The notes beneath the pieces were generated by a model, which searched no databases, was not told the origin of the DNA, and saw only the letters and a list, made by a program, of their open reading frames with translations. 64,000 bases of DNA. It comes from Escherichia phage Es2. Location of the stretch: the sequence record OR515477.1; one strand, written 5' to 3'. Positions 1 through 64,000 of this stretch are shown here, one piece after another (the stretch's first letter is position 1; each line of letters starts with the position of its first letter). The translations under genes were made by a program, and so were the position numbers.

Positions 1-23
1 ATAAATTGAACTGGAGAAGCAAC

Positions 24-248
24 ATGACAGAACAAGAATTGAATGAACGTAAGCTGGTAATGCTTCGCTTACTAAATATTTTCTCTGGTATGGACGGTGG
101 AATTGACTTTGTTCATCTACGTTCTTTCGTAGAAGAAGCTGAAGGCGAATCTATCACTAAAATCCTTAAACACATGGGATTACTTTTAGATGCTGCTAAT
201 GTGGCTACTGAATATAAAATAGAAGATCTACCGGAGCGTGTTAAATGA
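24..248 (+). CDS. hypothetical early protein
   Basis: Track ORF 6..248 (begins at TTG); in-frame ATG at 24 has a GGAGA RBS upstream. Confidence 0.5.
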   Translation: MTEQELNERKLVMLRLLNIFSGMDGGIDFVHLRSFVEEAEGESITKILKHMGLLLDAANVATEYKIEDLPERVK

Positions 249-436
249 AACGATTAGTTAGATTTAAGTGTTGTGGTTCCGAGCACATTTTCACACATCT
301 TCGTGAATTTAAAATGTGTGATTGTGGTAAATCAGGCTATGACTCAGGAGATGGGTTCTACACCCGTACTCTAGGGAACTTCAATGATCTAGAATTTGAA
401 GATCTCGAAAAACAAGATAAACCGACCGTTGGCTGA
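245..436 (+). CDS. hypothetical Cys-rich small protein
   Basis: Track ORF; ATGA overlap with upstream ORF; 3' end overlaps predicted tRNA by about 14 nt. Confidence 0.4.
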   Translation: MKRLVRFKCCGSEHIFTHLREFKMCDCGKSGYDSGDGFYTRTLGNFNDLEFEDLEKQDKPTVG

Positions 437-498
437 ATGGCTTAGGCGAAGGATTGCAAATCCTTTTTATGTGAGTTCAAATCTCATGCGGTCGTCCA
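423..498 (+). tRNA. tRNA-Cys (anticodon GCA)
   Basis: Hand-folded: acceptor CGACCGT/GCGGTCG, anticodon stem AAGGA/TCCTT with loop TTGCAAA, T-arm GTGAG-TTCAAAT-CTCAT, encoded CCA. Confidence 0.65.
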
Positions 499-650
499 AT
501 TTGCTGAAAGAATTGTTAAATCAATTCAGGCACGCGTAGGAACACTGTCTCCGTAATTGAAAGATGAGGCACGGTTTGGAGAGGTATGCCGCTACACGCT
601 ACGGTGCTAACTCCGTCTAGGTGAAAATCCTAGTCAGCAATATAAATTTA

Positions 651-733
651 GGGTCGTTAGCCAAGCGGTTTGGCGGTGGACTGTTAATCCATGTCGAAAG
701 ACAACGTAGGTTCGAATCCTACACGGCCCGCCA
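651..733 (+). tRNA. tRNA, anticodon GTT (Asn-decoding) with unusually long variable arm
   Basis: Acceptor GGGTCGT/ACGGCCC, D stem GCCA/TGGC, anticodon loop CTGTTAA, 13-nt variable region, T-arm GTAGG-TTCGAAT-CCTAC, CCA. Confidence 0.6.
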
Positions 734-835
734 AATTCTGTGTAGAGTTAAGTAAACCGGTAGCCAACCAGCTATCATTGCTGATATCGAATTCAGCCAC
801 AGATACCATTTTCATTAATAACTGAGGAAACAAGC

Positions 836-1021
836 ATGTCCAAGAATGTAATTGCACAGCTAGAAGTTCATCGTGATAACACAGCTAATAACATTAAGTG
901 CCGACAAAAAGATATTGAAGCTCGAAAGGCTGATCTTTTAATGAGTATTCGAGAGCTTAATGTACGGAAAGAGTTTCTTAAAGAACTTAATGCAGCTATT
1001 GAAAAACTCAAAGTTGAGTAA
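836..1021 (+). CDS. hypothetical coiled-coil protein
   Basis: Track ORF with GAGGAAA RBS. Confidence 0.55.
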   Translation: MSKNVIAQLEVHRDNTANNIKCRQKDIEARKADLLMSIRELNVRKEFLKELNAAIEKLKVE

Positions 1022-1030
1022 ATAAATTAT

Positions 1031-1107
1031 GCGACCGGGGCTGGCTTGGTAATGGTACTCCCCTGTCACGGGAGGGAATGTGGGTTCAAATCCCATCGGT
1101 CGCGCCA
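1031..1107 (+). tRNA. tRNA-Asp (anticodon GTC)
   Basis: Perfect acceptor GCGACCG/CGGTCGC, anticodon stem CTCCC/GGGAG with loop CTGTCAC, T-loop TTCAAAT, CCA. Confidence 0.8.
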
Positions 1108-1132
1108 AATTAATTTAGTATGAGAATATACT

Positions 1133-1480
1133 ATGCGTAATGCTAAAGAAGAGTTGTTACTTGCCTTAAAAAATACTAATTCTGAAGTTAAATGTATTAA
1201 AATAGAATTCGGGTATTATGGGGATAAAAAAGTTTGGGTATTACCTTTAGGTTATACAGAAAAAGATATTGAGGATTTTCTTAATAATCTAGACTTTAAG
1301 TACGATTCTGGGTATGGTGGGCAATTACTTTATGGTAATGTATGGTTTGCCGACGGAACTTGGCTAGAACGTGGGGAATACGATGGTGCTGAGTGGTGGG
1401 AGTACAAAGCTACCCCGGAAATTCCAGAGGAATGCCGAACAATTAATGGTGAAGTAGATAATACTTTACTATTAAACTAA
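1133..1480 (+). CDS. hypothetical early protein
   Basis: Track ORF, 115 aa. Confidence 0.55.
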   Translation: MRNAKEELLLALKNTNSEVKCIKIEFGYYGDKKVWVLPLGYTEKDIEDFLNNLDFKYDSGYGGQLLYGNVWFADGTWLERGEYDGAEWWEYKATPEIPEECRTINGEVDNTLLLN

Positions 1481-1872
1481 AAGAATTTCAGTGCAGAACA
1501 CGGAGCTAGCAATTCGGAAGTGCTGACTCATGATAAGCTGCCTATGTACTTGCTAAGCGGTCGTGTCCAAGACTCGGACTCTTGCACTGAAAACAATCAA
1601 ACATTCTAGCGTGGTTGATGGGGAAACCAGCTTGGCTAGGGCAGAAGCTCGTTCGATTCGAGTGAAAGAATGGTTCTCGTAAGTCCGCACAAGTGATAGC
1701 AGGTTCGAGTCCTGTCTAGAATGACACTATAAAGTTTACTTATTATGTAGGTTCCGATAGATCGGCGGGTCTATTCTGGCATTTAAGAGAAGTCTCGCAA
1801 ACTTCTTTGTCAGCCGTGGGGTTGGTAGCCTCCAGGTGGCCTACACAATAAGTAAATTTATTAAAAATTCAT

Positions 1873-1901
1873 TTGCTATTTTTCTTAATTATCTGTATAA
1901 T
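1873..1901 (+). promoter_or_regulatory. early-type sigma70 promoter (TTGCTA - 17 bp - TGTATAAT)
   Basis: -35 TTGCTA at 1873, extended -10 TGnTATAAT at 1894-1901, conserved AT-rich leader and GAGAAGG RBS. Confidence 0.7.
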
Positions 1902-1933
1902 ATATTTTATAAAGTGAAGAGAAGGAAAGCAAA

Positions 1934-2083
1934 ATGAAACACAAGATAGCCCAAGTTTTTATGGCATTATGGTGTATGCCAATAGCTATAACAGCATTTA
2001 ATCTAGATACTTTTACTATAGAAGAAAAATGTATCGGATTAGTTAGCGGCTTTAGTATGCTTGGCTTATCTTTGTTGTGGTTG
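1934..2083 (+). CDS. hypothetical 49-aa hydrophobic peptide (below ORF-track size cutoff)
   Basis: Hand translation MKHKIAQVFMALWCMPIAITAFNLDTFTIEEKCIGLVSGFSMLGLSLLWL; directly downstream of promoter and RBS. Confidence 0.5.
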
Positions 2084-2096
2084 AAGAAATAATATT

Positions 2097-2174
2097 CTCC
2101 GTGTAGCTCAGTTTGGCCAGAGCGTTTCGTTTGGGGCGATAGGGTCGGGGGTTCAAATCCTCCCACGGAGACCA
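2097..2174 (+). tRNA. tRNA-Pro (anticodon TGG)
   Basis: Acceptor CTCCGTG/CACGGAG, anticodon loop TTTGGGG, T-loop TTCAAAT, CCA. Confidence 0.65.
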
Positions 2175-2180
2175 AACAAT

Positions 2181-2258
2181 TGCGGGTTAGATCTCTGGTA
2201 GAGATCGCTAGTCTCATAAGCTAGAAAGAGGTAGGTTCGATTCCTGCACCCGCTTCCA
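2181..2258 (+). tRNA. tRNA-Met (anticodon CAT)
   Basis: Anticodon stem CTAGT/GCTAG with loop CTCATAA, T-arm GTAGG-TTCGATT-CCTGC, CCA. Confidence 0.65.
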
Positions 2259-2278
2259 TTTTAATAGAGGATTTCGAA

Positions 2279-2446
2279 ATGAAAGTATTTCGATTAGTAG
2301 TAAGTGACAAACGGTTAGGTAAGAATACATCAAAATCCCTACTCGCTCATTACGGTAAAAATTGGGATGAAGTAATGGCAGAGTTTAGTACTAATCACCC
2401 TTACTTGAAAGTTCACTCTATTAAAGAAGTATATAATGGTTACTAA
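2279..2446 (+). CDS. hypothetical 55-aa protein (below ORF-track size cutoff)
   Basis: Hand translation MKVFRLVVSDKRLGKNTSKSLLAHYGKNWDEVMAEFSTNHPYLKVHSIKEVYNGY; AGAGGA RBS; sits between two tRNAs. Confidence 0.45.
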   Translation: MKVFRLVVSDKRLGKNTSKSLLAHYGKNWDEVMAEFSTNHPYLKVHSIKEVYNGY

Positions 2447-2447
2447 T

Positions 2448-2526
2448 AGATCGCTAGCTCAATAGGTTTAGTAGCATCCGACTTTTAATCGGAAGGTTCT
2501 GGGTTCGAGTCCCAGGCGATCTACCA
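2448..2526 (+). tRNA. tRNA-Lys (anticodon TTT)
   Basis: Perfect acceptor AGATCGC/GCGATCT, anticodon stem TCCGA/TCGGA with loop CTTTTAA, T-arm CTGGG-TTCGAGT-CCCAG, CCA. Confidence 0.75.
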
Positions 2527-2530
2527 AATT

Positions 2531-2604
2531 GCTCGGTTAGTTTAATGGGAGAACCCCGTCTTTACACGGCGGTTGAGATAGTTCAATTCTATCACCGAGT
2601 ACCA
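2531..2604 (+). tRNA. tRNA-Val (anticodon TAC)
   Basis: Acceptor GCTCGGT/ACCGAGT, anticodon stem CCGTC/GGCGG with loop TTTACAC, T-arm GATAG-TTCAATT-CTATC, CCA. Confidence 0.65.
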
Positions 2605-2623
2605 ATTAACTCAAAATAAGGAA

Positions 2624-2983
2624 TTGCAAATGCAATTATCAAGCAAGATTCAAGGTTATTTCGGTCATGTAACAATGGAGTTCGCTATCTCTAAAGGTTG
2701 GGACTTCGAACAAGATTTAGCTGAGTTCTACAAAGATATTGATCTGAACGTACCGTACATGGGACTTTCTACTGGTCAGGAGATCACAGAAGCCGATGTA
2801 TTCAAGGCAAGTCAAGGTGAGGTAACACCTAGTTTTGCCGAGTTCTGGTTAGGCATTACGTTAAAAGAAGATGCACCAGATAGTGGTGTACTAATGTCTA
2901 GTATGCACTCTGGAAGTTCCGATTACCTTTTCATTAGCGATGTTAAGGAAATACAAGAAGTCTGCAAAAATGTACTTGCTTGA
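2624..2983 (+). CDS. hypothetical early protein
   Basis: Track ORF, 119 aa, AAGGAA RBS. Confidence 0.6.
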   Translation: MQMQLSSKIQGYFGHVTMEFAISKGWDFEQDLAEFYKDIDLNVPYMGLSTGQEITEADVFKASQGEVTPSFAEFWLGITLKEDAPDSGVLMSSMHSGSSDYLFISDVKEIQEVCKNVLA

Positions 2984-3004
2984 TGCTTAATTTCTTGTTA
3001 TAAT
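2976..3004 (+). promoter_or_regulatory. early-type sigma70 promoter feeding the tRNA block
   Basis: TTGCTT - 17 bp - TATAAT; leader contains hairpin GATGAGGAGAAATCCTCATC; no ORF follows, tRNAs downstream. Confidence 0.65.
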
Positions 3005-3242
3005 ATTTATATAAATTGATGAGGAGAAATCCTCATCATAGTTCACTAAGGTATTAGCTCGACCTAGGACTGGCTGCCAAAAAGCACGATCCCTACGATT
3101 CGGGAAAAGTTCTAGATTGGTCCACTAGATTCAGCGGCAACTGAATAGTGTATTGGGTTTGCGAGATGACGTAGTTCCTTCCGCTCTAAGCGAAGGTGCT
3201 GTAGTTACGCCGAGCTAATAGCCTTAGTAAACTAAAGAATTT

Positions 3243-3321
3243 GGGGAATGGGTCTGCATGGAGTGGACACCTCGCTTGCACCGAGGACATCAGAACGGTT
3301 CGATTCCGTTATTCTCCACCA
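3243..3321 (+). tRNA. tRNA-Ala (anticodon TGC)
   Basis: Acceptor GGGGAAT/ATTCTCC, anticodon stem CCTCG/CGAGG with loop CTTGCAC, T-arm AACGG-TTCGATT-CCGTT, CCA; 7-nt variable loop. Confidence 0.65.
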
Positions 3322-3326
3322 AATAC

Positions 3327-3403
3327 GCGTGATTGATGGAATGGGCATACATACCGTCCTTAGAAGTCGGGTTTTGAGGGTTCGAATCCCTTGTCACGCA
3401 CCA
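3327..3403 (+). tRNA. tRNA, anticodon TAG (Leu-decoding) with short variable loop
   Basis: Acceptor GCGTGAT/GTCACGC, anticodon loop CTTAGAA with one stem mismatch, T-arm GAGGG-TTCGAAT-CCCTT, CCA; isotype uncertain. Confidence 0.5.
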
Positions 3404-3515
3404 AATTTGATGGTCAGAGTAAATTAAACCTACTATCTCGGTTGAGCTGTTTTAATGGGTTCGAATCCCAGCGGGGCGTAACTGCCTGGTGTGATAGAGG
3501 CATCATCTTATTATT

Positions 3516-3606
3516 GGAAGAGCAAATCGAATTGGCGACGAAAACCGCTTGGAAAGTGGCTGACTGGTAAAACGGCTTGAGAGTTCAAATCTCTCCTCTT
3601 CCGCCA
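3516..3606 (+). tRNA. tRNA-Ser (anticodon GGA), type II
   Basis: Perfect acceptor GGAAGAG/CTCTTCC, anticodon loop TTGGAAA, long variable arm, T-arm GAGAG-TTCAAAT-CTCTC, CCA. Confidence 0.7.
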
Positions 3607-3618
3607 AACAATTTATAT

Positions 3619-3713
3619 GGTAGGTCAATCCAATGGCTGGCGCTGGACTCCGACTTGAAATCGGTTGATCGTAGTGATACGGTGTAAGGGTTCGATCCCC
3701 TTACCTACCTCCA
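3619..3713 (+). tRNA. tRNA-Ser (anticodon TGA), type II
   Basis: Perfect acceptor GGTAGGT/ACCTACC, anticodon loop CTTGAAA, long variable arm, T-arm AAGGG-TTCGATC-CCCTT, CCA. Confidence 0.7.
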
Positions 3714-4079
3714 AATCTTGAAGTATGCCGGAATCGGTAGACGGGGCTGCCTAAAAGGTTTATAGGGAACATCCACTCCCTGCAACATACCTCATAAAGC
3801 GGCTGAGATAAATGGTCTATCTCGTGAAGGTTCAAGTCCTTCTGCTTCTTGATACATCTATGGCTCAAAGTGTAACGGTGCTATTTGATGCTCTTGGTAA
3901 GACTTCCCCGACATGCGTTCGGGAGTAAGCTGCTAAGACTAGAGTAGAAGAGTTTCTGAGAGCCGCCACAATTGAAAATTCGTACTCGTCTTGAGCTGCG
4001 CGCAATAGGAGATAACTTGATTAGTATTCTAGAACATGCTAATTGAGGAAGGTTTCGCTAACCCTGCGAGTTTTCAATT

Positions 4080-4156
4080 GTGGCTATATCATAATTGGTT
4101 AATGATCCTGATTGTGAATCAGGCCTATGTGGATTCGAATTCCACTAGCCACCCCA
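4080..4156 (+). tRNA. tRNA-His (anticodon GTG)
   Basis: Perfect acceptor GTGGCTA/TAGCCAC, anticodon stem CCTGA/TCAGG with loop TTGTGAA, T-arm GTGGA-TTCGAAT-TCCAC, CCA. Confidence 0.8.
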
Positions 4157-4180
4157 AATTAACTTAAATAGGAAATAAAT

Positions 4181-4387
4181 ATGGCTGATTTCTGCAAACA
4201 ATGCTCCATTGATATGTGGGGTAAAGATACTGGTGATCTTTCTGGTTTGATTACAGAAGCTGAAGTTAAAGAAGGCTACGGTGCTGCTGTGATCTGCGAA
4301 GGATGCGGAGTTATTCGAGTAGATCATGAAGGCAAACGTTTAGAAGATCCAAAAAGTATTAAGAAGAAGGTTAGCCAAGTAGGTTAA
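4181..4387 (+). CDS. hypothetical CxxC-CxxC small protein
   Basis: Track ORF 68 aa, AGGAAA RBS; 3' end overlaps next tRNA by about 23 nt. Confidence 0.5.
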   Translation: MADFCKQCSIDMWGKDTGDLSGLITEAEVKEGYGAAVICEGCGVIRVDHEGKRLEDPKSIKKKVSQVG

Positions 4388-4440
4388 GGCTGGGGTCTCT
4401 GAAATCCTGATCAGTGGTTCGAATCCACTACCTTCTGCCA
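4365..4440 (+). tRNA. tRNA-Gln (anticodon CTG)
   Basis: Perfect acceptor AGAAGGT/ACCTTCT, anticodon loop CTCTGAA, T-arm AGTGG-TTCGAAT-CCACT, CCA. Confidence 0.65.
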
Positions 4441-4446
4441 AACAAT

Positions 4447-4524
4447 TGGGGATTAGCTTAGCTTGGCCTAAAGCTTCGGCCTTTGAAGTCGAGATCATTG
4501 GTTCAAATCCAATATCCCCTGCCA
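4447..4524 (+). tRNA. tRNA-Gln (anticodon TTG)
   Basis: Acceptor (T)GGGGAT/ATCCCCT, anticodon stem TCGGC/GTCGA with loop CTTTGAA, T-arm ATTGG-TTCAAAT-CCAAT, CCA. Confidence 0.65.
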
Positions 4525-4535
4525 GCTAAATTAAT

Positions 4536-4610
4536 GCGTGATTAGTTCAGTGGCTAGAATAACTGGCTTCCAACCAGTAGACACGAGTTCGACTCTCGTA
4601 TCCCGCACCA
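4536..4610 (+). tRNA. tRNA-Gly (anticodon TCC)
   Basis: Acceptor GCGTGAT/ATCCCGC (one mismatch), anticodon stem ACTGG/CCAGT with loop CTTCCAA, T-arm ACGAG-TTCGACT-CTCGT, CCA. Confidence 0.65.
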
Positions 4611-4624
4611 AATAAGGAAACGTT

Positions 4625-4846
4625 ATGCACGTTTTTGAGTTTCGTAATAAAAATACTGATAAGCGAGTTATCATTATTGGAGAAACATACCGAGCATATG
4701 AACAAACTGACGGCTCTGTTATCTTGAATGATGAGAAAGGAGGTTTTAGCTTTTATCCAGAAGAACCTTATGAAGAGTTTCGTACTAAGTTTCTTTTACC
4801 AGACTGGCTAGCAGTAGCCGAGCAACGAGAATCCGAAGATGGCTGA
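4625..4846 (+). CDS. hypothetical early protein
   Basis: Track ORF 73 aa, AAGGAAA RBS. Confidence 0.55.
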   Translation: MHVFEFRNKNTDKRVIIIGETYRAYEQTDGSVILNDEKGGFSFYPEEPYEEFRTKFLLPDWLAVAEQRESEDG

Positions 4847-5003
4847 TAACCTAAAATTAAGGGTCGACAAACAAAAGAAATACATTGAGGTTGAATTAGG
4901 CGAAGAACGATTAAAGCTAACTTTCGAGTTTCTTCAGCAGTTGGCTATGACAGTTATGACTGATAAGTCTCCTGTTATTGAAAAAGAAATCCCGTTGAAA
5001 TAA
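4839..5003 (+). CDS. hypothetical 54-aa protein (below ORF-track size cutoff)
   Basis: Hand translation MADNLKLRVDKQKKYIEVELGEERLKLTFEFLQQLAMTVMTDKSPVIEKEIPLK; start overlaps upstream stop (ATGGCTGA). Confidence 0.45.
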   Translation: MADNLKLRVDKQKKYIEVELGEERLKLTFEFLQQLAMTVMTDKSPVIEKEIPLK

Positions 5004-5013
5004 CGGGATCATC

Positions 5014-5088
5014 GCTCCTAAAGCATTGCTGGCGATGCAGTTGCCTTGTAAGCATCTGAACCGGGTTCGATTCCTGGTGGGAGCACCA
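5014..5088 (+). tRNA. tRNA-Thr (anticodon TGT)
   Basis: Acceptor GCTCCTA/TGGGAGC, D stem GCAT/ATGC, anticodon loop CTTGTAA, T-arm CCGGG-TTCGATT-CCTGG, CCA. Confidence 0.65.
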
Positions 5089-5103
5089 AATTTAAAAATT
5101 CAT

Positions 5104-5132
5104 TTGCTTTCTCTCTTATTTATTGTTATAAT
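5104..5132 (+). promoter_or_regulatory. early-type sigma70 promoter
   Basis: TTGCTT - 17 bp - TATAAT, then conserved leader ATAAATTAATGAGAGG. Confidence 0.7.
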
Positions 5133-5162
5133 ATTCATATAAATTAATGAGAGGGAAGCCAA

Positions 5163-5456
5163 ATGAAACGTTATCTTTCTGTTGTGTTCCAAACTGGTGG
5201 TCAACGCTATACTTACGAATTTCCTGGCTCTTGGAAGATCAAAGAAGGTGATCAAGTAGTAGTGTTAACACCGCGTGAGGGTTTTAAGGTAGTAACGGTT
5301 AAGCAAGTATTTCCAAAAGAGCGTGAACCAGCTAAAGGCATTCGCTATAAGATGATTCATGGTGTAGTTCGTCAAGTACCACGAGCGGAAGTCGAAATCA
5401 AAGTAGATAAAGATGGTAAACTTAAATATACCTCTTGCTTAGACGAGTTGCTATAA
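5163..5456 (+). CDS. hypothetical early protein
   Basis: Track ORF 97 aa, promoter and RBS upstream. Confidence 0.6.
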   Translation: MKRYLSVVFQTGGQRYTYEFPGSWKIKEGDQVVVLTPREGFKVVTVKQVFPKEREPAKGIRYKMIHGVVRQVPRAEVEIKVDKDGKLKYTSCLDELL

Positions 5457-5662
5457 TGAGGATTACTTTTACAGAAAAGATCATGAGTAATGGTGTTATG
5501 ATCATTACCGCATGGGATGGTAATCAGTGGTGTAGTGTTTCAGGTATTAAGCCTGAAGAACAAACACTAGATAATATCTCAAAGATTAAGCGAAGAATGA
5601 CAGAACGTGCACGACTTCCAGGTGCACCTAGAAATGGCAAACGTTCTGCTGCAAAATGTTAA
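5456..5662 (+). CDS. hypothetical early protein
   Basis: Track ORF 5435..5662 trimmed to in-frame ATG at 5456 that overlaps upstream stop (TAATG). Confidence 0.5.
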   Translation: MRITFTEKIMSNGVMIITAWDGNQWCSVSGIKPEEQTLDNISKIKRRMTERARLPGAPRNGKRSAAKC

Positions 5663-5663
5663 T

Positions 5664-5740
5664 GCTTCGGTAGCTTAGCGATCTAAAGCACTCGGCTGAT
5701 AACCGAGAGATCGGGGGTTTAAATCCCTCCCGGAGTACCA
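5664..5740 (+). tRNA. tRNA-Ile (anticodon GAT)
   Basis: Perfect anticodon stem CTCGG/CCGAG with loop CTGATAA, T-loop TTTAAAT, CCA. Confidence 0.65.
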
Positions 5741-5836
5741 AATTTAGGAATTAAGACTATGCGTCCAGGAAAGTTTAAAAAAGCTAATTGGTCTAAAGAG
5801 TATAAAGAATACTTACTTAGTCTAGTAAAACATAAT

Positions 5837-5912
5837 AGTTAGTTGGCAGAGTGGTTATGCACCTCCTTCATACGGAGCGACTACAGTGGTTCAAATCCAC
5901 TACTAACTACCA
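5837..5912 (+). tRNA. tRNA-Met (anticodon CAT), second copy; initiator/elongator/Ile2 not resolved
   Basis: Perfect acceptor AGTTAGT/ACTAACT, anticodon loop TTCATAC, T-arm AGTGG-TTCAAAT-CCACT, CCA. Confidence 0.65.
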
Positions 5913-5949
5913 TTAAAAGAGCTAGAGATAGCTAACTTTAGGAGCAGCT

Positions 5950-6144
5950 ATGTTAACAATTAAAATAATGTCAGCCAAGAATGGGGAACAGATTCATACA
6001 GGCAAAAGTGTAAGCTTTAATCCTAGAAATAAAAGACTGGCTATAGTTGGAGTAGACCAAGCCATCTTTTTAAAAGAAGATGAAGTAGCATATGTCATGA
6101 ACCAAACTGGTAAGACAGTTTCCGTATACTATGGAAAAGTATAA
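5950..6144 (+). CDS. hypothetical early protein
   Basis: Track ORF 64 aa, AGGAG RBS. Confidence 0.55.
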   Translation: MLTIKIMSAKNGEQIHTGKSVSFNPRNKRLAIVGVDQAIFLKEDEVAYVMNQTGKTVSVYYGKV

Positions 6145-6186
6145 AGAATAAATAGCTGAGCCAAATTCTAACATCGGGGAGATCTA

Positions 6187-6555
6187 ATGAAAGCATATCA
6201 AAACCTTAAATCTGGCGTAATTAATATTGTTCATAATAATCAGATCATTCAGCTATATTCCGATAATGGTGAACTTAAACAGAAAGTTCTAGTTGAAGAT
6301 CTAGAAGGTATCACACCTCACTTTGACCCTGAGGCCTTTCGCATTGTAGATGTGGAAGTGGTTCCTCAAATCGAAGGTGGTCAGCACCTAAATGTCAATG
6401 TATTAAGCCGTGATCAGCTTTTGGATGCGCAGAAACATCCTGAAAAATACCCTCAATTAACTATCCGTGTTTCAGGGTACGCTGTTCGATTTAATGCACT
6501 GACTCGTGAACAACAGAACGACGTTATTAGTCGTACATTTACTCAGGCGATGTAA
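6187..6555 (+). CDS. hypothetical early protein
   Basis: Track ORF 122 aa. Confidence 0.6.
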
Positions 6556-6636
6556 TGGGGTTTGGGTACGATTTCTCCCAGCTACGCAAGGTAGTCGAGC
6601 AAACTCCGTTTATCTCCCAAGTTTTAGGAGAAATGT

Positions 6637-6951
6637 GTGGATCGAGCATTAAGACGTCATCACAGGCAACGTGTAAAGAACAACCGCAAGAAGTACTGGA
6701 CAGTCTTTCCACATGAAGAAAGCCCTAAGCGGTTAGGTATTATCACTACTACTCCTTGCATCTGTTCTTGTTGGATGTGTGGGAACCCTCGCAAGTACTA
6801 TAAGAATAGTAAAGCAGGCATGAAAACCTCGGAGATCAGGAAAATGGAAGCGATGATTATGGGCATCTCAAATGATGAATTTGATGGCTTTGTAGGATTC
6901 GGAGAAGGAATCAGCTCAGGCTGTTTAGAAGATGAACGCCCCGACCTGTAA
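6637..6951 (+). CDS. hypothetical Cys-rich protein
   Basis: Track ORF 104 aa, CICSCWMCG motif. Confidence 0.5.
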   Translation: MDRALRRHHRQRVKNNRKKYWTVFPHEESPKRLGIITTTPCICSCWMCGNPRKYYKNSKAGMKTSEIRKMEAMIMGISNDEFDGFVGFGEGISSGCLEDERPDL

Positions 6952-6961
6952 TTAATAACAA

Positions 6962-6996
6962 ACCCCAGCTATTGAATAAGTAGTCTGGGGTTTTTC
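6962..6996 (+). terminator. intrinsic terminator
   Basis: Hairpin CCCCAG...CTGGGG followed by TTTTT. Confidence 0.6.
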
Positions 6997-7072
6997 TGTA
7001 TAAAGGTACATAATATATGTATAATAAAATTCATCCACATTAGGTTAATTTAAAAGACTTAATGGAGGTAAT

Positions 7073-7420
7073 ATGAGCCGTACTTATCGTAGACAATCTG
7101 GTGATCAGTGGTGGAAGTCTAAAGAACAATTCTCTCAAGAATATTCTTTCCTCAAAGAAAATGGCTACTGGATTCGTGTTATTTATGCCAAATCCTGGGA
7201 CGACATCAAAAAAGAAATGAAGGAAGCAACCATTCGTAATGAGAAAAAGGATGGTTATAACTGGAATTCCATTAGTAAGAATGTTAAGTGGCATTCTAAT
7301 AAAATGGTTCGTCAAGGGAATCGTCAAGAACTCCACCGCGTGATGAAAGATCCAGAAAATTACGACTATAATCGCGACCATGACATGCGTAAGCGTGGAT
7401 TATGGTGGTGCTATGACTAA
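7073..7420 (+). CDS. hypothetical early protein
   Basis: Track ORF 115 aa, GGAGG RBS. Confidence 0.6.
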   Translation: MSRTYRRQSGDQWWKSKEQFSQEYSFLKENGYWIRVIYAKSWDDIKKEMKEATIRNEKKDGYNWNSISKNVKWHSNKMVRQGNRQELHRVMKDPENYDYNRDHDMRKRGLWWCYD

Positions 7421-7437
7421 ATTCTGAAATAATTCAT

Positions 7438-7466
7438 TTGCTAAACCTCTCTTTTCTTGCTATAAT
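7438..7466 (+). promoter_or_regulatory. early-type sigma70 promoter
   Basis: TTGCTA - 17 bp - TATAAT, conserved leader TTTATAAATTGATAAGAGAGG. Confidence 0.7.
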
Positions 7467-7496
7467 ATATTTATAAATTGATAAGAGAGGTTTGAA

Positions 7497-7778
7497 ATGA
7501 AAAATCGCCTAGACTGTGCCATTCATGTTCTTGAACATGATGTTACGGGAACCTGTATGTCTTACCACGAAGCAGGTCGTTTAATTAAAGAACGCGTGGC
7601 AGATGTGTGCGGATTGAAGATTACTGCTGAGGAAGCTGATGATCTTTTAGGTCAAGCACTGGAGAAAACCGAAATGTTCCTCTGCGATTCTTGTTCTTGG
7701 TGGTGTGAAGCTCACGAACGTTCTTTCAACGATTATGATGTATGTCGTGATTGTAGTGGGGAGGATAAAGATGAATAA
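7497..7778 (+). CDS. hypothetical Cys-rich protein
   Basis: Track ORF 93 aa; CDSCSWWC and CRDCSG motifs. Confidence 0.55.
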   Translation: MKNRLDCAIHVLEHDVTGTCMSYHEAGRLIKERVADVCGLKITAEEADDLLGQALEKTEMFLCDSCSWWCEAHERSFNDYDVCRDCSGEDKDE

Positions 7779-8067
7779 GTTTATTATTGCACTGATGATC
7801 TCCGCAGTTAGTTTCGGTTCTCTGGCGTCTACCAAAGTTTCTATGAAAAATGGTAATGTTAAAGTCCAACAGAACGGTATTATTACTGAGTATGGTAAAG
7901 TTCGTGATGTTAAAGAACGTAATGGTAAGGTAGAAATCTATACTAATAAAAACTTCTCTACTCCAGCCGTTACTATTAGCAAACGCGGTGAAATAACCAC
8001 TCAACGTACTAATAGCTCCAGTTCTTTTACTTGTCGTTATGATTGCGACTTTGAAGGGGAAGAGTAA
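7771..8067 (+). CDS. hypothetical secreted protein (signal peptide)
   Basis: Track ORF 7705..8067 trimmed to ATG at 7771 with GAGGA RBS; N-terminus MNKFIIALMISAVSFGSLAS. Confidence 0.55.
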   Translation: MNKFIIALMISAVSFGSLASTKVSMKNGNVKVQQNGIITEYGKVRDVKERNGKVEIYTNKNFSTPAVTISKRGEITTQRTNSSSSFTCRYDCDFEGEE

Positions 8068-8068
8068 C

Positions 8069-8377
8069 ATGGAAAAGAACGTGAAAAAACTAAACATCAA
8101 CAGCACAGTGCAGATTCCAGCAACTAAGGATGTTTTAACATTCCTACGGAGTGAAAACGCTCAGTTTTGGCATGATCATGTTGTAAAGAACGGTAGTACT
8201 CCAGATGTAGTTTACTTTGCTAAAAAACGTATCGAAGAATATAAAGATCCAGAGATTAAAGATGGGATGATAACTATGCAATTGTGGGTAGCCATGAATA
8301 CGTTTGGACCTACTATGAGTCTAGGAGTTACTCCACTGTTTACTAATATTCTAATTAATGAAAAGGATCTGAAATGA
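8069..8377 (+). CDS. hypothetical early protein
   Basis: Track ORF 8039..8377 trimmed to ATG at 8069 with GAAGAG RBS. Confidence 0.5.
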   Translation: MEKNVKKLNINSTVQIPATKDVLTFLRSENAQFWHDHVVKNGSTPDVVYFAKKRIEEYKDPEIKDGMITMQLWVAMNTFGPTMSLGVTPLFTNILINEKDLK

Positions 8378-8658
8378 TTATCTCTCCATTTGCTCTTTGG
8401 TTCGTCATCGGATCTATAGTAGCTATTTACAGCTTGGTTGATGATCTGTATATTTCTAAGAATAAAGATGTAATATTATACATTATACATAAAACTCGAC
8501 CGTTAGATCTGCCTCCTCTTGATGATAAAACATTACTGAGATGTGCTAGATCTATGATATTTATTGTGGATATTCTTCTAGGCCCAACATCTGTGTTTTT
8601 CTTTTATAGAAAGACTCGTAATATGAAAAAATTTAAAGCTGAAATGCAGAATACCTAA
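8374..8658 (+). CDS. hypothetical membrane protein
   Basis: Track ORF 94 aa; two hydrophobic segments; ATGA overlap. Confidence 0.55.
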   Translation: MIISPFALWFVIGSIVAIYSLVDDLYISKNKDVILYIIHKTRPLDLPPLDDKTLLRCARSMIFIVDILLGPTSVFFFYRKTRNMKKFKAEMQNT

Positions 8659-8768
8659 AGAACTCGCGTAGGACCGAGTTGCGTCACCTGCAACTGTTAC
8701 GGATAAGGGAGTCGTGCCCCTTAGTGCGGTAAGTGGTGAGGTGGCTGCTAGCCCTAACTGGAGATAAT

Positions 8769-9113
8769 ATGACTATATTACTAATTCTTGTTACAACTTG
8801 GTTTTTAATCGGTGCTGGATATGCGATAGCTATTATTAGACATTTGGATGAACATTCTGCTGAATGGTTTGTTAAGTATCTACGTATTGATGGTCAAGAA
8901 CAGAAGTTTAAAGACGAAAAGCAGAAAAAAGCAGTAAATAATATGACAGCCAAAGAATGCTTGTTCTACATGCGTATTGTAGGGTTCTTTGGACTATTAG
9001 TTGCTGGCCCAATTGGTTCTACCATTGCCCCATATAAAGAAACAGTTGCTGACATCAAATTGTGGAGAAATGCAGGGGTACTGCACAAAGCTAGAAAAAC
9101 TAATATTACATAA
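8769..9113 (+). CDS. hypothetical membrane protein
   Basis: Track ORF 8733..9113 trimmed to ATG at 8769 with GGAGA RBS; hydrophobic N-terminus. Confidence 0.55.
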   Translation: MTILLILVTTWFLIGAGYAIAIIRHLDEHSAEWFVKYLRIDGQEQKFKDEKQKKAVNNMTAKECLFYMRIVGFFGLLVAGPIGSTIAPYKETVADIKLWRNAGVLHKARKTNIT

Positions 9114-9156
9114 GATTGACACTAAGTCAGCTTACTAGCAAAAGCAAATAATGACA

Positions 9157-9193
9157 AAGCCCAGCCTGCACTTTTGCGACTGGGCTATTTTTA
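9157..9193 (+). terminator. intrinsic terminator
   Basis: Hairpin GCCCAG...CTGGGC followed by T-run. Confidence 0.6.
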
Positions 9194-9207
9194 TAATAAA
9201 ATTTTAG

Positions 9208-9236
9208 TTGCTTAGATGCCCAAACTTTTGTATAAT
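9208..9236 (+). promoter_or_regulatory. early-type sigma70 promoter
   Basis: TTGCTT - 17 bp - TGTATAAT, RBS AAGAGGA. Confidence 0.7.
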
Positions 9237-9267
9237 ATGTTTATAGATTGAGGCAAGAGGATTAAAT

Positions 9268-9966
9268 ATGAGGATTATTTCTAAGTTCGCCGATGTGTAT
9301 GATTTGCAGAACAGTTTGTTTGACCCAGATCGTGTGTGGGAACGTAAAACTGAGGAGTTACTGGTTAAAGTAACCGATGATGCAGAAAAGAACATTGTGC
9401 ATACTCGCCAGGTATTTCGTGATGGTTCGCTATCTTTCCGTGGTGATTTCGAATACTTTGTAAACCCACTATTTGTTGCAGGTGAAGTTTACTGGTTACA
9501 CGAGCTGTACTGCTGGCATCCAGCATTTAGCTTCAAAACGTTCAACCTCGACACTATGTTCGATAAAATGGAAGAGATGGGATTGCATGCTCGCTCTTAC
9601 TTAATGGATAAGAGTCGCGGAGATGTTCGTGAAACAATGCGTGATTTGCTCGCTGAAGCAAAACCTAAAGCAGAACGTATCTTATCCGAACTGCGTGTAC
9701 CGATTGCATATGTGAAAGGTATTAAGAAGAACGATAACGATGATGTTCGTAACTTCGTGATTCAGACTAACATTCGTTTCCATCAGTCAGGTATTCCGTG
9801 GCAGGAAATTGAAAGTAACTTATACCGTTTACACCAAGTTCTCGAACAGTATATCTTCGGTGTACTAGGAACTGGTGAGCCTGATATGATTAAAGTATCA
9901 GATAAAGACAGGTTAGCAGCGCATGGATTTGATACAAAAACTTCTTTCAGGAATATGGCAAGGTAA
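9268..9966 (+). CDS. hypothetical early protein
   Basis: Track ORF 232 aa. Confidence 0.65.
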   Translation: MRIISKFADVYDLQNSLFDPDRVWERKTEELLVKVTDDAEKNIVHTRQVFRDGSLSFRGDFEYFVNPLFVAGEVYWLHELYCWHPAFSFKTFNLDTMFDKMEEMGLHARSYLMDKSRGDVRETMRDLLAEAKPKAERILSELRVPIAYVKGIKKNDNDDVRNFVIQTNIRFHQSGIPWQEIESNLYRLHQVLEQYIFGVLGTGEPDMIKVSDKDRLAAHGFDTKTSFRNMAR

Positions 9967-10372
9967 GTGGTATATCCTGGGAGCAGGTCTAGCGATAGGC
10001 ATCGGGTTCGGTGCTTATCACTTAGTAGATAAAGTGGAGACTTTAGCGGGAGATCTTGCGGTAGCTACTAAAAAGATCTCTTCTCTAGAAACTTCCCTTA
10101 ATAAGGTGAAAGCTGAGAGCGAACTTCGGGAGACTCGAATGAACCAGTATTTCACAATGAATAATATTTCGCAAGCAGATCTAGACAAAAAGATTAAGCA
10201 GCTAGATAAAGCTCTTAGTCGTCAAGATATTATAGCTGCAAAGCCTGGATTGGTAACATTAATAGCTAAAAAGCAGAGTAGAGAGTTCGAGGAAAGATTA
10301 GCATGTTTAACTGGAAACTTGGAATACTGCTCGCAGCCGCAATCACAATCACAGGCTGTGCAGAAGAAATAA
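9923..10372 (+). CDS. hypothetical membrane-anchored coiled-coil protein
   Basis: Track ORF 149 aa; N-terminal TM helix; start uncertain (overlaps upstream ORF). Confidence 0.5.
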   Translation: MDLIQKLLSGIWQGKWYILGAGLAIGIGFGAYHLVDKVETLAGDLAVATKKISSLETSLNKVKAESELRETRMNQYFTMNNISQADLDKKIKQLDKALSRQDIIAAKPGLVTLIAKKQSREFEERLACLTGNLEYCSQPQSQSQAVQKK

Positions 10373-10656
10373 AACCAGAGCCTTCTCATGAGTTAAAGCA
10401 AGCTCATGTAGACTGGCCTAAAGGACTTCAACCTTGTAGCTTTGACTTTAAGTTTGAAAAGAAATTAGCTACAAATGGGGAAGATGGCGTAGTAGTTGTT
10501 GTACCATATAAAGATTGGAATGCAAAAGCAAAATGTGAGGAAGCAGTTTACTCTTACATTTCACGACTGACTGGTATGGTTTGCTTCTATCGCCAAGATT
10601 TACAAGAAAAACGTTGCTTAGTTTACTATCCACCAATTAACAATAGGAAAGATTAA
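10303..10656 (+). CDS. putative lipoprotein
   Basis: Track ORF 117 aa; signal peptide ending in lipobox-like ITGC. Confidence 0.5.
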   Translation: MFNWKLGILLAAAITITGCAEEIKPEPSHELKQAHVDWPKGLQPCSFDFKFEKKLATNGEDGVVVVVPYKDWNAKAKCEEAVYSYISRLTGMVCFYRQDLQEKRCLVYYPPINNRKD

Positions 10657-11408
10657 TGTCAGTATTAGTCGGTTTACATGGTGAAGCTGGTTCGGGAAAA
10701 GATACCGTTGCAAAATTAATTATCGATTGGTGTAATGACACGTATCCAACGTGTTTATCCCGTCGTTATAGTTTTGCTAAGCCCGTTTATGAACTTGCAT
10801 CCGTAATCCTCGGTGTAACTCCAGAGTTTCTAGGAGAGCGCAGAGGAAAAGAGATTGCTCAATGGTTTACGGTCACACAATCTCAATTGGAGCGAGCTAG
10901 AGATGTGTGGTTTAAATACGGTATCGATAAGTTTGAAGACTTCTCGTACGTTTGGCCTATTTTTGAGGAAAAATATCTTAATCCTCAACAACTTATCTCA
11001 GAGAATAAAGAAGACGGACTTTATAGTTTATTTATTTCTCCGAGAAAAATGTTACAGCTCGTAGGGACAGAGCTAGGAAGGCAGCTGGTGCATGAACGCA
11101 TTTGGCTCATAATTCTGGAGCAATCCATCGCTAAAGACGACCCAGACGTCGCCGTAATAACAGATGTTAGATTCCCCAATGAAGGAGAGCTACTCAGAGA
11201 AACAAACCATTTAGATATGGATTCTTTGATAGTAAATGTAGTACCCGCTGAGCAGAAGTTTACTATTAAATCAGATCATCCATCTGAAAGTGGTATTCCT
11301 GCAAAATATATTACTCACGAATTAGTTAATAAATTCGATGGTATCAATAACCTTAAACTAGAAGTTTATAACTTCTGTGACTTAGAGCTAGAACCACTAG
11401 TTGGATAA
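10656..11408 (+). CDS. dnk: deoxynucleoside monophosphate kinase
   Basis: 250 aa; P-loop GEAGSGKDT; size matches my recollection of the T5 enzyme. Confidence 0.75.
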   Translation: MSVLVGLHGEAGSGKDTVAKLIIDWCNDTYPTCLSRRYSFAKPVYELASVILGVTPEFLGERRGKEIAQWFTVTQSQLERARDVWFKYGIDKFEDFSYVWPIFEEKYLNPQQLISENKEDGLYSLFISPRKMLQLVGTELGRQLVHERIWLIILEQSIAKDDPDVAVITDVRFPNEGELLRETNHLDMDSLIVNVVPAEQKFTIKSDHPSESGIPAKYITHELVNKFDGINNLKLEVYNFCDLELEPLVG

Positions 11409-11420
11409 TCAAGGATCGCT

Positions 11421-12020
11421 ATGACTAATAAAAAAGAAGAAAAGACTAACCTGTTTCACTCCATTCGCCAATCTAACGAGTATACCTTTTTCTTTGATGA
11501 AGAATTAGGCCCACCAGATGAATACCGTGATTTATCAATGGTACTTATGCAGGCAAATGAGGACGACGAAATTAATCTGATGATTAATGGTCCGGGTGGT
11601 TATGTTGATACTGCTGCACAGTTATCTAACTTAATTGCTAATTGCCGTGGAACAGTTATAGGGCATCTGATTGGTCCTAGTGCTTCTGCTTACTGCACAA
11701 TTTTCCTATCCTGTCATGGGTGGGTAGTACATCCACATGCTACGCTAATGGGGCACACGTTCTCTGGCGGATTCTGTGAGAAGGGTCAAGAAATTAAGAA
11801 AGCCTATGAATCTTACAACAAGTTCGTAGAAGATATGATGCTAGATGTCTACTATCCGTTCTTCTCAATAGACGAAATCGACGAGATGGTAAAAGACAAC
11901 AAAAATATCTATCTAGATAGCAAAGAAATCCATAAGCGTATTGAAATCTTGGCAAAATATCGATCTGAGCAATATAATAAAGCCCAGTTACCTCAATTAG
12001 AGGAGCACAGTGAAGAGTAA
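11421..12020 (+). CDS. ClpP-like serine protease (putative)
   Basis: 199 aa; MINGPGGYVD and GPSASAY segments resemble the ClpP/S14 fold; no search run. Confidence 0.5.
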   Translation: MTNKKEEKTNLFHSIRQSNEYTFFFDEELGPPDEYRDLSMVLMQANEDDEINLMINGPGGYVDTAAQLSNLIANCRGTVIGHLIGPSASAYCTIFLSCHGWVVHPHATLMGHTFSGGFCEKGQEIKKAYESYNKFVEDMMLDVYYPFFSIDEIDEMVKDNKNIYLDSKEIHKRIEILAKYRSEQYNKAQLPQLEEHSEE

Positions 12021-12030
12021 GTAGTTTTAA

Positions 12031-12062
12031 GCCAGGGTTTAACGACCCTGGCTTTTCTTTTA
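12031..12062 (+). terminator. intrinsic terminator
   Basis: Hairpin GCCAGGG...CCCTGGC followed by TTTTCTTTT. Confidence 0.65.
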
Positions 12063-12123
12063 TCTAAAATTCTTCTTGACAACGACAAAATTTTATGCTC
12101 CAGAAGTGATCTTTAAAAACACA

Positions 12124-12152
12124 TTGTAATTTTCCTCCAAAATTAGTATAAT
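12124..12152 (+). promoter_or_regulatory. sigma70 promoter upstream of lysis genes
   Basis: TTGTAA - 17 bp - TATAAT; a consensus TTGACA also lies at 12076. Confidence 0.55.
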
Positions 12153-12176
12153 GGTACTGGTTAGAGGAGGTTACAA

Positions 12177-12833
12177 TTGGAAAAGTTCTTACAATTATTA
12201 ACGGTACTGCTCCAAGAAGCGAAAGATCCAGCATCGCTTCTTAAACGTCTGCTAACTATCTTAGTTGCTGTCATTATTTTCTTATTTGTTAGTAATACTA
12301 GCGAGGTGATGTCATTCTTAAAGACTTTCTCCACGTCTGCGGTTCTACAGGATGTTCAAACTCAAAGGATAGATAACTTTCCTAATGTAGCTAGAGAAAA
12401 AAGCATGGTACTCTTTTCTCAAACGGGTGCGGATGCTGTTTTTGTCGTCAAGTATAAACCCGATGCCATTAATGATTATTCTAACATTATTGCATGGGAA
12501 AGCAATGCGCAATTAGATAGGGCTGACTTGGCCGATAAAGCGGTAAATAAAACGTCTGAGCTATATAGACGTCACTTGGAAGGCTTTAACTACGCATCGG
12601 ATTTAAGTGTAAAAGTAAATAAATACATGGGGTTAGATATACCTGCGTTTAAGAACGTTACTTTTAATTACATATACACTTGTCCATATTTCAATCTAAA
12701 CAATATCTATGCTGGATATATTGGTATTGCTTGGAAAGATAATCCTGTAGATGCAGCCGATTCTGAGAAATTTAACGAGTATTTAACAAAGCTCTGTTCC
12801 CCACAACAGAGATCTTTAGGTAGATCAATATGA
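12177..12833 (+). CDS. hol: holin (putative), TTG start
   Basis: 218 aa; TM segment near N-terminus; directly upstream of endolysin; GAGGAGG RBS before TTG. Confidence 0.6.
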   Translation: MEKFLQLLTVLLQEAKDPASLLKRLLTILVAVIIFLFVSNTSEVMSFLKTFSTSAVLQDVQTQRIDNFPNVAREKSMVLFSQTGADAVFVVKYKPDAINDYSNIIAWESNAQLDRADLADKAVNKTSELYRRHLEGFNYASDLSVKVNKYMGLDIPAFKNVTFNYIYTCPYFNLNNIYAGYIGIAWKDNPVDAADSEKFNEYLTKLCSPQQRSLGRSI

Positions 12834-13243
12834 GTTTTAAATTTGGTAAAAATAGTGAAAAACAATTAGCTACCGTTAAGCCAGAGCTACAAAAAGTAGC
12901 TCGTAGAGCTTTAGAATTATCTCCATATGATTTCACGATCGTACAGGGTATTCGTACAGTAGCACAAAGTGCCCAGAATATTGCTAATGGTACTTCATTT
13001 TTAAAAGATCCTAGTAAAAGCAAGCATATTACTGGGGATGCCCTTGATTTTGCTCCATATATTAATGGCAAAATTGATTGGAATGATTTAGAAGCATTTT
13101 GGGCAGTTAAAAAGGCTTTTGAACAAGCAGGTAAAGAACTAGGCATTAAACTTCGTTTTGGTGCTGATTGGAATGCTTCGGGAGACTATCACGATGAAAT
13201 AAAACGTGGTACCTATGATGGCGGTCATGTCGAACTAGTTTAA
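12830..13243 (+). CDS. lys: endolysin, L-alanyl-D-glutamate peptidase type
   Basis: 137 aa; H..D..H zinc-peptidase-like motif positions (HITGDALDF, DGGHVE); size matches my recollection of T5 Lys. Confidence 0.75.
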   Translation: MSFKFGKNSEKQLATVKPELQKVARRALELSPYDFTIVQGIRTVAQSAQNIANGTSFLKDPSKSKHITGDALDFAPYINGKIDWNDLEAFWAVKKAFEQAGKELGIKLRFGADWNASGDYHDEIKRGTYDGGHVELV

Positions 13244-13254
13244 TTGATAACTGA

Positions 13255-13278
13255 GGCGGGAATATTCCCGCCTTTTTA
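13255..13278 (+). terminator. intrinsic terminator
   Basis: Hairpin GGCGGG-AATATT-CCCGCC followed by TTTTT. Confidence 0.7.
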
Positions 13279-13320
13279 GGCAAAGGGGGCTTTAATAATT
13301 TTTGAAGATAGGAGAAAGCC

Positions 13321-13737
13321 ATGTTTGCAGAACTATTCACTATGATGCTGCTAGGTATCTGGAAAATAAGTCTAGTAGTATTCGTTTTAATGATAGTTTT
13401 TACTATCCTTGCATTAACTACCCGAAATAGCTTACTAATAAAGGTTATTCACGGACTAGAGTATATAATTATGGGTTCATTCGGCGTTTGTAAATGCAAT
13501 TGCCATAGAGATACGAAATATTGTTGGTTATGGATGGAACTAGAGAATCCTATATCCATAGCTTTGGCTGTTTCATTCGGCATGATTCTTATGGCCCTTA
13601 CTCTAGCATTAATTCCTTTGATGTTAGCTGGGGGAGTTACAGCGTATTTCACCCTTTTCTCCCCGATACTTATGTACTCAATTTACCCAATAACTATGTA
13701 TCTAGTTAGGAAAAGATTTATACATGCAGTAGATTAA
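13321..13737 (+). CDS. hypothetical multi-pass membrane protein
   Basis: Track ORF 138 aa, several hydrophobic segments. Confidence 0.55.
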   Translation: MFAELFTMMLLGIWKISLVVFVLMIVFTILALTTRNSLLIKVIHGLEYIIMGSFGVCKCNCHRDTKYCWLWMELENPISIALAVSFGMILMALTLALIPLMLAGGVTAYFTLFSPILMYSIYPITMYLVRKRFIHAVD

Positions 13738-13750
13738 GATAAAAAAGTAG

Positions 13751-13779
13751 TTGACTTTTAGCCCTAGTTATTATATAAT
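13751..13779 (+). promoter_or_regulatory. early-type sigma70 promoter
   Basis: TTGACT - 17 bp - TATAAT, leader CATAAATTAGTTAAGAGAGG. Confidence 0.7.
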
Positions 13780-13812
13780 ATATACATAAATTAGTTAAGA
13801 GAGGTATATATT

Positions 13813-14244
13813 ATGTCTGATCGTTTCTATACTCAAATGGCGGAACATTTTCGTATACCACATTACGAGCTAAACATTGCACTCCGTGATCATGACTCTC
13901 CTGAGTACAAAAAGCTCGAAAAGAAAGCGGAAAAATCTATTGATACAAAGGTAGGTGCATCTATGTCTAAGGGCAAAAAGTTAACTCGTCTTGATCTTAA
14001 TAAAATTTTAACTGAACTTTTGGGTACTGATATTGAAGGTGCTAAATTACCGCTTCTTGTACTAGAGACTATGATTAAAAAGGTCAAAAATAAAGAGTAT
14101 AAAAAGGTAGAAGTCCCAGAAGGCAGATTAAAGGCTCCTTATCAGGAAGCATTAACCGAGTGTTTGGGTGTAAATCTTGATCTGAGCACCGCAACCGTAA
14201 AAACTATGAAAAACTTCTTAGAGGCCATTAATAACTATGAGTAA
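13813..14244 (+). CDS. hypothetical early protein
   Basis: Track ORF 143 aa. Confidence 0.6.
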   Translation: MSDRFYTQMAEHFRIPHYELNIALRDHDSPEYKKLEKKAEKSIDTKVGASMSKGKKLTRLDLNKILTELLGTDIEGAKLPLLVLETMIKKVKNKEYKKVEVPEGRLKAPYQEALTECLGVNLDLSTATVKTMKNFLEAINNYE

Positions 14245-14527
14245 ATTAGTATATCTATTGAAAGGTTCTACTTGCAACCCTTGCAAAATGTTTGAGCCAG
14301 TATTTGATAAAGTAGTCAATGAATATAATTTGGAAGTCCATAAAGAGACTGATAATACAGAATTAATGCAGAAATTTGGCGTACGCCAAGTTCCTGTAGT
14401 AGTTCTGGCAGATCGCTTACCTAATGGTCGAGTAGAAGCTAATCATATTTTGATTGGACGTCAGCTTCGTAAAGAAACTATGCACGAAGCTATTAAAAAT
14501 TTCCTGGATGATAATCCAGAGGATTAA
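14237..14527 (+). CDS. thioredoxin/glutaredoxin-like protein
   Basis: 96 aa; CNPC active-site-like motif near N-terminus. Confidence 0.55.
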   Translation: MSKLVYLLKGSTCNPCKMFEPVFDKVVNEYNLEVHKETDNTELMQKFGVRQVPVVVLADRLPNGRVEANHILIGRQLRKETMHEAIKNFLDDNPED

Positions 14528-14534
14528 TAAACCA

Positions 14535-14566
14535 AGCCTGATCTTAGCGGATCAGGCTTTTATTTT
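14535..14566 (+). terminator. intrinsic terminator
   Basis: Hairpin AGCCTGATC...GATCAGGCT followed by T-run. Confidence 0.65.
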
Positions 14567-14568
14567 AC

Positions 14569-14597
14569 TTGCTTTCAGCTAAAAATTTTGGTATAAT
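14569..14597 (+). promoter_or_regulatory. early-type sigma70 promoter
   Basis: TTGCTT - 17 bp - GGTATAAT, leader TATAAATTGATTGGAGG. Confidence 0.7.
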
Positions 14598-14624
14598 ACT
14601 TATATAAATTGATTGGAGGATTAA

Positions 14625-14870
14625 ATGTTAGCGGAACAAGCAAAACGTTTAGCTAGGATAAATAGAGCTGCTCTTCTCAAGAGCAGAAAGAAGCCGTATA
14701 GATACGTTAAAAGACGGATTCTAGCTTCTGTAGAGGCTGGGGGTTCTTTTATACAATTTAATCGTGATGAAATTAGTTATGAAGCTATAAAAGCCCTCTA
14801 TAAAGATGGTTATACTCTAAAACTATCAAATAATTATGGTACAACTATTTTAAATGTTATTTGGGAATAA
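14625..14870 (+). CDS. hypothetical early protein
   Basis: Track ORF 81 aa. Confidence 0.55.
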   Translation: MLAEQAKRLARINRAALLKSRKKPYRYVKRRILASVEAGGSFIQFNRDEISYEAIKALYKDGYTLKLSNNYGTTILNVIWE

Positions 14871-15736
14871 TTATGAAAAAAGAATTTAATGTACATAAAA
14901 CACTAGTAGTACCTGATGATGTTAACTTATTCTTTGTTGGTGATATTCATGGATGCAACGATTTACTAGAAGATGCACTACAATTAGCTGGATATAACGG
15001 CAAGAAAGATTGCGTTGTATGCGTGGGAGATTTAATTGATCGAGGCACGCAGAACCTACAAGTTTTAGCTAAATTCCTGTATAATCCACGCTTTATCAGT
15101 GTCCGTGGTAATCATGACCAATTTATGATTGTGGGAGATTGGGCTAACTGGATGTATAACGGTGGTATGTGGGCTATGAATGAACTAGATGCAGATACCA
15201 TTAAAAATATTGCCGAAGACATGGCTGAAAAAATGCCAGTATTCCTAACTGTTAAACATCGCGGCAAGAAGTATGGTGTTGTTCATGGTGGTGTACCTTT
15301 TACATACAAAGAATGTGGTAATGAAGTAGAAACCCCAGTATGGGATAATCTTATTGCACAAGTAGAAGCAGCTAAGGAAGACCCACACGACCATCCTGGA
15401 TACCATGTTGAGCCATACTTATGGGATCGAGATGTAATCCAAGAAATAGGTTTTCACTTAGCTAAAAATGGTGAAGAACACTCATATTTCCAGCGTTATG
15501 CAGGGTTTAAAGAGAAATACATGGTAGAAGTACCTCCAGTTAATGGGGTAGACTTTGTATTTCATGGACATACCGGAGTACCTTACCCGATTTTATACCA
15601 GAACCGTGTTTATCTTGATACTGGCGGTGTTTTCAACGGGCAGTTGACGGTTGCGCAAGTTAATGATGAAACTGGGAAAATCACAACATTTACCACGCTT
15701 CGAGAAGATAGCTGTGGTGTACAGAGGATTCTTTAA
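14861..15736 (+). CDS. Ser/Thr protein phosphatase (calcineurin-like metallophosphatase)
   Basis: 291 aa; GDIHGC, GDLIDRG and RGNHD motifs. Confidence 0.75.
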   Translation: MGIIMKKEFNVHKTLVVPDDVNLFFVGDIHGCNDLLEDALQLAGYNGKKDCVVCVGDLIDRGTQNLQVLAKFLYNPRFISVRGNHDQFMIVGDWANWMYNGGMWAMNELDADTIKNIAEDMAEKMPVFLTVKHRGKKYGVVHGGVPFTYKECGNEVETPVWDNLIAQVEAAKEDPHDHPGYHVEPYLWDRDVIQEIGFHLAKNGEEHSYFQRYAGFKEKYMVEVPPVNGVDFVFHGHTGVPYPILYQNRVYLDTGGVFNGQLTVAQVNDETGKITTFTTLREDSCGVQRIL

Positions 15737-16023
15737 TGAATGATAGAATGAAAGAAGTACAAGAAGAATTACGAGCAATGCGTATTGATGCCCTTCGTTG
15801 GAGAGCATTAGTTAATGCTTTCGTCAAAGGAGATACCGGAGTAATATATTCTGGAATAGCAGTCAATTTTTGTTTTAATTCTCCTGCTGAAATAGAGATA
15901 GAAACAAGGCTTACTACCTACCTTAATGAGGTAGACCTTAAGGAAGGAGAGACTCCCGGGGAGTTTAAAACTAGAGTATTAACTACCTGGGTTGATAATT
16001 TAATACAAAAAAGGAGTAAGTGA
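15736..16023 (+). CDS. hypothetical early protein
   Basis: Track ORF 95 aa. Confidence 0.55.
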   Translation: MNDRMKEVQEELRAMRIDALRWRALVNAFVKGDTGVIYSGIAVNFCFNSPAEIEIETRLTTYLNEVDLKEGETPGEFKTRVLTTWVDNLIQKRSK

Positions 16024-16613
16024 TGAAGGTTAAATTCTGGTCAGACTTGCACTTAGACCACCCTGGAGCACTACGTTTCCGTCCGTGGTTTAAGAACATG
16101 AAAGAGCACGATGAGTATATTCTAGATACTTTATCCAAGCATATTGGTAAACGAACAAAACTTATTTTGCTAGGAGATATTGCAGTAGGTCGTGAAGGTC
16201 TGGCCAAATTAAAGTCGGTTATCCACAATGTCCCTAATCAACTCATTATGGGTAATCATGATGCGGAGCGTCAAGGACTGAGTATTAGGGACTTAGCGGA
16301 AGTTTATGACGATATTCAAGCTCTAGGCAAACAGACTGGAGGTGGCAAAAAGTTTTGGCTATCTCACTGCCCTTTGCACCCTAATGAACTTCGTGGCAAA
16401 CTAAATATTCACGGACATGTACATACTACTTCTTTACGTGATCCACGTTATATTAATGTCTCATTTGAAATGAGTAGAACTCCAATTCCACTAGAGGATA
16501 TTGTGTCTGGTAAGTTTACTAGTTACGATAGAGTGGTTAATTGTACTACCGGCGAGGTATTACAAATAGGAGAAGACGTAGCTGCTGTATTGCGTGGCGA
16601 TATAAATGTCTAA
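16020..16613 (+). CDS. metallophosphoesterase (second copy)
   Basis: 197 aa; GDIAVG and GNHD motifs, GHVH near C-terminus. Confidence 0.6.
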   Translation: MMKVKFWSDLHLDHPGALRFRPWFKNMKEHDEYILDTLSKHIGKRTKLILLGDIAVGREGLAKLKSVIHNVPNQLIMGNHDAERQGLSIRDLAEVYDDIQALGKQTGGGKKFWLSHCPLHPNELRGKLNIHGHVHTTSLRDPRYINVSFEMSRTPIPLEDIVSGKFTSYDRVVNCTTGEVLQIGEDVAAVLRGDINV

Positions 16614-16720
16614 GTATATAGCTAGGGCTATTATTAAACGAATTATACAAGTGATAGCAATACTTATAGTTATTTGTATTGCCATTGGCACAGGACTAGG
16701 CATTTTAATTAAAAGTTTTA

Positions 16721-16749
16721 TTTGCTAAAATGCCTAAATTTCTGTATAA
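16721..16749 (+). promoter_or_regulatory. early-type sigma70 promoter
   Basis: TTGCTA - 17 bp - TGTATAAT, leader TTTATAAATTGATGAGAAGG. Confidence 0.7.
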
Positions 16750-16780
16750 TTACTTTATAAATTGATGAGAAGGAATAAAA

Positions 16781-17212
16781 ATGAACAAAGTCGATAAAGC
16801 CTTAGTTTTCGCAGCAGCAGATAAGTTTGAACAAGTCAAGGCAACTTTCCGAACCTTGTTCCAGTCTTACGTTCAAGATAAGTCTAATCCTATTTCTGAA
16901 CGCTTAATGGTTTGGGAATGTCATGCTTGCAATGCCCTGCTAATTGCGGATTATCGTAGTGATATAGATAAAGATCTCTGTGAAATCCTCATCCCTGAGG
17001 AAGCAGAACGTTATCAGCTAATCTCTTTTCAAGATTTGGCAGAGCACATAATCCCTGATGATCTTTGGGATAAATACTATGGTGATCCTGAAGATGAGGG
17101 GATGACTCCAGAAGCATGTATTGAGTTAATCTGTAAGGATCATCCTGAAATTGCAGAAAAATTTGAAAAAGTTTTTGCTTCTGAGTTCTCTGGTGTTGTT
17201 AACGATTGGTAA
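16781..17212 (+). CDS. hypothetical early protein
   Basis: Track ORF 143 aa. Confidence 0.6.
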   Translation: MNKVDKALVFAAADKFEQVKATFRTLFQSYVQDKSNPISERLMVWECHACNALLIADYRSDIDKDLCEILIPEEAERYQLISFQDLAEHIIPDDLWDKYYGDPEDEGMTPEACIELICKDHPEIAEKFEKVFASEFSGVVNDW

Positions 17213-17228
17213 GTAATTAAAAAATTCA

Positions 17229-17257
17229 GTTGCTTTAAGCCTTAAAATTCTGTATAA
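17229..17257 (+). promoter_or_regulatory. early-type sigma70 promoter
   Basis: TTGCTT - 17 bp - TGTATAAT, leader TCATAAATTAATGAGAGAGG. Confidence 0.7.
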
Positions 17258-17272
17258 TAAGTTCATAAATTA

Positions 17273-17542
17273 ATGAGAGAGGAAATTCTAATGGAAAACA
17301 TGACTAAAAATGAAATGGCTAACGTTCTGGCAATTCTCCTCGACATGCAGGGTTTTGAGGGTCAGCTCATGAAGATGTCTATTCCGGCAATGAAAAAGAT
17401 GTATGATTCTCTGAATAAGAATGCTATGGCATTCAACCTTGCAAAACAGGAAGCACGTTTTGCTAAAGAGCATCAAGCGACTGCCGAACGTCGTGCAGCA
17501 TCTTTTGAGCGTGAAGTTAAGCAACTGAAAGGTAAGAAATAA
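17273..17542 (+). CDS. hypothetical early protein
   Basis: Track ORF 89 aa. Confidence 0.55.
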   Translation: MREEILMENMTKNEMANVLAILLDMQGFEGQLMKMSIPAMKKMYDSLNKNAMAFNLAKQEARFAKEHQATAERRAASFEREVKQLKGKK

Positions 17543-17564
17543 GGACTAAGGGAGTATATAATTA

Positions 17565-17846
17565 ATGTTGATTGAAATTCTTATTGGGTTACTAGTTCTT
17601 ACTACCCTAGTAGCGATTGGCGGAGTTATTGGGATTGTGAATGCACGAAAAAGCATGGAAAATATGCTTATTACTAATGATGGACTACACCACCGTTTGC
17701 TAGAGCAAGAGCAGGATATTGAATTAGCACAAAGACGCTCGGATATTCTTAAGGAAAAATTAAATAATATAGAAGCAATAGTTGGGAATAATAAATTACC
17801 TGCTAAAGTAATGCGTACACAGATAATCACGGAGATTAAAAAATGA
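17565..17846 (+). CDS. hypothetical membrane-anchored protein
   Basis: Track ORF 93 aa, N-terminal TM helix. Confidence 0.55.
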   Translation: MLIEILIGLLVLTTLVAIGGVIGIVNARKSMENMLITNDGLHHRLLEQEQDIELAQRRSDILKEKLNNIEAIVGNNKLPAKVMRTQIITEIKK

Positions 17847-18088
17847 TGATGTTTATTCTAGCGTTTTATCTAATTGTGGTTGGTGTACTGGTTACTAAGT
17901 ATCACACATGGACACCAAAGAATGTAGGTAAGGTAGCACTGTTTGTTATCCCAGTTCCACTTATTATCTTTTCTATGTTACTGGTGATGTTAATTGGTAA
18001 AGTAACAAAAACTGATATTAAACGTATTGCTGATGAATTGCAACAGTCTTGTGATATGGTAGAGGATATTATTAAAGATGAAGCTTAA
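17843..18088 (+). CDS. hypothetical membrane protein
   Basis: Track ORF 81 aa, two hydrophobic segments. Confidence 0.55.
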   Translation: MMMFILAFYLIVVGVLVTKYHTWTPKNVGKVALFVIPVPLIIFSMLLVMLIGKVTKTDIKRIADELQQSCDMVEDIIKDEA

Positions 18089-18404
18089 TTTTAATGAATT
18101 AAATACCTTACATGAGATATTACAGTTTGTGAATAATAATATTAGTATTCCAGATGATACTCTAGAAGTTCTCATGTTAATCGAGAAAAAGGTAGGAATT
18201 GAAATTGAGGATTCTTGGAAACCACTTTCTGTATTAACACCACTTAATATAAAAGTGATAGTTAAAAATATTGATACTGGTGAAGAGTGTGAAATGATTC
18301 GTAAAGAACTAGCTGATAGTTATTCACCAAAGTCTGTAGTAATGTACCATGATGATACTCCTAAGGTTCTACAGACAGCTAATTACGTATGGCGTCTACC
18401 ATGA
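18078..18404 (+). CDS. hypothetical early protein
   Basis: Track ORF 108 aa. Confidence 0.55.
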   Translation: MKLNFNELNTLHEILQFVNNNISIPDDTLEVLMLIEKKVGIEIEDSWKPLSVLTPLNIKVIVKNIDTGEECEMIRKELADSYSPKSVVMYHDDTPKVLQTANYVWRLP

Positions 18405-18503
18405 TTGATCTAGTACCAGTTACTGCGGGGCTAATAGCATTGCTAGTATTAGCAGTATTCATTATTGTGGAGCAGGCCAAAGTAATAAGGAGACTTAAAA
18501 ACA

Positions 18504-18704
18504 ATGATAAAACGTCTTGTTTATCAGGCACCAAAGATTGTAACTGAGTATTTTGTATTACTGCCTCAGATTGTATTTCTAACAGCATTATTTAATATAC
18601 TTTTTCGACATCTAGGAATAACGGAAAATATCTTCTACACTTCTGAACTACTTCCCTTTATGTACGAAGGCATCATCGTGGCAATTAACGGAGTTCGTAA
18701 ATGA
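18504..18704 (+). CDS. hypothetical early protein
   Basis: Track ORF 66 aa with AGGAGA RBS. Confidence 0.5.
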   Translation: MIKRLVYQAPKIVTEYFVLLPQIVFLTALFNILFRHLGITENIFYTSELLPFMYEGIIVAINGVRK

Positions 18705-19162
18705 CAGCACTACAACAACTACAGAATTACTGGTTTGATAACCAATTTAACGATCTCTTTATCCAGTTGTTTGTCGAAACGAACGGACGCTTCAACTACC
18801 GATTCTTTAATAAGTTTCACGAAACAAAATTCTCCCATACAGAAATTAACGCAGCAATTCAGGACTTAACAGGTTCTAAGGTAATTCAGTATCGTGAAGT
18901 AGACTTTACACCAGATTGTTTTGGATTTGAATTGTTTAAGAAAGCGTATAAATTTGGCAAGTTTGAGGATGCTCGTCAATGGGTTCATGATTTCTGGTAT
19001 AATACCGATATTGTTCCTAGTCGTGTGCTGATTCTTAACTGGATTGCTAAACAACACCCACCTAAAGCTCAATCGTCCTTCTTACCAACTGACACAGGAA
19101 ACCTTTACCATGACAGAAAAGAAAAATCCATTGCTGGAGCAGATGAAGGAATGGGAGAGTAA
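18701..19162 (+). CDS. hypothetical early protein
   Basis: Track ORF 153 aa. Confidence 0.6.
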   Translation: MTALQQLQNYWFDNQFNDLFIQLFVETNGRFNYRFFNKFHETKFSHTEINAAIQDLTGSKVIQYREVDFTPDCFGFELFKKAYKFGKFEDARQWVHDFWYNTDIVPSRVLILNWIAKQHPPKAQSSFLPTDTGNLYHDRKEKSIAGADEGMGE

Positions 19163-19481
19163 TATTGAAACTGGTCTAGTAGACGGAGAAGATATTGTTA
19201 ACTCTATGCTAGAAGTAACAGTGGATAATATTAACCCTATTTTGGCCGGGGAAACCTCAGATCTTATAGGACTTTCTAGTACATTCGATTCTTTGGCTAA
19301 ATTAGCCTTAGATAACGAAGAGATAACCAAAGAAGATCTCGCTACAGCTATGAATATGGCTATTAACGCCTATATTGGTAAACGTACTGATGAACTCGAT
19401 AAACAAATCAAAAAGCGTGATACAACGTTAGATCTTATGGAAATGGCCACTATGTTAAGAAGTGGTAAACAACTTCATTAA
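19110..19481 (+). CDS. hypothetical early protein
   Basis: Track ORF 19044..19481 trimmed to internal ATG at 19110; start uncertain. Confidence 0.45.
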   Translation: MTEKKNPLLEQMKEWESNIETGLVDGEDIVNSMLEVTVDNINPILAGETSDLIGLSSTFDSLAKLALDNEEITKEDLATAMNMAINAYIGKRTDELDKQIKKRDTTLDLMEMATMLRSGKQLH

Positions 19482-19486
19482 TTTTA

Positions 19487-19517
19487 GGGGCCAGGACTTA
19501 ATTGTTCTGGCCTTTTG
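19487..19517 (+). terminator. intrinsic terminator
   Basis: Hairpin GGCCAG...CTGGCC followed by TTTT. Confidence 0.6.
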
Positions 19518-19535
19518 TGTTTCAAGGAACTCCAA

Positions 19536-19739
19536 ATGCAAGTATACGTCCTTACTAGAGACATAAATGAGTATAATCAGGATGGTGAGTATTTTGTAAA
19601 AGTGTTCGCTGAAAAGCCAAGTAAACAACAACTATTAGACGCTGGAGTACCAGAAGACCAGGCTAAGTATATACTACAAGATAAAGAATTTACTGGAGAT
19701 GCTTACGAATGCTTCCATCTTAGTTGTGAGAATATCTAA
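19536..19739 (+). CDS. hypothetical early protein
   Basis: Track ORF 19515..19739 trimmed to ATG at 19536 with AAGGAA RBS. Confidence 0.5.
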   Translation: MQVYVLTRDINEYNQDGEYFVKVFAEKPSKQQLLDAGVPEDQAKYILQDKEFTGDAYECFHLSCENI

Positions 19740-19740
19740 T

Positions 19741-20187
19741 ATGAGAGAAAAAGTAAATGAATTATTAATCGAGGAAGCGAACAACTTCCCAATAAATAGG
19801 TTTATCAAATCGGATGGATCTATTAATAGAACTAAGATTAAGCAGTTACACCCCGACTTTCAACAAGAAGCGCTAAATCTTATATTTGTCAAGAAAGCTG
19901 TTGCAGCTCATGGGGTTTTCTTCGGGTATGAGCGTGTAAATTATAAGACAATGCAACAGCAGGTTGAGATATATTGTCCAGACCACAAGGGTTATTACTG
20001 GCAAACTGCTAGATCTCATTTAGAAGGGCATGGTTGTCGACTGTGCGCACACAAGGTTGTGCAGCGTATCACGGATTATGGAACTTATACCGTACCAGCA
20101 TGTTATCATAAATTTGTAATTGACGATAACCATATAGTTTGGTATAATAAGTTTTCAAAGTTAAGAATGGAGATAAATAGTGAGTAG
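19741..20187 (+). CDS. hypothetical protein with Cys/His cluster
   Basis: Track ORF 19699..20187 trimmed to ATG at 19741; CPDH...HGCRLCAH motif. Confidence 0.5.
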   Translation: MREKVNELLIEEANNFPINRFIKSDGSINRTKIKQLHPDFQQEALNLIFVKKAVAAHGVFFGYERVNYKTMQQQVEIYCPDHKGYYWQTARSHLEGHGCRLCAHKVVQRITDYGTYTVPACYHKFVIDDNHIVWYNKFSKLRMEINSE

Positions 20188-20470
20188 CTACATTGTATGG
20201 TCAAATCCATTAGCAGCACTTAGTAATAAATTATTTAAAACAGAATGGGGTAAAAACGAAATAGACTTAGGTAGTCGCCCAATACCAAATAAGCACCCAT
20301 TAGTACCCGAGCTATATAGGGTAGTTATAAATGGCACAGAGTATTTGGTCGATAAATTTGACAGAAAACGTTTACTAGAGGGTATCTACGATAATTCTAT
20401 ATCAATAAATGAATTAGTGGAACATGCCCAAATATATGATAAAAGCTGGATGTTAATATGGAAATCATAG
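20180..20470 (+). CDS. hypothetical early protein
   Basis: Track ORF 96 aa. Confidence 0.55.
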   Translation: MSSYIVWSNPLAALSNKLFKTEWGKNEIDLGSRPIPNKHPLVPELYRVVINGTEYLVDKFDRKRLLEGIYDNSISINELVEHAQIYDKSWMLIWKS

Positions 20471-20691
20471 CAATTATTTTAGTAGTTATGTTATTCATCG
20501 TAGTACTTGTATCTTTTGCTATTATGAGCAGAGCTAGAGAACTAGCAGAAGATCTAACAAAATTACGTGGTGAAGTGGCCGCCCTTAAACTACAGCGTGA
20601 GGCTTTAAAGTTGTTTGTAGTTCAGGGTAGCGTAGCTCATACACCAGAAGACTTCATCATATACCTCAAACGCTATATGGGGATTAAATAA
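20458..20691 (+). CDS. hypothetical membrane protein
   Basis: Track ORF 77 aa, N-terminal TM helix. Confidence 0.5.
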   Translation: MEIIAIILVVMLFIVVLVSFAIMSRARELAEDLTKLRGEVAALKLQREALKLFVVQGSVAHTPEDFIIYLKRYMGIK

Positions 20692-20876
20692 TGGAAACAC
20701 TTTTTCTTTTAATGCTCGTAGGTTCGTTAGTAGTTATATTAGCACTCCTATTAATCTGTAATATTCTTAATAATAAGAATTTAGGACTAAAGTGTGAGAA
20801 CCAAATCCTTAATCGTGAACTTGAGCAATATAACCTAGCAGCCCATAAACTATTAGACAAACTGGAGAATAAATAA
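20691..20876 (+). CDS. hypothetical membrane protein
   Basis: Track ORF 61 aa, N-terminal TM helix. Confidence 0.5.
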   Translation: METLFLLMLVGSLVVILALLLICNILNNKNLGLKCENQILNRELEQYNLAAHKLLDKLENK

Positions 20877-21475
20877 TGTTCACACAACAACCTATTCAAG
20901 TAGTACCAGACCATGAACTGAACACATGGGATTATAGCTTTAAAGATTTAACTGCTACTGTACAATTCAAATCTATGAAGCTAACATTTGCACACACTGA
21001 CCTTAGAGCATGTAAAGATCTTGAAGGTAAGCTAGAAGATGCTCGTAAGATTTTTGGCAAGGCTCGCATCCCGGCTGATAACCTGATTAATGCACTGATC
21101 GATGCAGGATACAAACTCGTGAAGGCTGAGGTTAACCGTCCTAGTACTCCAGTGACTATTAGAGATCCGTGGCAATCAGGGCCAATCGCAATGCTAAATA
21201 AATCATCGGATTTGCACAATGTTCCATGTGGCGGTACGCTGTCGTCTAATCAATCCTATCGAGTTGGGGAAGATTATGGGCCTTCTATACAGTTGAAACA
21301 TACTCAAGAAGCTCTTGAGTCTGACATGAAAAGCGTAGCACCGGGGAACTCTGGAGTTTCTAGGAATTCTGTCTATACTGTTCATTTAAACAATCCTGGT
21401 AATCATGGAAGTTTAGAGGATGCTATTATGGAGGCGTTGGGAGCTGTCATTAATGAAGATAAGAGAGGTAATTAA
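20876..21475 (+). CDS. hypothetical early protein
   Basis: Track ORF 199 aa. Confidence 0.6.
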   Translation: MFTQQPIQVVPDHELNTWDYSFKDLTATVQFKSMKLTFAHTDLRACKDLEGKLEDARKIFGKARIPADNLINALIDAGYKLVKAEVNRPSTPVTIRDPWQSGPIAMLNKSSDLHNVPCGGTLSSNQSYRVGEDYGPSIQLKHTQEALESDMKSVAPGNSGVSRNSVYTVHLNNPGNHGSLEDAIMEALGAVINEDKRGN

Positions 21476-21822
21476 TGATATTTGGTAAAACAAAAATAGC
21501 CCCTGCTGGGGAAAATTTAATTACTCTTAGCCTCTACTATAAGGATGAAAATGTAGAAATAGAAACATTAGAGTATGTTCTTATAAATACTAATAAGCCT
21601 AAAATAGGAGAGTTACTTGGTATAATCTCTAATATCTCTGATAGGGAAGATATTCCAAGTATAACACCAAAGAATATAGCTCACTTAGCACAACAATTAG
21701 GAATCTTGTGGTATAAAGTAGATCTTCCAGCTAAAGAAAGAACCAAAGGAACCTTTGCAGAGATCGCAAGAAAACCTAAGTCAGAAAAGAAAGAAACAGG
21801 GGAGCAAGCGTCTGATATATGA
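21475..21822 (+). CDS. hypothetical early protein
   Basis: Track ORF 115 aa. Confidence 0.55.
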   Translation: MIFGKTKIAPAGENLITLSLYYKDENVEIETLEYVLINTNKPKIGELLGIISNISDREDIPSITPKNIAHLAQQLGILWYKVDLPAKERTKGTFAEIARKPKSEKKETGEQASDI

Positions 21823-22532
21823 TTAAAGAAGCCGAAAAATTAAAACGTCTCATCCAGCTAGCGCGGGGTGCTACACAAAAGAGTCTTTCCCAGCTAACTA
21901 ATGAAGAAAAATATGCAGTAATGTTTTTAGGAGATCATTATCCTGCTAGGTGGGATAAAGGTAAGATCAAGTATGATCGTGATGCAAAACAAGTTGTTTG
22001 GTCAGGCTCATATGTAGAAGTGAATAAAGCATTAAAGGCTTTAGATCCTGAAGCAAAAGGTTTCTCTTCTAATGCTATTCATATTCTAATTGATGAAGAT
22101 CTCCCAAGATTTAAGGAAGCATCATTTAAAGAAGCATTAGCTAGTGAAGATCTTATTCCTTTTAAACACGGTAAGTATGCACATCTTCCACCACTAGAAA
22201 AAGAGAAACCTACTCTAGTTAAAGATGAAGTTTATCGTGGGATTGGCACAATGCTAGCGAGTTTGACTGTAGCTCTCCATAAAGATCTAGAGTTAACGCC
22301 CCTAGAAAACGCTGTGCATTTCATGTGCCATAAGTACGAGGATACATTTAAAGAGCTATGTAAGTCGCTAGGAATGCCAAGTTACACGATATTAAACTAT
22401 GCTCCTGAATATACTAGAGCAGCTCGTGGAACTATGGATTACGATGATACAGGATCCACTGCTTCCTATTTAGCAACTTATATCTACTTCGCATCCTTAG
22501 GTATCAAACTCAAATCCAAGAAGGAGGAATAA
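21819..22532 (+). CDS. hypothetical early protein
   Basis: Track ORF 237 aa; last coding gene before the repeat region. Confidence 0.6.
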   Translation: MIKEAEKLKRLIQLARGATQKSLSQLTNEEKYAVMFLGDHYPARWDKGKIKYDRDAKQVVWSGSYVEVNKALKALDPEAKGFSSNAIHILIDEDLPRFKEASFKEALASEDLIPFKHGKYAHLPPLEKEKPTLVKDEVYRGIGTMLASLTVALHKDLELTPLENAVHFMCHKYEDTFKELCKSLGMPSYTILNYAPEYTRAARGTMDYDDTGSTASYLATYIYFASLGIKLKSKKEE

Positions 22533-22549
22533 AAGTTAACAAAAAGTTC

Positions 22550-22579
22550 TTGCATTCTCATACCCAAACATGTTATAAT
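22550..22579 (+). promoter_or_regulatory. sigma70-like promoter firing into the non-coding repeat region
   Basis: TTGCAT - 18 bp - TATAAT; no ORF downstream. Confidence 0.45.
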
Positions 22580-22918
22580 AATCTCATAGATTAACAACTA
22601 CTCTAGTTGATTAACTCTAGGGGCGATGATTATTACACGAATGTCTCGTATAGCTTGCGGCCTAGCAACAGCGGTATGACGGCATGAGTACTCACGTAAT
22701 TAATCACGCGCCCACAGGAGAGACTCTCATGAAATTGGGGGTCTCTTTTTCTTTATATTATTTAAATATTTTTAATGGCAATATCTGTGTTCAAGATGAT
22801 ACACCTGTTGCCGCTCATCTGCTAGGATGGCACAACACTTTCTTCTAGACTCCTAAGTTTCTAGGAATAGTTGAGCACTAACTCTAGAGTTTACATTAAA
22901 CTTTAAATCTGTTTCTCT

Positions 22919-23075
22919 AGTCAACTCAGGCGGTTTTCATATTCCTAGAAACTCTAGCAATAGGCGGTTAATACAGGGCGGTTTTAGGGAGGGCGGTTAT
23001 TTCTAGAAGACATTTTTTGAAAACACATTTCTAGAAATTACTGTCGTATTTGCACACTGCATTTCTAGAAATTTA
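22919..23075. repeat. GGCGGTT direct repeats and ATTTCTAGAAAT palindromic 12-mers
   Basis: Four GGCGGTT(T/A) copies between 22919 and 23000; TTTCTAGAA(A/G) palindromes at about 23010, 23030 and 23062. Confidence 0.7.
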
Positions 23076-23643
23076 TGGTCGGATTTGCACAAACGCCTAA
23101 GTTTTTAGGAACATATAATCTCTTGAAAATGGCAGCATTATTTCGGGCCGAAGGCCCGTGATTGCCTGAGTTTTTAGAGCCACAAGAATTTTCACTTGTC
23201 AAGCTATTTTGCCCCATTTAGCAAATAAAATTTTACTTTATCTCCTCTAATCTCAAATTAACCCAAATCTTCTCAACTCTTCCCCAAAATACCCGCAAAT
23301 CAGGTGCTCCGCACCAAACATGCGCCTCTCCCACAGTTCCCCCAAAATTTCTCTCGCTCTCTCAACTTCTCCCCAAACATACACAATCACACACCCTCCA
23401 ATCGAAGCCACAAAAATCTTGTCGGATTCGCACATCTTAATCCTAGAAAAACCGTGTCGGATTTGCACATACCCCACAGGATTCGAACGCAGTTCGAGAT
23501 TGCTGGAGTTTTTAGGAAAATTCATTGTCGGATTCGCACACTATAAAAATTTTTCGGGTCGGATTTGCACACTACCAAAAATTGTCGGATTCGCACATAC
23601 ACGCCCGCACGTAACACCCGTGGAGCAATGTCGGATTTGCACA
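23042..23643 (+). repeat. eight direct copies of 15-bp motif (T/G)GTCGGATT(T/C)GCACA
   Basis: Copies at 23042, 23077, 23420, 23455, 23525, 23556, 23582 and 23629, all in the same orientation. Confidence 0.85.
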
Positions 23644-23667
23644 AAAGCGCAGGGCAATTGCCCTGCG
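23644..23667. repeat. perfect 24-bp palindrome AGCGCAGGGCAATTGCCCTGCGCT
   Basis: Read directly; centred on CAATTG, immediately after the last 15-bp repeat. Confidence 0.85.
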
Positions 23668-23880
23668 CTAAATGAGAATAAAAATAAGAATCATTCTCAT
23701 TTAGAAAGCGGAATGAGAATGATAATAATTCGCATTTAGAAAGCGAAATGAGAATCAATCTCATTTAAGAACGGAAACGAAAATTATTCAGGAAGTGAAA
23801 CGATTCTCATTTAGAAAGTGGAATGATTCTCATTTAGAAAGTGGAATGCAAATGATAATGATTCGCATTTAAGAATGGAA
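23668..23880. repeat. degenerate repeat family TCATTTAGAAAG(C/T)GGAATGA(T/G)
   Basis: At least six related copies with internal dyads (GAATGATTCTCATTC-like); a further copy at 24207-24232. Confidence 0.7.
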
Positions 23881-24012
23881 GTGAGAAACACTGTTATTTA
23901 AGTTATCCACAGACTTATCAACAGCACGATTTGACTTGACAAAATTCTAGCCATTTTGAGGCGTTATCAACAGACTTATCAACAGCTTATCCTACTGTAT
24001 AAATATACAGTA
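23880..24012. repeat. inverted-repeat arm L with DnaA-box-like 9-mers
   Basis: TTATCCACA at 23903 and TTATCAACA at 23915, 23964 and 23976; palindrome CTGTATAAATATACAG; reverse-complementary to 27111-27245. Confidence 0.8.
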
Positions 24013-24378
24013 TTCCTATGCAGTGAATAATTCTAATATACAGCTAAAACGCTCTCAAACGCATTCTAACGCGTTTAATTTTGGTGGGGATACTAAAACA
24101 CGGGCAAAATTGGAGGAGGCTTAGAAATTAGTTAGCTCGCTAACGATCACACAAGGCGACACGTAACATCCTAACCATTAGCAGGCTAACCATCGCGGGC
24201 GCGGTCAAATGAGAATGATTCTCATTTGAGAATTGGGGGCACTTCCTGATAGTTGCGCCCCGTGATTATTACAGTAGTGGGCAACCTTTACGCTTTGCCC
24301 ATTCCCGCCACTCATCTTGATGTCTAGACTTGCGACGGCGTACTAAAAACCATTTATACCAGTGATTAAACCATCGTT

Positions 24379-24582
24379 TCATAAATCCTCCTCCGGTAGT
24401 CGGTGCGTGATTTTTTCCTCCTCTCCGTAGGAATCCACTAAATGCTGATAATAACCATCGTGATCATAAATCACTTTATCATATTCGCCACGCTCGACCG
24501 CTTGTCGGTTTTCCGGCGTATCTGGCACGTAAAAAACATCAACCATTGTACTGATTTTGGTTACAACAATTTTATTGCTCAT
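24379..24582 (-). CDS. hypothetical small acidic protein
   Basis: Track ORF 67 aa; about 15 Asp/Glu against 7 Lys/Arg; last gene of the leftward operon. Confidence 0.55.
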   Translation of the reverse strand: MSNKIVVTKISTMVDVFYVPDTPENRQAVERGEYDKVIYDHDGYYQHLVDSYGEEEKITHRLPEEDL

Positions 24583-24607
24583 AATAACGCTCCGTTATTA
24601 TATAATC

Positions 24608-24952
24608 TCATTGTGCCACCTTTCGAAACGCTGTTTCAATACTTTCCGCAGTTGACTGAATATACGCGCCTTTCATGATCAGGCGCTCAGTGCATACCTT
24701 ACGGAAGATATTAATAAAATCATCTTCATTTTCTGCAATTAACGCTTCACCCATAACCTGAACGTCACAAGATGCAAAGGTCAAAAATTGAAACGCTAGT
24801 TCACGGGCAACGACCTCATTGATTTTATAATGCGCCTTGCCCTCATAAATATTAATAACGCCCTTATATGTTGGGGAAAGCTGATTTAAATAATTTGCTA
24901 ATAATGCTGGGCGGCAATTAGCAATAAAACGATTGCCTTCATAAATAACCAT
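24608..24952 (-). CDS. hypothetical protein
   Basis: Track ORF 24608..24967 trimmed to MVIYEG start with GGGAGG RBS. Confidence 0.55.
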   Translation of the reverse strand: MVIYEGNRFIANCRPALLANYLNQLSPTYKGVINIYEGKAHYKINEVVARELAFQFLTFASCDVQVMGEALIAENEDDFINIFRKVCTERLIMKGAYIQSTAESIETAFRKVAQ

Positions 24953-25079
24953 TTGACAGCCTCCCAATTAGATAGCCAGATAATAACATAAAGATCCCCA
25001 ATGAAAGGGGGTCATTTTTAAATAGGGTGGCGGTAAAACCGCCAGCCATTGCAAGGATGATAACAATAACGCTTTTCAT
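24939..25079 (-). CDS. hypothetical 46-aa membrane micro-protein
   Basis: Hand translation MKSVIVIILAMAGGFTATLFKNDPLSLGIFMLLSGYLIGRLSNGYL; overlaps neighbouring genes; below track cutoff. Confidence 0.4.
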   Translation of the reverse strand: MKSVIVIILAMAGGFTATLFKNDPLSLGIFMLLSGYLIGRLSNGYL

Positions 25080-25288
25080 AGTACCCCACGAAACGCAGCG
25101 TAAAAGGTGGCAAAATGTTTAACTGTTTCAGCTATCACGTTGCCGCGCTTGTCAAATTTCTTTTCTGTAACACGAAAGGCATTCTTATTACGTGCTACAT
25201 ATTCAATTTTACAATCTTCCCGCTCGAACGTGTTAACATCCACCAGCTTAAAGCCTTTCGAACGTGCAAGAGAAACATTGCGGATCAT
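25076..25288 (-). CDS. hypothetical basic protein
   Basis: Track ORF 70 aa; AGGAG RBS 8 nt upstream. Confidence 0.55.
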   Translation of the reverse strand: MIRNVSLARSKGFKLVDVNTFEREDCKIEYVARNKNAFRVTEKKFDKRGNVIAETVKHFATFYAAFRGVL

Positions 25289-25293
25289 TTTTA

Positions 25294-25440
25294 TTCTCCT
25301 TTACTAGTCATGCAGCCCAGCAGATAAGAAAATGCAGCGATACCCGCGCCAATAATAACCGCGTGAACACCGAAAGCTATTGCAAAAAGGGATAAAATAG
25401 CGCCCAAGATACCTGCTAGAATAGCTCGAAAAATAACCAT
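25294..25440 (-). CDS. hypothetical 48-aa membrane micro-protein
   Basis: Hand translation MVIFRAILAGILGAILSLFAIAFGVHAVIIGAGIAAFSYLLGCMTSKGE; GGAGA RBS; below track cutoff. Confidence 0.45.
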
Positions 25441-25486
25441 TTTCATTCTCCTAGTTTGCGGGGCGAAAGTAACGCCCCGTTATTAC

Positions 25487-25717
25487 TTACATTAAAACAA
25501 TTTTTGCCGCTTGTTTTTTAGTACAGTGTTCCGCTTTCAGGGTATCCAGCAAAAAGCCGGCCGTTTGCTGATCGATTTTATCGGCGTTGTATAGTTCTTG
25601 GATGGTGTTATAAGTTTTAGCAATGCCGAACTCCTGCACCATTTCATGAATGATGGCGCGATTAGATACCCAGCCTTGCGCGGTGAACAGATGACTAGCA
25701 GAAGAATAAGCAACCAT
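25487..25717 (-). CDS. hypothetical protein
   Basis: Track ORF 25487..25750 trimmed to MVAYSS start with GGAGG RBS. Confidence 0.55.
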   Translation of the reverse strand: MVAYSSASHLFTAQGWVSNRAIIHEMVQEFGIAKTYNTIQELYNADKIDQQTAGFLLDTLKAEHCTKKQAAKIVLM

Positions 25718-25835
25718 TTTAAACCTCCAAATTTTTGGGAAAATTTTCAACCGTCCTCAAACGGTGTAAAGGCATTATAACAAAAAAGGTCGCCATAAAA
25801 GGCGACCTTTACAAAACTTTACATTAGATTATTTA

Positions 25836-26846
25836 TTACTCGTTTTCGGTGTTAGTGGTAAAAGTAGAAATATCGATACCTTTTACCATTTCATCAATCA
25901 TTTCAGCGATGTTAAAACTTTGCACCATTTCCAACATTGCCGCTTCCATAGCTGCCCCTGCTACCGCTTTCGCTTTCTGGTTGCTTGGGGCATACTGGTC
26001 AACCGCTACGCTCAGCAGGTTGGCAATTACTACTCGACCGATAGGCGTATCAATATAACCTTTAATCATGAACGGTGCTTTTTTAGCCGCTACTTTCGTA
26101 ATTTGAGTCAGTGCAATTTTACCCGCTTCCAGTTTTGCAGCGTTTACAACGGCGGATTTATTAGCGGCAACGATGTTAGCAATCTTGGTCATGGTATTTT
26201 TTCCTTTATTTTCAGTGATTTGAGTATTAACGCTTTGAGTGTTAGAATTTACAGCATGGTTTTCTACGCTGTCAATAATCTGATCTTCATCTTTCCAGAA
26301 AGAAAAACCAGCGCTTTCTATATCCCCATCATAAATATACGGGTATAGCTCCCGTGGTAACAAAAAATTACCGTCGCCATCAAAAGCCATTATACCGGTA
26401 TATTGAGATCCGTCGTTATCCGGCTTATACCATCCAGCGGGTAAATACTTCCAGATAACATCTAAAAATCCCTCAATGCTAGAAAGTCCATTTATCAGAT
26501 CAAGCCCAATAAGCTCAAAACCATTTATATTAAATGATTGACGGCCTGAATTGCTATGATACGCAACAATAGTATTGCCCTGCGCAACAATAAAATCGGT
26601 ATCCGGCCCCGCTCCCCTGCCCGTAAAGATATGGCAATCCCGATTATGTAAAACTAGCGTTGCCCCTTGCTTATATAAGGGTAGAAAACTATCCATATCA
26701 TAGGCGTCATATTCATCAAAAAAGTTTTGATGAATAGTTTCAACCTTGTTAATAAAATGTTTAATGCTGGTTGACTTGCTACCGTCCAGCAGGTTACGCA
26801 ATGCACCTTTTAAGACGGTTGCGTTATCTGGTTTATAAAGCCTCAT
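25836..26846 (-). CDS. hypothetical protein with Ala/Lys-rich C-terminal half
   Basis: Track ORF 336 aa; first gene of the leftward operon. Confidence 0.65.
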   Translation of the reverse strand: MRLYKPDNATVLKGALRNLLDGSKSTSIKHFINKVETIHQNFFDEYDAYDMDSFLPLYKQGATLVLHNRDCHIFTGRGAGPDTDFIVAQGNTIVAYHSNSGRQSFNINGFELIGLDLINGLSSIEGFLDVIWKYLPAGWYKPDNDGSQYTGIMAFDGDGNFLLPRELYPYIYDGDIESAGFSFWKDEDQIIDSVENHAVNSNTQSVNTQITENKGKNTMTKIANIVAANKSAVVNAAKLEAGKIALTQITKVAAKKAPFMIKGYIDTPIGRVVIANLLSVAVDQYAPSNQKAKAVAGAAMEAAMLEMVQSFNIAEMIDEMVKGIDISTFTTNTENE

Positions 26847-27110
26847 TTGTTCGGCCTCCTCGTTAATCGGTGAGTGAATGATAAAGGTATTTTCTTTCTA
26901 GGGGCAAATATTATTTTACCTTTTTATTTTCTTTGCCTAACTCCTAGTTTTATGCTAATCGCGCAGCGGTACAGTAAAGAGCAAAACACGGCGAAGCCAC
27001 CAGGGCGACGGGTGAAGGCTTTACTTTAATATTACCCCACTGCATTTAGCTCGTTAGAAAGCGATTTAGGCCGCTTAAAATTGATTGCAGTTGTTAACAC
27101 TACCTTTTTA

Positions 27111-27245
27111 CCCTGTATATTTATACAGTAGGATAACCTGTGGATAAGTCTGTGTAAAAGTCCTTATATCGCCGCCTATCATGTCAAGTTATTTTACAAA
27201 ATGTATAAGTCTGTGGATAACTTAAATAATAGTGTTTCTCACTAA
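27111..27245. repeat. inverted-repeat arm R with DnaA-box-like 9-mers
   Basis: TGTGGATAA at 27139 and 27212; palindrome CTGTATATTTATACAG; reverse-complementary to 23880-24012. Confidence 0.8.
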
Positions 27246-27410
27246 CTAATTTATGCAGTTATTATATCGTAAAATATAGTTAGTTGGCTAATAGGATTTT
27301 AAAGTGATTATGAGTCCGCTAATTAAACCTGAAAAACTCATTAGCTAGTCTGCTAATCATTTTGATATAATATAATAGAGATTAAATTAATAACATAAGG
27401 AAACAATTAG

Positions 27411-27929
27411 ATGCCTAAATATAAACATATAGATTATGACCTTTTTAATAGTTACTTTTATTATGATGAAACATCGTTATCATTTTTACGCTGGCGAGAA
27501 GATCATGCCATCGCTGGTGGTTTAAATGGTAATTATTGGCAAGTTGAATTATTAGATAAAGGACAATTCAAAGTACATAGAATTATTTTTTGTATAATGA
27601 ATGGTGGTATAGATAGCGAGCTAATGATTGATCATATTGATCGTAACCCCCGTAATAATAACATTTGGAATCTTCGCGCGGTTGATAGTTCCCAGAATAA
27701 CTATAATAAGACTCCTAGTGAGTATGAAAACTATAAGCGTGCTAATGGTATCCCTAGAAACATTTACGTTAATAAAATTCGCCCCCGTGATAGTTTCGGG
27801 CGTGATTATTTAACTGCTCAAATTAAGAATCCTATTACTAACAAGCGTGTTAGTAAGTCTGGTTATGATTTACAAGAGTTATTATTATGGCTTGAAGCTA
27901 AAAAAGCTGAATTCGGAATTGTCAATTAA
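27411..27929 (+). CDS. HNH endonuclease (homing-endonuclease-like)
   Basis: 172 aa; HIDRNPRNNNIWNLR...SQNNYNK His-Me finger pattern; AT-rich gene inside a more GC-rich module. Confidence 0.65.
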   Translation: MPKYKHIDYDLFNSYFYYDETSLSFLRWREDHAIAGGLNGNYWQVELLDKGQFKVHRIIFCIMNGGIDSELMIDHIDRNPRNNNIWNLRAVDSSQNNYNKTPSEYENYKRANGIPRNIYVNKIRPRDSFGRDYLTAQIKNPITNKRVSKSGYDLQELLLWLEAKKAEFGIVN

Positions 27930-28154
27930 TTTATTTTATAAATTAACTCGTTTAGTCTTGATTTTTAAAAGTCAAGACCTTTTTCAACTATTTTTCAATT
28001 TTGCGGTTGTTAAATATTTGTTAAACCGAAAATAAGCCGCCTAAAACGCCCCAGAACGCGATGAAAGTTTTAGTCATGCCATTGCATTGCCTACCCTCGT
28101 TTATCGCTACCACGAGCTTTTTAGATTTTGTCAAGTAGGGGAAAGCAAATATAA

Positions 28155-28445
28155 ATGAAAAAATTACTTGCCTATCTGCTATGTTTTGTGGTATTCACGC
28201 GCCCGTTTCTTTTAATTTTAGTGTGCCGCGCCCTAGTCGCCGCACGCCGTCCGGTGAATCGTGTCTTTACGTTTCTTTACAAAAATAAGGTTGCGCCATT
28301 TTCGGGAATCCCCTATTATTTATCACGTAGGGCGGCAATGACGAACTACACGGCGGGAAGTTTACCGCCACGCTCTTTAAAAATTGGGTATATCTTAAAG
28401 CCTATCGGCGGTAAACTTATTCATTATAAGGAATCGACGATATGA
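28155..28445 (+). CDS. doubtful ORF (possible small secreted protein)
   Basis: Track ORF 96 aa with hydrophobic N-terminus, but GC-rich and structured region; could be non-coding. Confidence 0.25.
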   Translation: MKKLLAYLLCFVVFTRPFLLILVCRALVAARRPVNRVFTFLYKNKVAPFSGIPYYLSRRAAMTNYTAGSLPPRSLKIGYILKPIGGKLIHYKESTI

Positions 28446-28645
28446 AACAAACGCTTTTGATAACTGGTAAACCAGCTAAAAAATTAGATGGTACTACTAA
28501 AAAATTGTTGACAGTAGCGCAAAGATCCATAAGATATAGATTCACGCAGTACAAGAAAGGCCGCCAGCAAGGTTTAGAAATGATCTGGCGAAATATTATG
28601 ATTGACCTGAAAGAAAATCATAAAAAACTGCAAAAAATTGTTTGA
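28442..28645 (+). CDS. hypothetical small basic protein
   Basis: Track ORF 67 aa; bracketed by a 17-bp perfect inverted repeat. Confidence 0.5.
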   Translation: MKQTLLITGKPAKKLDGTTKKLLTVAQRSIRYRFTQYKKGRQQGLEMIWRNIMIDLKENHKKLQKIV

Positions 28646-28670
28646 CACCCTAGCCGATAGGCTTTAAGAT
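28642..28670 (+). promoter_or_regulatory. sigma70 promoter overlapping an inverted-repeat arm
   Basis: Consensus TTGACA at 28642, 17-bp spacer, TAAGAT at 28665; overlaps IR arm 28653-28669. Confidence 0.5.
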
Positions 28671-28875
28671 GTACCCAGTTCGATGAGAGCGATAACTTGA
28701 TACAATTTGACGGTCGGTGCTTACCATAATGCATCCCGCCCCCTAACTGGGATATAGCGGCCTGAGTGGAGTTCTTTAAATTGATTATAATGGCGAGCGG
28801 ATTGTTACTTATTACCTGCTACTATTTTCTAGTAGGTAATGCGAAACAATCCCCTAAATAACTGGAGTTTATACT

Positions 28876-29127
28876 ATGCAAAACGTTACTAATGCGCCGA
28901 AAATTGGTCAATCCGTTTTTATCCCTTTCGTTACCAAAACGGATGAATTAACCGGAAAAGCCGAACGTATTAAAGGTGCGGCGCTTATGCCGTTCGATAC
29001 AATCGACGCGGTATACGCTGAAAATGAACGCAGTAACAACGGCAAGCCGATTTATAACGTTCGCGTTAAATCCGGCGACGTTGTAAAGGTTGTTCAACGC
29101 AACGAAAAATGGGAAGCTGTACTGTAA
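28876..29127 (+). CDS. hypothetical pre-early protein
   Basis: Track ORF 83 aa, GGAG RBS; followed by a 9-bp-stem hairpin at 29143-29168. Confidence 0.6.
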   Translation: MQNVTNAPKIGQSVFIPFVTKTDELTGKAERIKGAALMPFDTIDAVYAENERSNNGKPIYNVRVKSGDVVKVVQRNEKWEAVL

Positions 29128-29225
29128 TCTAGTGTTAACTTTATATTCCCCTGAAATATGGGGAATATAACGATTAACATTAGTTAATCATAATCCCTTA
29201 AATTAAACTAATAGGAGTTTATATC

Positions 29226-29633
29226 ATGACTAACGCAAAAACCGCAAAATTCGCATGGAATGAAGAAAACACCCAAAAAGCTGTTACCATGTACCAGCAG
29301 TTAATCAACGAAAACGGTTTAGATTTCGCAAATAGTGACGGGCTGAAAGAGATTGCAAAAGCAGTAGGCGCGGCTTCTCCCGTATCCGTTCGCTCAAAAT
29401 TGACCAGTGCAAAAGCCTACCAGAAAAGCGATAAGCCGCGTAAAGTTGGCGGCGGCAGTTCTGTACGCAAAGCGCATTATGTGCGTGTTATTGCTAAACA
29501 TGCCATTGATTCCGGCATTATCAAAGACGCTGACGATCTGGCATCACTGGAAAGTGCAAAACTTGAAACGCTGGACGCGGTAGCGCAATTGCTAGGCGTT
29601 GCCGATGAAGTGAAACAAGCCGCAGGCGAATAA
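29226..29633 (+). CDS. A2: A2-like pre-early protein (putative DNA-binding)
   Basis: 135 aa; position immediately upstream of the A1-like gene; assignment by synteny and size only. Confidence 0.5.
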   Translation: MTNAKTAKFAWNEENTQKAVTMYQQLINENGLDFANSDGLKEIAKAVGAASPVSVRSKLTSAKAYQKSDKPRKVGGGSSVRKAHYVRVIAKHAIDSGIIKDADDLASLESAKLETLDAVAQLLGVADEVKQAAGE

Positions 29634-29722
29634 TAGTTATACATTGCCCTTCCTAGTGGGAGGGCAATAATATAACTGTTTAGCGATAGTTATTTTCTTC
29701 CCTTAAATCAGGAGTTTTAAAA

Positions 29723-29920
29723 ATGATTTTCTTTCCTACTGAATCATTAATTTTAGGCTTGTTTATTATGGCGGCCTCATTATTGTTCGCTTATTTTCAA
29801 AATGATTTAGATTCATATTATTTTAAACGTAAATCTAAGTTAGCAAAGCGTTTAGGTCTGATTTGTTTTATTGCCGCCGTTGCTTGTGGTGTTAGTTCTA
29901 GCCTTATGCCTTTAAATTAA
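29723..29920 (+). CDS. hypothetical membrane protein
   Basis: Track ORF 65 aa, two hydrophobic segments. Confidence 0.5.
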   Translation: MIFFPTESLILGLFIMAASLLFAYFQNDLDSYYFKRKSKLAKRLGLICFIAAVACGVSSSLMPLN

Positions 29921-30016
29921 TGTTGCAAATTATAACGCCTATTATTCAAGGCGTTATATTTGGCAATATTTGCCAATAACAAACGTTTTTTAATCCCTTT
30001 AATGGAGTTTATTACT

Positions 30017-31681
30017 ATGATTATTTCCGCAGAAAAACAAACCGTTATCCTGAAAATGGCCGCTGACTTTAATTTCTATGGTAAACGTCTGCGCGCCACT
30101 AAACTGGAGGTCTGCGACGATATATCAAAAGCGGTCTACGATACAACAAAACACTCGACCGCCATTTGTGATTGGCTGGAAGCAAATAAACCAGTTAAAC
30201 CAAAAGCTGCAAAAGTAGCAAAAGCTATTAAAAACGATGAGCGCCCCGAAGCGGCTGGGATCGTTTCTAGCACGGTTGAACAGTGGGAAGTAAAACAAGG
30301 CAAACGCTTTATTATTACGTCGATTCAGAATAATACTTTCCCGCATAAAAACTTTTTGGCCTCGCTTGAACAGTATGCTAAATACATCGGCGCTGATTTG
30401 CTTGTTTCTAAGTATATTTATAATAAAAACGGCTTCCAAAATGGTGAAGGTGCGGATGGAATCAAATATGATTCCGCGTTCGATAAGTATATTTGCAGCA
30501 AAAACGTGTTTTTAAACAACCGCCGTTTTGCTTTCATGGCTGAAATTAACGTTTTGCCTACCGCAGATTATCCGCTTTCTGGATTCGCTGAAACTGCAAC
30601 GGCGCTTAATCTTGAAGGTCTGGCAATTGGTCACGCTAAAATCACCGCCGAAAGCGTGCCAGCTTTAAAAGGTGAAGTAGTACGCCGCATGTACTCAACC
30701 GGAACGGCAACGCTAAAAAACTACATTCAGCAGAAAGCAGGGCAAAAAGCGGAAGCGCTGCATAACTTCGGTGCGCTGATTGTTGAGTTCGACGAAGACG
30801 GTGAGTTTTTTGTACGCCAGCTTGAAACAATGGACGAAAGCGGGGTGTTTTATGATCTGAATGTTTGCGCTACTCCCGCAGGATGCTATGAAACATCGGG
30901 GCATGTTTTAGGTTTACAATATGGCGACATCCACGCAGAAAAATTAGATGATGATTGTGCCGTTGCGTCATGGGCTGGCGAAAATAGCTTGCTTGATATT
31001 CTTAAACCAAAATATCAGTTTATCCATGACGTTCACGATTTTACATCTCGCAATCATCATAATCGTGCGTCCGGTGTATTCCTAGCGAAACAGTACGCCG
31101 CCGGACGTGATAAAGTTCTGGATGATCTTATCGATACGGGGCGCGTGCTGGAATCAATGGAACGTGATTTTAGTCAAACGATCATTGTTGAATCGAATCA
31201 CGATTTGGCGCTATCCCGTTGGCTGGATGATCGTAATGCTAACATTAAAGACGATCCAGCAAACGCCGAACTATATCACCGCCTGAATGCTGCAATTTAC
31301 GCGGCAATCGGTGAACACGACGAAACGTTTAACGTGTTAGATTATGCGCTGCGCAAGGTTGCAGGTTGCGAGTTTAACGCCATTTTCCTAACAACTGACC
31401 AATCATTTAAAATTGCAGGCATCGAGTGTGGCGTACACGGTCACAACGGCATTAACGGAAGCCGTGGCAATCCTAAACAGTTTAAGAAATTGGGCAAACT
31501 GAACACGGGGCATACGCATACGGCAAGCATTTACGGCGGGGTATACACCGCTGGCGTGGCTGGTAGTCTGGACATGGGTTACAACGTTGGCGCGTCAAGC
31601 TGGACGCAAACGCATTTAATTACCTATGCAAACGGTCAGCGCACTTTGATTGACTTTAAAAACGGTAAATTCTTTGCGTAA
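30017..31681 (+). CDS. A1: A1-like pre-early protein with metallophosphatase motifs
   Basis: Track ORF 29960..31681 trimmed to ATG at 30017 with GGAG RBS (554 aa); ESNHD and GHTHT phosphoesterase-like motifs. Confidence 0.7.
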   Translation: MIISAEKQTVILKMAADFNFYGKRLRATKLEVCDDISKAVYDTTKHSTAICDWLEANKPVKPKAAKVAKAIKNDERPEAAGIVSSTVEQWEVKQGKRFIITSIQNNTFPHKNFLASLEQYAKYIGADLLVSKYIYNKNGFQNGEGADGIKYDSAFDKYICSKNVFLNNRRFAFMAEINVLPTADYPLSGFAETATALNLEGLAIGHAKITAESVPALKGEVVRRMYSTGTATLKNYIQQKAGQKAEALHNFGALIVEFDEDGEFFVRQLETMDESGVFYDLNVCATPAGCYETSGHVLGLQYGDIHAEKLDDDCAVASWAGENSLLDILKPKYQFIHDVHDFTSRNHHNRASGVFLAKQYAAGRDKVLDDLIDTGRVLESMERDFSQTIIVESNHDLALSRWLDDRNANIKDDPANAELYHRLNAAIYAAIGEHDETFNVLDYALRKVAGCEFNAIFLTTDQSFKIAGIECGVHGHNGINGSRGNPKQFKKLGKLNTGHTHTASIYGGVYTAGVAGSLDMGYNVGASSWTQTHLITYANGQRTLIDFKNGKFFA

Positions 31682-31735
31682 TTAAATTATTACCCTAGCG
31701 GCTTGAAATACAGCCGCTATTATAGGAGTCAAAAA

Positions 31736-31993
31736 ATGAAAGTTACATTACCCAAAACATTAGACGAAAAAGCGTTTATTTCCCCCGATGAAATGGAATC
31801 CGATAAAGTTTACAGCTTCGGGCCTATCCTAGCCGCCAAAACTAATACTGATGGAATTATTACAGTCGATTATCGTGATAATGATATTGTTCCCTTTGAC
31901 GATGATGACGCTTTTTACGAGTGGTTAAGCGATAATAATTTACCCGTAAGTGGTGAATTAACGCCGTATCAGATGCAAATCATTATCAAATAA
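31736..31993 (+). CDS. hypothetical pre-early protein
   Basis: Track ORF 31703..31993 trimmed to ATG at 31736 with AGGAG RBS. Confidence 0.55.
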   Translation: MKVTLPKTLDEKAFISPDEMESDKVYSFGPILAAKTNTDGIITVDYRDNDIVPFDDDDAFYEWLSDNNLPVSGELTPYQMQIIIK

Positions 31994-32032
31994 TTTAAAT
32001 CCCCTTATTAAACTAATTGGAGTTTTATAACT

Positions 32033-32425
32033 ATGAAAAAGCAAAATATCCCATTCGACCGCGCTCAGTCCTCAATTGTTCTGGTTTATTCCAACGGCGA
32101 ACGTTACCACGTCGAGGCGGGGCACGTTATTGATGACCTATTAGATTTCAATGACGCTTTGCAGGTTACTACCTTTGCATATACGCAGGGCAAACTAACC
32201 AGCCATATTAAAGCAAAAGGCGTTTATGTTGACACGGTGAAACAAGAAACGATTATCATCGACGCCGTAAAATCCGGCCTAGCCTTTGCAGTTGTCGCGC
32301 CTTGCCTCGCTTGCCTTGATGATCAATTGATTAGTGCAAAGGTCTACACATGTGCGGGGATTCGTTCTAGCGTATCCGGTGAGGATGTTAGTTTTATCGC
32401 TGATGCGTTGGCTTATGGTCTTTAA
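32033..32425 (+). CDS. hypothetical pre-early protein
   Basis: Track ORF 130 aa, GGAG RBS. Confidence 0.6.
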   Translation: MKKQNIPFDRAQSSIVLVYSNGERYHVEAGHVIDDLLDFNDALQVTTFAYTQGKLTSHIKAKGVYVDTVKQETIIIDAVKSGLAFAVVAPCLACLDDQLISAKVYTCAGIRSSVSGEDVSFIADALAYGL

Positions 32426-32505
32426 TAGTTGATTTATTATTGCCCGCTTATAAATAGCGGGTAATGCTGAATTAATCTAATCCCTTAAATGGAGAACGTA
32501 ACAAA

Positions 32506-33240
32506 ATGAGTCAAGTTAAAACGAATATTACCCGCTCTTTCCCGCATATTTCCCGCGTTATGATTTGGGATCTGGACGGCACTATCATTAATTCTTTCCA
32601 TCGTGTAGCGCCTTGTTTTGATAGCGAGGGCAATTTAGATTTAAATAAATATAAAAATGAAGCCTGCAAACATCATTTAATAATGCAGGATTCATTATTG
32701 CCATTAGTTGAATATATGCGCCAGTGTATGAATGACGCTAACACGTTAAACATTATTTGCACCGCTCGACTGATGAGCAAGTCAGATTATTATTTCTTGC
32801 GTAAACAAGGATTGCGGGGGCGTGGAAATAGCAATATCCGCGTGTTTTCCCGCGATACCCTGCACAAATACTTTAAAGCTGATAAAGTTAGCGAGATATA
32901 CCACAGTAAGGACGCAGTTTATAAATCTTATTATTTTGAATTATTTAAACAATTATATCCGAACGCTGATTTTACAATGATTGATGATCATAAAGGCGTG
33001 TTAGCGGCGGCGGCATCATACGGATTTAAAACGCTGGACGCACAAGCCGTTAACGATATTCTATCAATCGGTGTTACATTGATTGGTGAAACCTTTATTG
33101 ATGAATCGCTCGACGATGATAATGATTATCAGTTCCTAGCAGACCGCCTGCAATTATGTTGGGAAGGTATGACCGAGGAAGAACGCGCAGAATATAGTTG
33201 CAGTCCTCAACAGTACATCGAGAAATTAAAAGTTGCATAA
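32506..33240 (+). CDS. dmp: 5'-deoxyribonucleotidase, HAD family
   Basis: 244 aa; HAD motif I IWDLDGTIINS; size and position match my recollection of T5 dmp. Confidence 0.75.
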   Translation: MSQVKTNITRSFPHISRVMIWDLDGTIINSFHRVAPCFDSEGNLDLNKYKNEACKHHLIMQDSLLPLVEYMRQCMNDANTLNIICTARLMSKSDYYFLRKQGLRGRGNSNIRVFSRDTLHKYFKADKVSEIYHSKDAVYKSYYFELFKQLYPNADFTMIDDHKGVLAAAASYGFKTLDAQAVNDILSIGVTLIGETFIDESLDDDNDYQFLADRLQLCWEGMTEEERAEYSCSPQQYIEKLKVA

Positions 33241-33397
33241 TAATTAAAGTTGAAATAGTCACGGTGTGTAATGATAACATGCCGTGACTATTAGTCTGCT
33301 AAGTACCGGGCGGTAATGAGACTCATTCTCATCTGGTGGGCCACTGGACACACCTCCATGTGTAATCTTATGAAATTTGGCAAAAAGGTAATTAGCG

Positions 33398-33601
33398 CTA
33401 TTTACGGACTGACTGCTCAAAGACTTCCCGCCACAGAGGGTCAGTCTTAACTAGATTATTAATATGCTCAATAGCTTCATCAAATCTCATGAATCCTTCC
33501 GGGATTTCCGAAGACTTAGGAAAAACTTGCAGCATCTCCTGTGTGATACCCATCTTTTCAAGATCTTCTTGGGTTAACTTAAACTGTCCGAATTCTTTCA
33601 T
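33398..33601 (-). CDS. hypothetical protein
   Basis: Track ORF 67 aa. Confidence 0.5.
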   Translation of the reverse strand: MKEFGQFKLTQEDLEKMGITQEMLQVFPKSSEIPEGFMRFDEAIEHINNLVKTDPLWREVFEQSVRK

Positions 33602-33843
33602 GAACTTCTCCTGTCTACCGGCTTATCTCCAGATTCTGACATACGAAATCTCTTTCGTGACGCCCGAGAACCGTCCGCCCACTCCCTCTCAAACTCCGCA
33701 CGTTTCTTCGCAAACCTCCGCTCTCTTTCCGCAATCTCCCGCGACACTTCCGCAATATATTTACGATGCGTATTAATAGCCGCAGTCATTCCGAAAACTC
33801 CCGCGATTACCCCGATAATAAAAGCAATTACAATACTAAACAT
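33598..33843 (-). CDS. hypothetical single-pass membrane protein with charged tail
   Basis: Track ORF 81 aa; N-terminal TM helix then Arg/Glu-rich region. Confidence 0.5.
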   Translation of the reverse strand: MFSIVIAFIIGVIAGVFGMTAAINTHRKYIAEVSREIAERERRFAKKRAEFEREWADGSRASRKRFRMSESGDKPVDRRSS

Positions 33844-34030
33844 CTAGTTCTCTCTCAATTTGCAGAATACGAGTGCTATCACAACGTTGCAATTCTACTA
33901 ATTTTTCTATAGCAAATTGTTGTTGTTTTACCTGGGCCTCTAGAGTTTTTAGGCGAACGTACACGGTGTAAGAAATAATGAAAGCTGACCAAACTGCTAG
34001 TACTATTAATATAGCTACTACTTCCATCAT
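33836..34030 (-). CDS. membrane micro-protein, paralog c
   Basis: Track ORF 64 aa MMEVVAILIV...; TM helix plus coiled-coil tail; ATGA overlap with paralog b. Confidence 0.5.
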   Translation of the reverse strand: MMEVVAILIVLAVWSAFIISYTVYVRLKTLEAQVKQQQFAIEKLVELQRCDSTRILQIERELDV

Positions 34031-34134
34031 TTACGTTTCTCCAGTAACAGAGTTTCAATTCTAGCTAAGTGGTTATCTAAAATACATTGCCCGATAATCA
34101 CAATCCCTAGTAGTGCAATAATTACCCATTCCAT
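34027..34134 (-). CDS. membrane micro-protein, paralog b (35 aa)
   Basis: Hand translation MEWVIIALLGIVIIGQCILDNHLARIETLLLEKRK; below track cutoff. Confidence 0.45.
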   Translation of the reverse strand: MEWVIIALLGIVIIGQCILDNHLARIETLLLEKRK

Positions 34135-34289
34135 TGTTTACGCTCCTCTAATAAAATTTCAATCCTAGATAATCTGTTACTCAACTGCATTAATTTAGCT
34201 TCTACTTGTGTTATAGAGGTATCTATTACACGTAAGCCTACAAAGAGAAGTATCAGTAAGATGAATATGCCAATAATTACCCATTCCAT
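34122..34289 (-). CDS. membrane micro-protein, paralog a (55 aa)
   Basis: Track ORF 34122..34319 trimmed to MEWVIIGIFILL start that overlaps upstream stop (TAATG). Confidence 0.5.
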   Translation of the reverse strand: MEWVIIGIFILLILLFVGLRVIDTSITQVEAKLMQLSNRLSRIEILLEERKQWNG

Positions 34290-34480
34290 TAAATCCACCC
34301 CGCCATAGCTGCTAACCAAAAACCTACGAAAATAAAGAATAGGATAGTTCCGAACCCAAAACTATTTATCCAGCTATCATATACCTCTCCACGTCTGCTC
34401 TTTCTTTTGTTTGACATATCTTTCATGCTCCTATAAATGTGATTTTTGAAATATTCTATAATTTGTGCACAACCGACCAT
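34289..34480 (-). CDS. hypothetical membrane protein
   Basis: Track ORF 63 aa; C-terminal hydrophobic segment. Confidence 0.5.
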   Translation of the reverse strand: MVGCAQIIEYFKNHIYRSMKDMSNKRKSRRGEVYDSWINSFGFGTILFFIFVGFWLAAMAGWI

Positions 34481-34593
34481 GCCTGTGAACTCATAGAAGG
34501 ACTTCTACTTTTCTTACATAGTGGTTTCTGCCAATATACCATCCAAGAAATAAAAAATTTAGTTTACTTGGATGTCTTTTTGTTTTATACTAA

Positions 34594-34860
34594 TTACAGG
34601 TAATTAGATTGCTCTAGTTTAAATTTACAATCACCGTATTTAAGGTCAAACTGACTGAGATCCCACCACCCAAACTTAGTACGGAGCTGTACTACTGGAA
34701 AGCGATCTCCCTTAATACGAACTTTTTGAACCTTGAGGCCGTAATGTTCCTCTCCAGCACCACCAAAAGATTTTACAAACCCCGTACAAAATGGTTTGGG
34801 GGCAGGTGCACAACCAGATAACATAACTGCGGCAACTAGTGCAATCACAAACTTTTTCAT
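34594..34860 (-). CDS. llp: Llp-like lipoprotein (candidate receptor-blocking lytic-conversion protein)
   Basis: 88 aa; signal peptide with lipobox LSGC; divergent from the receptor-binding protein gene. Confidence 0.65.
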   Translation of the reverse strand: MKKFVIALVAAVMLSGCAPAPKPFCTGFVKSFGGAGEEHYGLKVQKVRIKGDRFPVVQLRTKFGWWDLSQFDLKYGDCKFKLEQSNYL

Positions 34861-34945
34861 ATTTATCTCTCCATTTCTAATTTATGAATCTATTATAGCA
34901 AAATAGAGAGATGAAAGCAAATACATTTTTATAATAGGAGATTAT

Positions 34946-36703
34946 ATGGGTTTTTTCGCTGGAAAATATAGCGATGGTAAGACCGTACTATCTTTAAATA
35001 CTGAATCTGGTGGTGACATTAATCGTCACTATAGCCCAAATGCCAATAGTATTTTTCATAGTGATATGCCATTTGTCCTAGTTGATGGTACTTACGAGGC
35101 TGGGTTAGGTAATGCCGGGAATGGGTTTTTTGTATGTCAAATGCCCTCTGACATAATAAATATTAAATCTAATGACCCGGGTAGAGTTATACTAACTGCT
35201 ATTGAAATTAATGGTACTCACAGAGCTTTTCTTAATGGTACTCAGAGTAAGGTTGGTCAAACTATAGTTGCCACTCAGGCAGACCCCTTTAGGTCTTTTG
35301 CCAGTGTTTCTCAAACCAGTGGATTTGCATTTGGTAATAGTCTAGCATCTGGCACTTATAACTACAACCCCTCTCTAGGGCATGAAGAATCTATCTCTAG
35401 AAGTGGCACAGGGGGTACTACGTTACATAGTACGTATCATGGTATAGTTAGGCCCGGTGGTGGAGCACCTGTAGGAGTTACTGTTGCAGAAGCCTTTGCA
35501 CAATTAGGTTTTCCTACTAATAGTAGCACAGTACCTGTAGATGGTAATAACCCATACTATTGGGATCCTGGATGGATGGCTCCTCTAGGAGCAGCATATA
35601 GGGGGCATGATTGGTTTTATGTTTGCAATTCTAATATACGTGGATATGGTGGGGTTAGGCAAGGGCTCCCTGGTAATGTAAATACTATGTACCATGATGG
35701 TGGTAATAGATTTGTTTGTAGAGGGTCTACTACTAATTTAGCTAACCAGTCGGGTGACTCTACAATACTACAGGACTGGTATAATATAACTCCTACTAAG
35801 GTTATTTGGTATGTTCTTAATTTAAGGTACTCAAATGGTGGAATGAGTATTTCAGGTAACCCTTTCACTGGTTCTGATATTCTTATATCTCCTTCTAATT
35901 TTATAATTAAAGGGGTAAGTCTCCCTAATACCGGGTATAAATTTATTAATCAGAATGCTTTTGGTAACCTAGGTTACCGTCCTGATATGGAGTATATAGG
36001 GAATAACGCTGCGTATACTGGGGTTTTTGGGGATACCACTGCAAGGTGTGAACTTGTAGGATCTAGTAATGGAGGGTTGTGGTCTCCTGTAGATTATGGA
36101 GGTGCCAAATCACAGATTAGCATTTACAAATTTGGAGCAGGTAAACAGTGGTATGTAAACTCTAACGATAATACTATTGGTAATGAGCATGGGGTTGTTT
36201 GGGGACCATCAGCAGTTCCATTACGACTTTTTGGAGGAAATGTAGGTAGCTCTTACATGGGGGATGATATTACTCCTAGCTATCCAGGAACTGGGGATAG
36301 GTACGTTGGTTTATCAACTATTGGGCTAGGTATACCTGGTGGCAATGCTACAGTAATTCTTACTACTGAAGTTATATCAGGTAATCTTAACTGTGCAGGT
36401 GTCCCAGCTAACACATGGAATAATGGTGTGTTTCAAGTACAAGGAAGAAAAGCGCATAGTTATAGTAATGGAGATGCAATATTCCACCAGATTCTAACGC
36501 TACCTGTGGGCTATCTAGTACCTTTTCATACTACAGCAGCTTTTAGATACACCCCTAATAATGCTTTAAGCAGGAATAGTTTTATATATACCGCTAAAAA
36601 CCTAGGAAATGGAAATGTAGAGTTAGGGGTAGTTATGCATGTCAGTTTAGGTAGTGCAGTTTTCTTACCTAGACTAAGAGTAACAGTTCAACGCCTTACC
36701 TAA
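34946..36703 (+). CDS. oad: receptor-binding tail protein (pb5-like)
   Basis: 585 aa, Gly/Asn-rich; position next to llp and before terminase; receptor identity not determinable here. Confidence 0.65.
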
Positions 36704-36713
36704 AGGAGGAAAT

Positions 36714-37196
36714 ATGGCAAATGATGTACTAGTACCAGATCTTATGTCCCCTGAAGGGATGGATGTGATTGAAGCTTATTTACAGTGCGGCAGCGATGTG
36801 CCTTCTGCCGCACGTAGTCTTGGAATGTCCGAAATTGCTTTCCGAGATATTATGAATCGTAGTGAAGTTAAGAACTACTTAAATGATATTTTTATGGAGA
36901 GTGGTTTCCGTAATAGGGATCGTTTATTTGGTGTTCTAGATGAAGTTATTAAACGTAAGCTAGAGGAGCTAGAAGAAACTGGCATGGGTTCTGACCAAGA
37001 TATTATGGATATTCTCTGGAAAGCACATAAAATGAAAATGGAAGAAATGAAGATGATGGTAGAGTTGGAAAAAGCTAAAGCTGCTGTCCGTGCTCCTGCT
37101 AATCAGACCAATATTCAGAATAACATTATTGCTGGAGCTGGGGATCAAAACTACATGGATTTAATTACTTCCCTAGCTACTGGAGGTAAAAAGTAA
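36714..37196 (+). CDS. terminase small subunit
   Basis: 160 aa, directly upstream of and overlapping the large terminase gene. Confidence 0.7.
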
Positions 37197-38512
37197 TGGA
37201 AGTATCAAGACCCTATGTTAATACAGTAGACGTTATTGACTTCGGAATAGATAAACGTTTCTTCCGTCTACCTGTTTCAGGAATACTAGCACAAGAGGGT
37301 ATTACACCTAATGGTCCTCAAATAGCAATTATTAATGCACTAGAAGACCCTAGACATCGTTTTGTAACAGCGTGTGTGTCACGTCGTGTAGGCAAATCCT
37401 TCATCGCATACACACTTGGGTTTCTAAAATTGCTGGAACCCAATGTGAAGGTGTTAGTAGTTGCCCCTAACTATTCACTGGCTAATATTGGTTGGTCACA
37501 GATTCGTGGTCTTATCAAGAAATATGGGCTACAAACAGAACGTGAGAACGCTAAGGATAAAGAGATTGAGTTAGCTAATGGTTCTCTATTTAAACTAGCT
37601 TCTGCAGCGCAGGCTGACTCCGCAGTTGGACGTTCATATGACTTTATCATTTTTGACGAAGCTGCAATTTCTGATGTAGGTGGTGATGCTTTTAGAGTTC
37701 AGTTGCGACCTACTCTGGATAAGCCTAATTCTAAGGCTCTGTTTATCTCTACTCCTCGTGGTGGTAACTGGTTTAAAGAGTTTTATGCCTACGGATTTGA
37801 TGATACGCTACCTAACTGGGTATCTATTCATGGTACATATCGTGATAACCCTCGTGCCGACCTGAATGACATTGAGGAAGCACGTCGTACTGTTAGTAAA
37901 AACTACTTCCGCCAGGAATATGAGGCTGATTTCTCTGTATTCGAAGGACAGATCTTTGATACCTTTAACGCTATCGATCATGTTAAAGACCTCAAAGGTA
38001 TGCGTCACTTCTTTAAAGATGATGAAGCATTCGAAACATTACTTGGTATTGACGTTGGTTATCGTGATCCTACGGCAGTTCTTACTATTAAATATCATTA
38101 CGATACAGATACTTACTATGTATTAGAAGAGTACCAGCAGGCGGAGAAAACTACAGCTCAACATGCCGCTTATATTCAGCACTGTATAGATCGTTATAAT
38201 GTAGATCGTATCTTTGTTGACTCTGCAGCAGCTCAGTTCCGTCAGGACTTAGCTTATGAACATGAAATTGCATCAGCTCCAGCTAAAAAGTCTGTCCTAG
38301 ATGGCCTAGCATGTTTGCAAGCGCTATTCCAACAGGGTAAGATTATTGTAGATGCTTCATGTTCCTCCCTAATTCATGCATTGCAGAATTATAAGTGGGA
38401 CTTCCAAGAAGGCGAAGAGAAATTATCACGTGAAAAACCACGTCATGATGCTAACTCTCACCTTTGTGATGCACTGCGCTATGGAATTTACTCTATTTCC
38501 CGTGGTAAATAA
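37196..38512 (+). CDS. terminase large subunit
   Basis: 438 aa; Walker A-like RRVGKS and Walker B DFIIFDEA. Confidence 0.85.
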   Translation: MEVSRPYVNTVDVIDFGIDKRFFRLPVSGILAQEGITPNGPQIAIINALEDPRHRFVTACVSRRVGKSFIAYTLGFLKLLEPNVKVLVVAPNYSLANIGWSQIRGLIKKYGLQTERENAKDKEIELANGSLFKLASAAQADSAVGRSYDFIIFDEAAISDVGGDAFRVQLRPTLDKPNSKALFISTPRGGNWFKEFYAYGFDDTLPNWVSIHGTYRDNPRADLNDIEEARRTVSKNYFRQEYEADFSVFEGQIFDTFNAIDHVKDLKGMRHFFKDDEAFETLLGIDVGYRDPTAVLTIKYHYDTDTYYVLEEYQQAEKTTAQHAAYIQHCIDRYNVDRIFVDSAAAQFRQDLAYEHEIASAPAKKSVLDGLACLQALFQQGKIIVDASCSSLIHALQNYKWDFQEGEEKLSREKPRHDANSHLCDALRYGIYSISRGK

Positions 38513-38626
38513 ATAAGTATAGGATGGGATACTACTCAGTTGGTATCCCATTCCTGCATTTTAAAATCCCCTTTACAAATTCGATACGATTATGTATACT
38601 ATATTCATACAGTTGAGGAGAACACT

Positions 38627-39064
38627 ATGGCAAGCAATATAAAATATAAACGCGATGCTATATCCCTTATGAGAGACGGAATAAAAAGTCAATATAAAAA
38701 AGACTCTCAATGTGCTATCTGCGGTTGTGCTGAAGAATTAGAGCTTCATCATTACCATACGGTGTCTCTACTAGTTAAAAAATTTGCTAAAGAACTCCAA
38801 TTGGATTTCACTGACGAAGAAACAGTCCTCTCAAATAGGACGGCATTCTATGATCGATATAGGCATGAGCTAGTAGAAGACACTGTTACCCTTTGTGTAC
38901 ACCATCACCAATTATTACATAAGGTTTACACAAAAGAACCTCCTTTATTTTCTGCTAATAAGCAAAAAGTGTGGGTTCAAAAGCAGAAAGACAAATTACA
39001 GAATCCTCAAGAAAAGACACAAGTCAAGACTGAAACAAAATCAGGATTCGCAAGGTTCTTATAA
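38627..39064 (+). CDS. HNH endonuclease
   Basis: Track ORF 38540..39064 trimmed to ATG at 38627 with GAGGAG RBS; CAICGC...HHYH...CVHHHQLLH. Confidence 0.65.
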   Translation: MASNIKYKRDAISLMRDGIKSQYKKDSQCAICGCAEELELHHYHTVSLLVKKFAKELQLDFTDEETVLSNRTAFYDRYRHELVEDTVTLCVHHHQLLHKVYTKEPPLFSANKQKVWVQKQKDKLQNPQEKTQVKTETKSGFARFL

Positions 39065-40275
39065 TGGGTTTTAAAAGCTGGATTACTGAAAAGCTAAATC
39101 CGGGTCAACGTATTATAAGAGACATGGAACCAGTTAGTCACCGCACTAACCGTAAGCCTTTTACCACTGGACAAGCCTATAGCAAGATTGAGATTCTCAA
39201 TCGAACTGCCAATATGGTTATAGATAGTGCGGCGGAGTGTTCTTATACTGTCGGAGATAAATATAATATTGTCACGTATGCCAATGGCATCAAGGCAAAG
39301 ACTCTAGACACTCTCTTAAATGTACGACCTAATCCATTCATGGATATAAGCACATTCCGTAGACTTGTAGTCACTGACCTACTTTTTGAAGGTTGTGCGT
39401 ACATCTATTGGGATGGCACAGCACTTTATCATGTCCCTGCTGCACTAATGCAAGTAGAGGCAGATGCCAATAAGTTTATCAAAAAATTTATATTTAATAA
39501 CCAGATAGACTATCGCGTAGATGAGATTATCTTTATAAAGGATAACAGTTACGTGTGTGGCACAAATTCTCAAATTTCTGGACAATCTCGTGTTGCCACT
39601 GTTATTGATTCTCTTGAGAAGCGTTCTAAGATGCTTAACTTTAAAGAGAAGTTCCTCGATAACGGAACCGTGATTGGTCTTATTCTTGAGACGGATGAAA
39701 TCCTGAACAAGAAATTGCGTGAGCGTAAACAAGAAGAATTACAACTAGATTATAATCCTAGTACTGGTCAGTCCTCTGTCCTGATTCTAGATGGTGGTAT
39801 GAAAGCTAAACCGTACTCCCAAATATCCTCTTTTAAAGATCTAGACTTTAAGGAAGACATTGAAGGATTTAATAAATCTATCTGTCTAGCCTTTGGTGTT
39901 CCGCAAGTGCTACTTGATGGTGGTAATAACGCGAACATTCGACCAAACATCGAACTGTTCTATTACATGACTATCATTCCTATGCTGAACAAACTGACTA
40001 GTTCTCTAACTTTCTTTTTTGGTTATAAGATCACTCCTAATACAAAGGAAGTCGCAGCATTAACACCAGATAAAGAAGCAGAGGCTAAACATTTAACCTC
40101 ATTGGTTAATAATGGTATTATAACCGGTAACGAAGCTCGTTCAGAGCTGAACCTGGACCCTTTAGATGATGAGCAGATGAATAAGATTCGTATTCCTGCT
40201 AACGTCGCTGGTTCCGCAACAGGTGTATCTGGTCAAGAAGGTGGCAGACCCAAAGGTTCCACCGAGGGAGATTAA
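39064..40275 (+). CDS. portal protein
   Basis: 403 aa; position between terminase and protease. Confidence 0.8.
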   Translation: MGFKSWITEKLNPGQRIIRDMEPVSHRTNRKPFTTGQAYSKIEILNRTANMVIDSAAECSYTVGDKYNIVTYANGIKAKTLDTLLNVRPNPFMDISTFRRLVVTDLLFEGCAYIYWDGTALYHVPAALMQVEADANKFIKKFIFNNQIDYRVDEIIFIKDNSYVCGTNSQISGQSRVATVIDSLEKRSKMLNFKEKFLDNGTVIGLILETDEILNKKLRERKQEELQLDYNPSTGQSSVLILDGGMKAKPYSQISSFKDLDFKEDIEGFNKSICLAFGVPQVLLDGGNNANIRPNIELFYYMTIIPMLNKLTSSLTFFFGYKITPNTKEVAALTPDKEAEAKHLTSLVNNGIITGNEARSELNLDPLDDEQMNKIRIPANVAGSATGVSGQEGGRPKGSTEGD

Positions 40276-40277
40276 GA

Positions 40278-40760
40278 ATGATTGATTATAGTGGTCTAAA
40301 GACCATTTTTGGTGAAAAACTGCCAGAATCTCATATCTTCTTTGCTACGGTTGCTGCACATAAATATGTTCCTAGCTATGCTTTTCTTCGAAGAGAACTA
40401 GGGCTTTCATCTGCGCATACTAACCGTAAAGTATGGAAGAAATTTGTAGAGGCTTATGGTAAAGCAGTTCCTCCGGCCCCACCATTAACTCTTTCTAAAG
40501 ATTTAACTGCTAGCATGTCAGTTGAAGAAGGAGCAGCATTAACACTTTCTGTTACTGCAACTGGTGGTACTGGTCCATATACTTATGCATGGACTAAAGA
40601 TGGTTCTCCTATTCCTGGTGCTTCAGGGGCTACCTATACTAAGCCTACAGCAGCAGCTGAGGATGCTGGCTCTTATAAAGTAACTGTAACAGATAGTAAG
40701 CGAGTAAGTAAGGATTCTACTGCGTGCACTGTGACAGTTAACCCTGGGGTTGGAGGCTAA
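40278..40760 (+). CDS. capsid decoration protein with Ig-like domain (pb10-like)
   Basis: 160 aa; C-terminal Ig-like segment ATGGTGPYTYAWTKDGSPIPGA. Confidence 0.65.
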   Translation: MIDYSGLKTIFGEKLPESHIFFATVAAHKYVPSYAFLRRELGLSSAHTNRKVWKKFVEAYGKAVPPAPPLTLSKDLTASMSVEEGAALTLSVTATGGTGPYTYAWTKDGSPIPGASGATYTKPTAAAEDAGSYKVTVTDSKRVSKDSTACTVTVNPGVGG

Positions 40761-40763
40761 TAA

Positions 40764-41396
40764 ATGACACAAGCTGCGATTGACTATAATAAGTTAAAAT
40801 CAGCACCGGTTCATTTAGATGCTTATATTAAATCTATTGATAGCGAATCCAAAGAGGGTGTTGTAAAAATCCGTGGATTCGCTAATACAATTAGTAAAGA
40901 TCGCGCTGGTGATGTAATTCCTGCTTCTGCATGGAAAACGTCTAATGCACTTACTAACTACATGAAAAACCCGATTATTCTTTTCGGACACGATCATCGT
41001 CGTCCAATCGGTAAGTGTATTGATCTTAACCCTACTGAAATGGGCCTCGAAATCGAATGCGAGATCTATGAAAGTTCTGACCCGGCTATCTTTTCACTAA
41101 TTAAAAACGGTGTACTGAAAACTTTTAGTATCGGATTCCGCTGCCTAGATGCAGAGTGGGATGAAGCTACTGATATATTTATTATTAAAGATTTAGAACT
41201 ATACGAAGTTTCGGTAGTTTCTGTACCTTGTAATCAGGACTCAACATTCAATCTCGCTAAGAGTATGAATGGTCATGATTATACTGAATGGCGTAAATCT
41301 TTTACTGCAATAAGTTCTAAAGCTGCCCCAGCTCAAGAACGTAATCTTTCTGAACTAGAAAAACTTGCGATAGCTTTAGGCTACGTTAAAGAATAA
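40764..41396 (+). CDS. prohead protease
   Basis: 210 aa; position immediately upstream of the major capsid gene. Confidence 0.75.
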   Translation: MTQAAIDYNKLKSAPVHLDAYIKSIDSESKEGVVKIRGFANTISKDRAGDVIPASAWKTSNALTNYMKNPIILFGHDHRRPIGKCIDLNPTEMGLEIECEIYESSDPAIFSLIKNGVLKTFSIGFRCLDAEWDEATDIFIIKDLELYEVSVVSVPCNQDSTFNLAKSMNGHDYTEWRKSFTAISSKAAPAQERNLSELEKLAIALGYVKE

Positions 41397-41413
41397 CGGA
41401 GAATTATTTAAAA

Positions 41414-42790
41414 ATGACTATTGATATTAATAAGCTGAAAGAAGAACTTGGTCTGGGTGATCTGGCTAAATCTCTGGAAGGTCTGACCGCTGCTCAGAAA
41501 GCTGCTGAAGCTGAACGTATGCGTAAAGAGCAGGAAGAAAAAGAACTGGCTCGTATGAATGACCTGGTTTCTAAAGCAGTTGGCGAAGATCGTCAGAAAC
41601 TGGAACAAGCTCTGGAACTGGTTAAGTCTCTGGATGAGAAATCTAAGAAGAGCGCAGAACTGTTCGCACAGACCGTAGAAAAACAACAGGAAACTATTGT
41701 TGGTCTTCAGGATGAAATTAAATCTCTGCTGACAGCTCGTGAAGGTCGTTCCTTCGTCGGTGATAGCGTAGCTAAAGCACTGTATGGTACTCAGGAAAAC
41801 TTTGAAGACGAAGTAGAAAAACTGGTTCTGTTATCTTATGTAATGGAAAAAGGCGTATTCGAGACCGAGCATGGTCAGAGACACCTGAAAGCAGTGAATC
41901 AGTCTTCTTCCGTAGAAGTTTCTAGTGAAAGCTATGAAACTATTTTCTCTCAGCGTATTATCCGCGACCTGCAGAAAGAGCTGGTAGTTGGTGCACTGTT
42001 CGAAGAACTGCCGATGTCTAGTAAGATTCTTACTATGCTGGTTGAACCGGATGCTGGTAAAGCTACTTGGGTTGCTGCTTCTACCTATGGTACTGATGCA
42101 ACTACTGGTGATGAAGTTAAAGGCGCTCTTAAAGAAATTCACTTCAGTACTTACAAACTGGCTGCTAAGTCCTTCATTACTGATGAAACTGAAGAAGATG
42201 CAATCTTCTCCCTGCTGCCACTGCTACGTAAGCGTCTGATTGAAGCACACGCTGTTTCTATCGAGGAAGCGTTTATGACCGGTGATGGTACTGGTAAGCC
42301 TAAAGGTCTGTTGACTCTTGCTAGCGAAGATGGTGCTAAAGTTACTACTGAAGCTAAAGCTGATGGTACTGTTCTGGTAACTGCTAAAACCATTTCTAAA
42401 CTACGTCGTAAACTGGGCCGTCATGGTCTGAAACTGAGCAAACTGGTACTTATCGTATCTATGGATGCTTACTATGATCTTCTGGAAGATGAAGAATGGC
42501 AGGATGTTGCACAGGTTGGTAACGATGCTGTTAAACTGCAAGGTCAGGTTGGTCGTATCTATGGTCTGCCGGTTGTAGTTTCTGAGTACTTCCCAGCTAA
42601 AGCAGCTGAGAAAGAGTTCGCAGTTATTGTTTATAAAGATAACTTCGTAATGCCACGCCAGCGTGCTGTTACTGTTGAACGTGAGCGTCAAGCTGGTAAA
42701 CAGCGTGATGCATACTACGTTACTCAGCGTGTTAACCTGCAACGTTACTTTAGTAATGGTGTTGTATCCGGTGCTTACGCTACCGCTTAA
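41414..42790 (+). CDS. major capsid protein precursor with N-terminal scaffolding-like domain
   Basis: 458 aa; coiled-coil-rich N-terminal third. Confidence 0.85.
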   Translation: MTIDINKLKEELGLGDLAKSLEGLTAAQKAAEAERMRKEQEEKELARMNDLVSKAVGEDRQKLEQALELVKSLDEKSKKSAELFAQTVEKQQETIVGLQDEIKSLLTAREGRSFVGDSVAKALYGTQENFEDEVEKLVLLSYVMEKGVFETEHGQRHLKAVNQSSSVEVSSESYETIFSQRIIRDLQKELVVGALFEELPMSSKILTMLVEPDAGKATWVAASTYGTDATTGDEVKGALKEIHFSTYKLAAKSFITDETEEDAIFSLLPLLRKRLIEAHAVSIEEAFMTGDGTGKPKGLLTLASEDGAKVTTEAKADGTVLVTAKTISKLRRKLGRHGLKLSKLVLIVSMDAYYDLLEDEEWQDVAQVGNDAVKLQGQVGRIYGLPVVVSEYFPAKAAEKEFAVIVYKDNFVMPRQRAVTVERERQAGKQRDAYYVTQRVNLQRYFSNGVVSGAYATA

Positions 42791-42810
42791 TACAGGCTTT
42801 TCAGCCGATA

Positions 42811-42836
42811 AGGAGAGCTTCGGCTCTCCTTTTTTA
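42811..42836 (+). terminator. intrinsic terminator
   Basis: Hairpin AGGAGAGC-TTCG-GCTCTCCT followed by TTTTTT. Confidence 0.8.
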
Positions 42837-42849
42837 TTGGGAAAAATAA

Positions 42850-43362
42850 ATGCAAATAATCACAGCTGAAGACTATAGATTATACGGTGGGTTAAAACGA
42901 CCGGAACTAGAATCTGGTGTAGAAATGATGATTACTGCTGCCAATGCGCTGATTACTAGCCTTCTAGGCATGGATGATGCTGATGCGGTAGACCAGTTAA
43001 TCAATACAAAACCTACTCGTAAAAAATACTTTTTAAGTTCTCCCTCAGCTACTTCAGTAACCAAAATGACTATTAATGATAAGGAGATAGATCCCGAGCA
43101 ATACAAGTTATACTCAGATGGGGTTATACTTCTTAAATTTAATCCTCCAGAAGGTTATATGGATGTAGAATACACACAAGGTGGATTTAATCCAATACCT
43201 GAGGATCTCAAACTTGCAGCATGCATGCTAGTAGATCATTGGCACAAACAGGATTATCGCCAAGCTAAAACAATTGGTGGAGAAACAGTTACTTTTAATA
43301 ATACTAAGTCTGGTATACCAGAGCATATTCGTACTATTATTGAAGTCTACAGGAGAGTATAA
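42850..43362 (+). CDS. head-tail connector / head completion protein (putative)
   Basis: 170 aa; position after capsid gene. Confidence 0.55.
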   Translation: MQIITAEDYRLYGGLKRPELESGVEMMITAANALITSLLGMDDADAVDQLINTKPTRKKYFLSSPSATSVTKMTINDKEIDPEQYKLYSDGVILLKFNPPEGYMDVEYTQGGFNPIPEDLKLAACMLVDHWHKQDYRQAKTIGGETVTFNNTKSGIPEHIRTIIEVYRRV

Positions 43363-44129
43363 TGTCTCTTTCTGATTTAGCTACACAAATTATTAAGGAG
43401 CAACTAGATACTGCGGGACGTTCCGAGAATAATAAGAATACCGTTGTATATTCTGTTGAAACAGGACTGAAAGATCCTACTAGAGATGGTACTGTTGCTC
43501 AGGTATCTTTTAAATTCTCAAAACCTGTATCCCAAGACCTCCTTAATGTTAGGACCGCTTCTATTCTAAAAGCAGTTTCTTCTAGCTTAGATCTAACAGG
43601 AGACTTAGGTGCTTTAGAAAGTCTTATTCAAGCAACCGCTGGTAAAAAATCCTCTGTAGGTAAAAAACGTTCTACTGGTAGAGTTCAAGTAAACTTTGGG
43701 GATCCTAGAGACGTAGAAGATGGATATTCTGGTGCAGTAACAGGTGCTTCAGGACGTTTTGTATCTAATAGCAATATGAAGGTTATTCTGGAGTTGGTTG
43801 CTAAAGAATACCTTATAAAGGATATGAAAAAAGCAGGAGCTCCACTTAAATTTAGAACAGGTCGTTTTGCAAATTCTCTAAAAGTTAAAGATGTTATGCT
43901 TAGAGATGCTGGAACTAGCAAAGGTGCTCCTGAATTAAATGTTACATATAATTATATGGTACGTCCATATTCAGTATTTAATCCTGCAGTATCTACATAT
44001 CGAAGGTTGTCATTACGACCCTACCCAGGTGCTAGAAACCCTCAAAGACTAATTGGAGAGGCGATAGCTAAAGCTGCAAGAGACTTAATTCACTCCAGAT
44101 ACAAAATTAAGGTTAATCAAGGAACCTAA
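43362..44129 (+). CDS. head-tail joining / tail completion protein (putative)
   Basis: 255 aa; position. Confidence 0.5.
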   Translation: MSLSDLATQIIKEQLDTAGRSENNKNTVVYSVETGLKDPTRDGTVAQVSFKFSKPVSQDLLNVRTASILKAVSSSLDLTGDLGALESLIQATAGKKSSVGKKRSTGRVQVNFGDPRDVEDGYSGAVTGASGRFVSNSNMKVILELVAKEYLIKDMKKAGAPLKFRTGRFANSLKVKDVMLRDAGTSKGAPELNVTYNYMVRPYSVFNPAVSTYRRLSLRPYPGARNPQRLIGEAIAKAARDLIHSRYKIKVNQGT

Positions 44130-44132
44130 TAA

Positions 44133-44618
44133 ATGGATCACAGAACAAGTATAGCACAAGCTCTGGTTGACCGAATAGCCAAACAAATGGATGGCTCCCA
44201 ACCAGATGAATATTTTAATAACTTGTATGGAAACGTCTCACGTCAAACTTATAAGTTTGAGGAGATAAGAGAGTTTCCTTATGTTGCAGTTCATATCGGA
44301 ACTGAAACTGGGCAGTATCTTCCCTCAGGTCAACAGTGGATGTTTTTAGAACTTCCTATCCTGGTGTATGATAAAGAGAAAACAGACATTCAAGAGCAAC
44401 TTGAAAAACTCGTAGCGGATATAAAAACCGTTATTGACACAGGTGGAAATTTAGAATATACTGTTAGTAAACCTAATGGATCGACCTTCCCATGTGAGGC
44501 GACTGATATGAGCATTACATCAGTTAGTACAGATGAGGGTCTACTGGCCCCATATGGTTTAGCAGAAATAAATGTAACAGTGAGGTATCAGCCTCCACGT
44601 AGGTCACTTCGCAGATAA
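44133..44618 (+). CDS. tail terminator / completion protein (putative)
   Basis: 161 aa; position immediately upstream of the tail tube gene. Confidence 0.5.
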   Translation: MDHRTSIAQALVDRIAKQMDGSQPDEYFNNLYGNVSRQTYKFEEIREFPYVAVHIGTETGQYLPSGQQWMFLELPILVYDKEKTDIQEQLEKLVADIKTVIDTGGNLEYTVSKPNGSTFPCEATDMSITSVSTDEGLLAPYGLAEINVTVRYQPPRRSLRR

Positions 44619-44644
44619 GTTACAGATTAGGAGAAAATAATTAA

Positions 44645-46051
44645 ATGTCTTTACAACTATTACGTAATACTCGAATCTTCGTGTCTACGGTTAAGACTGG
44701 TCACGATAAGACCAACACGCAAGAGATTCTAGTTCAGGATGATATTTCTTGGGGTCAGGACAGTAACTCAACAGATATTACTGTTAACGAAGCTGGTCCG
44801 CGTCCTACTCGTGGTTCTAAACGTTTTAACGATTCTTTAAATGCGGCTGAGTGGAGTTTTTCTACTTATATCCTGCCATACAAGGATAAAACTACTAGCA
44901 AACAAATTGTCCCTGACTATATGTTATGGCATGCACTTTCTAGTGGTAAAGCTATTAACCTTGATGGAGATACCGGAGCACATAATAATGCTACTAACTT
45001 CATGGTTAACTTCAAAGATAACGCATATCACGAACTGGCTATGCTGCATATTTACATTCTAACTGACAATGCGTGGAGTTACATTGACTCTTGCCAGATC
45101 AACCAGGCAGAAGTTAACGTTGATATTGAAGATATTGGTCGTGTAACTTGGTCTGGTAATGGTAATCAGCTCATCCCGTTAGACAGCCAACCATTTGACC
45201 CTGATGCATTAGGTATTGATGATGAAACCTATATGGCTATTCAGAGTTCTTACATTAAGAACAAGTTAACTATCCTAAAAATTAAGGATATGGATTCTGA
45301 TAAGGCATATGATATTCCTATTACTGGTGGTACTTTTACCATTAATAACAACATCACGTACCTAACCCCGAATATTATGTCACGTGTAAATATTCCAATC
45401 GGCTCATTTACTGGTGCGTTTGAACTAACGGGTTCTTTGACAGCATACCTTAATGATAAGTCTCTAGGATCTATGGAATTATATAAAGATCTAATTAAAA
45501 CCCTTAAGGTAGTTAACCGTTTTGAAATCGCACTTATTTTGGGTGGTGAATATGACGAGGAACGTCCGGCAGCTGTGTTAGTTGCTAAACAGGCGCACGT
45601 TAACATTCCTACTATTGAGACTGATGATGTACTTGGTACTTCAGTAGAGTTTAAGGCTATTCCTACAGATTTGGATACTGGTGACGAGGGTTATCTCGGA
45701 TTTTCTAACAAGTATACAAAAACTACTGTGGCTAATCTGATTGCTACGGGGGATGGTGCTAAAACTCCACCAAAACTAGTTGAATCAATCACAGTTAAAT
45801 CTGCTGGTGAGGCTACTTCTGTAACAAATAGTAATACTTTACAGATGTCTGTTGAGGTAACACCTCCAGAAGCTACTAATAAGGCTGTAACTTGGTCTAT
45901 TTCTAGCGGTAACGCAGCTACGATTGATGCAGAATCAGGGTTATTAACAGCTGATGCTTCTAGAACTGGTGCAGTTACTGTGAAGGCTGTAGCTAAAGAC
46001 GGTTCTGGTGTAGAAGGTACTAAAACTATCACAGTTAGTGCTGGTGGTTAA
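44645..46051 (+). CDS. major tail tube protein with C-terminal Ig-like domain (pb6-like)
   Basis: 468 aa; C-terminal Ig-like segment VTVKAVAKDGSGVEGTKTITVSAG. Confidence 0.8.
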   Translation: MSLQLLRNTRIFVSTVKTGHDKTNTQEILVQDDISWGQDSNSTDITVNEAGPRPTRGSKRFNDSLNAAEWSFSTYILPYKDKTTSKQIVPDYMLWHALSSGKAINLDGDTGAHNNATNFMVNFKDNAYHELAMLHIYILTDNAWSYIDSCQINQAEVNVDIEDIGRVTWSGNGNQLIPLDSQPFDPDALGIDDETYMAIQSSYIKNKLTILKIKDMDSDKAYDIPITGGTFTINNNITYLTPNIMSRVNIPIGSFTGAFELTGSLTAYLNDKSLGSMELYKDLIKTLKVVNRFEIALILGGEYDEERPAAVLVAKQAHVNIPTIETDDVLGTSVEFKAIPTDLDTGDEGYLGFSNKYTKTTVANLIATGDGAKTPPKLVESITVKSAGEATSVTNSNTLQMSVEVTPPEATNKAVTWSISSGNAATIDAESGLLTADASRTGAVTVKAVAKDGSGVEGTKTITVSAGG

Positions 46052-46055
46052 ATAA

Positions 46056-46955
46056 ATGTACTACTCTCTAATGCGAGAGTCAAAAGTTATAGTTGAGTAT
46101 GATGGTAGGGCATTTCATTTTGATGCCCTATCAAACTATGATGTACAAACCTCCTACGAGGAATTCAAGACTCTTCGTAGGACTGTTCATCGTAGAACTA
46201 ACTATGCAGACTCTATTATAAATGCTCAAACCCCTTCTTCTATCTCTCTAGCAGTAAATTTTAGTAATACTCTTACTGAAGCTAACTTCTTTGAATGGTT
46301 AGGTTTTGATAGAAAAGGTAATACTTTCTTACTCCCATTATATAGTAATAATATTGAACCTATTATGTTTAATATCTATATAGTAAATAAAGATAATAAC
46401 TGTGTATATTTTGAAAACTGCTATGTATCTACAGTAGATTTTTCTTTAGATAAAAATATACCAATTCTTAATGTTGGTATTGAATCGGGAAAATTTTCCG
46501 AAGTATCTACGTATAGGGAAGCAGCTTCTATTATACAGGGTGAAGTAATGTCTTACAGCCCAGTAATAGCTTCTACTAATGGCAGCATCTTACCAGGTCT
46601 TATTTCTGCCTCTTTATCTTTCCAACAGCAGTGCTCCTGGAGAGAGGATAAGAGTGTTTTTGATATAAATAAAATTTATAATAATAAAAGAGCTTATGTA
46701 ACTGAAATGAATGCTTCGGCAACCATTTCTCTGTACTACTTAAAACGTTTTGCAGGAGACATGGTTTACAATATCGAACCGGAGATAGATGTACCATTAA
46801 ATATAAGAAATAATAATATTTCTATAGATTTTCCTTCAGCACGTATTACAAAACGCCTAGATTTCTCAGATGTGTATAGAGTTGAGTGGGATATTATACC
46901 TACTGCTTCTTCAGACCCAGTGAGAATAGATTTCTTTGGAGAAATTAAAAAATGA
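46056..46955 (+). CDS. tail tip ring protein (p140-like)
   Basis: 299 aa; position and size. Confidence 0.6.
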   Translation: MYYSLMRESKVIVEYDGRAFHFDALSNYDVQTSYEEFKTLRRTVHRRTNYADSIINAQTPSSISLAVNFSNTLTEANFFEWLGFDRKGNTFLLPLYSNNIEPIMFNIYIVNKDNNCVYFENCYVSTVDFSLDKNIPILNVGIESGKFSEVSTYREAASIIQGEVMSYSPVIASTNGSILPGLISASLSFQQQCSWREDKSVFDINKIYNNKRAYVTEMNASATISLYYLKRFAGDMVYNIEPEIDVPLNIRNNNISIDFPSARITKRLDFSDVYRVEWDIIPTASSDPVRIDFFGEIKK

Positions 46956-47356
46956 TTAATTTAAAAGATATTACTCTCGATACTCGTACTATTACTCTTT
47001 CCTACCCGGGTATGCCGAACTTTAAACTAGAACTTAACTATATGTCTCGTGCTACCTCTAAACGTGTTATTTCTTCTGCTAAACGCGATGAATGGGTTAA
47101 TGGTACTTTGATTCAGGTACAGGATGATGATAAGTTCATTGAAGCCTTTGTTGACGCAGCTATTAAAGGTTGGACCGGTTTGACTGTAGGTGATGTTGAA
47201 AAACTGATGCTGATTGAAACAGATGCTGATCCTGCTACTGAAGTTCCTTTTAGCCGCGATAATGCTGTAATGCTCATGCAGAACTCTGCTGCGTTTGATT
47301 CTTGGATCAACCAGACAGTGTTCCACTTAGATACTTTTCGTAGCCCAAAAGCGTAA
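46952..47356 (+). CDS. tail assembly chaperone (putative)
   Basis: 134 aa; position upstream of tape measure. Confidence 0.5.
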   Translation: MINLKDITLDTRTITLSYPGMPNFKLELNYMSRATSKRVISSAKRDEWVNGTLIQVQDDDKFIEAFVDAAIKGWTGLTVGDVEKLMLIETDADPATEVPFSRDNAVMLMQNSAAFDSWINQTVFHLDTFRSPKA

Positions 47357-47417
47357 AGAACTTCTAGATGCTGTTGCTGATTTCGCAGATAAATGTATTA
47401 AAAGCTCAGCATCTAAA

Positions 47418-47786
47418 ATGACCAAACAACAATATTTAATACTTTGTGAGTCAATGGGTATAGAACCTGATCCTAAGGCTATGCCTGTTGAACTCGAAGA
47501 TTTTCCACCTATTGTGGCTATTAGTATGAATATTTATAATAGTCTGATTGACTGCTTCATACCAAGTGACTTTCCTATCTTTATAGGTAAAGATAAGGCT
47601 GCTCTAGGTGTTTTATTTGATATTTATGGGATTACTGATCCTATAGAGAAAGAATTTGTTCTACACATTATCAATATATTTGATGCTAAAGCTGTAGATG
47701 CTGCACGTAAACGTGCTGAGAAGCATAAACCGCAAAACGGAAGGATTCCTAACGTTAAGCCACATGCTAGATCTCGTGCACGGTAA
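47418..47786 (+). CDS. hypothetical tail assembly protein
   Basis: 122 aa; basic C-terminus; position upstream of tape measure. Confidence 0.5.
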   Translation: MTKQQYLILCESMGIEPDPKAMPVELEDFPPIVAISMNIYNSLIDCFIPSDFPIFIGKDKAALGVLFDIYGITDPIEKEFVLHIINIFDAKAVDAARKRAEKHKPQNGRIPNVKPHARSRAR

Positions 47787-47821
47787 AAGTTTCCTCCAAT
47801 GGGCGTTCCACGATGAGGCTT

Positions 47822-47853
47822 GGCTCTGGGTGATTTGCCCAGAGCCTTTTTTA
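47822..47853 (+). terminator. intrinsic terminator
   Basis: Hairpin GGCTCTGGG...CCCAGAGCC followed by TTTTTT. Confidence 0.8.
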
Positions 47854-47869
47854 TTGGGAAAAATAAAAT

Positions 47870-50800
47870 ATGACTGACAAGCTAATACGAGAATTACTAA
47901 TAGACGTTAAACAGAAGGGGGCAACTCGTACTGCAAAGTCTATTGAAAACGTATCTGATGCATTAGAGAATGCTGCTGCTGCTTCTGAACTAACAAATGA
48001 GCAGTTAGGTAAAATGCCCAGAACTCTTTATTCCATTGAGAGGGCAGCAGACAGAGCAGCGAAAAGTCTTACTAAAATGCAAGCTAGTAGGGGTATGGCT
48101 GGTATCACTAAATCCATTGATGGTATTGGTGATAAGCTAGACTACCTAGCTATCCAGCTTATTGAAGTAACAGATAAACTAGAAATTGGATTCGATGGAG
48201 TTTCTAGATCTGTTAAAACAATGGGTAATGATGTTGCAGCTGCAACAGAAAAAGTCCAGGATAGATTATACGATACTAATAGAGCATTAGGTGGCACAGC
48301 TAGGGGTTTTAATGATACTGCTGGTGCCGCTGGTAGAGCTTCTAGAGCTATTGGTAATACTTCTGGTTCAGCACGTGGTGCAACTCGTGATTTTGCGGCA
48401 ATGGCTAAGATCGGTGGTAGTCTACCTATTATGTACGCAGCTCTTGCTTCCAACATCTTCGTTTTGCAATCAGCATTTGAACAACTTAAACTAGGTGATC
48501 AGCTAAATCGTCTAGAAAAATTTGGTGTTATAGTAGGTACTCAGACAGGTACTCCTGTTCAGACCCTTGCTAGATCGTTACAAGAAGCTGCCGGATATGC
48601 TATTTCTTTTGAGGAAGCAATGAGACAGGCATCTTCAGCATCTGCTTATGGATTTGATGCTGAACAACTTAATAAATTTGGTTTAGTAGCTCGTCGTGCG
48701 GCTGCTGTTCTTGGCGTTGATATGACTGATGCACTTAACCGTGTAATTAAGGGCGTATCTAAACAAGAAATCGAACTTCTGGATGAACTTGGTGTTACTA
48801 TTCGCCTTAACGATGCTTATGCTGATTACGTTAAACAGTTAAATGCTGCAAACACAGGTATAACATATAATGTTAATAGTCTTACCACTTTCCAGAAACA
48901 ACAAGCATACGCTAACGCGGTAATTGCTGAATCTACTAAGCGGTTTGGCTACCTAGATGAAGTACTACGTGCAACTCCATGGGAGCAATTTGCTGCTAAT
49001 GCAGATGCTGCACTAAGAAAAATACAACAAGCTGCTGCTAAGTATTTAGGGCCAGTAATTGATGCTATCAATACAGTATTTTATACATCTCAGGCTTCTA
49101 TATCTGCGGAGGCAGCTAGAGCTCAAGAAAAAACTAATAGACAGATAGACCCTACCAACGTTGGTGCTGTTGCTTTAAGTTTAGCTGCTTCTGAAGAAGG
49201 CTATAATAAAGCTCTAGATATGTATAAGGAATCTCTTGATAAGCGTAATAAGCTAAAATCTGAGTTCGATAAACGAATGGAACAAGCAGATTTCTATACA
49301 AAACTAGCTATACGTCAAGTTGGTGAAGGTATTCCTGTTGGTCTCGCAGCAGCAGGTGCTTCGGAGGCCAATAAGCAATTTGTAGCAGAAACTGCAGCTA
49401 TGGGTCTACAAGTAACTAGACTTGGTAAGGAAGTAGAGGATTCTACAGAGAACCTCAATGCTTGGAAATCAGCGTATCAAGCTGCTGGGGCTGCTGCTGC
49501 AAAGGCTAGTCCAGAGTTTCAGAAGCAAATTAATCTACAGAGAGATACTACTGATCCTGATGCTGTATACGATTTTAATTCTACTGTATTAAAAGGTCTA
49601 ACTGAGCAACAGAAAGCGTACAATCAGACTAAGAAAACTGCTAGTGACTTAGCTAATGATATACAGAACGTTGCTCAGAATACAGATACTGCTGCTAAAA
49701 CTAGTGCTACTTTAGCAGATGCTATAAAAAACATAGAATCTCTATCTCTAGGTACTGGTAAGAGTGCTGATGAATACGTTAAAAATCTTAACCTAGGCTA
49801 CAACACTCTGTCTGAAATGAAAACTGCGTCTCAGGCCTTATCTGAGTACGTTAAACTAACCGGTAATGAGACTAAGAACCAGTTAGCAGTTCAACAGAAG
49901 ATAGCTGACGTATACAACCAAACTAAAGATAAAGAAAAGGCACAGGAAGCCGGTAGGCGTTTAGAACTCCAACAGTTAGAAGAGCAAGAAGCTGCTTTAC
50001 GCCGTGTTCTTCAAACAAACCAGGGAAATAAAGCTGTTGAGAAAGAAATTGAAAAAATTCAGCTGGAGAAACTTAAACTTACTAATCAGGGTATGGAGGC
50101 TCAGAAGAAAGTTAAGGATTATACAGATAAAATTCTGGGTGTAGACCGTGAGATAGCTCTTCTGAATGACCGTACTATGACTAGCACTCAGTATAGATTA
50201 GCACAGTTAAGGTTAGAACTAACCATAGAGGAAGAAAAATACGAGTGGTACTTAAAACAAGCGGATAAACAAAAAGAGGCAGAGCAGTCTAGACGTGCTC
50301 AAGCACAGATAAGTAGAGAGTTATGGGAAGCAGAGAAACAAGCTACTGCTACTCATGTATCCGCCCTTATGGATGCCTTAGAGGTTAGCCAAACGCAGAG
50401 AAATGTCACTGGTCAGTCACAGATTCTCACTGAAAGGTTATCTATTCTGCAGCAGCAGCTGGAACTGTCTAAAGGTAATACTGAAGAAGAAATTAAATAT
50501 CGTAATGAGATTTATAAAACTTCAGCAGCCTTAGAGCAGCTTAGAAAACAGAGAGATAGCCAGATGCAGCAACAGGTAGGGTCTTCTGTAGGTGCTGTAT
50601 ATACTCCTACAACTGGACTATCTGGAGAAGATAAAGATTTTGCTGATATGGGAAATAGAATGGCTTCTTATGATCAGGCAATCTCTAAACTATCTGAGCT
50701 AAACTCTGAAGCAACCGCTGTAGCTCAAAGCATGGGTAACTTAACCAATGCTATGATTCAATTCTCTCAGGGATCTTTAGATACTACATCTATGATTGCT

Positions 50801-51550
50801 TCCGGTATGCAGACTGTGGCCTCTATGATTCAATATAGTACTAGTCAACAGGTTAGTGCAATTGATCAGGCTATTGCAGCAGAGCAGAAACGAGATGGTA
50901 AATCTGAAGCATCTAAAGCTAAACTGAAAAAGTTAGAAGCTGAAAAGCTGAAGATTCAACAAGACGCAGCTAAGAAGCAGATTATCATCCAAACTGCCGT
51001 AGCTGTAATGCAGGCGGCAACAGCTGTACCTTACCCGTTCTCTATCCCTCTAATGGTAGCGGCAGGTTTGGCAGGTGCATTAGCTCTTGCTCAAGCATCT
51101 TCTGCATCTGGTATGTCAAGTATTGCTGATTCTGGAGCGGATACAACTAGTTACCTAACCTTAGGAGAGCGCCAGAAGAATATAGATGTGTCTATGTCTG
51201 CTAATGCTGGTGAATTATCTTATATTCGTGGCGATAAAGGCATAGGCGGTGCTAATTCATTTGTGCCTCGTGCCGAAGGTGGTAATATGTACCCTGGGGT
51301 TAGCTATCAAATGGGGGAGCATGGTACAGAAGTAGTTACCCCTATGGTTCCTATGAAAGCTACGCCTAATGATGAGCTAAAAACCTCATCCAACTCAACT
51401 TCAGGAAGACCTATCATCCTGAATATTAGTGCTATGGATGCTGCAAGTTTTAGAGAGTTTGCTTCTAGTAATAGTGGTGCTCTAAGAGACGCGGTAGAAT
51501 TAGCTCTGAATGAGAACGGTGCTAGTCTGAAAACATTAGGAAATTCTTAA
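47870..51550 (+). CDS. tape measure protein (pb2-like)
   Basis: 1226 aa; long coiled-coil regions, Ala/Gly-rich hydrophobic stretch near C-terminus. Confidence 0.85.
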   Translation: MTDKLIRELLIDVKQKGATRTAKSIENVSDALENAAAASELTNEQLGKMPRTLYSIERAADRAAKSLTKMQASRGMAGITKSIDGIGDKLDYLAIQLIEVTDKLEIGFDGVSRSVKTMGNDVAAATEKVQDRLYDTNRALGGTARGFNDTAGAAGRASRAIGNTSGSARGATRDFAAMAKIGGSLPIMYAALASNIFVLQSAFEQLKLGDQLNRLEKFGVIVGTQTGTPVQTLARSLQEAAGYAISFEEAMRQASSASAYGFDAEQLNKFGLVARRAAAVLGVDMTDALNRVIKGVSKQEIELLDELGVTIRLNDAYADYVKQLNAANTGITYNVNSLTTFQKQQAYANAVIAESTKRFGYLDEVLRATPWEQFAANADAALRKIQQAAAKYLGPVIDAINTVFYTSQASISAEAARAQEKTNRQIDPTNVGAVALSLAASEEGYNKALDMYKESLDKRNKLKSEFDKRMEQADFYTKLAIRQVGEGIPVGLAAAGASEANKQFVAETAAMGLQVTRLGKEVEDSTENLNAWKSAYQAAGAAAAKASPEFQKQINLQRDTTDPDAVYDFNSTVLKGLTEQQKAYNQTKKTASDLANDIQNVAQNTDTAAKTSATLADAIKNIESLSLGTGKSADEYVKNLNLGYNTLSEMKTASQALSEYVKLTGNETKNQLAVQQKIADVYNQTKDKEKAQEAGRRLELQQLEEQEAALRRVLQTNQGNKAVEKEIEKIQLEKLKLTNQGMEAQKKVKDYTDKILGVDREIALLNDRTMTSTQYRLAQLRLELTIEEEKYEWYLKQADKQKEAEQSRRAQAQISRELWEAEKQATATHVSALMDALEVSQTQRNVTGQSQILTERLSILQQQLELSKGNTEEEIKYRNEIYKTSAALEQLRKQRDSQMQQQVGSSVGAVYTPTTGLSGEDKDFADMGNRMASYDQAISKLSELNSEATAVAQSMGNLTNAMIQFSQGSLDTTSMIASGMQTVASMIQYSTSQQVSAIDQAIAAEQKRDGKSEASKAKLKKLEAEKLKIQQDAAKKQIIIQTAVAVMQAATAVPYPFSIPLMVAAGLAGALALAQASSASGMSSIADSGADTTSYLTLGERQKNIDVSMSANAGELSYIRGDKGIGGANSFVPRAEGGNMYPGVSYQMGEHGTEVVTPMVPMKATPNDELKTSSNSTSGRPIILNISAMDAASFREFASSNSGALRDAVELALNENGASLKTLGNS

Positions 51551-51554
51551 AACT

Positions 51555-51584
51555 GGAGGAGGACTTTGAGTCCTCCTTTTCTTT
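51555..51584 (+). terminator. intrinsic terminator
   Basis: Hairpin GGAGGAC-TTTGA-GTCCTCC followed by TTTTCTTT. Confidence 0.75.
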
Positions 51585-51659
51585 ATGGAAAAATAAAAAT
51601 TTCTTGATAAAATTTTCTAATACTATTATAATAATTGTATCTAAGAGGAGAAATTAACT

Positions 51660-52274
51660 ATGAGATTACCAGACCCATACACGAATCCAGAACTTTCAGG
51701 ATTAGGATTCGAAAGTGTTAACCTGATTGATAATGACCCAGTAATTCGTGATGAGTTACCTAATGGTAAAGTTAACGAAGTTAAGGTATCTGCTCAGTAC
51801 TGGGGTATAAATATTTCTTACCCAGAATTGTTTCCCGATGAATATAGTGTTCTCGATTCCTTTATTCTAGAGTATAAGAGGACAGGAGGCTATATTGATG
51901 TTATATTACCTCAGTATGAGGCTTTTAGGGTTAGGGGTAATACTAACTTAGTAAATATACCAGCAGGACAAAAAGGCTCCAATATTACTATGGATACAAA
52001 AGGTATTCTTACGGGTATCCCTAAACCAGGTGATTTATTTAAGTTATCCAATCACCCAAAAGTTTATAAAATAACATCATTTAATAGATCTGGTAATTCA
52101 TGGTCTATTAACGTATATCCTGACCTATTTATAACTACTACTGGAGCTGAAAAACCAGTATTTAATGGGATACTATTTAGAACAAAACTCATGAATGGTG
52201 ATGCTTTCGGATCTACATTAAATAATAATGGAACATACTCCGGCATCTCATTAAATTTACGGGAAAGTTTATGA
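51660..52274 (+). CDS. distal tail protein (Dit, pb9-like)
   Basis: 204 aa; position after tape measure. Confidence 0.75.
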   Translation: MRLPDPYTNPELSGLGFESVNLIDNDPVIRDELPNGKVNEVKVSAQYWGINISYPELFPDEYSVLDSFILEYKRTGGYIDVILPQYEAFRVRGNTNLVNIPAGQKGSNITMDTKGILTGIPKPGDLFKLSNHPKVYKITSFNRSGNSWSINVYPDLFITTTGAEKPVFNGILFRTKLMNGDAFGSTLNNNGTYSGISLNLRESL

Positions 52275-55120
52275 AAAAAATACTAGATAGTGCTAGAAAC
52301 TACTTAAAAAATAATAGCAGAATAAAAACTGCTAGTCTAATTTCTTTAGAATTACCTGGCTCTACTGGTACTAGTACTGCTTTTATTTACTTAACTGACT
52401 ATTTTAGAGATGTACTATATAATGGTATTTTGTACCAGGCCGGTAAAGTTAAGTCTATTAGCACACATAAACAAAATAGAGATTTATCTATTGGCAGCCT
52501 ATCTTTTACTATTACAGGTACAGCGCAGGATGAAGTACTGAAATTAGTGCAGAATGGTGTATCTTTTTTAGACAGATTAGTATCAATTCACCAAGCAATT
52601 ATTACAGAAGATGGTTCTATTTTATCTGTAGACCCAGACACAAATGGGCCTTTATTATACTTTAGAGGTAGAATTACTGGTGGAGGTATTAAGGATAATA
52701 TTAGCACTTCGGGAGTTGGAACCTCCACAATTACTTGGAATTGTTCTAACCAATTCTATGATTTTGATAGGGTTAATGGTAGATTTACTGATGATGCTTC
52801 TCATAGAGGGCTTGAAGTTGTAGCAGGACAATTACTTCCATCTAACGGGGCTAAAAGACTTGAGTACCAAGAAGACTACGGTTTCTTTCATGCCAATAAA
52901 AGTATCTCTATTCTAGCAAAGTATCAGGTACAGGAAGAAAGATACAAACTAAAGTCTAAGAAAAAGCTATTTGGACTATCTAGAAGTTATAGTCTTAAAA
53001 AGTATTATGAGACTGTTACTAAAGAAGTAGATATAGATTTTAACCTTGCTGCTAAGTATATACCAGTAGTTTATGGTGTACAGAAAATACCAGGAATACC
53101 TATTTTTGCGGATACGGAATTACATAATCCTAACATAGTTTATGTAGTATATGCTTTTGCTGAAGGAGAGATAGACGGTTTTCTTGACTTTTCCTTTGGG
53201 GATAACCCTATGATTTGTATGGACTCTAATGATAGCTCCGCTAGAACCTGCTTTGGTACTAAAAAAGTGGCTGGGGACACCATGCAAAGAATAGCGTCAG
53301 GAACACCTTCTAGTAGTCCTTCCGTTCATGGGCAGGAGTATAAGTATAATGATGGTAATGGTGACATAAGAATTTGGACGTATCATGGAAAACCTGACCA
53401 AACGGCTTCTGAAGTACTAGTAGATATAGCTAAAGAACGTGGGTTCTACCTTCAGAATATGAATGGCAATGGACCGGAGTATTGGGATGCTAGGTATAAA
53501 CTACTAGATACTGCATACGCAGTGGTGCGCTTCACTATTAATGAAAATAGGACTGAGATTCCTGAAGTTAGTGCTGAAATTCAAGGTAAAAAAGTAAAAG
53601 TCTATCATTCTGATGGTAGAGTAACTGCTAATAGTACTAGTTTAAATGGTATTTGGCAAACACTTGATTACTTAACCTCTGATAGATATGGCGCTAATAT
53701 TACCCTTGATCAGTTCCCTCTTCAGCAACTAATACAGGAAGCAGCTATTTTAGATATTATAGATGAATCCTATCAGGTATCTTGGCAGCCGTATTGGAGA
53801 TACGTTGGGTGGACTGATCCACTAGCAGAAAATAGACAAATAGTACAAATGAATACTATTCTGGATACATCTGAATCAGTATTTAAAAATGTGCAAGGTT
53901 TATTAGAGTCCTACGGTGGGGCTATTAACAATTTATCTGGCCAGTATAGAGTTACTGTAGAAAAATACTCTAATACTCCGCTAGAGATTAATTTTCTAGA
54001 TACTTACGGTGATTTGGAGCTATCAGATACTACTGGTAGAAATAAATTCAATTCAGTTCAAGCATCTATCGTAGATCCCGCCCTTAGTTGGAAAACTAAT
54101 TCCATTACATTCTATAATTCCAAGTATAAGGAACAGGACAAGAACCTAGATAAAAAATTACAACTGTCTTTTGCTAATATTACTAATTATTATACTGCAA
54201 GAAGTTTTGCTGATAGGGAGCTTAAGAAATCCAGATACTCAAGAACACTCTCTTTCTCATTACCATATCAATTCATTGGTATTGAACCTAATGATGCTAT
54301 TGCATTTACATACGACCGTTATGGGTGGGATAAGAAGTATTTCCTAGTAGACGAAGTGGAAAACTCTAGGGAAGGAAAAATAAATGTTACCCTACAGGAA
54401 TATGGAGAAGATGTATTTATCAATTCTGAGCAGGTTGATAATAGCGGTAATGATATTCCTGATATTAGTAATAATGTCCTTCCTCCTAGAGACTTTAAAT
54501 ATACTCCTACTCCTGGCGGTTTAGTAGGCTCTATAGGTAAAAATGGTGAGTTATCTTGGCTTCCGAGTCTAACCAATAATGTAGTCTATTACTCTATCGT
54601 GCATTCCGGTCATGCTGAACCTTATATTGTGCAGCAACTAGAAACAAATCCCAACGAACGGATGATCCAAGAGATAATTGGAGAGTCTGCAGGTTTAGCA
54701 ATATTTGAAATAAGGGCTGTGGATATAAACGGTAGAAGAAGTTCTCCAGTAACATTATCTATAGAACTTAACTCTGCTAAAAACCTAAGTGTAGTATCTA
54801 ATTTTAGGGTAACTAATACGGCTTCTGGGGATGTAACTGAGTTTGTAGGCCCAGATGTAAAACTAGCTTGGGATAGAATACCAGAAGAAGATATAATAGA
54901 GAGTATATTCTATACTCTGGAGATCTATGATTCCCAGAATAGAATGCTAAGAAGTGTACGTATTGAAAATCAGTATACTTATGACTATTTATTAACGTAT
55001 AATAAGGCAGATTTTGCTCTTCATAACAGTGATGCTCTAGGAATCAATAGAAAACTATATTTTCGTATTAGAGCAGAAGGAGATGATGGAGAACAGTCTG
55101 TGGAGTGGGCATCCATTTAA
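52271..55120 (+). CDS. baseplate hub protein (pb3-like)
   Basis: 949 aa; position and size. Confidence 0.8.
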   Translation: MKKILDSARNYLKNNSRIKTASLISLELPGSTGTSTAFIYLTDYFRDVLYNGILYQAGKVKSISTHKQNRDLSIGSLSFTITGTAQDEVLKLVQNGVSFLDRLVSIHQAIITEDGSILSVDPDTNGPLLYFRGRITGGGIKDNISTSGVGTSTITWNCSNQFYDFDRVNGRFTDDASHRGLEVVAGQLLPSNGAKRLEYQEDYGFFHANKSISILAKYQVQEERYKLKSKKKLFGLSRSYSLKKYYETVTKEVDIDFNLAAKYIPVVYGVQKIPGIPIFADTELHNPNIVYVVYAFAEGEIDGFLDFSFGDNPMICMDSNDSSARTCFGTKKVAGDTMQRIASGTPSSSPSVHGQEYKYNDGNGDIRIWTYHGKPDQTASEVLVDIAKERGFYLQNMNGNGPEYWDARYKLLDTAYAVVRFTINENRTEIPEVSAEIQGKKVKVYHSDGRVTANSTSLNGIWQTLDYLTSDRYGANITLDQFPLQQLIQEAAILDIIDESYQVSWQPYWRYVGWTDPLAENRQIVQMNTILDTSESVFKNVQGLLESYGGAINNLSGQYRVTVEKYSNTPLEINFLDTYGDLELSDTTGRNKFNSVQASIVDPALSWKTNSITFYNSKYKEQDKNLDKKLQLSFANITNYYTARSFADRELKKSRYSRTLSFSLPYQFIGIEPNDAIAFTYDRYGWDKKYFLVDEVENSREGKINVTLQEYGEDVFINSEQVDNSGNDIPDISNNVLPPRDFKYTPTPGGLVGSIGKNGELSWLPSLTNNVVYYSIVHSGHAEPYIVQQLETNPNERMIQEIIGESAGLAIFEIRAVDINGRRSSPVTLSIELNSAKNLSVVSNFRVTNTASGDVTEFVGPDVKLAWDRIPEEDIIESIFYTLEIYDSQNRMLRSVRIENQYTYDYLLTYNKADFALHNSDALGINRKLYFRIRAEGDDGEQSVEWASI

Positions 55121-57177
55121 TGATTTCGAATAATGCACCAGCCAAAATGGTCTTAAATAGTATAATGACTGGATATACAATGGCATATGTCCAGCACTCT
55201 ATATATACTGACTATGACGTTATTGGTAGATCTTTTTGGTTAAAGACAGAAGAAAGTATAGATAGACGTGATTATACTGGTATAGATACTTTCTTCGTAA
55301 TGATTAATAATCTAACCCCTTCTACCTCCTACGGGGTTCAGGGGGCTTTCTATGACTCAATTATTGACTCAGAGTTACTGGAAGCTAAGATTGGTATCAA
55401 CCTCTCTAATGAAACTAACTTTAGAACAAAGGAAAAGCCAATAATTACTGCAGCAAGATCTGAATCAGAACCCGTCGACGTGGGTGTTGGTGCTCCAATA
55501 GTTGTTGTAGATACTACTGGGGAAGCTAGTTACTGCACTATTGAATTAAAAAGTACTGCATCAGAAGATAGTGAATGGGTTAAGTATTATATAGGCGCAT
55601 TGGGATCTACTATCAAATTTGGTGGTGTTCCGGTTGGCGACTATAAGATCAGAATATCGGGTCAAGTTACGATGCCAGATGGTGTTACAGTTGACTCATC
55701 TGGTTATTATGAATACCCTAGCGTTTTCACTGTAGCTTATAATTTCGTACCACCTACTGCACCTACTAACATTGCCTTTAAAGCTGCACGAATCGCAGAC
55801 GGTAAGGAACGATATGATGTTAGAATAGAGTGGGACTGGGAACGTGGTGCTGGTGCTAATGTCCGTGAATTTCTAGTCACTTATATAAACTCTGAGGAAT
55901 ATGCTAAGACTGGCTGGGCTAAAGCTCAAAAGATAAACGTTGGGGCTGCTAGAGCTGCAACGATCATATCATTCCCATGGAAAGTTGAGCATACTTTTAA
56001 GGTATCATCAATTGCCTGGGGACCAAATAAGCAAGATATAACAGAATCAGCTCCTGTAACATTTATATTGAATGAAGATACTCCTCTAGACAACAGCTTT
56101 GTCAATGAGACGGGTATTGATGTTAATTATGCCTTTATTAAAGGTAGTATGAAAGATGGAGAAATCTGGAGGCAGACATTCTTAATCGACGCAGCCACTG
56201 GCGCTATTAACATTGGTCTGTTAGATGAAGAAGGAAAAGCACCTATTTCTTTTGACCCTATAAACCGTGTTGTTAACGTTGATGGGAAAGTAATTACTAG
56301 AGATATTAATGCTGCAAACTTTATTATGACTAACTTATCCGGTAAGGATAATCCAGCAATTTACACTCAAGGTAAATCTTGGGGGGATAATAACTCCGGT
56401 ATTTGGATGGGCATGGATAATACCTCTGCCAAAGCTAAGTTAGACATTGGTAATGCCACACAGTGGATTCGTTATGATGGTGATGTGCTACGTATTTCTA
56501 GCGGTGTAGTAATTGGAACACCAAATGGTGACGTAGATATTGAAACTGGTTTGCAAGGCAAACAAACCGTATTTATTTATAAACTTGGTAAAAGTTTGCC
56601 AGCAAAACCATTAGAGCAAGATTATCCCCCTCCTGGTTGGTCTAAAACACCGCCTAATCGTACTGATATGACTCAGAATATCTATGCTACTACTGGTACT
56701 TTAGATCCTGTTACTAATAGATTATTAGAGGGTACTAGCTGGTCTGATGTAGTTCAGTGGAGTGGTACTGAAGGTACTATAGGGCATGACGGACAACGTG
56801 GTCCTGGGATGTACTCCTTAGGCATACCTGGTCTTGGGGGCTGGGATGATGGACAAGCTAATTCCTTCTTCCAGAATAACTTTGGTAGTCCCCCTGTTAA
56901 ATATGATGTATTAACTGAATTTAATAGTAATGCCCCACAATCAGCATTTACACGGCAATGGAATGGTTCTAGTTGGGTTAACCCTGCAATGGTTCTCCAC
57001 GGAAACATGATTGTTAATGGAACAGTGACGGCAGATAAAATTGTAGCAGGAAATGCTTTCTTGTCTCAAATTGGTGTTAATATCATCTATGATAGAAATG
57101 CTGCGTTATCCGGGAATCCTGAGGCATACTACAAGATGAAGATAGACCTAAATAGTGGGTATATCCATATAAGGTAA
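55105..57177 (+). CDS. central straight fibre protein (pb4-like)
   Basis: 690 aa; position and size. Confidence 0.75.
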   Translation: MGIHLMISNNAPAKMVLNSIMTGYTMAYVQHSIYTDYDVIGRSFWLKTEESIDRRDYTGIDTFFVMINNLTPSTSYGVQGAFYDSIIDSELLEAKIGINLSNETNFRTKEKPIITAARSESEPVDVGVGAPIVVVDTTGEASYCTIELKSTASEDSEWVKYYIGALGSTIKFGGVPVGDYKIRISGQVTMPDGVTVDSSGYYEYPSVFTVAYNFVPPTAPTNIAFKAARIADGKERYDVRIEWDWERGAGANVREFLVTYINSEEYAKTGWAKAQKINVGAARAATIISFPWKVEHTFKVSSIAWGPNKQDITESAPVTFILNEDTPLDNSFVNETGIDVNYAFIKGSMKDGEIWRQTFLIDAATGAINIGLLDEEGKAPISFDPINRVVNVDGKVITRDINAANFIMTNLSGKDNPAIYTQGKSWGDNNSGIWMGMDNTSAKAKLDIGNATQWIRYDGDVLRISSGVVIGTPNGDVDIETGLQGKQTVFIYKLGKSLPAKPLEQDYPPPGWSKTPPNRTDMTQNIYATTGTLDPVTNRLLEGTSWSDVVQWSGTEGTIGHDGQRGPGMYSLGIPGLGGWDDGQANSFFQNNFGSPPVKYDVLTEFNSNAPQSAFTRQWNGSSWVNPAMVLHGNMIVNGTVTADKIVAGNAFLSQIGVNIIYDRNAALSGNPEAYYKMKIDLNSGYIHIR

Positions 57178-57183
57178 TAAATA

Positions 57184-57606
57184 ATGAGTACTGAAAATAG
57201 AGTTATAGACTTAGTAATAGATGAGAAAGTGCCTTATGGTCTACTAATGCAATTCTTAGATGTTGATGATAGTACTTATCCCCCTACAAATACCCCTGTT
57301 AACTTAACGGGGTATTCTCTAAGGGGTACTATAAAGAATAGCCTTGATGAGACTGCGGAAACTTTAGCATCTTTTACTACTAAAATTATTGATGCTGCTC
57401 AAGGTGCTATAGCTATAAGTTTACCCATAGAAGCGGTAGAGAATATTGGTGAAAAAGCCACCAAAGAAAGAGATAGATATAACCCTCGTCAGCGATTCGC
57501 AGGATACTATGATATAATTATGACTAGAGATGTTATAGGATCTGCAATTAGCTCCTTTCGTATAATGGAGGGTAAAGTATTTATCAGTGATGGGGTAACT
57601 AAATAA
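57184..57606 (+). CDS. collar protein (p132-like)
   Basis: 140 aa; position immediately upstream of fibre genes. Confidence 0.6.
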
Positions 57607-59960
57607 TGGCAGTAACTACTAAAATTATCGTACAGCAGATATTAAATATTGATGATACTAAAGCTACTGCTAGTAAATTTCCTAGATATACAGTAACTCT
57701 AGGTAATTCTATTAGCTCTATTACTGCAAGTGAGTTAGTATCTTCTATTGAGGCAGCAGCTAAGTCTGCTGCAGCTGCAAAAGATTCTGAGATAGCGGCT
57801 AAAACTTCGGAGCTTAACGCTAAGAACTCTGAACAGGAAGCTGCTATTTCTGCTGGAGCTTCTGAAGCTTCTGCTACTCAGTCTGCTACCTCTGCTACTC
57901 AGTCTGCCACTTCTGCTACTAAATCTGCAGAATCAGCTGCAGCTGCAAAAACCTCTGAAACCAATGCTAAGTCTAGTGAAACAAAAGCTAAAACCTCCGA
58001 GACTAATGCAAAAACTAGTGAAACTAATGCAAAGTCTAGTGAAATCAAAGCTAAGGCCTCCGAGACTAATGCTAAGGCTAGTGAAACTAATGCTGCTGCT
58101 TCGGCTGCAGCGGCAAAACTTAGTGAGGATAATGCAAAAATCAGTGAGACTAATGCTGCTGCATCCGCTGCGGATTCCAGTGGTTTTAGGAATGAGGCGG
58201 AAACATTCTCTACACAAGCTGCCACATCAGCTTCTGCTGCAAAAACCTCCGAAACAAAGGCTAAAACTAGCGAAACTAATGCAAAAGCTAGTGAGACTAA
58301 AGCCAAAGCTAGTGAGACTAACGCAGCTAGTTCCGCAACTTCAGCTAGTCAGTCAGTAACTACTATTCAAGGCTTAAAATCAGATGTTGAGCAGCTAAAA
58401 TCAGATACTCAGGCCATTAAAAACAGTGCTGTAACAGAGACAACAGCTATAAAGGCAGATGTTGCGCAGTTAAAAACGGATACACAAGGTATTAAAGATA
58501 GCGCGGTAGCTGAGACAACAACTTTAAAAAACCAAGCTGCAACTTCTGCAACTAATGCTGCTAATTCTGCAGCAGAAGCGGGGAGACAGGCTACTGCTGC
58601 TGCTAATAGTACTAATACTGCTAAAACTGAAGCCGATCGTTCAAAAACTGAGGCTGATAGATCAGAAGCTGCTGCCAATGCTACTCCTGACATTCAGCCT
58701 CTTCCAGATGTATGGATACCGTTCAACGATTCACTGGATATGATTACGGGCTTTTCTCCATCTTATAAAAAGATTGTTATTGGTGACGATGAAATTACGA
58801 TGCCGGGCGACAAGATTGTTAAATTTAATCGAGCGTCTACTGCAACGTATGTTAATAAGTCTGGCGCGTTCACAATTGCTGAAATCGATGAACCAAGATT
58901 TGAACGTGAAGGTTTGCTTATTGAGGGGCAGAGAACTAATTATCTATTAAACTCAAATAAACCGCAGTCGTGGCCTATACACTCATCACTAAATAAAGAG
59001 TTTAGTAGCGACAATTTTAACTTCAACTATGCAACAGTATCGCCGACTAATGGTATTATAGGGACAACAGGTGGCTACATGATAATCAATGTTGCCACCA
59101 GAGATAGGTTTAATCTACCTAACGGTGAAAGTTTTACTTTTTCTTGTCGTGCAAAAGGTAGCAAGTGCAGACTCAGAGCGCGTGTAGCTTACGCTGGTGA
59201 TGGTGGTGCTGATGTTTTTTCGGCAGACGCATACCTTGACTTTGATTCAGTATCGGCTTCAGTAAGCGGTCAAACCAATCTTATTAGATCAAAAGTTGAA
59301 CAGCGTGGAGAATGGCTTTATTTTGAAGTGACATACACGGCGGACGCTGATCGCAACGCCATAAACTGTGCTTTCTTTTTTGCTAACAAGATTAGAGAAG
59401 AACCATTTTATGAAGATTCAACGATTACGCTAGCTACATCACAAATTGAGCTTGGCTCCTGCGCATCATCGTTTATTGTATCAGGTGGCACTCCAACCAC
59501 AAGAGCAAGTGACGTTGTGACCATTCCAGCACAAAACAACCTTGCTATTAGGCCATTTACTGTTCTTTGCGAAGTAAACAAAAATTGGACTACTCCACCA
59601 AATGTAGCCCCACGTATATTTGATGTCGGTGGGCACCAGATTGATGATAATTATTTGTCACTTGGGTTTGTATCAACAGGAAAGCTGGCTGCAAATGTCG
59701 GAATGATTCAACCGCAGATTGCTGTTGATGGGGATAAGTTTGTTGTTGGTTTAAGGGCTAAATCAGACTTATCTGTTAATGCTATATTCAATGGCAATTA
59801 TACAACTAACCCTAATGGTAAAGAGTTCGGAATCACGGCAACATCGTACCGATTCGGAGGGCAAACTGCGGCGGGAACTCGTCACTTATTTGGCCATATC
59901 CGCAATTTAAGAATCTGGTTTAAAGAGCTAACTGATAGACAAATGAAGGAGTATGTATGA
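57606..59960 (+). CDS. long tail fibre protein, proximal part (LtfA-like) with tandem repeat shaft
   Basis: 784 aa; tandem SETNAK(A/T) repeats (aa about 90-250) and Ala/Thr-rich coiled coil. Confidence 0.7.
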   Translation: MAVTTKIIVQQILNIDDTKATASKFPRYTVTLGNSISSITASELVSSIEAAAKSAAAAKDSEIAAKTSELNAKNSEQEAAISAGASEASATQSATSATQSATSATKSAESAAAAKTSETNAKSSETKAKTSETNAKTSETNAKSSEIKAKASETNAKASETNAAASAAAAKLSEDNAKISETNAAASAADSSGFRNEAETFSTQAATSASAAKTSETKAKTSETNAKASETKAKASETNAASSATSASQSVTTIQGLKSDVEQLKSDTQAIKNSAVTETTAIKADVAQLKTDTQGIKDSAVAETTTLKNQAATSATNAANSAAEAGRQATAAANSTNTAKTEADRSKTEADRSEAAANATPDIQPLPDVWIPFNDSLDMITGFSPSYKKIVIGDDEITMPGDKIVKFNRASTATYVNKSGAFTIAEIDEPRFEREGLLIEGQRTNYLLNSNKPQSWPIHSSLNKEFSSDNFNFNYATVSPTNGIIGTTGGYMIINVATRDRFNLPNGESFTFSCRAKGSKCRLRARVAYAGDGGADVFSADAYLDFDSVSASVSGQTNLIRSKVEQRGEWLYFEVTYTADADRNAINCAFFFANKIREEPFYEDSTITLATSQIELGSCASSFIVSGGTPTTRASDVVTIPAQNNLAIRPFTVLCEVNKNWTTPPNVAPRIFDVGGHQIDDNYLSLGFVSTGKLAANVGMIQPQIAVDGDKFVVGLRAKSDLSVNAIFNGNYTTNPNGKEFGITATSYRFGGQTAAGTRHLFGHIRNLRIWFKELTDRQMKEYV
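57880..58350 (+). repeat. in-frame tandem repeats (about 21-bp units) within the fibre gene
   Basis: Repeated ACTAGTGAAACTAATGCAAAA-like units encode the SETNAK heptads; generates spurious ORFs in other frames. Confidence 0.8.
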
Positions 59961-60235
59961 GAGATATAATCCTAAAATTCACGGATAAATCAGCATATAA
60001 AGATTTTCTCTTAAAAATAGAGTGGGATACTAATGAAACTTTGCAAAACCAAATAATGCTTGATGAAATTGGATATACTTATACTGAAATCTCTCCGCTA
60101 GGTGATGATGAGCCTAGATGCATCCGTAATGAGGGGTATTATGTTAATGTAAGGATTCTTGATGAATCCTTTACTTACGAATACTTTGAGCCTTTTATAG
60201 TTCAGCTAGAACAGCCTCTTAGAGAGTGGGCATAA
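59957..60235 (+). CDS. hypothetical protein between the fibre genes
   Basis: Track ORF 92 aa; ATGA overlap with upstream gene. Confidence 0.5.
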   Translation: MRDIILKFTDKSAYKDFLLKIEWDTNETLQNQIMLDEIGYTYTEISPLGDDEPRCIRNEGYYVNVRILDESFTYEYFEPFIVQLEQPLREWA

Positions 60236-60244
60236 GGTTTTATA

Positions 60245-61990
60245 ATGGTAACTAAAACAGTAATTCCTACGGATATTACAAAACTTAAAAACGAGTCACT
60301 TAATAAGAATAATAACCTGAGTGACTTAGCAGACCGTGCAGCAGCATGGCTAAATGTGCGTCCTATTGGATCCACCCCTCTTGCGGGGGATCCTGTTGGG
60401 GACTATGATGCCGCAACTAAACGTTGGGTAGAGAATAAGATTAACACTGGTACAGTTGGACCCACTATGAATGGTGTTATGAACTACGGTGTTGGTGATT
60501 TTCACCTCCGAGATAGTCGTGCATATATTCAACCATACGAAGTCGTTTCTGACGGACAGCTTCTTAATAGGGCTGACTGGCCTGAGCTTTGGGCTTATGC
60601 TCAGATGGTTGGGCTTATAGAGGATTCCGTCTGGTTAGCGGATAAATTCCAGCGTGGTAAATACTCATCAGGAGATGGAACAACAACTTTTCGTGTTCCA
60701 GATAGGAATGGGGTACAGCAAGGGTCAATACGTGCTCTTTATGGTCGTGGTGATGGCGGTATGTCCGACGCTAACGGTCGTGCTTTTGAATCCGCTGCAC
60801 CGAATATTACAGGTGCTGTTCCTAGCTACTCAGGAGGTATGTATGCTCAGGTATTCGGTTCTGCTGCTAGAGGTGCATTCTTTTCTGATAATATGCTTTT
60901 TCCTAACGGGGATGGGGATGTCATCCCTGCAGGTAAGACACCGCTTACTGGCCGTTGTAACACGCTAAATTTTGACGCCTCACGTTCAAGTCCAATTTAC
61001 GGAGCATCAAATGATGAGATTCTTACACGAAATTTTGTAGGTGTATGGGTGATTCGTGCATCTGGTGGTTTCGTTGCAGCAAATACATCATGGAGTGTTA
61101 TTAACGGCGATGCGACCAGACCGATAGACGGCACAAGAGTTGAATCAGGGAAAGTAAGCGTAGAATATAAGATTGGAACGGCTATTGAGGCGCAGGGTAA
61201 TGTCTATACTGCTGCAACAATGGGTGGGGCATATTCTACCCAGCTCTCTGTTAAAAATGCCACTACGGGCAAAGAGAAAGATATCAGCGTCACAGAAGAT
61301 GGTGATCTGTGGTCCGACCGCTTTAAGGCTAGATTTGGCACCCGTATGGCTTGGGCTCAGACCGGCTGGGCCTATGGCACATTTTCCCAAGCCAACCAAT
61401 CCATCGGTAACGACTACAATTTCTACAGTATTCTTAGCGGCTCCCAAAGTTCAAGCACGGGCTATAAAACTCATACCCATATTGGTCAAATCCACAATGA
61501 CAACGGTTCATTTGCTGATAGCTGCTGGCATGTTGCAGGTGATGATGATAACAAATATGGTGTACGTTTAAAAATTCAGCCTAATAATAATAGTATTTAT
61601 TTCTATTCTTGGTGGCCTGGTGCTTCAGCAGTCTATACTTTGCAATTAAATGCTGTATCTGATTCTCGCTTAAAGCATGATATTAAGGCTATAGACGCAA
61701 CTAAGTCCATCGAGGTATTAAAAGGATTAGAATTCCAATCCTTTGTATATAATAACGATGAAAAATCTCGCGTCCGACGTGGGGTTATTGCTCAGCAAGT
61801 AGAGACTATAGAACCACTTTATGTAAAAACTAGAAGATTTTATAATAATGATGGGGTGGAGCAAGAACAGAAGGAATTAGATACGACTCCAATGCTTCTT
61901 GACACTATGCATGTCGTGCAAGAACTTATAAAACGGATTGAATCTTTGGAAGAAGAACTCAAACAATTAAAAGTACAATTAGTACAGTAA
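60245..61990 (+). CDS. long tail fibre protein, distal part (LtfB-like) with C-terminal intramolecular-chaperone-like domain
   Basis: 581 aa; C-terminal SDSRLKHDI...RRGVIAQQVE segment and terminal coiled coil resemble self-cleaving fibre chaperone domains. Confidence 0.65.
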   Translation: MVTKTVIPTDITKLKNESLNKNNNLSDLADRAAAWLNVRPIGSTPLAGDPVGDYDAATKRWVENKINTGTVGPTMNGVMNYGVGDFHLRDSRAYIQPYEVVSDGQLLNRADWPELWAYAQMVGLIEDSVWLADKFQRGKYSSGDGTTTFRVPDRNGVQQGSIRALYGRGDGGMSDANGRAFESAAPNITGAVPSYSGGMYAQVFGSAARGAFFSDNMLFPNGDGDVIPAGKTPLTGRCNTLNFDASRSSPIYGASNDEILTRNFVGVWVIRASGGFVAANTSWSVINGDATRPIDGTRVESGKVSVEYKIGTAIEAQGNVYTAATMGGAYSTQLSVKNATTGKEKDISVTEDGDLWSDRFKARFGTRMAWAQTGWAYGTFSQANQSIGNDYNFYSILSGSQSSSTGYKTHTHIGQIHNDNGSFADSCWHVAGDDDNKYGVRLKIQPNNNSIYFYSWWPGASAVYTLQLNAVSDSRLKHDIKAIDATKSIEVLKGLEFQSFVYNNDEKSRVRRGVIAQQVETIEPLYVKTRRFYNNDGVEQEQKELDTTPMLLDTMHVVQELIKRIESLEEELKQLKVQLVQ

Positions 61991-61995
61991 TAAAA

Positions 61996-62030
61996 GAAAA
62001 CCCCAGTGGACAAAATCCACTGGGGTTTTA
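61996..62030. terminator. bidirectional intrinsic terminator between convergent genes
   Basis: Hairpin CCCCAGTGGA...TCCACTGGGG flanked by an A-run upstream and T-run downstream. Confidence 0.8.
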
Positions 62031-62034
62031 TTAC

Positions 62035-62295
62035 TTATTTACTGCCTTCTATAATACCAAGATTATAAATGGCTAAAAGGAATTTTAAATGCTCATTGTC
62101 ACTATTAGTGCAAAGTTCTATAAAACCTTCAGGATCCCAAAAAGTAACATTACCTTCTTTATCTGTTTTCAGCACAAACTTTTCGGATTCAGTGGTTTTA
62201 ATCTGATAAGTAGACATATTGGTATTAACAATACCTACCATACTAGGGTTAGTAAAATTATTTGTTTCCTGAACTTCCAAATCCACCTTCTCCAC
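62035..62295 (-). CDS. hypothetical protein
   Basis: Track ORF 86 aa; overlaps start of dUTPase gene region. Confidence 0.5.
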   Translation of the reverse strand: MEKVDLEVQETNNFTNPSMVGIVNTNMSTYQIKTTESEKFVLKTDKEGNVTFWDPEGFIELCTNSDNEHLKFLLAIYNLGIIEGSK

Positions 62296-62704
62296 GTTCT
62301 GTCTCCTCTAGTTCATCAACGATTTCAAAATGATGAGTTGAATAGTGTGGTAGTACCACTAGCTGACAAAGTCTTTCAAAATTTTCCAGGGTTTGCATTT
62401 CGGAACCGTAATTGAATAGGTTCATCTTAATAGTTCCACGATAGTCTGAGTCGATCACTCCTGCGGTGTTTGCAATCATCAGATGACGCTTACCTAAGGA
62501 GCTACGAGGAACTACCAAACCGAACCAACCTCGCGGAATTTCTACCGCGACACCGGTGTCAATCATTAAGGATTTGCCTGGTGCAATAGCACGTAAATCT
62601 GCAGCAGGGTTAGTACCAAAGAATGCTCGCAGATCCATACCTGCAGCATCTTCGGAACCAATCTTAGGCATACAATCTGGATGAGTTAATTTAATTTTAA
62701 TCAT
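62258..62704 (-). CDS. dut: dUTPase
   Basis: 148 aa; GVIDSDYRG and C-terminal RGEGGFGSSG motifs. Confidence 0.9.
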   Translation of the reverse strand: MIKIKLTHPDCMPKIGSEDAAGMDLRAFFGTNPAADLRAIAPGKSLMIDTGVAVEIPRGWFGLVVPRSSLGKRHLMIANTAGVIDSDYRGTIKMNLFNYGSEMQTLENFERLCQLVVLPHYSTHHFEIVDELEETERGEGGFGSSGNK

Positions 62705-63576
62705 TGTTCTGCAATCTCCAAAATATCTTTTGTAAACTTATCTAATACATCTTGACCTACAGCGGCGATAGCATCTACACAGTAGGTTGGTAAATCAACC
62801 AGAATTAAGTTTCGATAAAGTAATTCTTCCGAAGCATTTAAATTCTGTATATATTTCTGTTTTCCAGGTAGTGGAAGCTGATCAATAATATCCAGAACGT
62901 TACCAAATTCACGAATAATATTATACCCGCGTTTTGCCCCAATACCTTCAACACCTCGGATATTATCCCCTAAATCACCCATAATTGCTTTCAGAGAGAT
63001 AAACTGCTCTACATCGTCAACATTATGATGCTCATACATATCACGAAGATGATATTCACGACGTGTTGTAAAAGAAAAACGAGAAACTTTATCAGTTAAT
63101 AAAGTATCCCAGTCACCATCAGTAGAAATCAACCAAACGTGATCATACAGATGTCCAATGAGTTTAACAATATAAGCCGCCATATCATCTGCTTCTACAC
63201 CACGAATAGTGAAAGTTGGGAATGTAGTTTCACATAATTCGAAAGCATCTTTCAAATACTCGAAGAACTGCTCATCTAATGCTTTCTCCTCTTCCGTACG
63301 CTGAGAGTATTTCTCATCTCGGTTCCCTTTATACTCGGGGAGATGCTCTAAGCGGAATGCAGACTTTCCTTTATCTCCTAAAACTATTGTAGTTCTAGCG
63401 GAATAAGATTTTGCTAGAGACTGAATAGTGGAAACATAACTTGAGGCAAATGGTTTTTTACTGTTATTATGCTTGAAGCGAAAGCCTAAGTTAGTTCCAT
63501 CGACAATCATTAGGTTACGACGGGAAGCCATTTCAGCTTCCTCTTCTTCAATAAATTTTCCCCAGGATTTACTCAT
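62701..63576 (-). CDS. D15: 5'-3' exonuclease / flap endonuclease (D15-like)
   Basis: 291 aa; N-terminus MSKSWGKFIEEEEAEMASRRNLMIVDGTNLGFRF matches my recollection of T5 exonuclease; acidic PIN-like residues. Confidence 0.9.
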   Translation of the reverse strand: MSKSWGKFIEEEEAEMASRRNLMIVDGTNLGFRFKHNNSKKPFASSYVSTIQSLAKSYSARTTIVLGDKGKSAFRLEHLPEYKGNRDEKYSQRTEEEKALDEQFFEYLKDAFELCETTFPTFTIRGVEADDMAAYIVKLIGHLYDHVWLISTDGDWDTLLTDKVSRFSFTTRREYHLRDMYEHHNVDDVEQFISLKAIMGDLGDNIRGVEGIGAKRGYNIIREFGNVLDIIDQLPLPGKQKYIQNLNASEELLYRNLILVDLPTYCVDAIAAVGQDVLDKFTKDILEIAEQ

Positions 63577-64000
63577 TATTTAATTAAGTCCTCAACAGAT
63601 GCATGATGTAGCCACGGCTCAAATAAACCAATTACGATTTCCATGTCTTTCTTATTTAACACCATATGGGTACGACTCATTAAGTTGTCAACCATCGGGT
63701 CTGAGCTATCCAAAGCTATTAACCACTGTCCTCTGTCTTTCTTGAATATTAATGCAGGTTTGGAGTTCATCTGCTCACCTTCACGTGAGCATTGCTGCCA
63801 CCACTTCTCTAGAGTGGATTCACCAACATTAAATAAATTACTTGATATATTATCATCTTTATACCACTTAACTTCGAAGCAGTATTTACTAATGTGTCCA
63901 CTTTGTGGTGGAAGGTAGATGTCACCTTTTAGTCCATGGCTCTGGCCAAAAGCACCAGAGCCAGGAACACGTTCCCACTCAAGACCTGTACGCTCACGTA
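63576..64000 (-). CDS. hypothetical replication-region protein, partial (5' end beyond window)
   Basis: Hand translation shows the frame of track ORF 63576..63770 stays open to the window edge. Confidence 0.5.
   Translation of the reverse strand, partial: RERTGLEWERVPGSGAFGQSHGLKGDIYLPPQSGHISKYCFEVKWYKDDNISSNLFNVGESTLEKWWQQCSREGEQMNSKPALIFKKDRGQWLIALDSSDPMVDNLMSRTHMVLNKKDMEIVIGLFEPWLHHASVEDLIK

Follow-up and report, generated by a model that had tools for sequence, protein, structure and literature searches.

T5 is a model phage and its lipoprotein gene llp is well studied, yet the genes that lie right behind llp have no assigned function. This leads us to ask what these genes are, whether they derive from one another, and what their products could do in the infected cell. 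We examined them in a 64,000-nucleotide stretch from Escherichia phage Es2 (OR515477.1), hereafter the window, which belongs to a T5-like phage (Tequintavirus) and matched 299 T5-like records by megablast.

Gene content and order behind llp

The string opens with llp itself (34594..34860, minus strand), whose 88-aa lipoprotein product carries the lipobox LSGC and is matched by Pfam LPAM_1 and by phrog_1119 (Cor superinfection exclusion protein, E 1.8e-26). Its counterparts in relatives are annotated as superinfection exclusion or receptor-blocking proteins, and the receptor-blocking lipoprotein gene that an earlier note on this DNA had placed next to a group of micro-protein genes is indeed of this Llp/Cor type. 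Downstream of llp, on the same strand, are six genes, p42, p55, p35, p64, p81 and p67, that overlap one another by 1, 13, 4, 8 and 4 nt in that order. Five of them encode membrane micro-proteins with a single helix, and the product of p67 is soluble. The three central reading frames, p55 (34122..34289, 55 aa), p35 (34027..34134, 35 aa) and p64 (33836..34030, 64 aa), were all recovered on the minus strand with the sequences previously quoted for them, and they are translationally coupled. The flanking membrane ORFs reported with them are also present on that strand, p81 at 33598..33843 (81 aa) and a frame at 34289-34480 whose conserved start gives a 42-aa product, p42 (34289..34417), the longer extension to 34480 not being conserved. 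Past p81, and joined to it by an ATGA overlap, lies p67 (33398..33601, minus strand), an acidic 67-aa ORF in which the hydrophobicity analysis found no hydrophobic segment.

Four of these genes are already known. p42, p35, p64 and p81 are the orthologs of T5.159, T5.160, T5.161 and T5.162, which have been annotated since 2005 as single-transmembrane hypothetical proteins and each of which is noted in the phage T5 record (NC_005859) as 'contains single transmembrane domain'. The cassette is the local copy of T5.159-T5.162, a series of translationally coupled genes that extends from llp to the terminal-repeat junction. Between llp and the right terminal repeat, the four orthologs come in the T5 order and agree with T5 in length (42, 35, 64 and 81 aa) and in coupling. 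The cassette differs from T5 by an extra p55 between the T5.159 and T5.160 homologs, by the extra soluble p67 after the T5.162 homolog, and by an Llp of the 88-aa type where T5 has a 77-aa FhuA blocker. The gene order agrees with T5.158-T5.162 and with the annotations of IME178, DaisyDussoix and MM-1, and synteny of the cassette is conserved across 28 loci. The 35-aa gene, which the earlier note reported as absent from the ORF track, is not an unannotated one: it figures in NC_005859 as T5.160, and many relatives carry an annotation for it. As matters stand, the finding re-describes annotated hypothetical genes of an ordinary, known and uncharacterised locus.

p42 and p81 are the constant flanks of the cassette, each found in 28/28 loci, and its middle consists of one to three genes among relatives: some relatives are devoid of p64, one is devoid of p35, and in one the slot of p35 is taken by a different gene of 41 aa. 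Since p55 or p64 has been naturally lost in relatives, neither is essential. p67 is confined to some relatives (5 of the 28 loci). Phage records number 34 for p55, 190 for p35, 305 for p64 and at least 259 for p81; a word-index search of the p55 family returned 6 clusters, a p35/p55 profile 18, and p64 forms 245 protein clusters at 71-98% identity with synteny kept. As a supporting point, the cassette would seem from sequence comparison to have an accessory, fast-turnover character.

PHROG matches of the string proteins have E-values from 2e-11 to 2e-45. They are full-length for the membrane proteins, with phrog_8596 for p42 (E 3e-32), phrog_6369 for both p55 (E 2.2e-11) and p35 (E 1.7e-25), phrog_5851 for p64 (E 3.7e-32) and phrog_6447 for p81 (E 2e-45); p67 matches phrog_20937 (E 5e-40). 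PHROGs lists phrog_6369, phrog_5851 and phrog_8596 as 'unknown function', and assigns phrog_6447 to 'moron, auxiliary metabolic gene and host takeover' with the sole description 'membrane protein'; therefore, no mechanism follows from any of these families. Sequence searches of Pfam, NCBIfam, PADLOC and PDB gave no named family above threshold, and homologs of the cassette proteins were not found outside the T5-like phages. Our literature search retrieved no mention of T5.159-T5.162, no reported phenotype and, as usable evidence, an RNA-seq table for the relative Bas33 alone.

Coding evidence and expression

The cassette genes are real and not chance ORFs, as purifying selection, synteny, Shine-Dalgarno motifs and transcription of the locus in a relative all indicate. 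Ratios of dN/dS for genes of the string range from 0.11 to 0.32, meaning purifying selection, with 0.11 for p35, 0.29 for p55 and 0.32 for p64 (6-20 distinct sequences) and 0.19 for p42; the value for llp is 0.12. Shine-Dalgarno motifs occur at the string genes.

In the relative Bas33, RNA-seq at 20 min gave TPM values of 219 and 127 for llp, 162 and 137 for the p55 homolog, and 462 and 408 for the p64 homolog, all three falling to about 0 when infection was halted after first-step transfer (PMC13250531 Dataset S1). The locus is transcribed there at a level similar to llp, and only after second-step DNA transfer. Beside the major early and late genes, with values of over 10,000 TPM, the cassette is modestly expressed, and the 108- and 129-nt genes reached about 1 TPM and p81 13-22 (PMC13250531). 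Because these counts were analysed without strand specificity and are erratic from gene to gene (PMC13250531), they demonstrate transcription of the locus and not translation of each ORF.

A promoter and terminator scan of the region returned nothing over shuffle expectation, and no promoter-like or terminator-like site was called in the spacer between llp and p42. This spacer holds an 8-bp hairpin, CAUCCAAG...CUUGGAUG (34540..34574, minus strand), with no U-run after it, the RNA fold of 34470-34600 having a z of -2.6. After p67, in the gap where dmp and the string converge, a 39-nt hairpin at 33254..33292 is followed by a U-rich run (RNA fold, z -2.6) and is probably the terminator of the string. 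The spacer devoid of such sites and this hairpin with its U-run together lend support to llp and the string forming one transcription unit.

Protein architecture

The earlier note had assigned p55, p35 and p64 an N-terminal transmembrane helix and a common tail, and an architecture of single-pass anchor and helical tail stands. Each protein has one hydrophobic segment, at its N-terminal end (Kyte-Doolittle 17-residue mean 2.7-3.2), and the tail of each has heptad periodicity, with a hydrophobic fraction of 0.69-0.82 at a/d positions against a background of 0.38-0.41. In AF2 models, p55 and p64 are predicted as one continuous helix made of membrane anchor and heptad tail, spanning residues 2-54 in p55 (pLDDT 91) and 2-63 in p64 (pLDDT 85.6). 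The N-termini read ME or MME, basic residues come past the helix, and the tails are 16-38 aa long. Each protein would be a single continuous helix whose N-terminal third crosses the inner membrane, and the positive-inside rule makes an N-out/C-in orientation probable; in p35 and p55 the charges flanking the helix are balanced, and there the topology call is not decisive. The remainder would be a Leu/Ile-zipper-like tail, and parallel homo- or hetero-oligomers would therefore be expected at the membrane.

Phospholamban is a zipper-stabilised single-pass oligomer, and the modelled helix of p55, which continues from the membrane anchor, resembles such proteins. The p35/p55 tail NHLARIETLLLEKR is identical at 8 of 13 positions to the C-terminal segment NELARIKKLLGER of GCN4-pLI, a designed coiled coil, Leu occupying the 'a' positions and Ile the 'd' position; since this match has an E-value of 0.08-0.1 and involves a designed peptide, it is an analogy in which heptad patterns have converged, without homology. 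In p64 the membrane helix is variable and the heptad tail highly conserved (dN/dS 0.57 versus 0.17).

Of the flanking proteins, p42 is of the tail-anchored type, with a basic N-terminus (MSNKRKSRRGE) and a C-terminal membrane helix, and p81 joins a strongly basic tail to an N-terminal membrane helix that contains GxxxGxxG. The likeness of p81 to bitopic envelope and division proteins (LapA_dom, E 2.6e-4; FtsL, E 0.003; ZapG-like, E 0.049) falls short of the curated cut-offs in every case.

The p55/p35 pair and the position of p64

The three central genes had been proposed to be tandem paralogs. This holds for p55 and p35, which share phrog_6369 and align in hhalign with a probability of 95.3% (E 2e-8); it is not demonstrable for p64, which belongs to phrog_5851 and reaches only 2-17%. 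Pairwise shuffle tests agree, with z 5.4-7.9 and p<1/3000 for p55 against p35, p 0.02-0.06 for p55 against p64, and p 0.32-0.54 for p35 against p64. p55 fits phrog_6369 only with a 14-residue insertion and 3 additional residues in the membrane helix; relative to p35, it is longer by 3 residues in the membrane helix and by exactly 14 residues, or two heptads, in the tail. In the window p55 runs to 55 aa and not to the customary 51, as CAA stands in place of the usual TAA stop. Both genes lie downstream of llp, between the homologs of T5.159 and T5.161/T5.162 (28 loci and T5), and T5 itself does not have p55. Judged by sequence comparison, p55 and p35 stem from an old tandem duplication and are the sole demonstrable paralogs among the three.

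The dS between these paralogs is about 1.0, yet their first 18 coding nucleotides are identical and lie inside an exact 20-nt direct repeat (family D3, spacing 155 nt), with one copy at the p55 start (34271..34290) and the other at the p35 start (34116..34135). Genomes without p55 miss exactly the stretch between the two copies, and gain or loss of p55 appears from these alignments to be clean, between the repeats. The long/short pair differing by two heptads, and this clean gain or loss of the extra copy at 20-nt repeats, are the modest new details of the locus.

p64 is, as far as profile and alignment comparisons can tell, a separate family with the same build as p35 and p55. That all three instead arose by tandem duplication of one ancestral micro-protein gene, p64 being an old and strongly diverged copy, is unlikely, though it has several points in its favour. 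Besides their common build and position, all three begin M-(M)-E-[WV]-V; ATGGAAGTAGTA, which opens the p35 variant of some relatives, equals the 12 nt after the first ATG of p64; and the motif [DSN]xx(x)[LI]x[RQ][IV]ExxL, which was defined post hoc, occurs once in p35, twice in p55 and once in p64, a six-frame translation of the window having it at no other place. The hhalign scores of p64 with p35/p55 are 2.4-2.7 SD over block-shuffled, composition-preserving decoys (p 0.007-0.033), which is marginal. However, the hhalign probability of 2-17% is similar to that of the comparison with the unrelated p81, the shuffle tests given above are weak for both p64 pairs, and PHROGs keeps the families apart, with no cross-hit at E<=1. 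When 1.84 billion representatives were searched exhaustively with a profile from the p64 alignment, only 3 proteins were found, all p64-type, and p64 therefore has no outside relatives. DNA alignment likewise gives no support to an origin of short-tailed p35 variants by fusion of p35 and p64: the variants ending RIERKLRGDK, found in relatives without p64, have no p64-derived 3' end, and the same variant occurs alongside p64 in MK005300.

Possible roles of the cassette

A role at the membrane is reasonable for these proteins. The explanation that we find best overall, and hold at a little under even confidence, is that the T5.159-T5.162 cassette encodes membrane-anchored coiled-coil oligomers acting on the inner membrane of the infected cell. 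The proteins would be made together with Llp once the whole genome has entered, and would be neither structural nor a lysis system. Most likely, they would bind a component of that membrane and alter it, and the result would be a receptor-independent layer of envelope protection beside Llp, either by excluding incoming phage DNA or by neutralising a membrane-acting host response. This functional step, which we infer only from neighbourhood and architecture, is plausible, and a role in superinfection exclusion, taken from the llp neighbourhood alone, is possible.

T4 Imm and Sp, HK97 gp15 and P22 SieA are inner-membrane superinfection-exclusion proteins of other phages. By functional analogy, the cassette proteins may be likened to them as small, membrane-anchored phage products that are non-structural and are expressed in the course of infection, and their genes are in addition co-located with the known exclusion gene llp; they differ in having no sequence or profile similarity to these proteins. 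No similarity to characterised exclusion proteins was found in PHROGs, Pfam, NCBIfam or PADLOC. In Decker's work of 1994, Llp alone reportedly conferred T5 resistance, and existing data therefore need no second exclusion layer. As would be expected of such proteins, expression during infection comes from a non-structural unit, with transcripts of the locus present in Bas33 at 20 min (unstranded analysis). Of the proteins compared, HK97 gp15 appears in PMC13190303. The earlier note had also suggested injection control; for the phage's own injection, this is excluded by the far-right position of the cassette in the unique region and by the absence of Bas33 transcripts at first-step arrest.

Small membrane proteins that tune their partners exist in bacteria (AcrZ, MgtS), phospholamban being a eukaryotic analogue. 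The micro-proteins could accordingly regulate a host inner-membrane machine, such as a transporter, a protease like FtsH or the divisome, and serve host takeover instead of exclusion; we regard this as improbable, if somewhat less so than the roles discussed below. A size of 35-81 aa, a single membrane helix per protein and a short amphipathic tail would suit such a role, as would the sub-threshold likeness of p81 to LapA_dom, FtsL and ZapG-like proteins, although matches under the family thresholds reflect architecture only. The tails are conserved and the membrane helix of p64 varies, a contrast that suggests a conserved partner on the side of the tails; only under the predicted N-out/C-in topology would that side be the cytoplasm. 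Against this role, the known takeover genes of T5 are pre-early and lie in the terminal repeat (PMC13250531), whereas the cassette is expressed only after full DNA entry.

A part in lysis timing, as holin-, antiholin- or spanin-like components, had been put forward as well and is very unlikely, because a complete lysis set is found elsewhere in the window: an i-spanin (9923-10372; phrog_739, E 4e-37) paired with an o-spanin (10303-10656), a holin (12177-12833; phrog_860, E 4e-78) located 21 kb from the cassette, and an endolysin (12830-13243). T5-like lysis cassettes have been placed elsewhere in the genome (PMC4342426). What speaks for lysis is the presence of small membrane proteins with charged tails, an adjoining lipoprotein gene, and a weak, chance-level match of p64 alone to the Rz-like spanin family phrog_739 (E 0.11), the best of any lysis profile; no lysis-family profile matched a cassette protein at E<0.1. 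p64 does share with Rz-type i-spanins an N-terminal membrane helix followed by a coiled-coil region. But it is less than half their size, has a tail of only about 38 aa and no basic N-terminus for a type II anchor (a topology inferred from sequence), and gave no BLASTP alignment to the window's own i-spanin; p64 as an i-spanin was rejected. Nor is the cassette beside the endolysin gene, where a holin or antiholin would be looked for, and the adjoining lipoprotein is a receptor blocker of the Llp type. Least probable is that p64 is a tail assembly protein, a name it bears in UniRef and several GenBank records. Its gene is close to that of the receptor-binding tail protein, but lies in the llp string on the strand opposite to the tail genes, is missing from several relatives and encodes a membrane anchor; the label has no support in Pfam, NCBIfam, PHROG or PDB, and PHROGs lists the family as of unknown function.

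Returning to membrane-anchored oligomers acting on the inner membrane, a more specific and distinctly speculative version would make the variable middle (p55, p35, p64 and the 41-aa variant of a metagenomic relative) a set of diversifying zipper-tailed subunits within a constant p42/p81 scaffold. These would form an inner-membrane complex for receptor-independent superinfection exclusion or anti-defence, co-regulated with Llp, and subunit length in whole heptads would set specificity. Should the cassette turn out to serve exclusion at the inner membrane or host manipulation, the textbook account of Llp would gain a second layer, and the cassette would offer a compact system for studying the membrane assembly of micro-proteins of 35-81 aa. 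Among the 28 loci, the same cassette stands behind both the 77-aa T5-type Llp and the 88-aa Llp, a presence that supports its independence of receptor type.

Paralogy and structure of the small membrane proteins

The 55-, 35- and 64-aa minus-strand ORFs (p55, 34122-34289; p35, 34027-34134; p64, 33836-34030; small genes are named here by protein length) have the positions and sequences that an earlier note gave in describing them as three tandem paralogs. Paralogy holds for p55 and p35, whose Smith-Waterman score of 58 compares with shuffle means of 23-27 (z 5.4-7.9; 0 of 3000 shuffles as high), which both match phrog_6369, and for which hhalign returns 95% probability (E 2e-8). In the alignment, p55 is p35 plus three hydrophobic-helix residues and a 14-residue insertion, exactly two heptads, which comes after a conserved Asp and ahead of the conserved NxLxRIExxL tail. 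Their first 18 coding nucleotides are identical and fall inside a perfect 20-nt direct repeat starting 1 nt upstream of the ATG in both genes; over the remainder synonymous divergence is about 1.0, far in excess of the roughly 0.1-0.3 between orthologs, so the duplication is old. In genomes lacking p55 the missing stretch is precisely the interval between the two repeats, which points to gain or loss of p55 through recombination between them.

The third protein, p64, belongs to a separate family (phrog_5851) with no PHROG cross-hit to that of p35 and p55. Pairwise shuffle tests gave p 0.02-0.06 against p55 and were not significant against p35, and hhalign gave 2-17% probability, no better than against the unrelated p81. 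Relative to decoys in which alignment columns were shuffled separately within membrane and tail blocks, the hhalign score of p64 with p35/p55 was 2.4-2.7 SD higher (p 0.007-0.033). All three proteins start M-E-[WV]-V, and a motif defined post hoc, [DSN]xx(x)[LI]x[RQ][IV]ExxL, occurs four times in them but at no other place when the window is translated in all six frames. Together these features hint at a shared ancestry of p64 with the pair, short of a demonstration; similarity beyond hydrophobicity is significant for p55 with p35 and marginal at best for p64, and two of the three proposed paralogs are demonstrable as such.

The single membrane segment proposed for these proteins was recovered in each of them and in both flanking small membrane proteins, p42 (34289-34417, minus strand; the longest ORF reaches 34480, the conserved form having only 42-45 aa) and p81 (33598-33843, minus strand). 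Hydrophobic residues fill 69-82% of the a/d heptad positions in the p55, p35 and p64 tails, against a background of 38-41%, and AlphaFold2 models p64 (residues 2-63, pLDDT 85.6) and p55 (residues 2-54, pLDDT 91) as one uninterrupted helix each. The tail of p35/p55 has a weak match (8/13 identical, E 0.08) to the C-terminal end of GCN4-pLI, a designed coiled coil, with Leu in the 'a' and Ile in the 'd' positions; this is an analogy only, but fits a parallel zipper extending from the membrane. The positive-inside rule predicts an N-out/C-in orientation for p64 and p81 and an N-in one for p42, and is ambiguous for p35 and p55.

Locus organization and expression

Megablast with 33300-34950 matched 299 phage records at 80-95% identity, almost all of them Escherichia or Salmonella T5-like phages (Tequintavirus, Demerecviridae). 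Annotated relatives carry the receptor-binding tail protein gene on one strand and, on the other, the receptor-blocking lipoprotein gene llp and, behind it, a series of very small genes that ends at the terminal repeat, with the dNMP-monophosphatase gene (dmp) convergent on it. In T5 (NC_005859) this series comprises T5.159 (129 nt), T5.160 (108 nt), T5.161 (195 nt) and T5.162 (246 nt), orthologs of p42, p35, p64 and p81, each annotated 'contains single transmembrane domain', and T5.162 lies 41 nt from the start of the right terminal repeat. The corresponding window features are a 585-aa receptor-binding protein ORF (34946-36703; phrog_4815, E 3e-274), llp (34594-34860, minus strand) and a dmp homolog (32506-33240). 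This pre-early-type gene directly adjoins the right-end cassette, with over 30 kb of additional phage genes on its far side; record OR515477.1 therefore seems to hold a single terminal-repeat copy or a circular permutation of the genome, in contrast to linear T5 records, which end at the repeat.

Adjacent genes from p42 to p67 overlap by 1, 13, 4, 8 and 4 nt, bearing out the proposed ATGA/TAATG-type coupling, and each start in the string has a purine-rich Shine-Dalgarno-like motif ahead of it, within the preceding gene. The last gene, p67 (33398-33601, minus strand), is a soluble acidic 67-aa ORF without a hydrophobic segment (phrog_20937, a family labelled 'unknown function'); it is coupled to p81 by an ATGA overlap, lies at or near the terminal-repeat boundary and occurs in only 5 of 28 compared loci. 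A promoter and terminator scan called neither a sigma-70-like promoter nor a terminator between llp and p42, a spacer that contains an 8-bp hairpin without a U-run. The convergent gap between p67 and dmp holds a hairpin of 39 nt (33254-33292) whose 3' side is U-rich and which may be a bidirectional terminator at the terminal-repeat edge. The simplest reading is one transcription unit from the llp promoter to this hairpin.

Pooled pairwise Nei-Gojobori estimates over the 28 related loci and the window gave dN/dS of 0.11 for p35, 0.29 for p55, 0.32 for p64, 0.25 for p81, 0.19 for p42 and 0.12 for llp; within p64 the value is 0.57 for the membrane helix, a sign of relaxed constraint, and 0.17 for the constrained tail. 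The window p55 has 55 aa instead of the 51 aa of relatives because its usual TAA stop reads CAA, with readthrough to a TAA within the p35 start region. The p55, p35 and p64 ORFs are real genes. Annotations of the cassette already exist for T5 and for hundreds of its relatives.

All five genes occur in the relative Bas33 (HildyBeyeler; bas33_0187-0191), for which RNA-seq 20 min after infection (two replicates; PMC13250531 Dataset S1) gives TPM of 219 and 127 for llp, 162 and 137 for the p55 homolog, 462 and 408 for that of p64, and 22 and 13 for that of p81. The homologs of p42 and p35 (bas33_0191 and bas33_0189; 129 and 108 nt) stand at about 1 TPM, probably a read-assignment artefact of per-gene counting, since they sit between well-covered overlapping neighbours (about 140-460 TPM). 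When daunorubicin arrests infection after first-step transfer, cassette and llp counts are essentially zero (PMC13250531 Dataset S1). Because the short-gene counts are likely artefactual and the analysis lacked strand specificity, what the table establishes is transcription of the locus after second-step transfer, and not that individual ORFs are translated; a literature search found no ribosome-profiling or proteomic support for the cassette ORFs.

Distribution and possible function

In the phage collection, tblastn matched p64 in 305 records (112 of them below 60% identity), p81 in at least 259, p35 in 190 and p55 in 34. Both p42 and p81 are present in 28/28 loci and enclose one to three genes, the middle being a p35 variant only in some relatives and a p64 variant only in one. 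In the metagenomic relative L030, an unrelated-looking 41-aa single-pass gene (3879-4004; MEFWIALVAC...AQLEHRVKALEEKE) occupies the p35 slot, adjoining p55- and p64-like genes. Protein cluster searches yielded 245 clusters for p64, every one T5-like, 6 for p55 and 18 for the p35/p55 profile. A p64 HMM run exhaustively against 1.84 billion proteins retrieved only three representatives, and neither approach found homologs beyond T5-like phages. The cassette occurs behind the 77-aa T5-type Llp as well as behind an 88-aa Llp, and thus does not track receptor specificity. Two relatives (L029 and L030) have an acidic ORF of 104-112 aa inserted between llp and p42.

By way of their zipper tails, the membrane-anchored helices could form parallel homo- or hetero-oligomers, and translational coupling would fix the production ratios of the cassette proteins, together with Llp. 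Because a constant frame (p42, p81) surrounds a variable middle, and the cassette is restricted to one phage subfamily and independent of receptor type, we infer an accessory module that would act on the infected cell's inner membrane. Among the roles considered, which include the superinfection exclusion, injection control and lysis timing suggested earlier, we rank first a putative receptor-independent protective or exclusion function; PADLOC returned no match to a defence-system component. A putative tuning of a host membrane machine by the cassette proteins ranks second. Control of the phage's own injection is contradicted by the entry of these genes last and their silence until second-step transfer.

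Lysis timing and morphogenesis fall far behind. A separate lysis set lies within one neighbourhood of the window (9923-13243), namely an i-spanin (9923-10372; phrog_739, E 4e-37), an o-spanin overlapping it (10303-10656), a holin (12177-12833) and an endolysin (12830-13243), in agreement with the published T5-type lysis cassette (PMC4342426), and this tells against the small genes as a lysis system. A dNMP kinase gene and a protease-like gene separate the spanins from the holin. The phrog_739 match of p64 (E 0.11) is noise, and p64 does not align pairwise with the window's own i-spanin. UniRef, along with some GenBank records, calls many T5.161 homologs 'tail assembly protein'; Pfam, NCBIfam, PHROGs and the PDB give this label no support, and for want of a detectable basis it looks like a propagated misannotation. 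Our literature search found no paper addressing T5.159-T5.162 or their homologs.

Comparison of p81 between the window and 27 related loci (L001-L027) revealed three alternative C-termini, ...RFRMSESGDKPVDRRSS, ...RFREFRPEHRFDDPSMR and ...SKIDGKS. The type of C-terminus appears to correlate with what the gene meets before the terminal repeat (p67, a gene for an HNH endonuclease, or directly the terminal-repeat junction), a pattern pointing to a recombination breakpoint within the final ~14 codons of p81.

Follow-up and report, generated by a model that had tools for sequence, protein, structure and literature searches.

The divergent gene pair at positions 34,594 to 36,703 of the window (the whole 64,000-nt stretch of Escherichia phage Es2 DNA analysed here, OR515477.1) forms, as judged with high confidence from sequence comparisons, a T5-like host-recognition module of the BtuB, or BF23, type. 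One gene, llp, encodes a predicted receptor-blocking lipoprotein (Llp) and the other a receptor-binding protein (RBP). The locus is an ordinary member of its kind, since the T5/BF23 module, the BtuB receptor class, the function of Llp, the mosaicism and this RBP sequence (GenBank WNL62850.1) are all already known. The same kind of module has been described for BF23, DT57C, SPC35 and EPS7, as well as for many annotated T5-like phages.

Gene order and control region

The window was classed as a T5-like phage (Tequintavirus, Demerecviridae). More than 100 T5-like phages match the locus and the surrounding 24 kb with 92–94% nucleotide identity, and the nearest full loci in the phage collection show approximately 94%. 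Both open reading frames (ORFs) of the preliminary description, an 88-aa lipoprotein with an LSGC lipobox and a divergent 585-aa gene, were recovered at the same coordinates, with divergent start codons separated by 85 bp (Table 1). The order of small membrane-protein ORFs, llp, divergent RBP gene, terS and terL is that of the annotated T5, BF23, DT57C and SPC35 loci.

Table 1. Features of the locus and its surroundings, in window coordinates
Feature	Position	Strand	Description
tRNA genes	423-5912		16 genes, left end of the window
dmp-like ORF	32506-33240		735 nt, shortly ahead of the module on the llp side
63-aa ORF	34289-34480	minus	Directly downstream of llp; PHROG 8596 (unknown function)
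llp	34594..34860	minus	88-aa precursor of a predicted BF23-type outer-membrane lipoprotein for receptor blocking (lytic conversion, superinfection exclusion)
Llp signal peptide and lipobox	34810..34860	minus	Signal peptide aa 1-16, lipobox L14-S15-G16-C17 (from the translation)
Divergent control region	34861..34945		85 bp between the llp and RBP start codons
RBP gene (pb5/Oad/Hrs homologue)	34946..36703	plus	585 aa, BtuB-binding group by sequence
RBP gene start (~280 nt)	34946-35220		Conserved start of the gene
Most divergent RBP part	35243..35755	plus	~aa 100-270
Second variable RBP stretch	~36539-36580		Near aa 532-545
Antisense ORFs within the RBP gene	35192-35314, 35617-35868, 36280-36414		Treated as by-products of ORF listing
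terS	36714-37196		PHROG 3802, 1.2e-90
terL	37196-38512		Assigned by position in the annotated T5, BF23, DT57C and SPC35 loci

Four short ORFs of 63–81 aa lie window-upstream of llp and are positional counterparts of T5.159-162, which are genes for single-transmembrane proteins; one of their PHROG matches is labelled 'membrane protein' and the other three are of unknown function. The 63-aa ORF next to llp encodes a hydrophobic C-terminus; its counterpart in phage JLBYU40 is named 'putative receptor blocking protein', and in the VSe12 record the match covers two features named 'receptor-blocking protein'. The ORF gives this label no support, as it lacks a lipobox and neither PADLOC nor NCBIfam returned a family for it. 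An Rfam scan of positions 33000-38000 gave no family match.

Two observations concern the layout of the record. By position and length, the ORF preceding the llp side of the module corresponds to dmp (5'-deoxynucleotidase) of BF23 and Bas34, a gene that sits in the terminal repeat of T5-like phages. With this ORF beside the module and the tRNA genes at the left end, the record looks circularly permuted and seems to contain the terminal repeat only once.

The 85-bp spacer is nearly identical, with 0–2 differences, in BF23, DT57C, SPC35, SPLA5b and Cit2. Inspection by eye of the llp strand revealed TTGCTT (34920-34915), a 17-nt spacer and TATAAT (34897-34892), followed by the Shine-Dalgarno sequence GGAGAG; on the RBP strand, a Shine-Dalgarno sequence AGGAG (34936-34940) is located 5 nt ahead of the ATG. 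We infer that the TTGCTT-17-TATAAT arrangement is a putative sigma-70-like promoter for llp, which would fit early transcription by the host RNA polymerase. A scan for consensus promoters and terminators called none inside the spacer, because TTGCTT matches only three of the six positions of the -35 hexamer, and the two sites that it did find are no more than expected by chance. Back-to-back promoters are annotated in the T5 record and, as predictions, in the BF23 record.

Receptor class and mosaic structure of the RBP

The RBP matched PHROG 4815, 'receptor binding tail protein', over residues 1-585 (3.2e-274) and has homologues in 540 phage records, indicating that its ORF is a real gene. It also matched the solved T5 pb5 chains 8b14_B and 8a8c_B (E = 1.3e-50). 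Alignment to T5 and BF23-type proteins, which the preliminary description had proposed as a check, bore out the homology: in Blastp comparisons the protein is 30% identical over its full length to the FhuA-binding T5 pb5 (E = 8e-57), whose size is indeed 640 aa, as given in the preliminary description, and it is 67.6% identical to BF23 Hrs. A receptor other than FhuA had been suspected from the smaller size of the RBP, with BtuB among the options named. BtuB is indeed supported by the RBP identities, but length does not serve as a marker of the receptor, because the RBPs of phages that use BtuB themselves vary in length (595 aa in BF23 and SPC35, 586 aa in DT57C).

In pairwise comparisons, identities within the BtuB group were 74% to DT57C, 72% to SPC35, 70% to Bas34 and, as given above, somewhat lower to BF23, as compared with 27.7% to the protein of the FepA phage H8. 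Grouping by pairwise identity thus places the RBP with those of BtuB phages, apart from the FhuA and FepA types. Equating the 585-aa protein with that of BF23 was ruled out by the length and identity of BF23 Hrs.

The translated sequence is exactly WNL62850.1 and belongs to a 585-aa subclass with approximately 100 phage records at 90% identity or higher, which includes phiLLS, Cit2, chee24, Bas31 DaisyDussoix, SPLA5b and Es2, with 95–98% identity. Bas31 DaisyDussoix falls in the same 90% cluster as our RBP, and the RBP of Salmonella phage SPLA5b is 98% identical to it (571 of 585 residues). For SPLA5b, a TraDIS transposon screen identified btuB as the susceptibility gene, and deletion of btuB left the phage unable to form plaques (PMC10949491); BtuB is also given as the terminal receptor of Bas31 in the BASEL table. 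From this close identity to a btuB-dependent phage, together with the Bas31 listing, the terminal receptor of the RBP is very probably BtuB. The probable BtuB assignment is useful for the design of phage cocktails, in which loss of btuB would lead to cross-resistance with other T5-like phages.

A published analysis of Citrobacter phage Cit2 leads to a different receptor. There, the Cit2 RBP is described as 96.9% identical to the 'T5' RBP, and both are grouped in a tree (PMC12980165), so that the 585-aa class would bind FhuA and the BtuB-type Llp encoded beside it would be a mismatched exclusion protein. We consider this very unlikely. The published figure failed to reproduce, as Blastp of the Cit2 RBP (OP745948, 1294-3051) against T5 pb5 (NC_005859) gave 30% identity, whereas the same protein is 97% identical to our 585-aa RBP and hence to the class that contains the btuB-dependent SPLA5b and Bas31. 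FhuA as the receptor of the Cit2 RBP class was rejected on these grounds, and the published assignment is probably wrong; the comparison flags a likely error in the literature for this RBP class.

Nucleotide identities mark the RBP gene as a divergent recombination cassette whose flanks are nearly identical. In comparisons with BF23, DT57C and SPC35, identity was 96–100% for llp and the intergenic region and 89–99% for terS, as against 43–84% for most of the RBP gene. The start of the gene (first ~280 nt) differs from the remainder, with 94–99% identity to SPC35 and 74–80% to BF23 and DT57C, and the first 100 residues of the protein are 100% identical to those of SPC35. Identity drops sharply near position 35220 against all three phages, suggesting an intragenic recombination breakpoint. 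The conserved N-terminal part ends there and is presumed to be the tail-attaching end. Such a mosaic relationship of Hrs beside a conserved llp has already been described for DT57C versus BF23 (PMC4728585).

Binned protein and nucleotide identities both located the most divergent part of the RBP at approximately aa 100-270, which, from this pattern, is likely the main receptor-specificity region. A second variable stretch, near aa 532-545, contains a 7-residue deletion relative to BF23. Consistent with this distribution, HMMER aligned only aa 1-110 and 270-531 to T5 pb5. In T5, the pb5 loops inserted into FhuA are L1 (tip Gln115), L2 (tip Phe170) and L4 (570-590) (PMC9586334). The RBP shows four indels with respect to BF23 and SPC35, three of which fall roughly at the positions of L1, L2 and L4, the mapping being approximate at 30% identity. 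With about 32% divergence from BF23 Hrs and indels at positions corresponding to the contact loops, the details of binding may differ between the two proteins. Our finding that the indels of the 585-aa subclass lie at predicted receptor-contact loops would go slightly beyond the sources consulted.

The same features could be read as a sign of another or an additional outer-membrane receptor, such as FepA or a protein that is not TonB-dependent, contacted by loops that differ from those of BF23, SPC35 and DT57C; the greatest divergence and the indels do lie in aa 100-270 and in the counterpart of T5 L4. This is nevertheless highly improbable, given the low identity to the FepA-type RBP of H8 and the btuB dependence of SPLA5b, whose RBP is nearly the same protein. 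DT57C further illustrates that BtuB can still be used at a divergence of approximately 30% from BF23 Hrs (PMC4728585). Moreover, the neighbouring Llp is still identical to the BtuB blocker of BF23, a state that selection should not maintain after a change of receptor. We therefore retain BtuB as the very probable receptor.

The lipoprotein and its relatives

The N-terminus of Llp (MKKFVIALVAAVMLSGC) combines a signal peptide with a lipobox (Table 1). The Pfam model LPAM_1, for a lipoprotein lipid-attachment site, matched residues 1-18 with 23.9 bits, over a cut-off of 20 bits, and both G16 and C17 are invariant among 12 homologues; from these features, the mature protein would begin with a lipidated Cys17. 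Under the sorting rule of the Lol pathway, Ala at position +2 after the lipidated Cys directs lipoproteins to the outer membrane. Llp contains Ala at this position, and sorting to the outer membrane is therefore predicted.

The 88-aa protein matched PHROG 1119 (1.8e-26) and has homologues in 401 phage records, with at least 99% identity in 75 cases, indicating that llp is a real gene and not a chance ORF; 281 contigs carry exactly this sequence. Llp of BF23 (OR083247) and the protein of BASEL phage Bas34 match it at 100% identity, and those of SPC35 and of DT57C, the latter differing by one residue, at 98.9%. According to later accounts of Mondigler et al. (2006), BF23 Llp blocks BtuB on infected cells (PMC4728585, PMC10644984). 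When the cloned llp from DT57C was leakily expressed, DT57C, DT571/2 and BF23 plated more than 100-fold less well, whereas T5 was unaffected (Golomidova et al., PMC4728585). The idea of a receptor-blocking Llp paired with its cognate RBP, as put forward in the preliminary description, is upheld by the synteny of the locus, by the identity to BF23 Llp and by the 98% identity of the RBP to that of SPLA5b.

Scans of Llp and RBP against Pfam, NCBIfam and PADLOC returned nothing except the lipobox, and families were found only in PHROGs. This lack of a family in the first three databases, together with the small size and the signal peptide, which are shared with outer-membrane spanin subunits, might indicate that the lipoprotein acts otherwise than in receptor blocking, for instance in lysis as a spanin-like protein or as a generic envelope lipoprotein. 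We regard this as extremely improbable, because exclusion of BtuB phages is reported both for the identical BF23 Llp and for the DT57C protein one residue away. The protein also matches the Cor/Llp profile family, with a marginal likeness to the T5 Llp fold, and its gene adjoins that of the RBP, with no lysis genes among the ORFs examined in 33000-38500. A receptor-blocking function thus remains the favoured reading.

RBPs with at least 60% identity were found in approximately 397 phage records and Llp proteins with at least 60% identity in approximately 394; from these similar totals, the RBP type and the Llp type appear to travel together. Salmonella phage S124, with an FepA-type RBP, is reported to have an Llp grouping with that of DT57C (PMC12980165), which, if true, would be a real mismatch of RBP and Llp.

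The literature considers BF23 Llp and T5 Llp as non-homologous (PMC4728585, PMC10644984). With signal peptides removed, however, mature Llp (72 aa) matched PHROG 1119 at 2.6e-16 over profile positions 17-78, and mature T5 Llp matched the same profile at 1.4e-11 over positions 17-77. Cys17, Cys25 and Cys78 are invariant in the 12 homologues, with C25 and C78 corresponding to mature positions 9 and 62. T5 Llp contains a lipidated Cys1 and a Cys11-Cys58 disulfide tying its termini (PMC9586334), and the cysteine spacing of the BF23-type protein parallels this pattern. By analogy with T5 Llp, we infer a Cys25-Cys78 disulfide in Llp.

At the level of the fold, the predicted small beta-barrel of Llp resembles T5 Llp only marginally, in a model built from a shallow alignment, as a search of a large protein database with Llp retrieved only 11 close clusters (58–99% identity) and did not reach Cor or T5 Llp. 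A phmmer search of the PDB with Llp did not find T5 Llp either, its best results being chance matches such as ovomucoid (E = 0.2), and the relationship is therefore visible only at the profile level. A Blastp match between the Llp precursor and that of T5 (E = 1e-4) was dropped as evidence of homology, because both signal peptides were included.

Together, the profile matches and the cysteine pattern suggest that the BF23-type and T5-type Llp are distant homologues. We lean, with some reserve, towards a common origin of BF23-type Llp, T5 Llp and Cor, the first being a true homologue that has diverged and not an unrelated analogue as held in the literature. In that case, one ancestral family of periplasmic 'jamming' lipoproteins would have been retargeted from FhuA to BtuB. 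One invariant Llp would then block BtuB for RBP subclasses that are approximately 30% apart and have different receptor-contact loops, closing a shared BtuB surface by reverse allostery. This relatedness, at the profile level and marginally at the fold level, would also go slightly beyond the sources consulted.

Proposed mechanism and comparison with known systems

In T5, the tail-tip protein pb5 inserts its loops into the receptor lumen. T5 Llp, an early periplasmic protein, binds the FhuA plug in a non-native conformation and causes the extracellular loops EL7 and EL8 to fold inwards, over the site of pb5. BtuB, the vitamin B12 transporter, is a TonB-dependent transporter like FhuA, with a plug and known allostery. 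We found no structure of BtuB-Llp or BtuB-RBP in searches of the PDB and the literature, and the blocking mechanism on BtuB is thus an analogy.

On this model, the RBP would sit at the end of the straight tail fibre and bind BtuB irreversibly, and binding would trigger DNA ejection. By analogy with the timing in T5, llp would be expressed early in infection and the RBP gene late. Llp would then be exported, lipidated at Cys17 and closed by the Cys25-Cys78 disulfide. With its anchor in the inner leaflet of the outer membrane, it could bind the periplasmic face of BtuB and lock the transporter in a state that the RBP cannot bind ('reverse allostery'). The periplasmic binding and the reverse allostery on BtuB are modelled on the crystal structure of T5 Llp with FhuA. 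Blockade of BtuB would exclude superinfecting BtuB-dependent phages and prevent the loss of progeny on cell debris. Both BtuB dependence and Llp-mediated exclusion are carried over here from the literature on identical or nearly identical proteins. This Llp, identical to the BF23 protein, could serve to obtain a BtuB-Llp structure, testing the generality of the reverse allostery described for T5.

Related known systems include the Cor proteins of the FhuA-dependent phages T1, phi80, N15 and HK022. Like Llp, these are small outer-membrane lipoproteins that confer superinfection exclusion by inactivating a TonB-dependent receptor, and PHROG 1119 itself is named 'Cor superinfection exclusion protein'. 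T5 Llp and Cor share approximately 20% identity and a disulfide (van den Berg et al., PMC9586334). In our only comparison with a Cor, the 'Cor' of phage grams gave a weak tblastn match to Llp (33.8% identity, E = 7e-4). Unlike Llp, Cor targets FhuA, and its genes are located downstream of the tail-tip J genes in small siphoviruses or prophages.

The T5 oad (pb5)/llp pair, directed at FhuA and with structures available for FhuA-pb5 (8B14, 8A8C), FhuA-Llp (8A60) and Llp (7QJF), has the same architecture and likewise precedes the terminase genes. Homology of the RBP to pb5 extends over the full length and is strongest at aa 1-110 and 270-531, and the two Llp proteins share PHROG 1119 and the cysteine pattern. 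In contrast, our RBP is 55 aa shorter, with the low identity given above, and its receptor is very probably BtuB and not FhuA; infection by T5 is not blocked by Llp of the DT57C/BF23 type (PMC4728585).

The hrs (oad)/llp pair of BF23, directed at BtuB (OR083247), shares the divergent layout, a nearly identical intergenic region, the same Llp (100% at the protein level, 98% in nucleotides) and a terS with 97% nucleotide identity, and differs in Hrs, which has 595 aa instead of 585, 67.6% identity and four indels. SPLA5b and the rest of the 585-aa subclass have the same Llp and RBPs that are only a few substitutions apart.

Follow-up and report, generated by a model that had tools for sequence, protein, structure and literature searches.

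The 145-residue protein encoded between the large terminase and portal genes of Escherichia phage Es2 is very probably the ortholog of SciA of phage T5, the nuclease of the single-strand interruptions of T5-type virion DNA. The analysis covered a window of 64,000 nucleotides of sequence record OR515477.1, in which the gene and its immediate neighbours are arranged as follows:

36714-37196, + strand: small terminase subunit gene terS (phrog_3802, 1.2e-90)
37196-38512, + strand: large terminase subunit gene terL, the upstream neighbour (Pfam Terminase_6N/6C)
38627-39064, + strand: sciA ortholog, encoding a 145-aa predicted site-specific nicking endonuclease with a divergent HNH / beta-beta-alpha-metal core
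39064-40275, + strand: portal protein gene, the downstream neighbour (Pfam Phage_portal, 3.4e-50)

The initial annotation of this DNA had described a Cys/His-rich open reading frame at 38627-39064 between terL and the portal gene, and this description is confirmed by the coordinates and by the flanking Pfam matches. The ATG at 38627 is preceded by a good ribosome-binding site (GAGGAG, 7 nt upstream), and the last base of the TAA stop codon, at 39064, is shared with the portal ATG. In the mechanical list of open reading frames, the sciA frame reaches back to a TTG at 38540; the start was placed at 38627 instead, because all homologs and the crystallised T5 protein begin at the methionine of MA(S/T)N. 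The frame is not a chance one: with tblastn, sciA was detected in 899 phage records (best E-value 7e-83).

Megablast analysis of the segment 37196-40275 retrieved 463 phage records, nearly all of them Tequintavirus or Epseptimavirus, at 90-96% identity, and the source phage is T5-like (Demerecviridae). The window has the orientation of the reverse complement of T5 and represents a circularly permuted assembly, in which the long terminal repeat is collapsed to one copy. Its positions ~10.8 kb, ~23.6 kb and ~38.6 kb correspond to 22.3 kb, 9.7 kb and 105.7 kb of T5, and the gene order passes from the early region (~10.8 kb) to the terminal repeat (~23.6 kb), with the late genes after it.

A phmmer search against all PDB chains matched the Es2 protein to 9qgv_A and 9qgx_A, both named 'Nicking endonuclease', at an E-value of 5.5e-80, with residues 1-145 aligned to residues 4-148. 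According to the titles obtained through Foldseek, these entries (9QGV/9QGX, released 2026-03-25) represent T5 SciA bound to GCGC-containing DNA duplexes, namely SciA(H42Q) with a 10 bp DNA, 'GCGC sequence 2', and SciA(H42A) with 'GCGC sequence 1'. The crystallised chain is identical to T5.153 (AY543070 105346-105783) save for residue 42, which is Q or A, while the Es2 protein shares 81-83% identity with T5.153 over its full length. A profile search of the PDB returned no entries beyond the two SciA structures.

The names given to the family elsewhere point in the same direction. The Es2 protein matches phrog_3497 at 1.3e-69, its UniRef cluster (99%-identical) is named 'Nicking endonuclease', and the gene is designated 'sciA: nicking site-specific endonuclease' in the GenBank records of DT57C, DT571/2 and Gostya9, which come from groups working on T5, and 'nicking endonuclease' in many others. 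The gene at the same position in Erwinia phage Key has also been named nicking endonuclease (PMC10194208). Precomputed PF26848.1 assignments are present on all 114 homologs; PF26848 is evidently newer than the Pfam-A copy that we searched, where the scan gave no match even at E<=1.

The T5 protein (T5.153 / T5p149 / ORF142) and its Es2 counterpart are both 145 aa long, carry His42 and the same Cys/His set, are predicted to adopt the same fold (TM 0.97 for the model), and are encoded at the same position before the portal gene in genomes with the same nick-site sequences. Approximately 25 substitutions separate them, none of which is located at an invariant position. The T5 enzyme has already been identified, named and crystallised, and the Es2 gene is a close ortholog and, in this sense, already known. 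The initial annotation had proposed that an HNH nickase might produce the nicks of T5-type virion DNA, and this suggestion was right: it is established for the T5 ortholog through the titles of 9QGV/9QGX and the GenBank sciA names. For Es2, the nickase function is a prediction drawn from PDB titles, database names and genetic work of 1979-84 that is cited second-hand; our literature searches returned no biochemical or structural paper on SciA, on nicking by the purified protein, or on 9QGV/9QGX.

Among phage genomes, sciA is distributed as expected of a core gene of the family, syntenic and passed on vertically. T5-type terL is present in 907 records, compared to the 899 for sciA (~99% co-occurrence, at the same position), and the sciA/terL counts per host genus are 356/356 for Vibrio, 129/129 for Escherichia, 81/81 for Klebsiella and 267/271 for Salmonella. 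The position between terL and the portal gene was seen in the window, TUMS_E3, DT57C, T5 and Vibrio phage Ceto, and the order terS-terL-sciA-portal is retained as far as the last of these, in which the protein is ~55% identical. Two database entries with sciA-like sequence were also considered. The 46-kb 'phage' MET_P1-197_46 (59% identity) was rejected as a new genomic context, being a fragmented Epseptimavirus assembly. The other, P0114, is encoded on a 351-nt contig and labelled 'PhoH family protein, partial [Enterococcus faecalis]' (117 aa); it joins SciA residues 6-68 (78% identity) to a PhoH fragment and is probably a read of T5-like phage origin, either chimeric or a contaminant.

This distribution bears on the possibility, also raised in the initial annotation, that the gene is a free-standing homing endonuclease, i.e. 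a selfish mobile gene that cuts genomes which do not contain it. The idea has some appeal, as the ORF is small and HNH-like and the phage family is rich in HNH homing genes (T5 hegA-J); the gap between terL and sciA is, moreover, a real insertion hot-spot. However, the comparison of presence and absence across relatives, which the annotation had put forward as a check, gave the near-complete co-occurrence reported above, always at the same locus, and not a sporadic pattern. In the Vibrio phages, sciA identity (~52%) is matched by that of terL (~51-59%), a divergence of the same order, and the predicted targets are conserved and belong to the genome of the phage itself. What comes and goes at this locus is another gene, T5.154, missing from Es2 and degraded in DT57C. 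A homing role for sciA is thus not supported, and we consider it extremely improbable.

The spacer between terL and sciA (38513-38626; 114 nt) is nearly unchanged across the window, TUMS_E3, DT57C and T5, and contains two elements:

38522-38553, + strand: strong terminator-like hairpin (13-bp stem, T-rich tail; dG -20.7 kcal/mol, z -4.0), which sets terL apart from sciA
38572-38600, + strand: promoter-like element TTTACA-17-TATACT, directly upstream of sciA, whose function is a putative one

The hairpin is kept in T5-like relatives, and the sequence of the promoter-like element is invariant in T5, DT57C and TUMS_E3. An Rfam scan of 38300-39200 gave no match. Between terL and sciA, T5 carries the 834-bp endonuclease gene T5.154 ('T5orf172' / putative homing endonuclease), whose insertion point lies just after the promoter-like element, at about position 38609 of the window; the window presents an empty site there, and DT57C a degraded remnant of ~400 bp.

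Turning to the protein itself, the Cys/His strings of the Es2 product are C29-A-I-C32-G-C34, H41-H42-Y-H44 and H92-H93-H94-Q-L-L-H98. All of the motifs quoted in the initial annotation are therefore present. C29, C32, H41, H42, C90, H94 and H98 are invariant in 35 diverse homologs down to 41% identity and H93 is ~90% conserved in the same set, whereas C34, H44 and H92 vary within the family. The resulting signature, CxxC...HH...CxxHH...H, includes two putative zinc pairs, C29-x2-C32 and C90-x2-H93.

The AlphaFold model of the Es2 protein (pLDDT 86), for which the alignment left out the T5 row, places a strand at residues 38-42, ending in H41-H42, a helical insert at 46-84, a second strand at 86-90 and a helix at 91-101 that bears H94 and H98. 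The modelled topology is that of the beta-beta-alpha-metal fold, as in HNH/His-Me nucleases, with the beta strands separated by an unusually long helical insert of ~43 residues. Searching 1.84 billion representative proteins with the family profile yielded 171 relatives only. The most distant full-length relatives (P0251, P0256, P0257 and P0260) possess the same insert together with a textbook CxxC...HH...N..TLCxxCHxxxH arrangement, in which the second Cys of CxxCH aligns with H93 of the Es2 protein, and these distant relatives give sub-threshold matches to PF01844/PF13391 (E about 0.003). Pfam-A and NCBIfam scans of the Es2 protein itself gave nothing at E<=1, while PHROG HNH families match it at 6e-6 and 0.005. 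Membership of the HNH superfamily is hence well supported by motif and topology, and weakly by curated models and fold searches. The HNH-type nuclease of the initial annotation stands in substance, on the signature, the modelled topology and the better of the two PHROG matches, although no Pfam HNH model matches the protein.

The Asn of the distant relatives (N-E-N-x-T-L-C) aligns with E84/T86 of SciA, where no Asn is conserved. Many His-Me subfamilies replace the central Asn of H-N-H, and the absence of this residue from SciA is, for that reason, compatible with HNH membership. The same feature, together with the weak similarity to active HNH enzymes, may be read as a sign that the protein has lost catalysis and has become a GCGC-binding or zinc-finger protein, which would mark sites, e.g. 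for packaging or as an injection stop, and leave the nicking to another enzyme. Against this reading, H41/H42, H94 and H98 are invariant family-wide, the PDB entry is named an endonuclease, and the depositors mutated H42 to obtain DNA complexes, a change which would be the usual way of trapping an active nuclease. We hold such a loss of catalysis to be highly unlikely. In an active SciA, H42 would act as the general base, a role suggested by the mutation of this residue to trap the DNA complexes; the catalytic metal would be held by H98, possibly with H94, and a structural zinc by C29, C32, C90 and H93.

The probable targets of SciA can be traced in the genomes of T5 and Es2 (in the sequences below, a slash marks the nick, except within parentheses, where it separates alternative bases). 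The T5 record AY543070 contains five major single-chain interruptions, all on the minus strand, at 9748/9, 22336/7, 39746/7, 78573/4 and 121279/80; it notes 5'-N-Pu/pGCGC-N as the nick consensus, with the major nicks at 5'-Pu/pGCGC(A/G)GG on one strand. R/GCGCRGG is given as the T5 nick consensus in PMC3517423. Extraction of the sequence contexts of the five major nicks gave A/GCGCAGGG for four and G/GCGCGGGC for the remaining one. The 8-mer AGCGCAGG has four copies in complete T5, each of them on the nicked strand and coinciding with an annotated major nick, while RGCGCRGG is found six times on the nicked strand and five times on the other, in agreement with a remark in PMC3517423. Plain GCGC, which is palindromic, occurs 199 times in T5 and 81 times in the window. 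Judged from these sequences, the GCGC core is necessary yet far from sufficient for the choice of nick, and the asymmetric flanks may explain much, though not all, of strand choice. In the window, RGCGCRGG occurs seven times against 2.4 expected, a mild enrichment (1 of 100 shuffles reaches 7). Because the motif is only mildly enriched and not strictly strand-specific, it was not used alone for site prediction; homology with the T5 sites gave two predicted targets:

10837-10845, + strand: predicted SciA target AGCGCAGAG, nick predicted at 10837/10838, homologous to the T5 dnk-gene site
23646-23654, + strand: predicted SciA target AGCGCAGGG, nick predicted at 23646/23647, homologous to the T5 terminal-repeat site

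The T5 counterparts of the 23646/23647 site are AY543070 9748/9749 and 121279/121280, in the terminal repeat, and the 25-nt core TTTGCACAAAA/GCGCAGGGCAATTG is identical to T5. The counterpart of the 10837/10838 site is AY543070 22336/22337, inside dnk; here, TTTCTAGGAGA/GCGCAGAGG has a single mismatch to T5, G to A at the seventh base after the nick. Both of the T5 major sites that fall within the span of the window are thus conserved, on the + strand as expected; T5 sites 39746 and 78573 belong to regions beyond the window and so have no counterpart in it. Furthermore, the terminal-repeat site and its 5' flank, TGTCGGATT(T/C)GCACA(A/T)AA, are kept in Tequintavirus, Epseptimavirus and a Klebsiella Sugarlandvirus.

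The terminal-repeat nick site of Es2 has an additional property, in that 23646-23669 is a perfect 24-nt palindrome (AGCGCAGGGCAATTGCCCTGCGCT), so that each strand carries the full 8-mer of the T5 major site, AGCGCAGG, the two copies being 22 nt apart. The same arrangement is seen in S130 and mar004NP2, whereas T5 (…CCCTGCTCGCC) and the Epseptimaviruses do not possess the second GCGC. Nicking of both strands at 23646-23669, should it occur, would produce a staggered double-strand break near the region of the injection stop. The + strand of the window has exact matches to AGCGCAGG at two more places, 37606-37613 (in terL) and 52522-52529. The T5 sequence at the place of the terL site is GGCGCAGG (T5 107524), the only RGCGCRGG of the nicked strand outside the annotated major nicks; the 52522 site is not conserved in T5. 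These two sites are candidates for extra or minor nicks.

HK97 gp74 is the product of an HNH-like gene that likewise neighbours the terminase and portal genes; it enhances the cleavage of cos, and packaging depends on it. The location of the Es2 gene directly between terL and the portal gene, and the HNH-like signature of its product, invite the reading that it is a terminase-associated protein of this type, which would stimulate concatemer cutting and be required for packaging, and assistance to the terminase had been one of the roles envisaged in the initial annotation. A further hint at a link between nicking and packaging is provided by the neighbouring terS, which is labelled 'probable sciB protein' in DT57C and 'putative SciB protein' in Spc35 (two GenBank records); sciB is described in PMC3517423 as a second locus affecting T5 nicking or nick frequency. 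On annotation only, an identity of terS with SciB would link this second nick-frequency locus with the packaging enzyme; we found no published basis for the assignment. The gp74-type reading is countered, however, by the absence from the Es2 protein of a match to the Pfam HNH model PF01844, the type of gp74-like proteins, which places the two in different families by sequence, and by the T5 ortholog being crystallised on GCGC duplexes and named a nicking endonuclease. In addition, T5 has fixed long terminal repeats and not cos ends, and viable nick-less T5 sci mutants have been isolated, according to PMC3517423, so that the protein would not be required for packaging. A terminase-helper role is consequently not supported, and we regard it as very unlikely.

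A looser connection with packaging, in which the protein remains the SciA nickase, is suggested by its C-terminal end. Residues ~126-145 (window 39002-39061) comprise a variable linker, modelled with low confidence, followed by a GFARFL end, the tail being disordered in the model. Among 110 full-length homologs, 89 carry GF[AGS][KR]F[LI] at the extreme C-terminus by a strict pattern and 104 by a looser one; the peptide is duplicated in 11 homologs, and some Vibrio-phage forms have SL(D/S)xFKV in its place. The crystal chains resolve 119-121 of 148 residues, and the C-terminal peptide is not among them. By its conservation, the peptide looks like a docking motif for some partner. One may speculate, though we find this rather doubtful, that it tethers SciA to the packaging machinery (terminase or portal), that the enzyme nicks DNA while the latter is threaded into the head, and that the direction of translocation co-decides on which strand the palindromic GCGC core is nicked. 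If true, such tethering would account for three observations: the RGCGCRGG sites of the opposite strand escape major nicking, nick frequency shifts with a mutation linked to terS, and sciA lies between terL and the portal gene.

SciA also stands apart from other nicking systems. No significant sequence similarity was found with N.phiGamma or the Gme HNH nickase (PDB 4H9D), which are of the terminase-associated or Pfam HNH type, and SciA differs from them in its ~43-residue insert, in CxxHH in place of CxxCH and in having no conserved Asn. The Pseudomonas phages phiKMV/phikF77 and tf/LUZ24 resemble T5 in their strand- and sequence-specific virion-DNA nicks, which are repaired early and reappear late in infection (PMC3517423); their nick consensus sequences are different, namely CGACxxxxxCCTA/CTCCGG and TACTGTGAC. 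For the 899 tblastn matches, the ten commonest organism names include no Pseudomonas phage.

For the SciA nickase, the following course of action may be proposed. Both sciA and sciB map to the T5 late region, according to PMC3517423. Late in infection, the enzyme would recognise the GCGC core with its asymmetric flanks, A/GCGCAGG, and would cut that strand only, the predicted substrate being a duplex that carries AAAAGCGCAGGGC or TTTGCACAAAAGCGCAGGGCAATTG. The product would be a ligatable 3'-OH/5'-P nick, expected in Es2 at + strand 23646/23647 and 10837/10838, among others, and the phage NAD-dependent ligase would reseal the nicks after injection.

Nicks of the T5 type have been on record since the 1960s. 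The finding in Es2 opens no new question; it adds the correct annotation of the gene and a prediction of two nick positions. Two small details, the symmetry of the terminal-repeat site and the conservation of the C-terminal peptide, could bear on how the strand to be nicked is chosen.

Follow-up and report, generated by a model that had tools for sequence, protein, structure and literature searches.

In the late region of this T5-like phage (Demerecviridae), the terminator after the capsid gene and the terminator before the tape measure gene are followed by the same 21-mer, TTTTTTATTGGGAAAAATAAA, which runs into the start codon of the next gene. An earlier note had described this arrangement, together with a variant of the string behind a third terminator, and proposed that the fixed terminator-plus-leader cassette is a late promoter lacking a -35 region or an element of translational coupling. 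Is the box a new kind of late promoter, or something more familiar? From an analysis of the window (the whole 64-kb stretch of DNA) and of related phages, we conclude that the observation is real and largely ordinary, and that for the most part it is already annotated. The box is probably the U-rich tail of a terminator joined to the weak ribosome-binding site (RBS) of the following gene, an ordinary step-down in expression and not a new late promoter.

The 21-mer box has a three-part anatomy

Exact copies of the 21-mer occur at two places on the + strand of the window, 42830-42850 (site 1) and 47847-47867 (site 2), confirming both copies reported, and no further match was found there when up to 3 mismatches were allowed. 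None of 100 dinucleotide shuffles of the window contained a 21-mer match, and the chance expectation is none. Identity between the two copies reaches 23 nt (CC plus the 21-mer). Both sit directly 3′ of strong hairpins and lead into an ATG, as had been claimed: at site 1 the A of the adaptor ATG at 42850 is the last A of the 21-mer, and at site 2 AT separates the end of the 21-mer from the ATG at 47870. Read in order, the box consists of a terminator U-tract (its first 9 nt, TTTTTTATT, 8 of them T) and 12 nt made up of a weak Shine-Dalgarno (SD) core, GGGA, and an A-rich spacer to the start codon. The features of the three junctions are collected in Table 1.

Table 1. Genes, hairpins, box elements and promoters at the three late-region junctions
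Feature	Position	Strand	Basis or remark
Major capsid protein gene, T5.149/pb8 homologue	41414..42790	+	ORF; T5 annotation; abundant product upstream of cassette 1
Mini-hairpin GGCU-UUUC-AGCC, directly 3′ of capsid stop codon	42795..42806	+	
Terminator hairpin 1, AAGGAGAGC-UUCG-GCUCUCCUU, C(UUCG)G tetraloop	42810..42831	+	Scan (predicted); T5 annotates terminator
U-tract of terminator 1, TTTTTTATT, first 9 nt of 21-mer	42830..42838	+	Directly 3′ of hairpin
Weak SD core GGGA of adaptor gene	42839..42842	+	7 nt before ATG; anti-SD duplex -4.2 kcal/mol
A-rich spacer AAAATAA, SD to ATG	42843..42849	+	Sequence
Head-tail adaptor gene, 170 aa, T5.148 homologue	42850..43362	+	ORF; T5 annotation
Late promoter P-J5, TTGACA-17-TATACT, inside tail-terminator gene	44434..44462	+	11/12 match; T5 'promoter P-J 5', same place
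Conserved non-coding element TTTCCTCCAATGGGCGTTCCACGATGAGGC, 30 nt, between chaperone stop codon and hairpin 2	47790..47819	+	
Terminator hairpin 2, GGCUCUGGG-UGAUUUG-CCCAGAGCC	47822..47846	+	Scan (predicted); T5 annotates terminator
Second 21-mer: U-tract 47847-47855, GGGA 47856-47859, A-rich spacer	47847..47867	+	SD duplex -4.2 kcal/mol
Tape measure protein gene, pb2 homologue, 1226 aa	47870..51550	+	ORF; annotations
Terminator hairpin 3, after tape measure gene	51555..51579	+	Scan; dG about -16 kcal/mol; T5 annotates terminator
Box 'variant' GGAAAAATAAAAAT, A/T-rich putative UP-element zone of P-G25	51587..51600	+	About -52 to -39, from -35 at 51604
Late promoter P-G25, TTGATA-17-TATAAT	51604..51632	+	11/12 match; T5 annotation
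SD AAGAGGAG, then ATG 51660 of distal tail protein gene	51643..51650	+	

Predicted terminators and a weak Shine-Dalgarno core

Hairpins 1-3 fold with energies of -15.0, -20.3 and about -16 kcal/mol and z scores of -3.3 to -5.2 (-4.35 for hairpin 1, -5.2 for hairpin 2). At sites 1 and 2 the stem is followed directly by the U-tract, and both hairpins lie on the coding strand of all late genes, downstream of a stop codon (hairpin 1 begins 20 nt past that of the capsid gene, hairpin 2 36 nt past the upstream one). By sequence and structure, hairpins 1 and 2 are thus predicted intrinsic (Rho-independent) terminators. Their stems covary: in hairpin 1, G-C is replaced by a compensatory A-U in lineages L021 and L023 and a G-C pair is added in My1, and in hairpin 2, compensatory changes affect 6 of the 9 pairs, with 96% of cells paired across 9 lineages. 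The mini-hairpin between the capsid stop codon and hairpin 1 keeps GGC..GCC in all enterobacterial lineages, its fourth pair being U-A in some and A-U in others. A search of 41000-53000 against Rfam gave no match at E<=1.

The GGGA core precedes the ATG by 7 nt at site 1 and by 10 nt at site 2, the latter on the long side for an SD. Its duplex is weak, at -4.2 kcal/mol for both genes, where pb9 reaches -9.1 and the strongest of the late genes -11.6, and the adaptor and tape measure genes have SD pairings among the weakest of the late genes. In the Shivani record, GGA within the box is annotated as the RBS. The position is retained despite changes in sequence, with GGAGG, GAGG, GGAG, AGGTGA, GGGTGA, AGG or GG occupying it across 9 lineages; the first four of these are consensus SDs, which other genera carry in place of the T5-like GGGA. 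At site 1 it is filled by GGAGG in Vibrio phi 3 (TTTTTTATTGGAGGTAATAAAATG, GGAGG taking the place of the G-run), by GAGG in L035 and by GGAG in My1; at site 2, relatives have AGGTGA, GAGG or GGA, and their box-to-ATG junctions differ as well (TAAATG, TAAAACATG, TAAAATATG). The length of the adaptor in a cryo-EM model, 170 residues (PMC11313276), agrees with an ORF starting at ATG 42850. The idea of a fixed terminator-plus-leader cassette is supported by these features: the cassette is conserved, and the box belongs to the region where translation of the following gene initiates.

Translational coupling, the second half of the earlier proposal, stands only in so far as the box belongs to a translation-initiation region. 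The classical termination-reinitiation form does not fit, the stop-to-start gaps being 59 nt and 83 nt with a stable hairpin within each. We also considered that an A-U hairpin (TTTTATT/AATAAAA) might expose the SD in its loop, and rejected this: dG is at least 0 at 13 of 15 sites, and the summed energy is no better than that of arm-shuffled controls (27% of nulls as good).

The boxes lack promoter elements, and the third string lies in P-G25

A -35-less late promoter, read by a phage-modified RNA polymerase and starting transcription of the next gene, would be a plausible guess on three counts: the box is conserved after terminators, where re-initiation signals are frequent; site 3 has a real late promoter; and host RNAP is modified by T5 phage proteins (PMC7472727). 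A consensus scan and manual inspection of 42790-42900 and 47780-47900 nevertheless found no promoter-like site on the + strand. There is no TGn extended -10 (TGnTAnnnT) in or around either box and no -10 hexamer TAnnnT placed so that a transcript from it would include RBS and start codon, the sole TAAAAT abutting the site-2 ATG. Because the ATG lies within the box at site 1 and 2 nt past it at site 2, a transcript driven from a -10 in the box would carry neither start codon nor RBS; at neither site is there room for a start and a leader. Both mapped T5 late promoters, P-J5 and P-G25, are of the canonical sigma-70 type and have a -35. The box, moreover, is present in only 2 copies per genome, yet late transcription units are more numerous; beyond the T5 and Epseptimavirus genera just the T-tract and an SD-like core persist; and in T5 itself the insertion of an endonuclease gene has removed the site-2 box. 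On this evidence we regard a promoter at the boxes as extremely unlikely.

At site 3, a related string does follow the terminator at 51555, as the earlier note described: behind the hairpin comes TTTCTTTATGGAAAAATAAAAAT, which has GGAAAAATAAA in common with the 21-mer. It does not continue straight into an ATG, since the promoter at 51604-51632 and an AGAGGAG Shine-Dalgarno intervene before ATG 51660. P-G25 has the sequence features of a sigma-70 promoter with an UP element, namely a -35 and a -10 at 17-nt spacing and an A/T-rich tract in the -40 to -60 zone, and GGAAAAATAAAAAT falls within the fragment that T5 annotates as 'promoter P-G 25'. At site 3, every genus sampled has a TTG-type -35 preceded by an A/T-rich tract. 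The look-alike string, judged from its sequence, is a putative UP-element part of the canonical sigma-70 promoter P-G25, a job other than that of the boxes. With GGAAAAATAAAAATTTC at about -52 to -36, adjoining the -35 TTGATA, it resembles strong sigma-70 UP elements such as that of rrnB P1, and the legend to Fig. S5 of PMC7472727 refers to an UP element marked in the alignments of T5 promoters. At sites 1 and 2 the similar string has no -35 or -10 downstream, so that it is not an UP element there. T5 late genes are preceded by strong sigma-70 promoters (Klimuk 2020; PMC7472727), and late kinetics were recorded by primer extension for both P-J5 and P-G25 (PMC7472727). P-J5 restarts transcription for the tail-tube block.

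A proposed step-down in expression at both junctions

With no promoter between either hairpin and its ATG, read-through would be the sole route to the adaptor and tape measure genes. Late transcripts arriving from upstream would mostly stop at the hairpin, leaving abundant mRNA protected by a 3′ hairpin (of the capsid gene at site 1, and at site 2 of the block that runs from tail tube to chaperone), and the fraction of polymerases that reads through would transcribe the next gene. We infer that termination at T5-like boxes is partial in this manner and that the SD core is used; the weakness of the SD would then keep the translation rate of adaptor and tape measure low. The U/A-rich flanks may aid initiation as an S1-type enhancer, and A/U-rich enhancers are known to act jointly with SDs (PMC2176067). 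Partial termination and weak initiation together would produce a big drop in output, a rationale that would suit the stoichiometry of the virion, in which 775 copies of the capsid protein stand against 12 of the adaptor, and the tail-tube protein, encoded ahead of the tape measure, is present in 120 copies (PMC11313276). Past the tape measure terminator, transcription would be restarted by P-G25.

The same hairpin and AU-rich box could be read as mainly a module of RNA processing or stability, with termination secondary, in which an endonucleolytic cut in the single-stranded U/A-rich stretch would leave the upstream mRNA protected by its hairpin and the downstream mRNA short-lived. RNase E prefers contexts like a stable C(UUCG)G hairpin with single-stranded AU-rich RNA, which the C(UUCG)G hairpin and AU-rich RNA found here would, by analogy, resemble. 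Each site has two hairpins in tandem on its upstream side, and processing predicts an equal step-down in expression. A hairpin followed by a tract of 8/9 U, however, fits the definition of an intrinsic terminator with no extra assumptions, and no feature of the sequence demands processing, which is in any case compatible with the terminator model. We consider it quite improbable that processing is the main function.

Conservation of the cassettes

Both whole intergenic cassettes are 98-100% identical across Tequintavirus and Epseptimavirus, and the flanking coding sequence is less conserved (75-87% at third codon positions, 94-98% at positions 1 and 2). Subfamilies that share only 32% identity in the adaptor protein have an almost unchanged site-1 stem. 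No T5-like genome has more than two copies of the box, and copies lie at these two sites only. Whether the box is kept in relatives, a point on which the promoter proposal depended, has a divided answer: it is exact in two genera, but beyond these only the T-tract and an SD-like core remain. The 9-mer TTTTTTATT stands behind the hairpin at almost every counterpart of sites 1 and 2 in the different genera; T-tract and G-core persist, and the spacer varies between genera. The order of capsid stop, hairpin, T-tract, SD and adaptor ATG is found in every Demerecviridae lineage sampled, even with an unrelated hairpin sequence. T5 is without the site-2 box because the homing-endonuclease gene T5.141, of the HNH type, was inserted exactly after TTTTTTATT.

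We rejected the idea that the two boxes evolve in concert throughout the family, since their similarity within genomes is only marginal (p=0.04; 0.12 minus T5-likes). A mobile terminator-RBS module common to unrelated phages was ruled out as well. The 21-mer recurs on one marine contig, where it separates a different hairpin from an unrelated tape measure (TMP) gene, and it is missing from the nearest cultured relative of that contig. The box has 2 independent non-T5 matches and composition-matched control 21-mers have 0 and 2, so that the non-T5 matches are at chance level.

The 30-nt element beside site 2 is 100% conserved in T5-likes and persists across genera, including Vibrio phi 3. It occurs once in the window and shows almost no covariation. 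A coding role was ruled out, the frame not being kept among close relatives. Pairing of a conserved upstream UUCCA or UUUCCUCC with the SD of the TMP gene, which would sequester it, is found in the T5 and Klebsiella lineages; it is absent in PM135 and KKP_3711, though both keep the element, so sequestration fails to account for its conservation.

Constraint beyond a terminator and an SD

The conservation of the cassettes exceeds the need of a generic terminator and weak RBS, and the exact identity of the A-rich spacer at both sites is beyond what the terminator and SD model requires. That model does not fully explain the constraint on the cassettes or the element before hairpin 2, and new biology, if there is any here, would have to lie in the degree of conservation or in this element.

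One candidate explanation is that each near-invariant cassette (mini-hairpin or 30-nt element, hairpin, box) is an RNA operator at which a dedicated trans-acting factor (an sRNA, or an RNA-binding protein of phage or host) sets read-through, by antitermination, or translation of the adaptor and tape measure genes. Adaptor and tape measure output would then follow assembly needs, and the identity of the boxes would reflect shared recognition beyond shared layout. Such an operator would account for two intergenic segments conserved almost wholly, and above the coding sequence, for exact identity of both boxes in two genera, for a site-1 stem kept as sequence and not as structure alone, and for the otherwise unexplained 30-nt element adjoining site 2. 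On the other hand, box positions outside the SD vary across the family, and the marginal within-genome similarity of the boxes, the missing site-2 box in T5 and the lack of an Rfam family also weigh against it. We know of no T5 RNA-binding regulator. P-G25 and other regulatory intergenic regions, moreover, look equally invariant in T5-like phages, so that strong conservation of regulatory DNA seems general in this group. We judge operators of this kind unlikely.

Constraint might also act on the boxes as DNA, if they were targets of homing endonucleases or recombination, or module boundaries, homogenised between co-infecting phages and not kept by selection for expression. The exact placement of T5.141 behind TTTTTTATT fits this, as does the insertion, in L021, L023 and L028, of an ORF that follows the capsid stop codon and precedes the site-1 hairpins and whose C-terminal part resembles that of T5.141 (common LPDGYTETC motif); the upstream parts of both cassettes also align above chance (p=0.002). 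The insertion points at the two sites are unlike, however, and the layout is kept in lineages with unrelated hairpins, which favours a function in expression. A role as DNA would add a use of the boxes without explaining their anatomy, and we hold it to be very unlikely.

Relation to known systems

T5 (NC_005859; Gentz & Bujard 1985; Klimuk et al. 2020, PMC7472727) has the same three hairpins at the same gene junctions, with P-G25, including the site-3 'variant', after the pb2 terminator and P-J5 inside the tail-terminator gene, as in the window. The T5 record differs in that the RBS is unannotated, the identity of the two terminator tails and leaders is unremarked, and the site-2 box is gone (T5.141). 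In phage T7, the major capsid gene, gene 10, is followed by the terminator T-phi, which transcription passes in part to reach genes 11 and 12. The likeness to the terminator-and-weak-SD arrangement proposed here is that a terminator stands right behind the most abundant structural gene and lower-copy downstream genes need read-through; the difference is that T-phi acts on T7 RNA polymerase, whereas the T5-like cassette would be an intrinsic terminator for host RNAP with its U-tract abutting the next SD. The E. coli rnd gene reportedly has a terminator-like stem-loop and a U8 tract upstream of its RBS that are needed for translation. It has the order of hairpin, U-run and weak initiation region in common with the boxes, and the U-rich stretch may be a landing site for the ribosome or S1; the rnd structure, however, is part of a 5′ leader, with no known role in termination, and an enhancer role of the T5 U-tract is something we only infer. 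Hairpins of the C(UUCG)G type are said to occur in intercistronic regions of phage T4. Site 1 likewise has an extra-stable tetraloop between cistrons of a late phage mRNA, but with a full U-tract after the stem, and no homology to T4 is implied.

For the annotation and engineering of T5-like phages, the two junctions should not carry promoter labels; they would set the drop in expression from high-copy to low-copy virion proteins. Being better conserved than the proteins encoded beside them, the cassettes are good markers and good targets for tuning expression.

The late region and its repeated box

Many Tequintavirus genomes, NBSal003 and phiLLS among them, are 92-97% identical to the region 42000-52300, which matches about 550 Demerecviridae records. 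Gene names in the window were transferred directly from the T5 annotation and are collected in the table with the other features discussed here.

Features of the late region of phage Es2 and related elements in the window
Feature	Position	Strand	Remarks
Hairpin	38522-38553		13 pairs
Major capsid gene	41414-42790	+	T5 annotation
Mini-hairpin	42795-42806		GGCU-UUUC-AGCC
Hairpin 1	42810-42831		dG -15.0 kcal/mol
21-mer box, site 1	42830-42850
Head-tail adaptor gene	42850-43362	+	T5 annotation
Tail completion and tail terminator genes	after head-tail adaptor, before tail tube	+	T5 annotation
P-J5	44434-44462		TTGACA-17-TATACT; annotated in T5
Tail tube gene	44645-46051	+	T5 annotation
Minor tail protein gene	between tail tube and chaperone ORFs	+	T5 annotation
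Two chaperone ORFs	46952-47356, 47418-47786	+	T5 annotation
30-nt element	47790-47819
Hairpin 2	47822-47846		dG -20.3 kcal/mol
21-mer box, site 2	47847-47867
Tape measure gene pb2	47870-51550	+	T5 annotation
Box variant, site 3	51587-51600
P-G25	51604-51632		TTGATA-17-TATAAT; annotated in T5
Distal tail protein gene	51660-52274	+	T5 annotation
pb3, then pb4 genes	downstream of distal tail protein gene	+	T5 annotation
Hairpin	61997-62029		14-15 pairs

An earlier note described an identical 21-mer, TTTTTTATTGGGAAAAATAAA, that follows a terminator and leads into the start codon at two sites. This description was borne out: there are exactly two copies, both adjoin strong hairpins and both run into an ATG. 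At up to 3 mismatches the window holds no other copy, and 100 shuffles yielded no match. When the search was extended to 2.9 million viral contigs, T5-like genomes carried at most two exact copies, invariably at these two junctions. The repeat is real and functional, yet it combines two ordinary signals.

Anatomy of the box

We compared the junctions in 34 IMG/VR loci and in T5, Proteus PM135, Pectobacterium My1, a Klebsiella phage, Eos, Enterobacter KKP_3711 and two Vibrio phages. At the adaptor junction the order is the same in all lineages sampled: capsid stop codon, hairpin, T-tract (near-constant as TTTTTTATT), purine-rich core, A/T spacer and adaptor ATG. In Tequintavirus and Epseptimavirus the core reads GGGA (in a few, GG or AGG); it is GGGT in Klebsiella and Proteus phages, GGGTGA in Eos, GAGG in the compared locus L035, GGAG in My1, and GGAGG, within TTTTTTATTGGAGGTAATAAAATG, in Vibrio phi 3. 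The tape-measure junction behaves in the same way, with GGGA, GGA, GGATGA, GAGG or AGGTGA. These variants, at both junctions and across lineages, place the G-run at the Shine-Dalgarno (SD) position, and the box is thus a terminator U-tract joined to a weak SD with its A-rich spacer. For the adaptor and tape measure genes alike, calculated pairing with the anti-SD amounts to -4.2 kcal/mol, one of the weakest values in a set of 24 late genes (pb9, -9.1; best, -11.6 kcal/mol). In public records one part is already labelled a terminator and another a ribosome-binding site (RBS), as with the GGA within the box in the Shivani record; what remains of interest is the unusually strong conservation and an adjoining 30-nt element.

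Two elaborations were rejected: an A-U hairpin displaying the SD in its loop is unstable, and SD sequestration by this upstream element fails to hold across lineages. Elsewhere in the region, the second chaperone ORF is virtually without an SD (-0.1 kcal/mol), and its start lies 61 nt past the end of the first, consistent with a programmed-frameshift extension like that of lambda G/GT.

Substitution patterns show the hairpins to be real structures. In the hairpin 2 stem, compared over nine lineages, 6 of the 9 pairs show compensatory changes and 96% of cells are paired, falling to 36-57% in slid controls. Hairpin 1, with its C(UUCG)G tetraloop, hardly varies among enterobacterial lineages; a compensatory G-C to A-U change occurs in loci L021 and L023 and an extra G-C pair in My1, and an unrelated hairpin stands in for it in the Vibrio phages. 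Directly 3' of the capsid stop codon lies a mini-hairpin, GGC..GCC(GA) in all enterobacterial lineages, whose fourth pair is U-A or A-U by lineage. Of the more distant hairpins, that at 38522 lies between an ORF ending at 38512 and one starting with TTG at 38540, overlaps this start codon and has no clear T-tract; that at 61997 is a perfect palindrome flanked by A and T runs and looks like a bidirectional terminator at the end of the late plus-strand block, facing minus-strand genes.

An unsupported promoter reading and a probable read-through model

The same note had taken the box for a possible late promoter lacking a -35 region, a reading that is not supported. The ATG lies within the box at site 1 and 2 nt past it at site 2, so a -10 element anywhere in the box would place the transcription start within the coding sequence, and a consensus scan found no promoter-like site at either box. 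The limit of two copies per T5-like genome and the loss of the site-2 copy in T5 count against this reading too. P-J5 and P-G25 are both canonical, with -35 hexamers; they show late kinetics by primer extension, and strong promoters of the sigma-70 class are described upstream of late genes (PMC7472727). The variant at site 3 does share GGAAAAATAAA, but it does not lead directly into an ATG, since a promoter and a strong SD intervene. It spans about -52 to -39 of P-G25, within the annotated promoter fragment, and is its A/T-rich upstream (UP-element) zone.

Neither hairpin is separated from its ATG by a promoter. Read-through would therefore be the sole route to expression of the tape measure gene and of the genes for adaptor, tail completion and tail terminator (as far as P-J5). 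Most likely, incomplete termination and weak initiation together produce a large step-down, which would fit virion stoichiometry: 775 capsid copies versus 12 adaptor and 6 tail-terminator, and 120 of the tail-tube protein, encoded ahead of the tape measure (PMC11313276). The hairpin would also shield the abundant mRNA upstream at its 3' end, and the U/A-rich flanks of the weak SD could serve as an S1-type enhancer (PMC2176067).

Conservation, origin and insertions

In a set of about 25 distinct Tequintavirus and Epseptimavirus sequences, the two intergenic segments are 98-100% conserved over their whole length; in flanking codons the figures are 94-98% at positions 1 and 2 and 75-87% at position 3. 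In PM135, with an adaptor protein of only 32% identity, the site-1 cassette retains about 90% identity. This constraint exceeds the needs of a generic terminator and weak RBS. P-G25 appears equally invariant in these phages, so strong constraint on regulatory DNA may be the rule among them.

Within-genome similarity of the two boxes is marginal over nine lineages (p=0.04; p=0.12 without T5-likes), and their exact identity is lineage-specific. Outside the shared 23-mer, 42788-42827 (GGCTTTTCAGCCGATAAGGAGAGCTTCGGCTCT) aligns with 47784-47844 (GGCGTTCCACGATGAGGCTTGGCTCT) better than shuffles do (p=0.002); alignments upstream of the box in other lineages keep the same register and are individually non-significant. 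These alignments hint that the cassettes may stem from an ancient duplication.

Both cassettes also appear to have received homing endonucleases. In T5 (L001, 7947-8722) the HNH endonuclease gene T5.141 is inserted exactly after the site-2 T-tract; the insertion removed the box copy, and pb2 is coupled to T5.141 by an ATGA overlap at its start. In the NR01/SP3-like genomes (L021, L023, L028), an inserted ORF separates the capsid stop codon from the site-1 hairpins, upstream of position 9940; its C-terminal part resembles that of T5.141, including a common LPDGYTETC motif. The same genomes show a compensatory change in the stem (AGAGAGC/GCTCTCT) and have GG instead of GGG.

Outside T5-likes, the exact 21-mer occurs in metagenomic viral contigs L048 (9511-9531, minus strand; identical sequence in L079) and L089 (5265-5285). 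In L048, a marine contig, the hairpin ahead of it is a different one, GCCGCTTTTAAGCGGC, and the ATG it leads into belongs to an unrelated tape measure protein (phrog_9483). Composition-matched control 21-mers gave 0 and 2 matches, so these copies are compatible with chance or convergence, and we rejected the tape-measure association as a meaningful link because it is within the chance level of the control set.

A conserved element beside site 2

Between the stop codon of the second chaperone ORF and hairpin 2 lies a non-coding 30-nt element, TTTCCTCCAATGGGCGTTCCACGATGAGGC, single-copy in the window. Conservation is 100% in T5-likes; the Klebsiella, Eos, My1, PM135 and KKP_3711 lineages have near-identical copies, and the element can still be recognised in Vibrio phi 3. 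The reading frame is not preserved, covariation across lineages is almost absent and Rfam returned no match. The element contains an anti-SD-like CCUCC, and we speculate that the element and the terminator jointly look like a 3'UTR-derived sRNA module.
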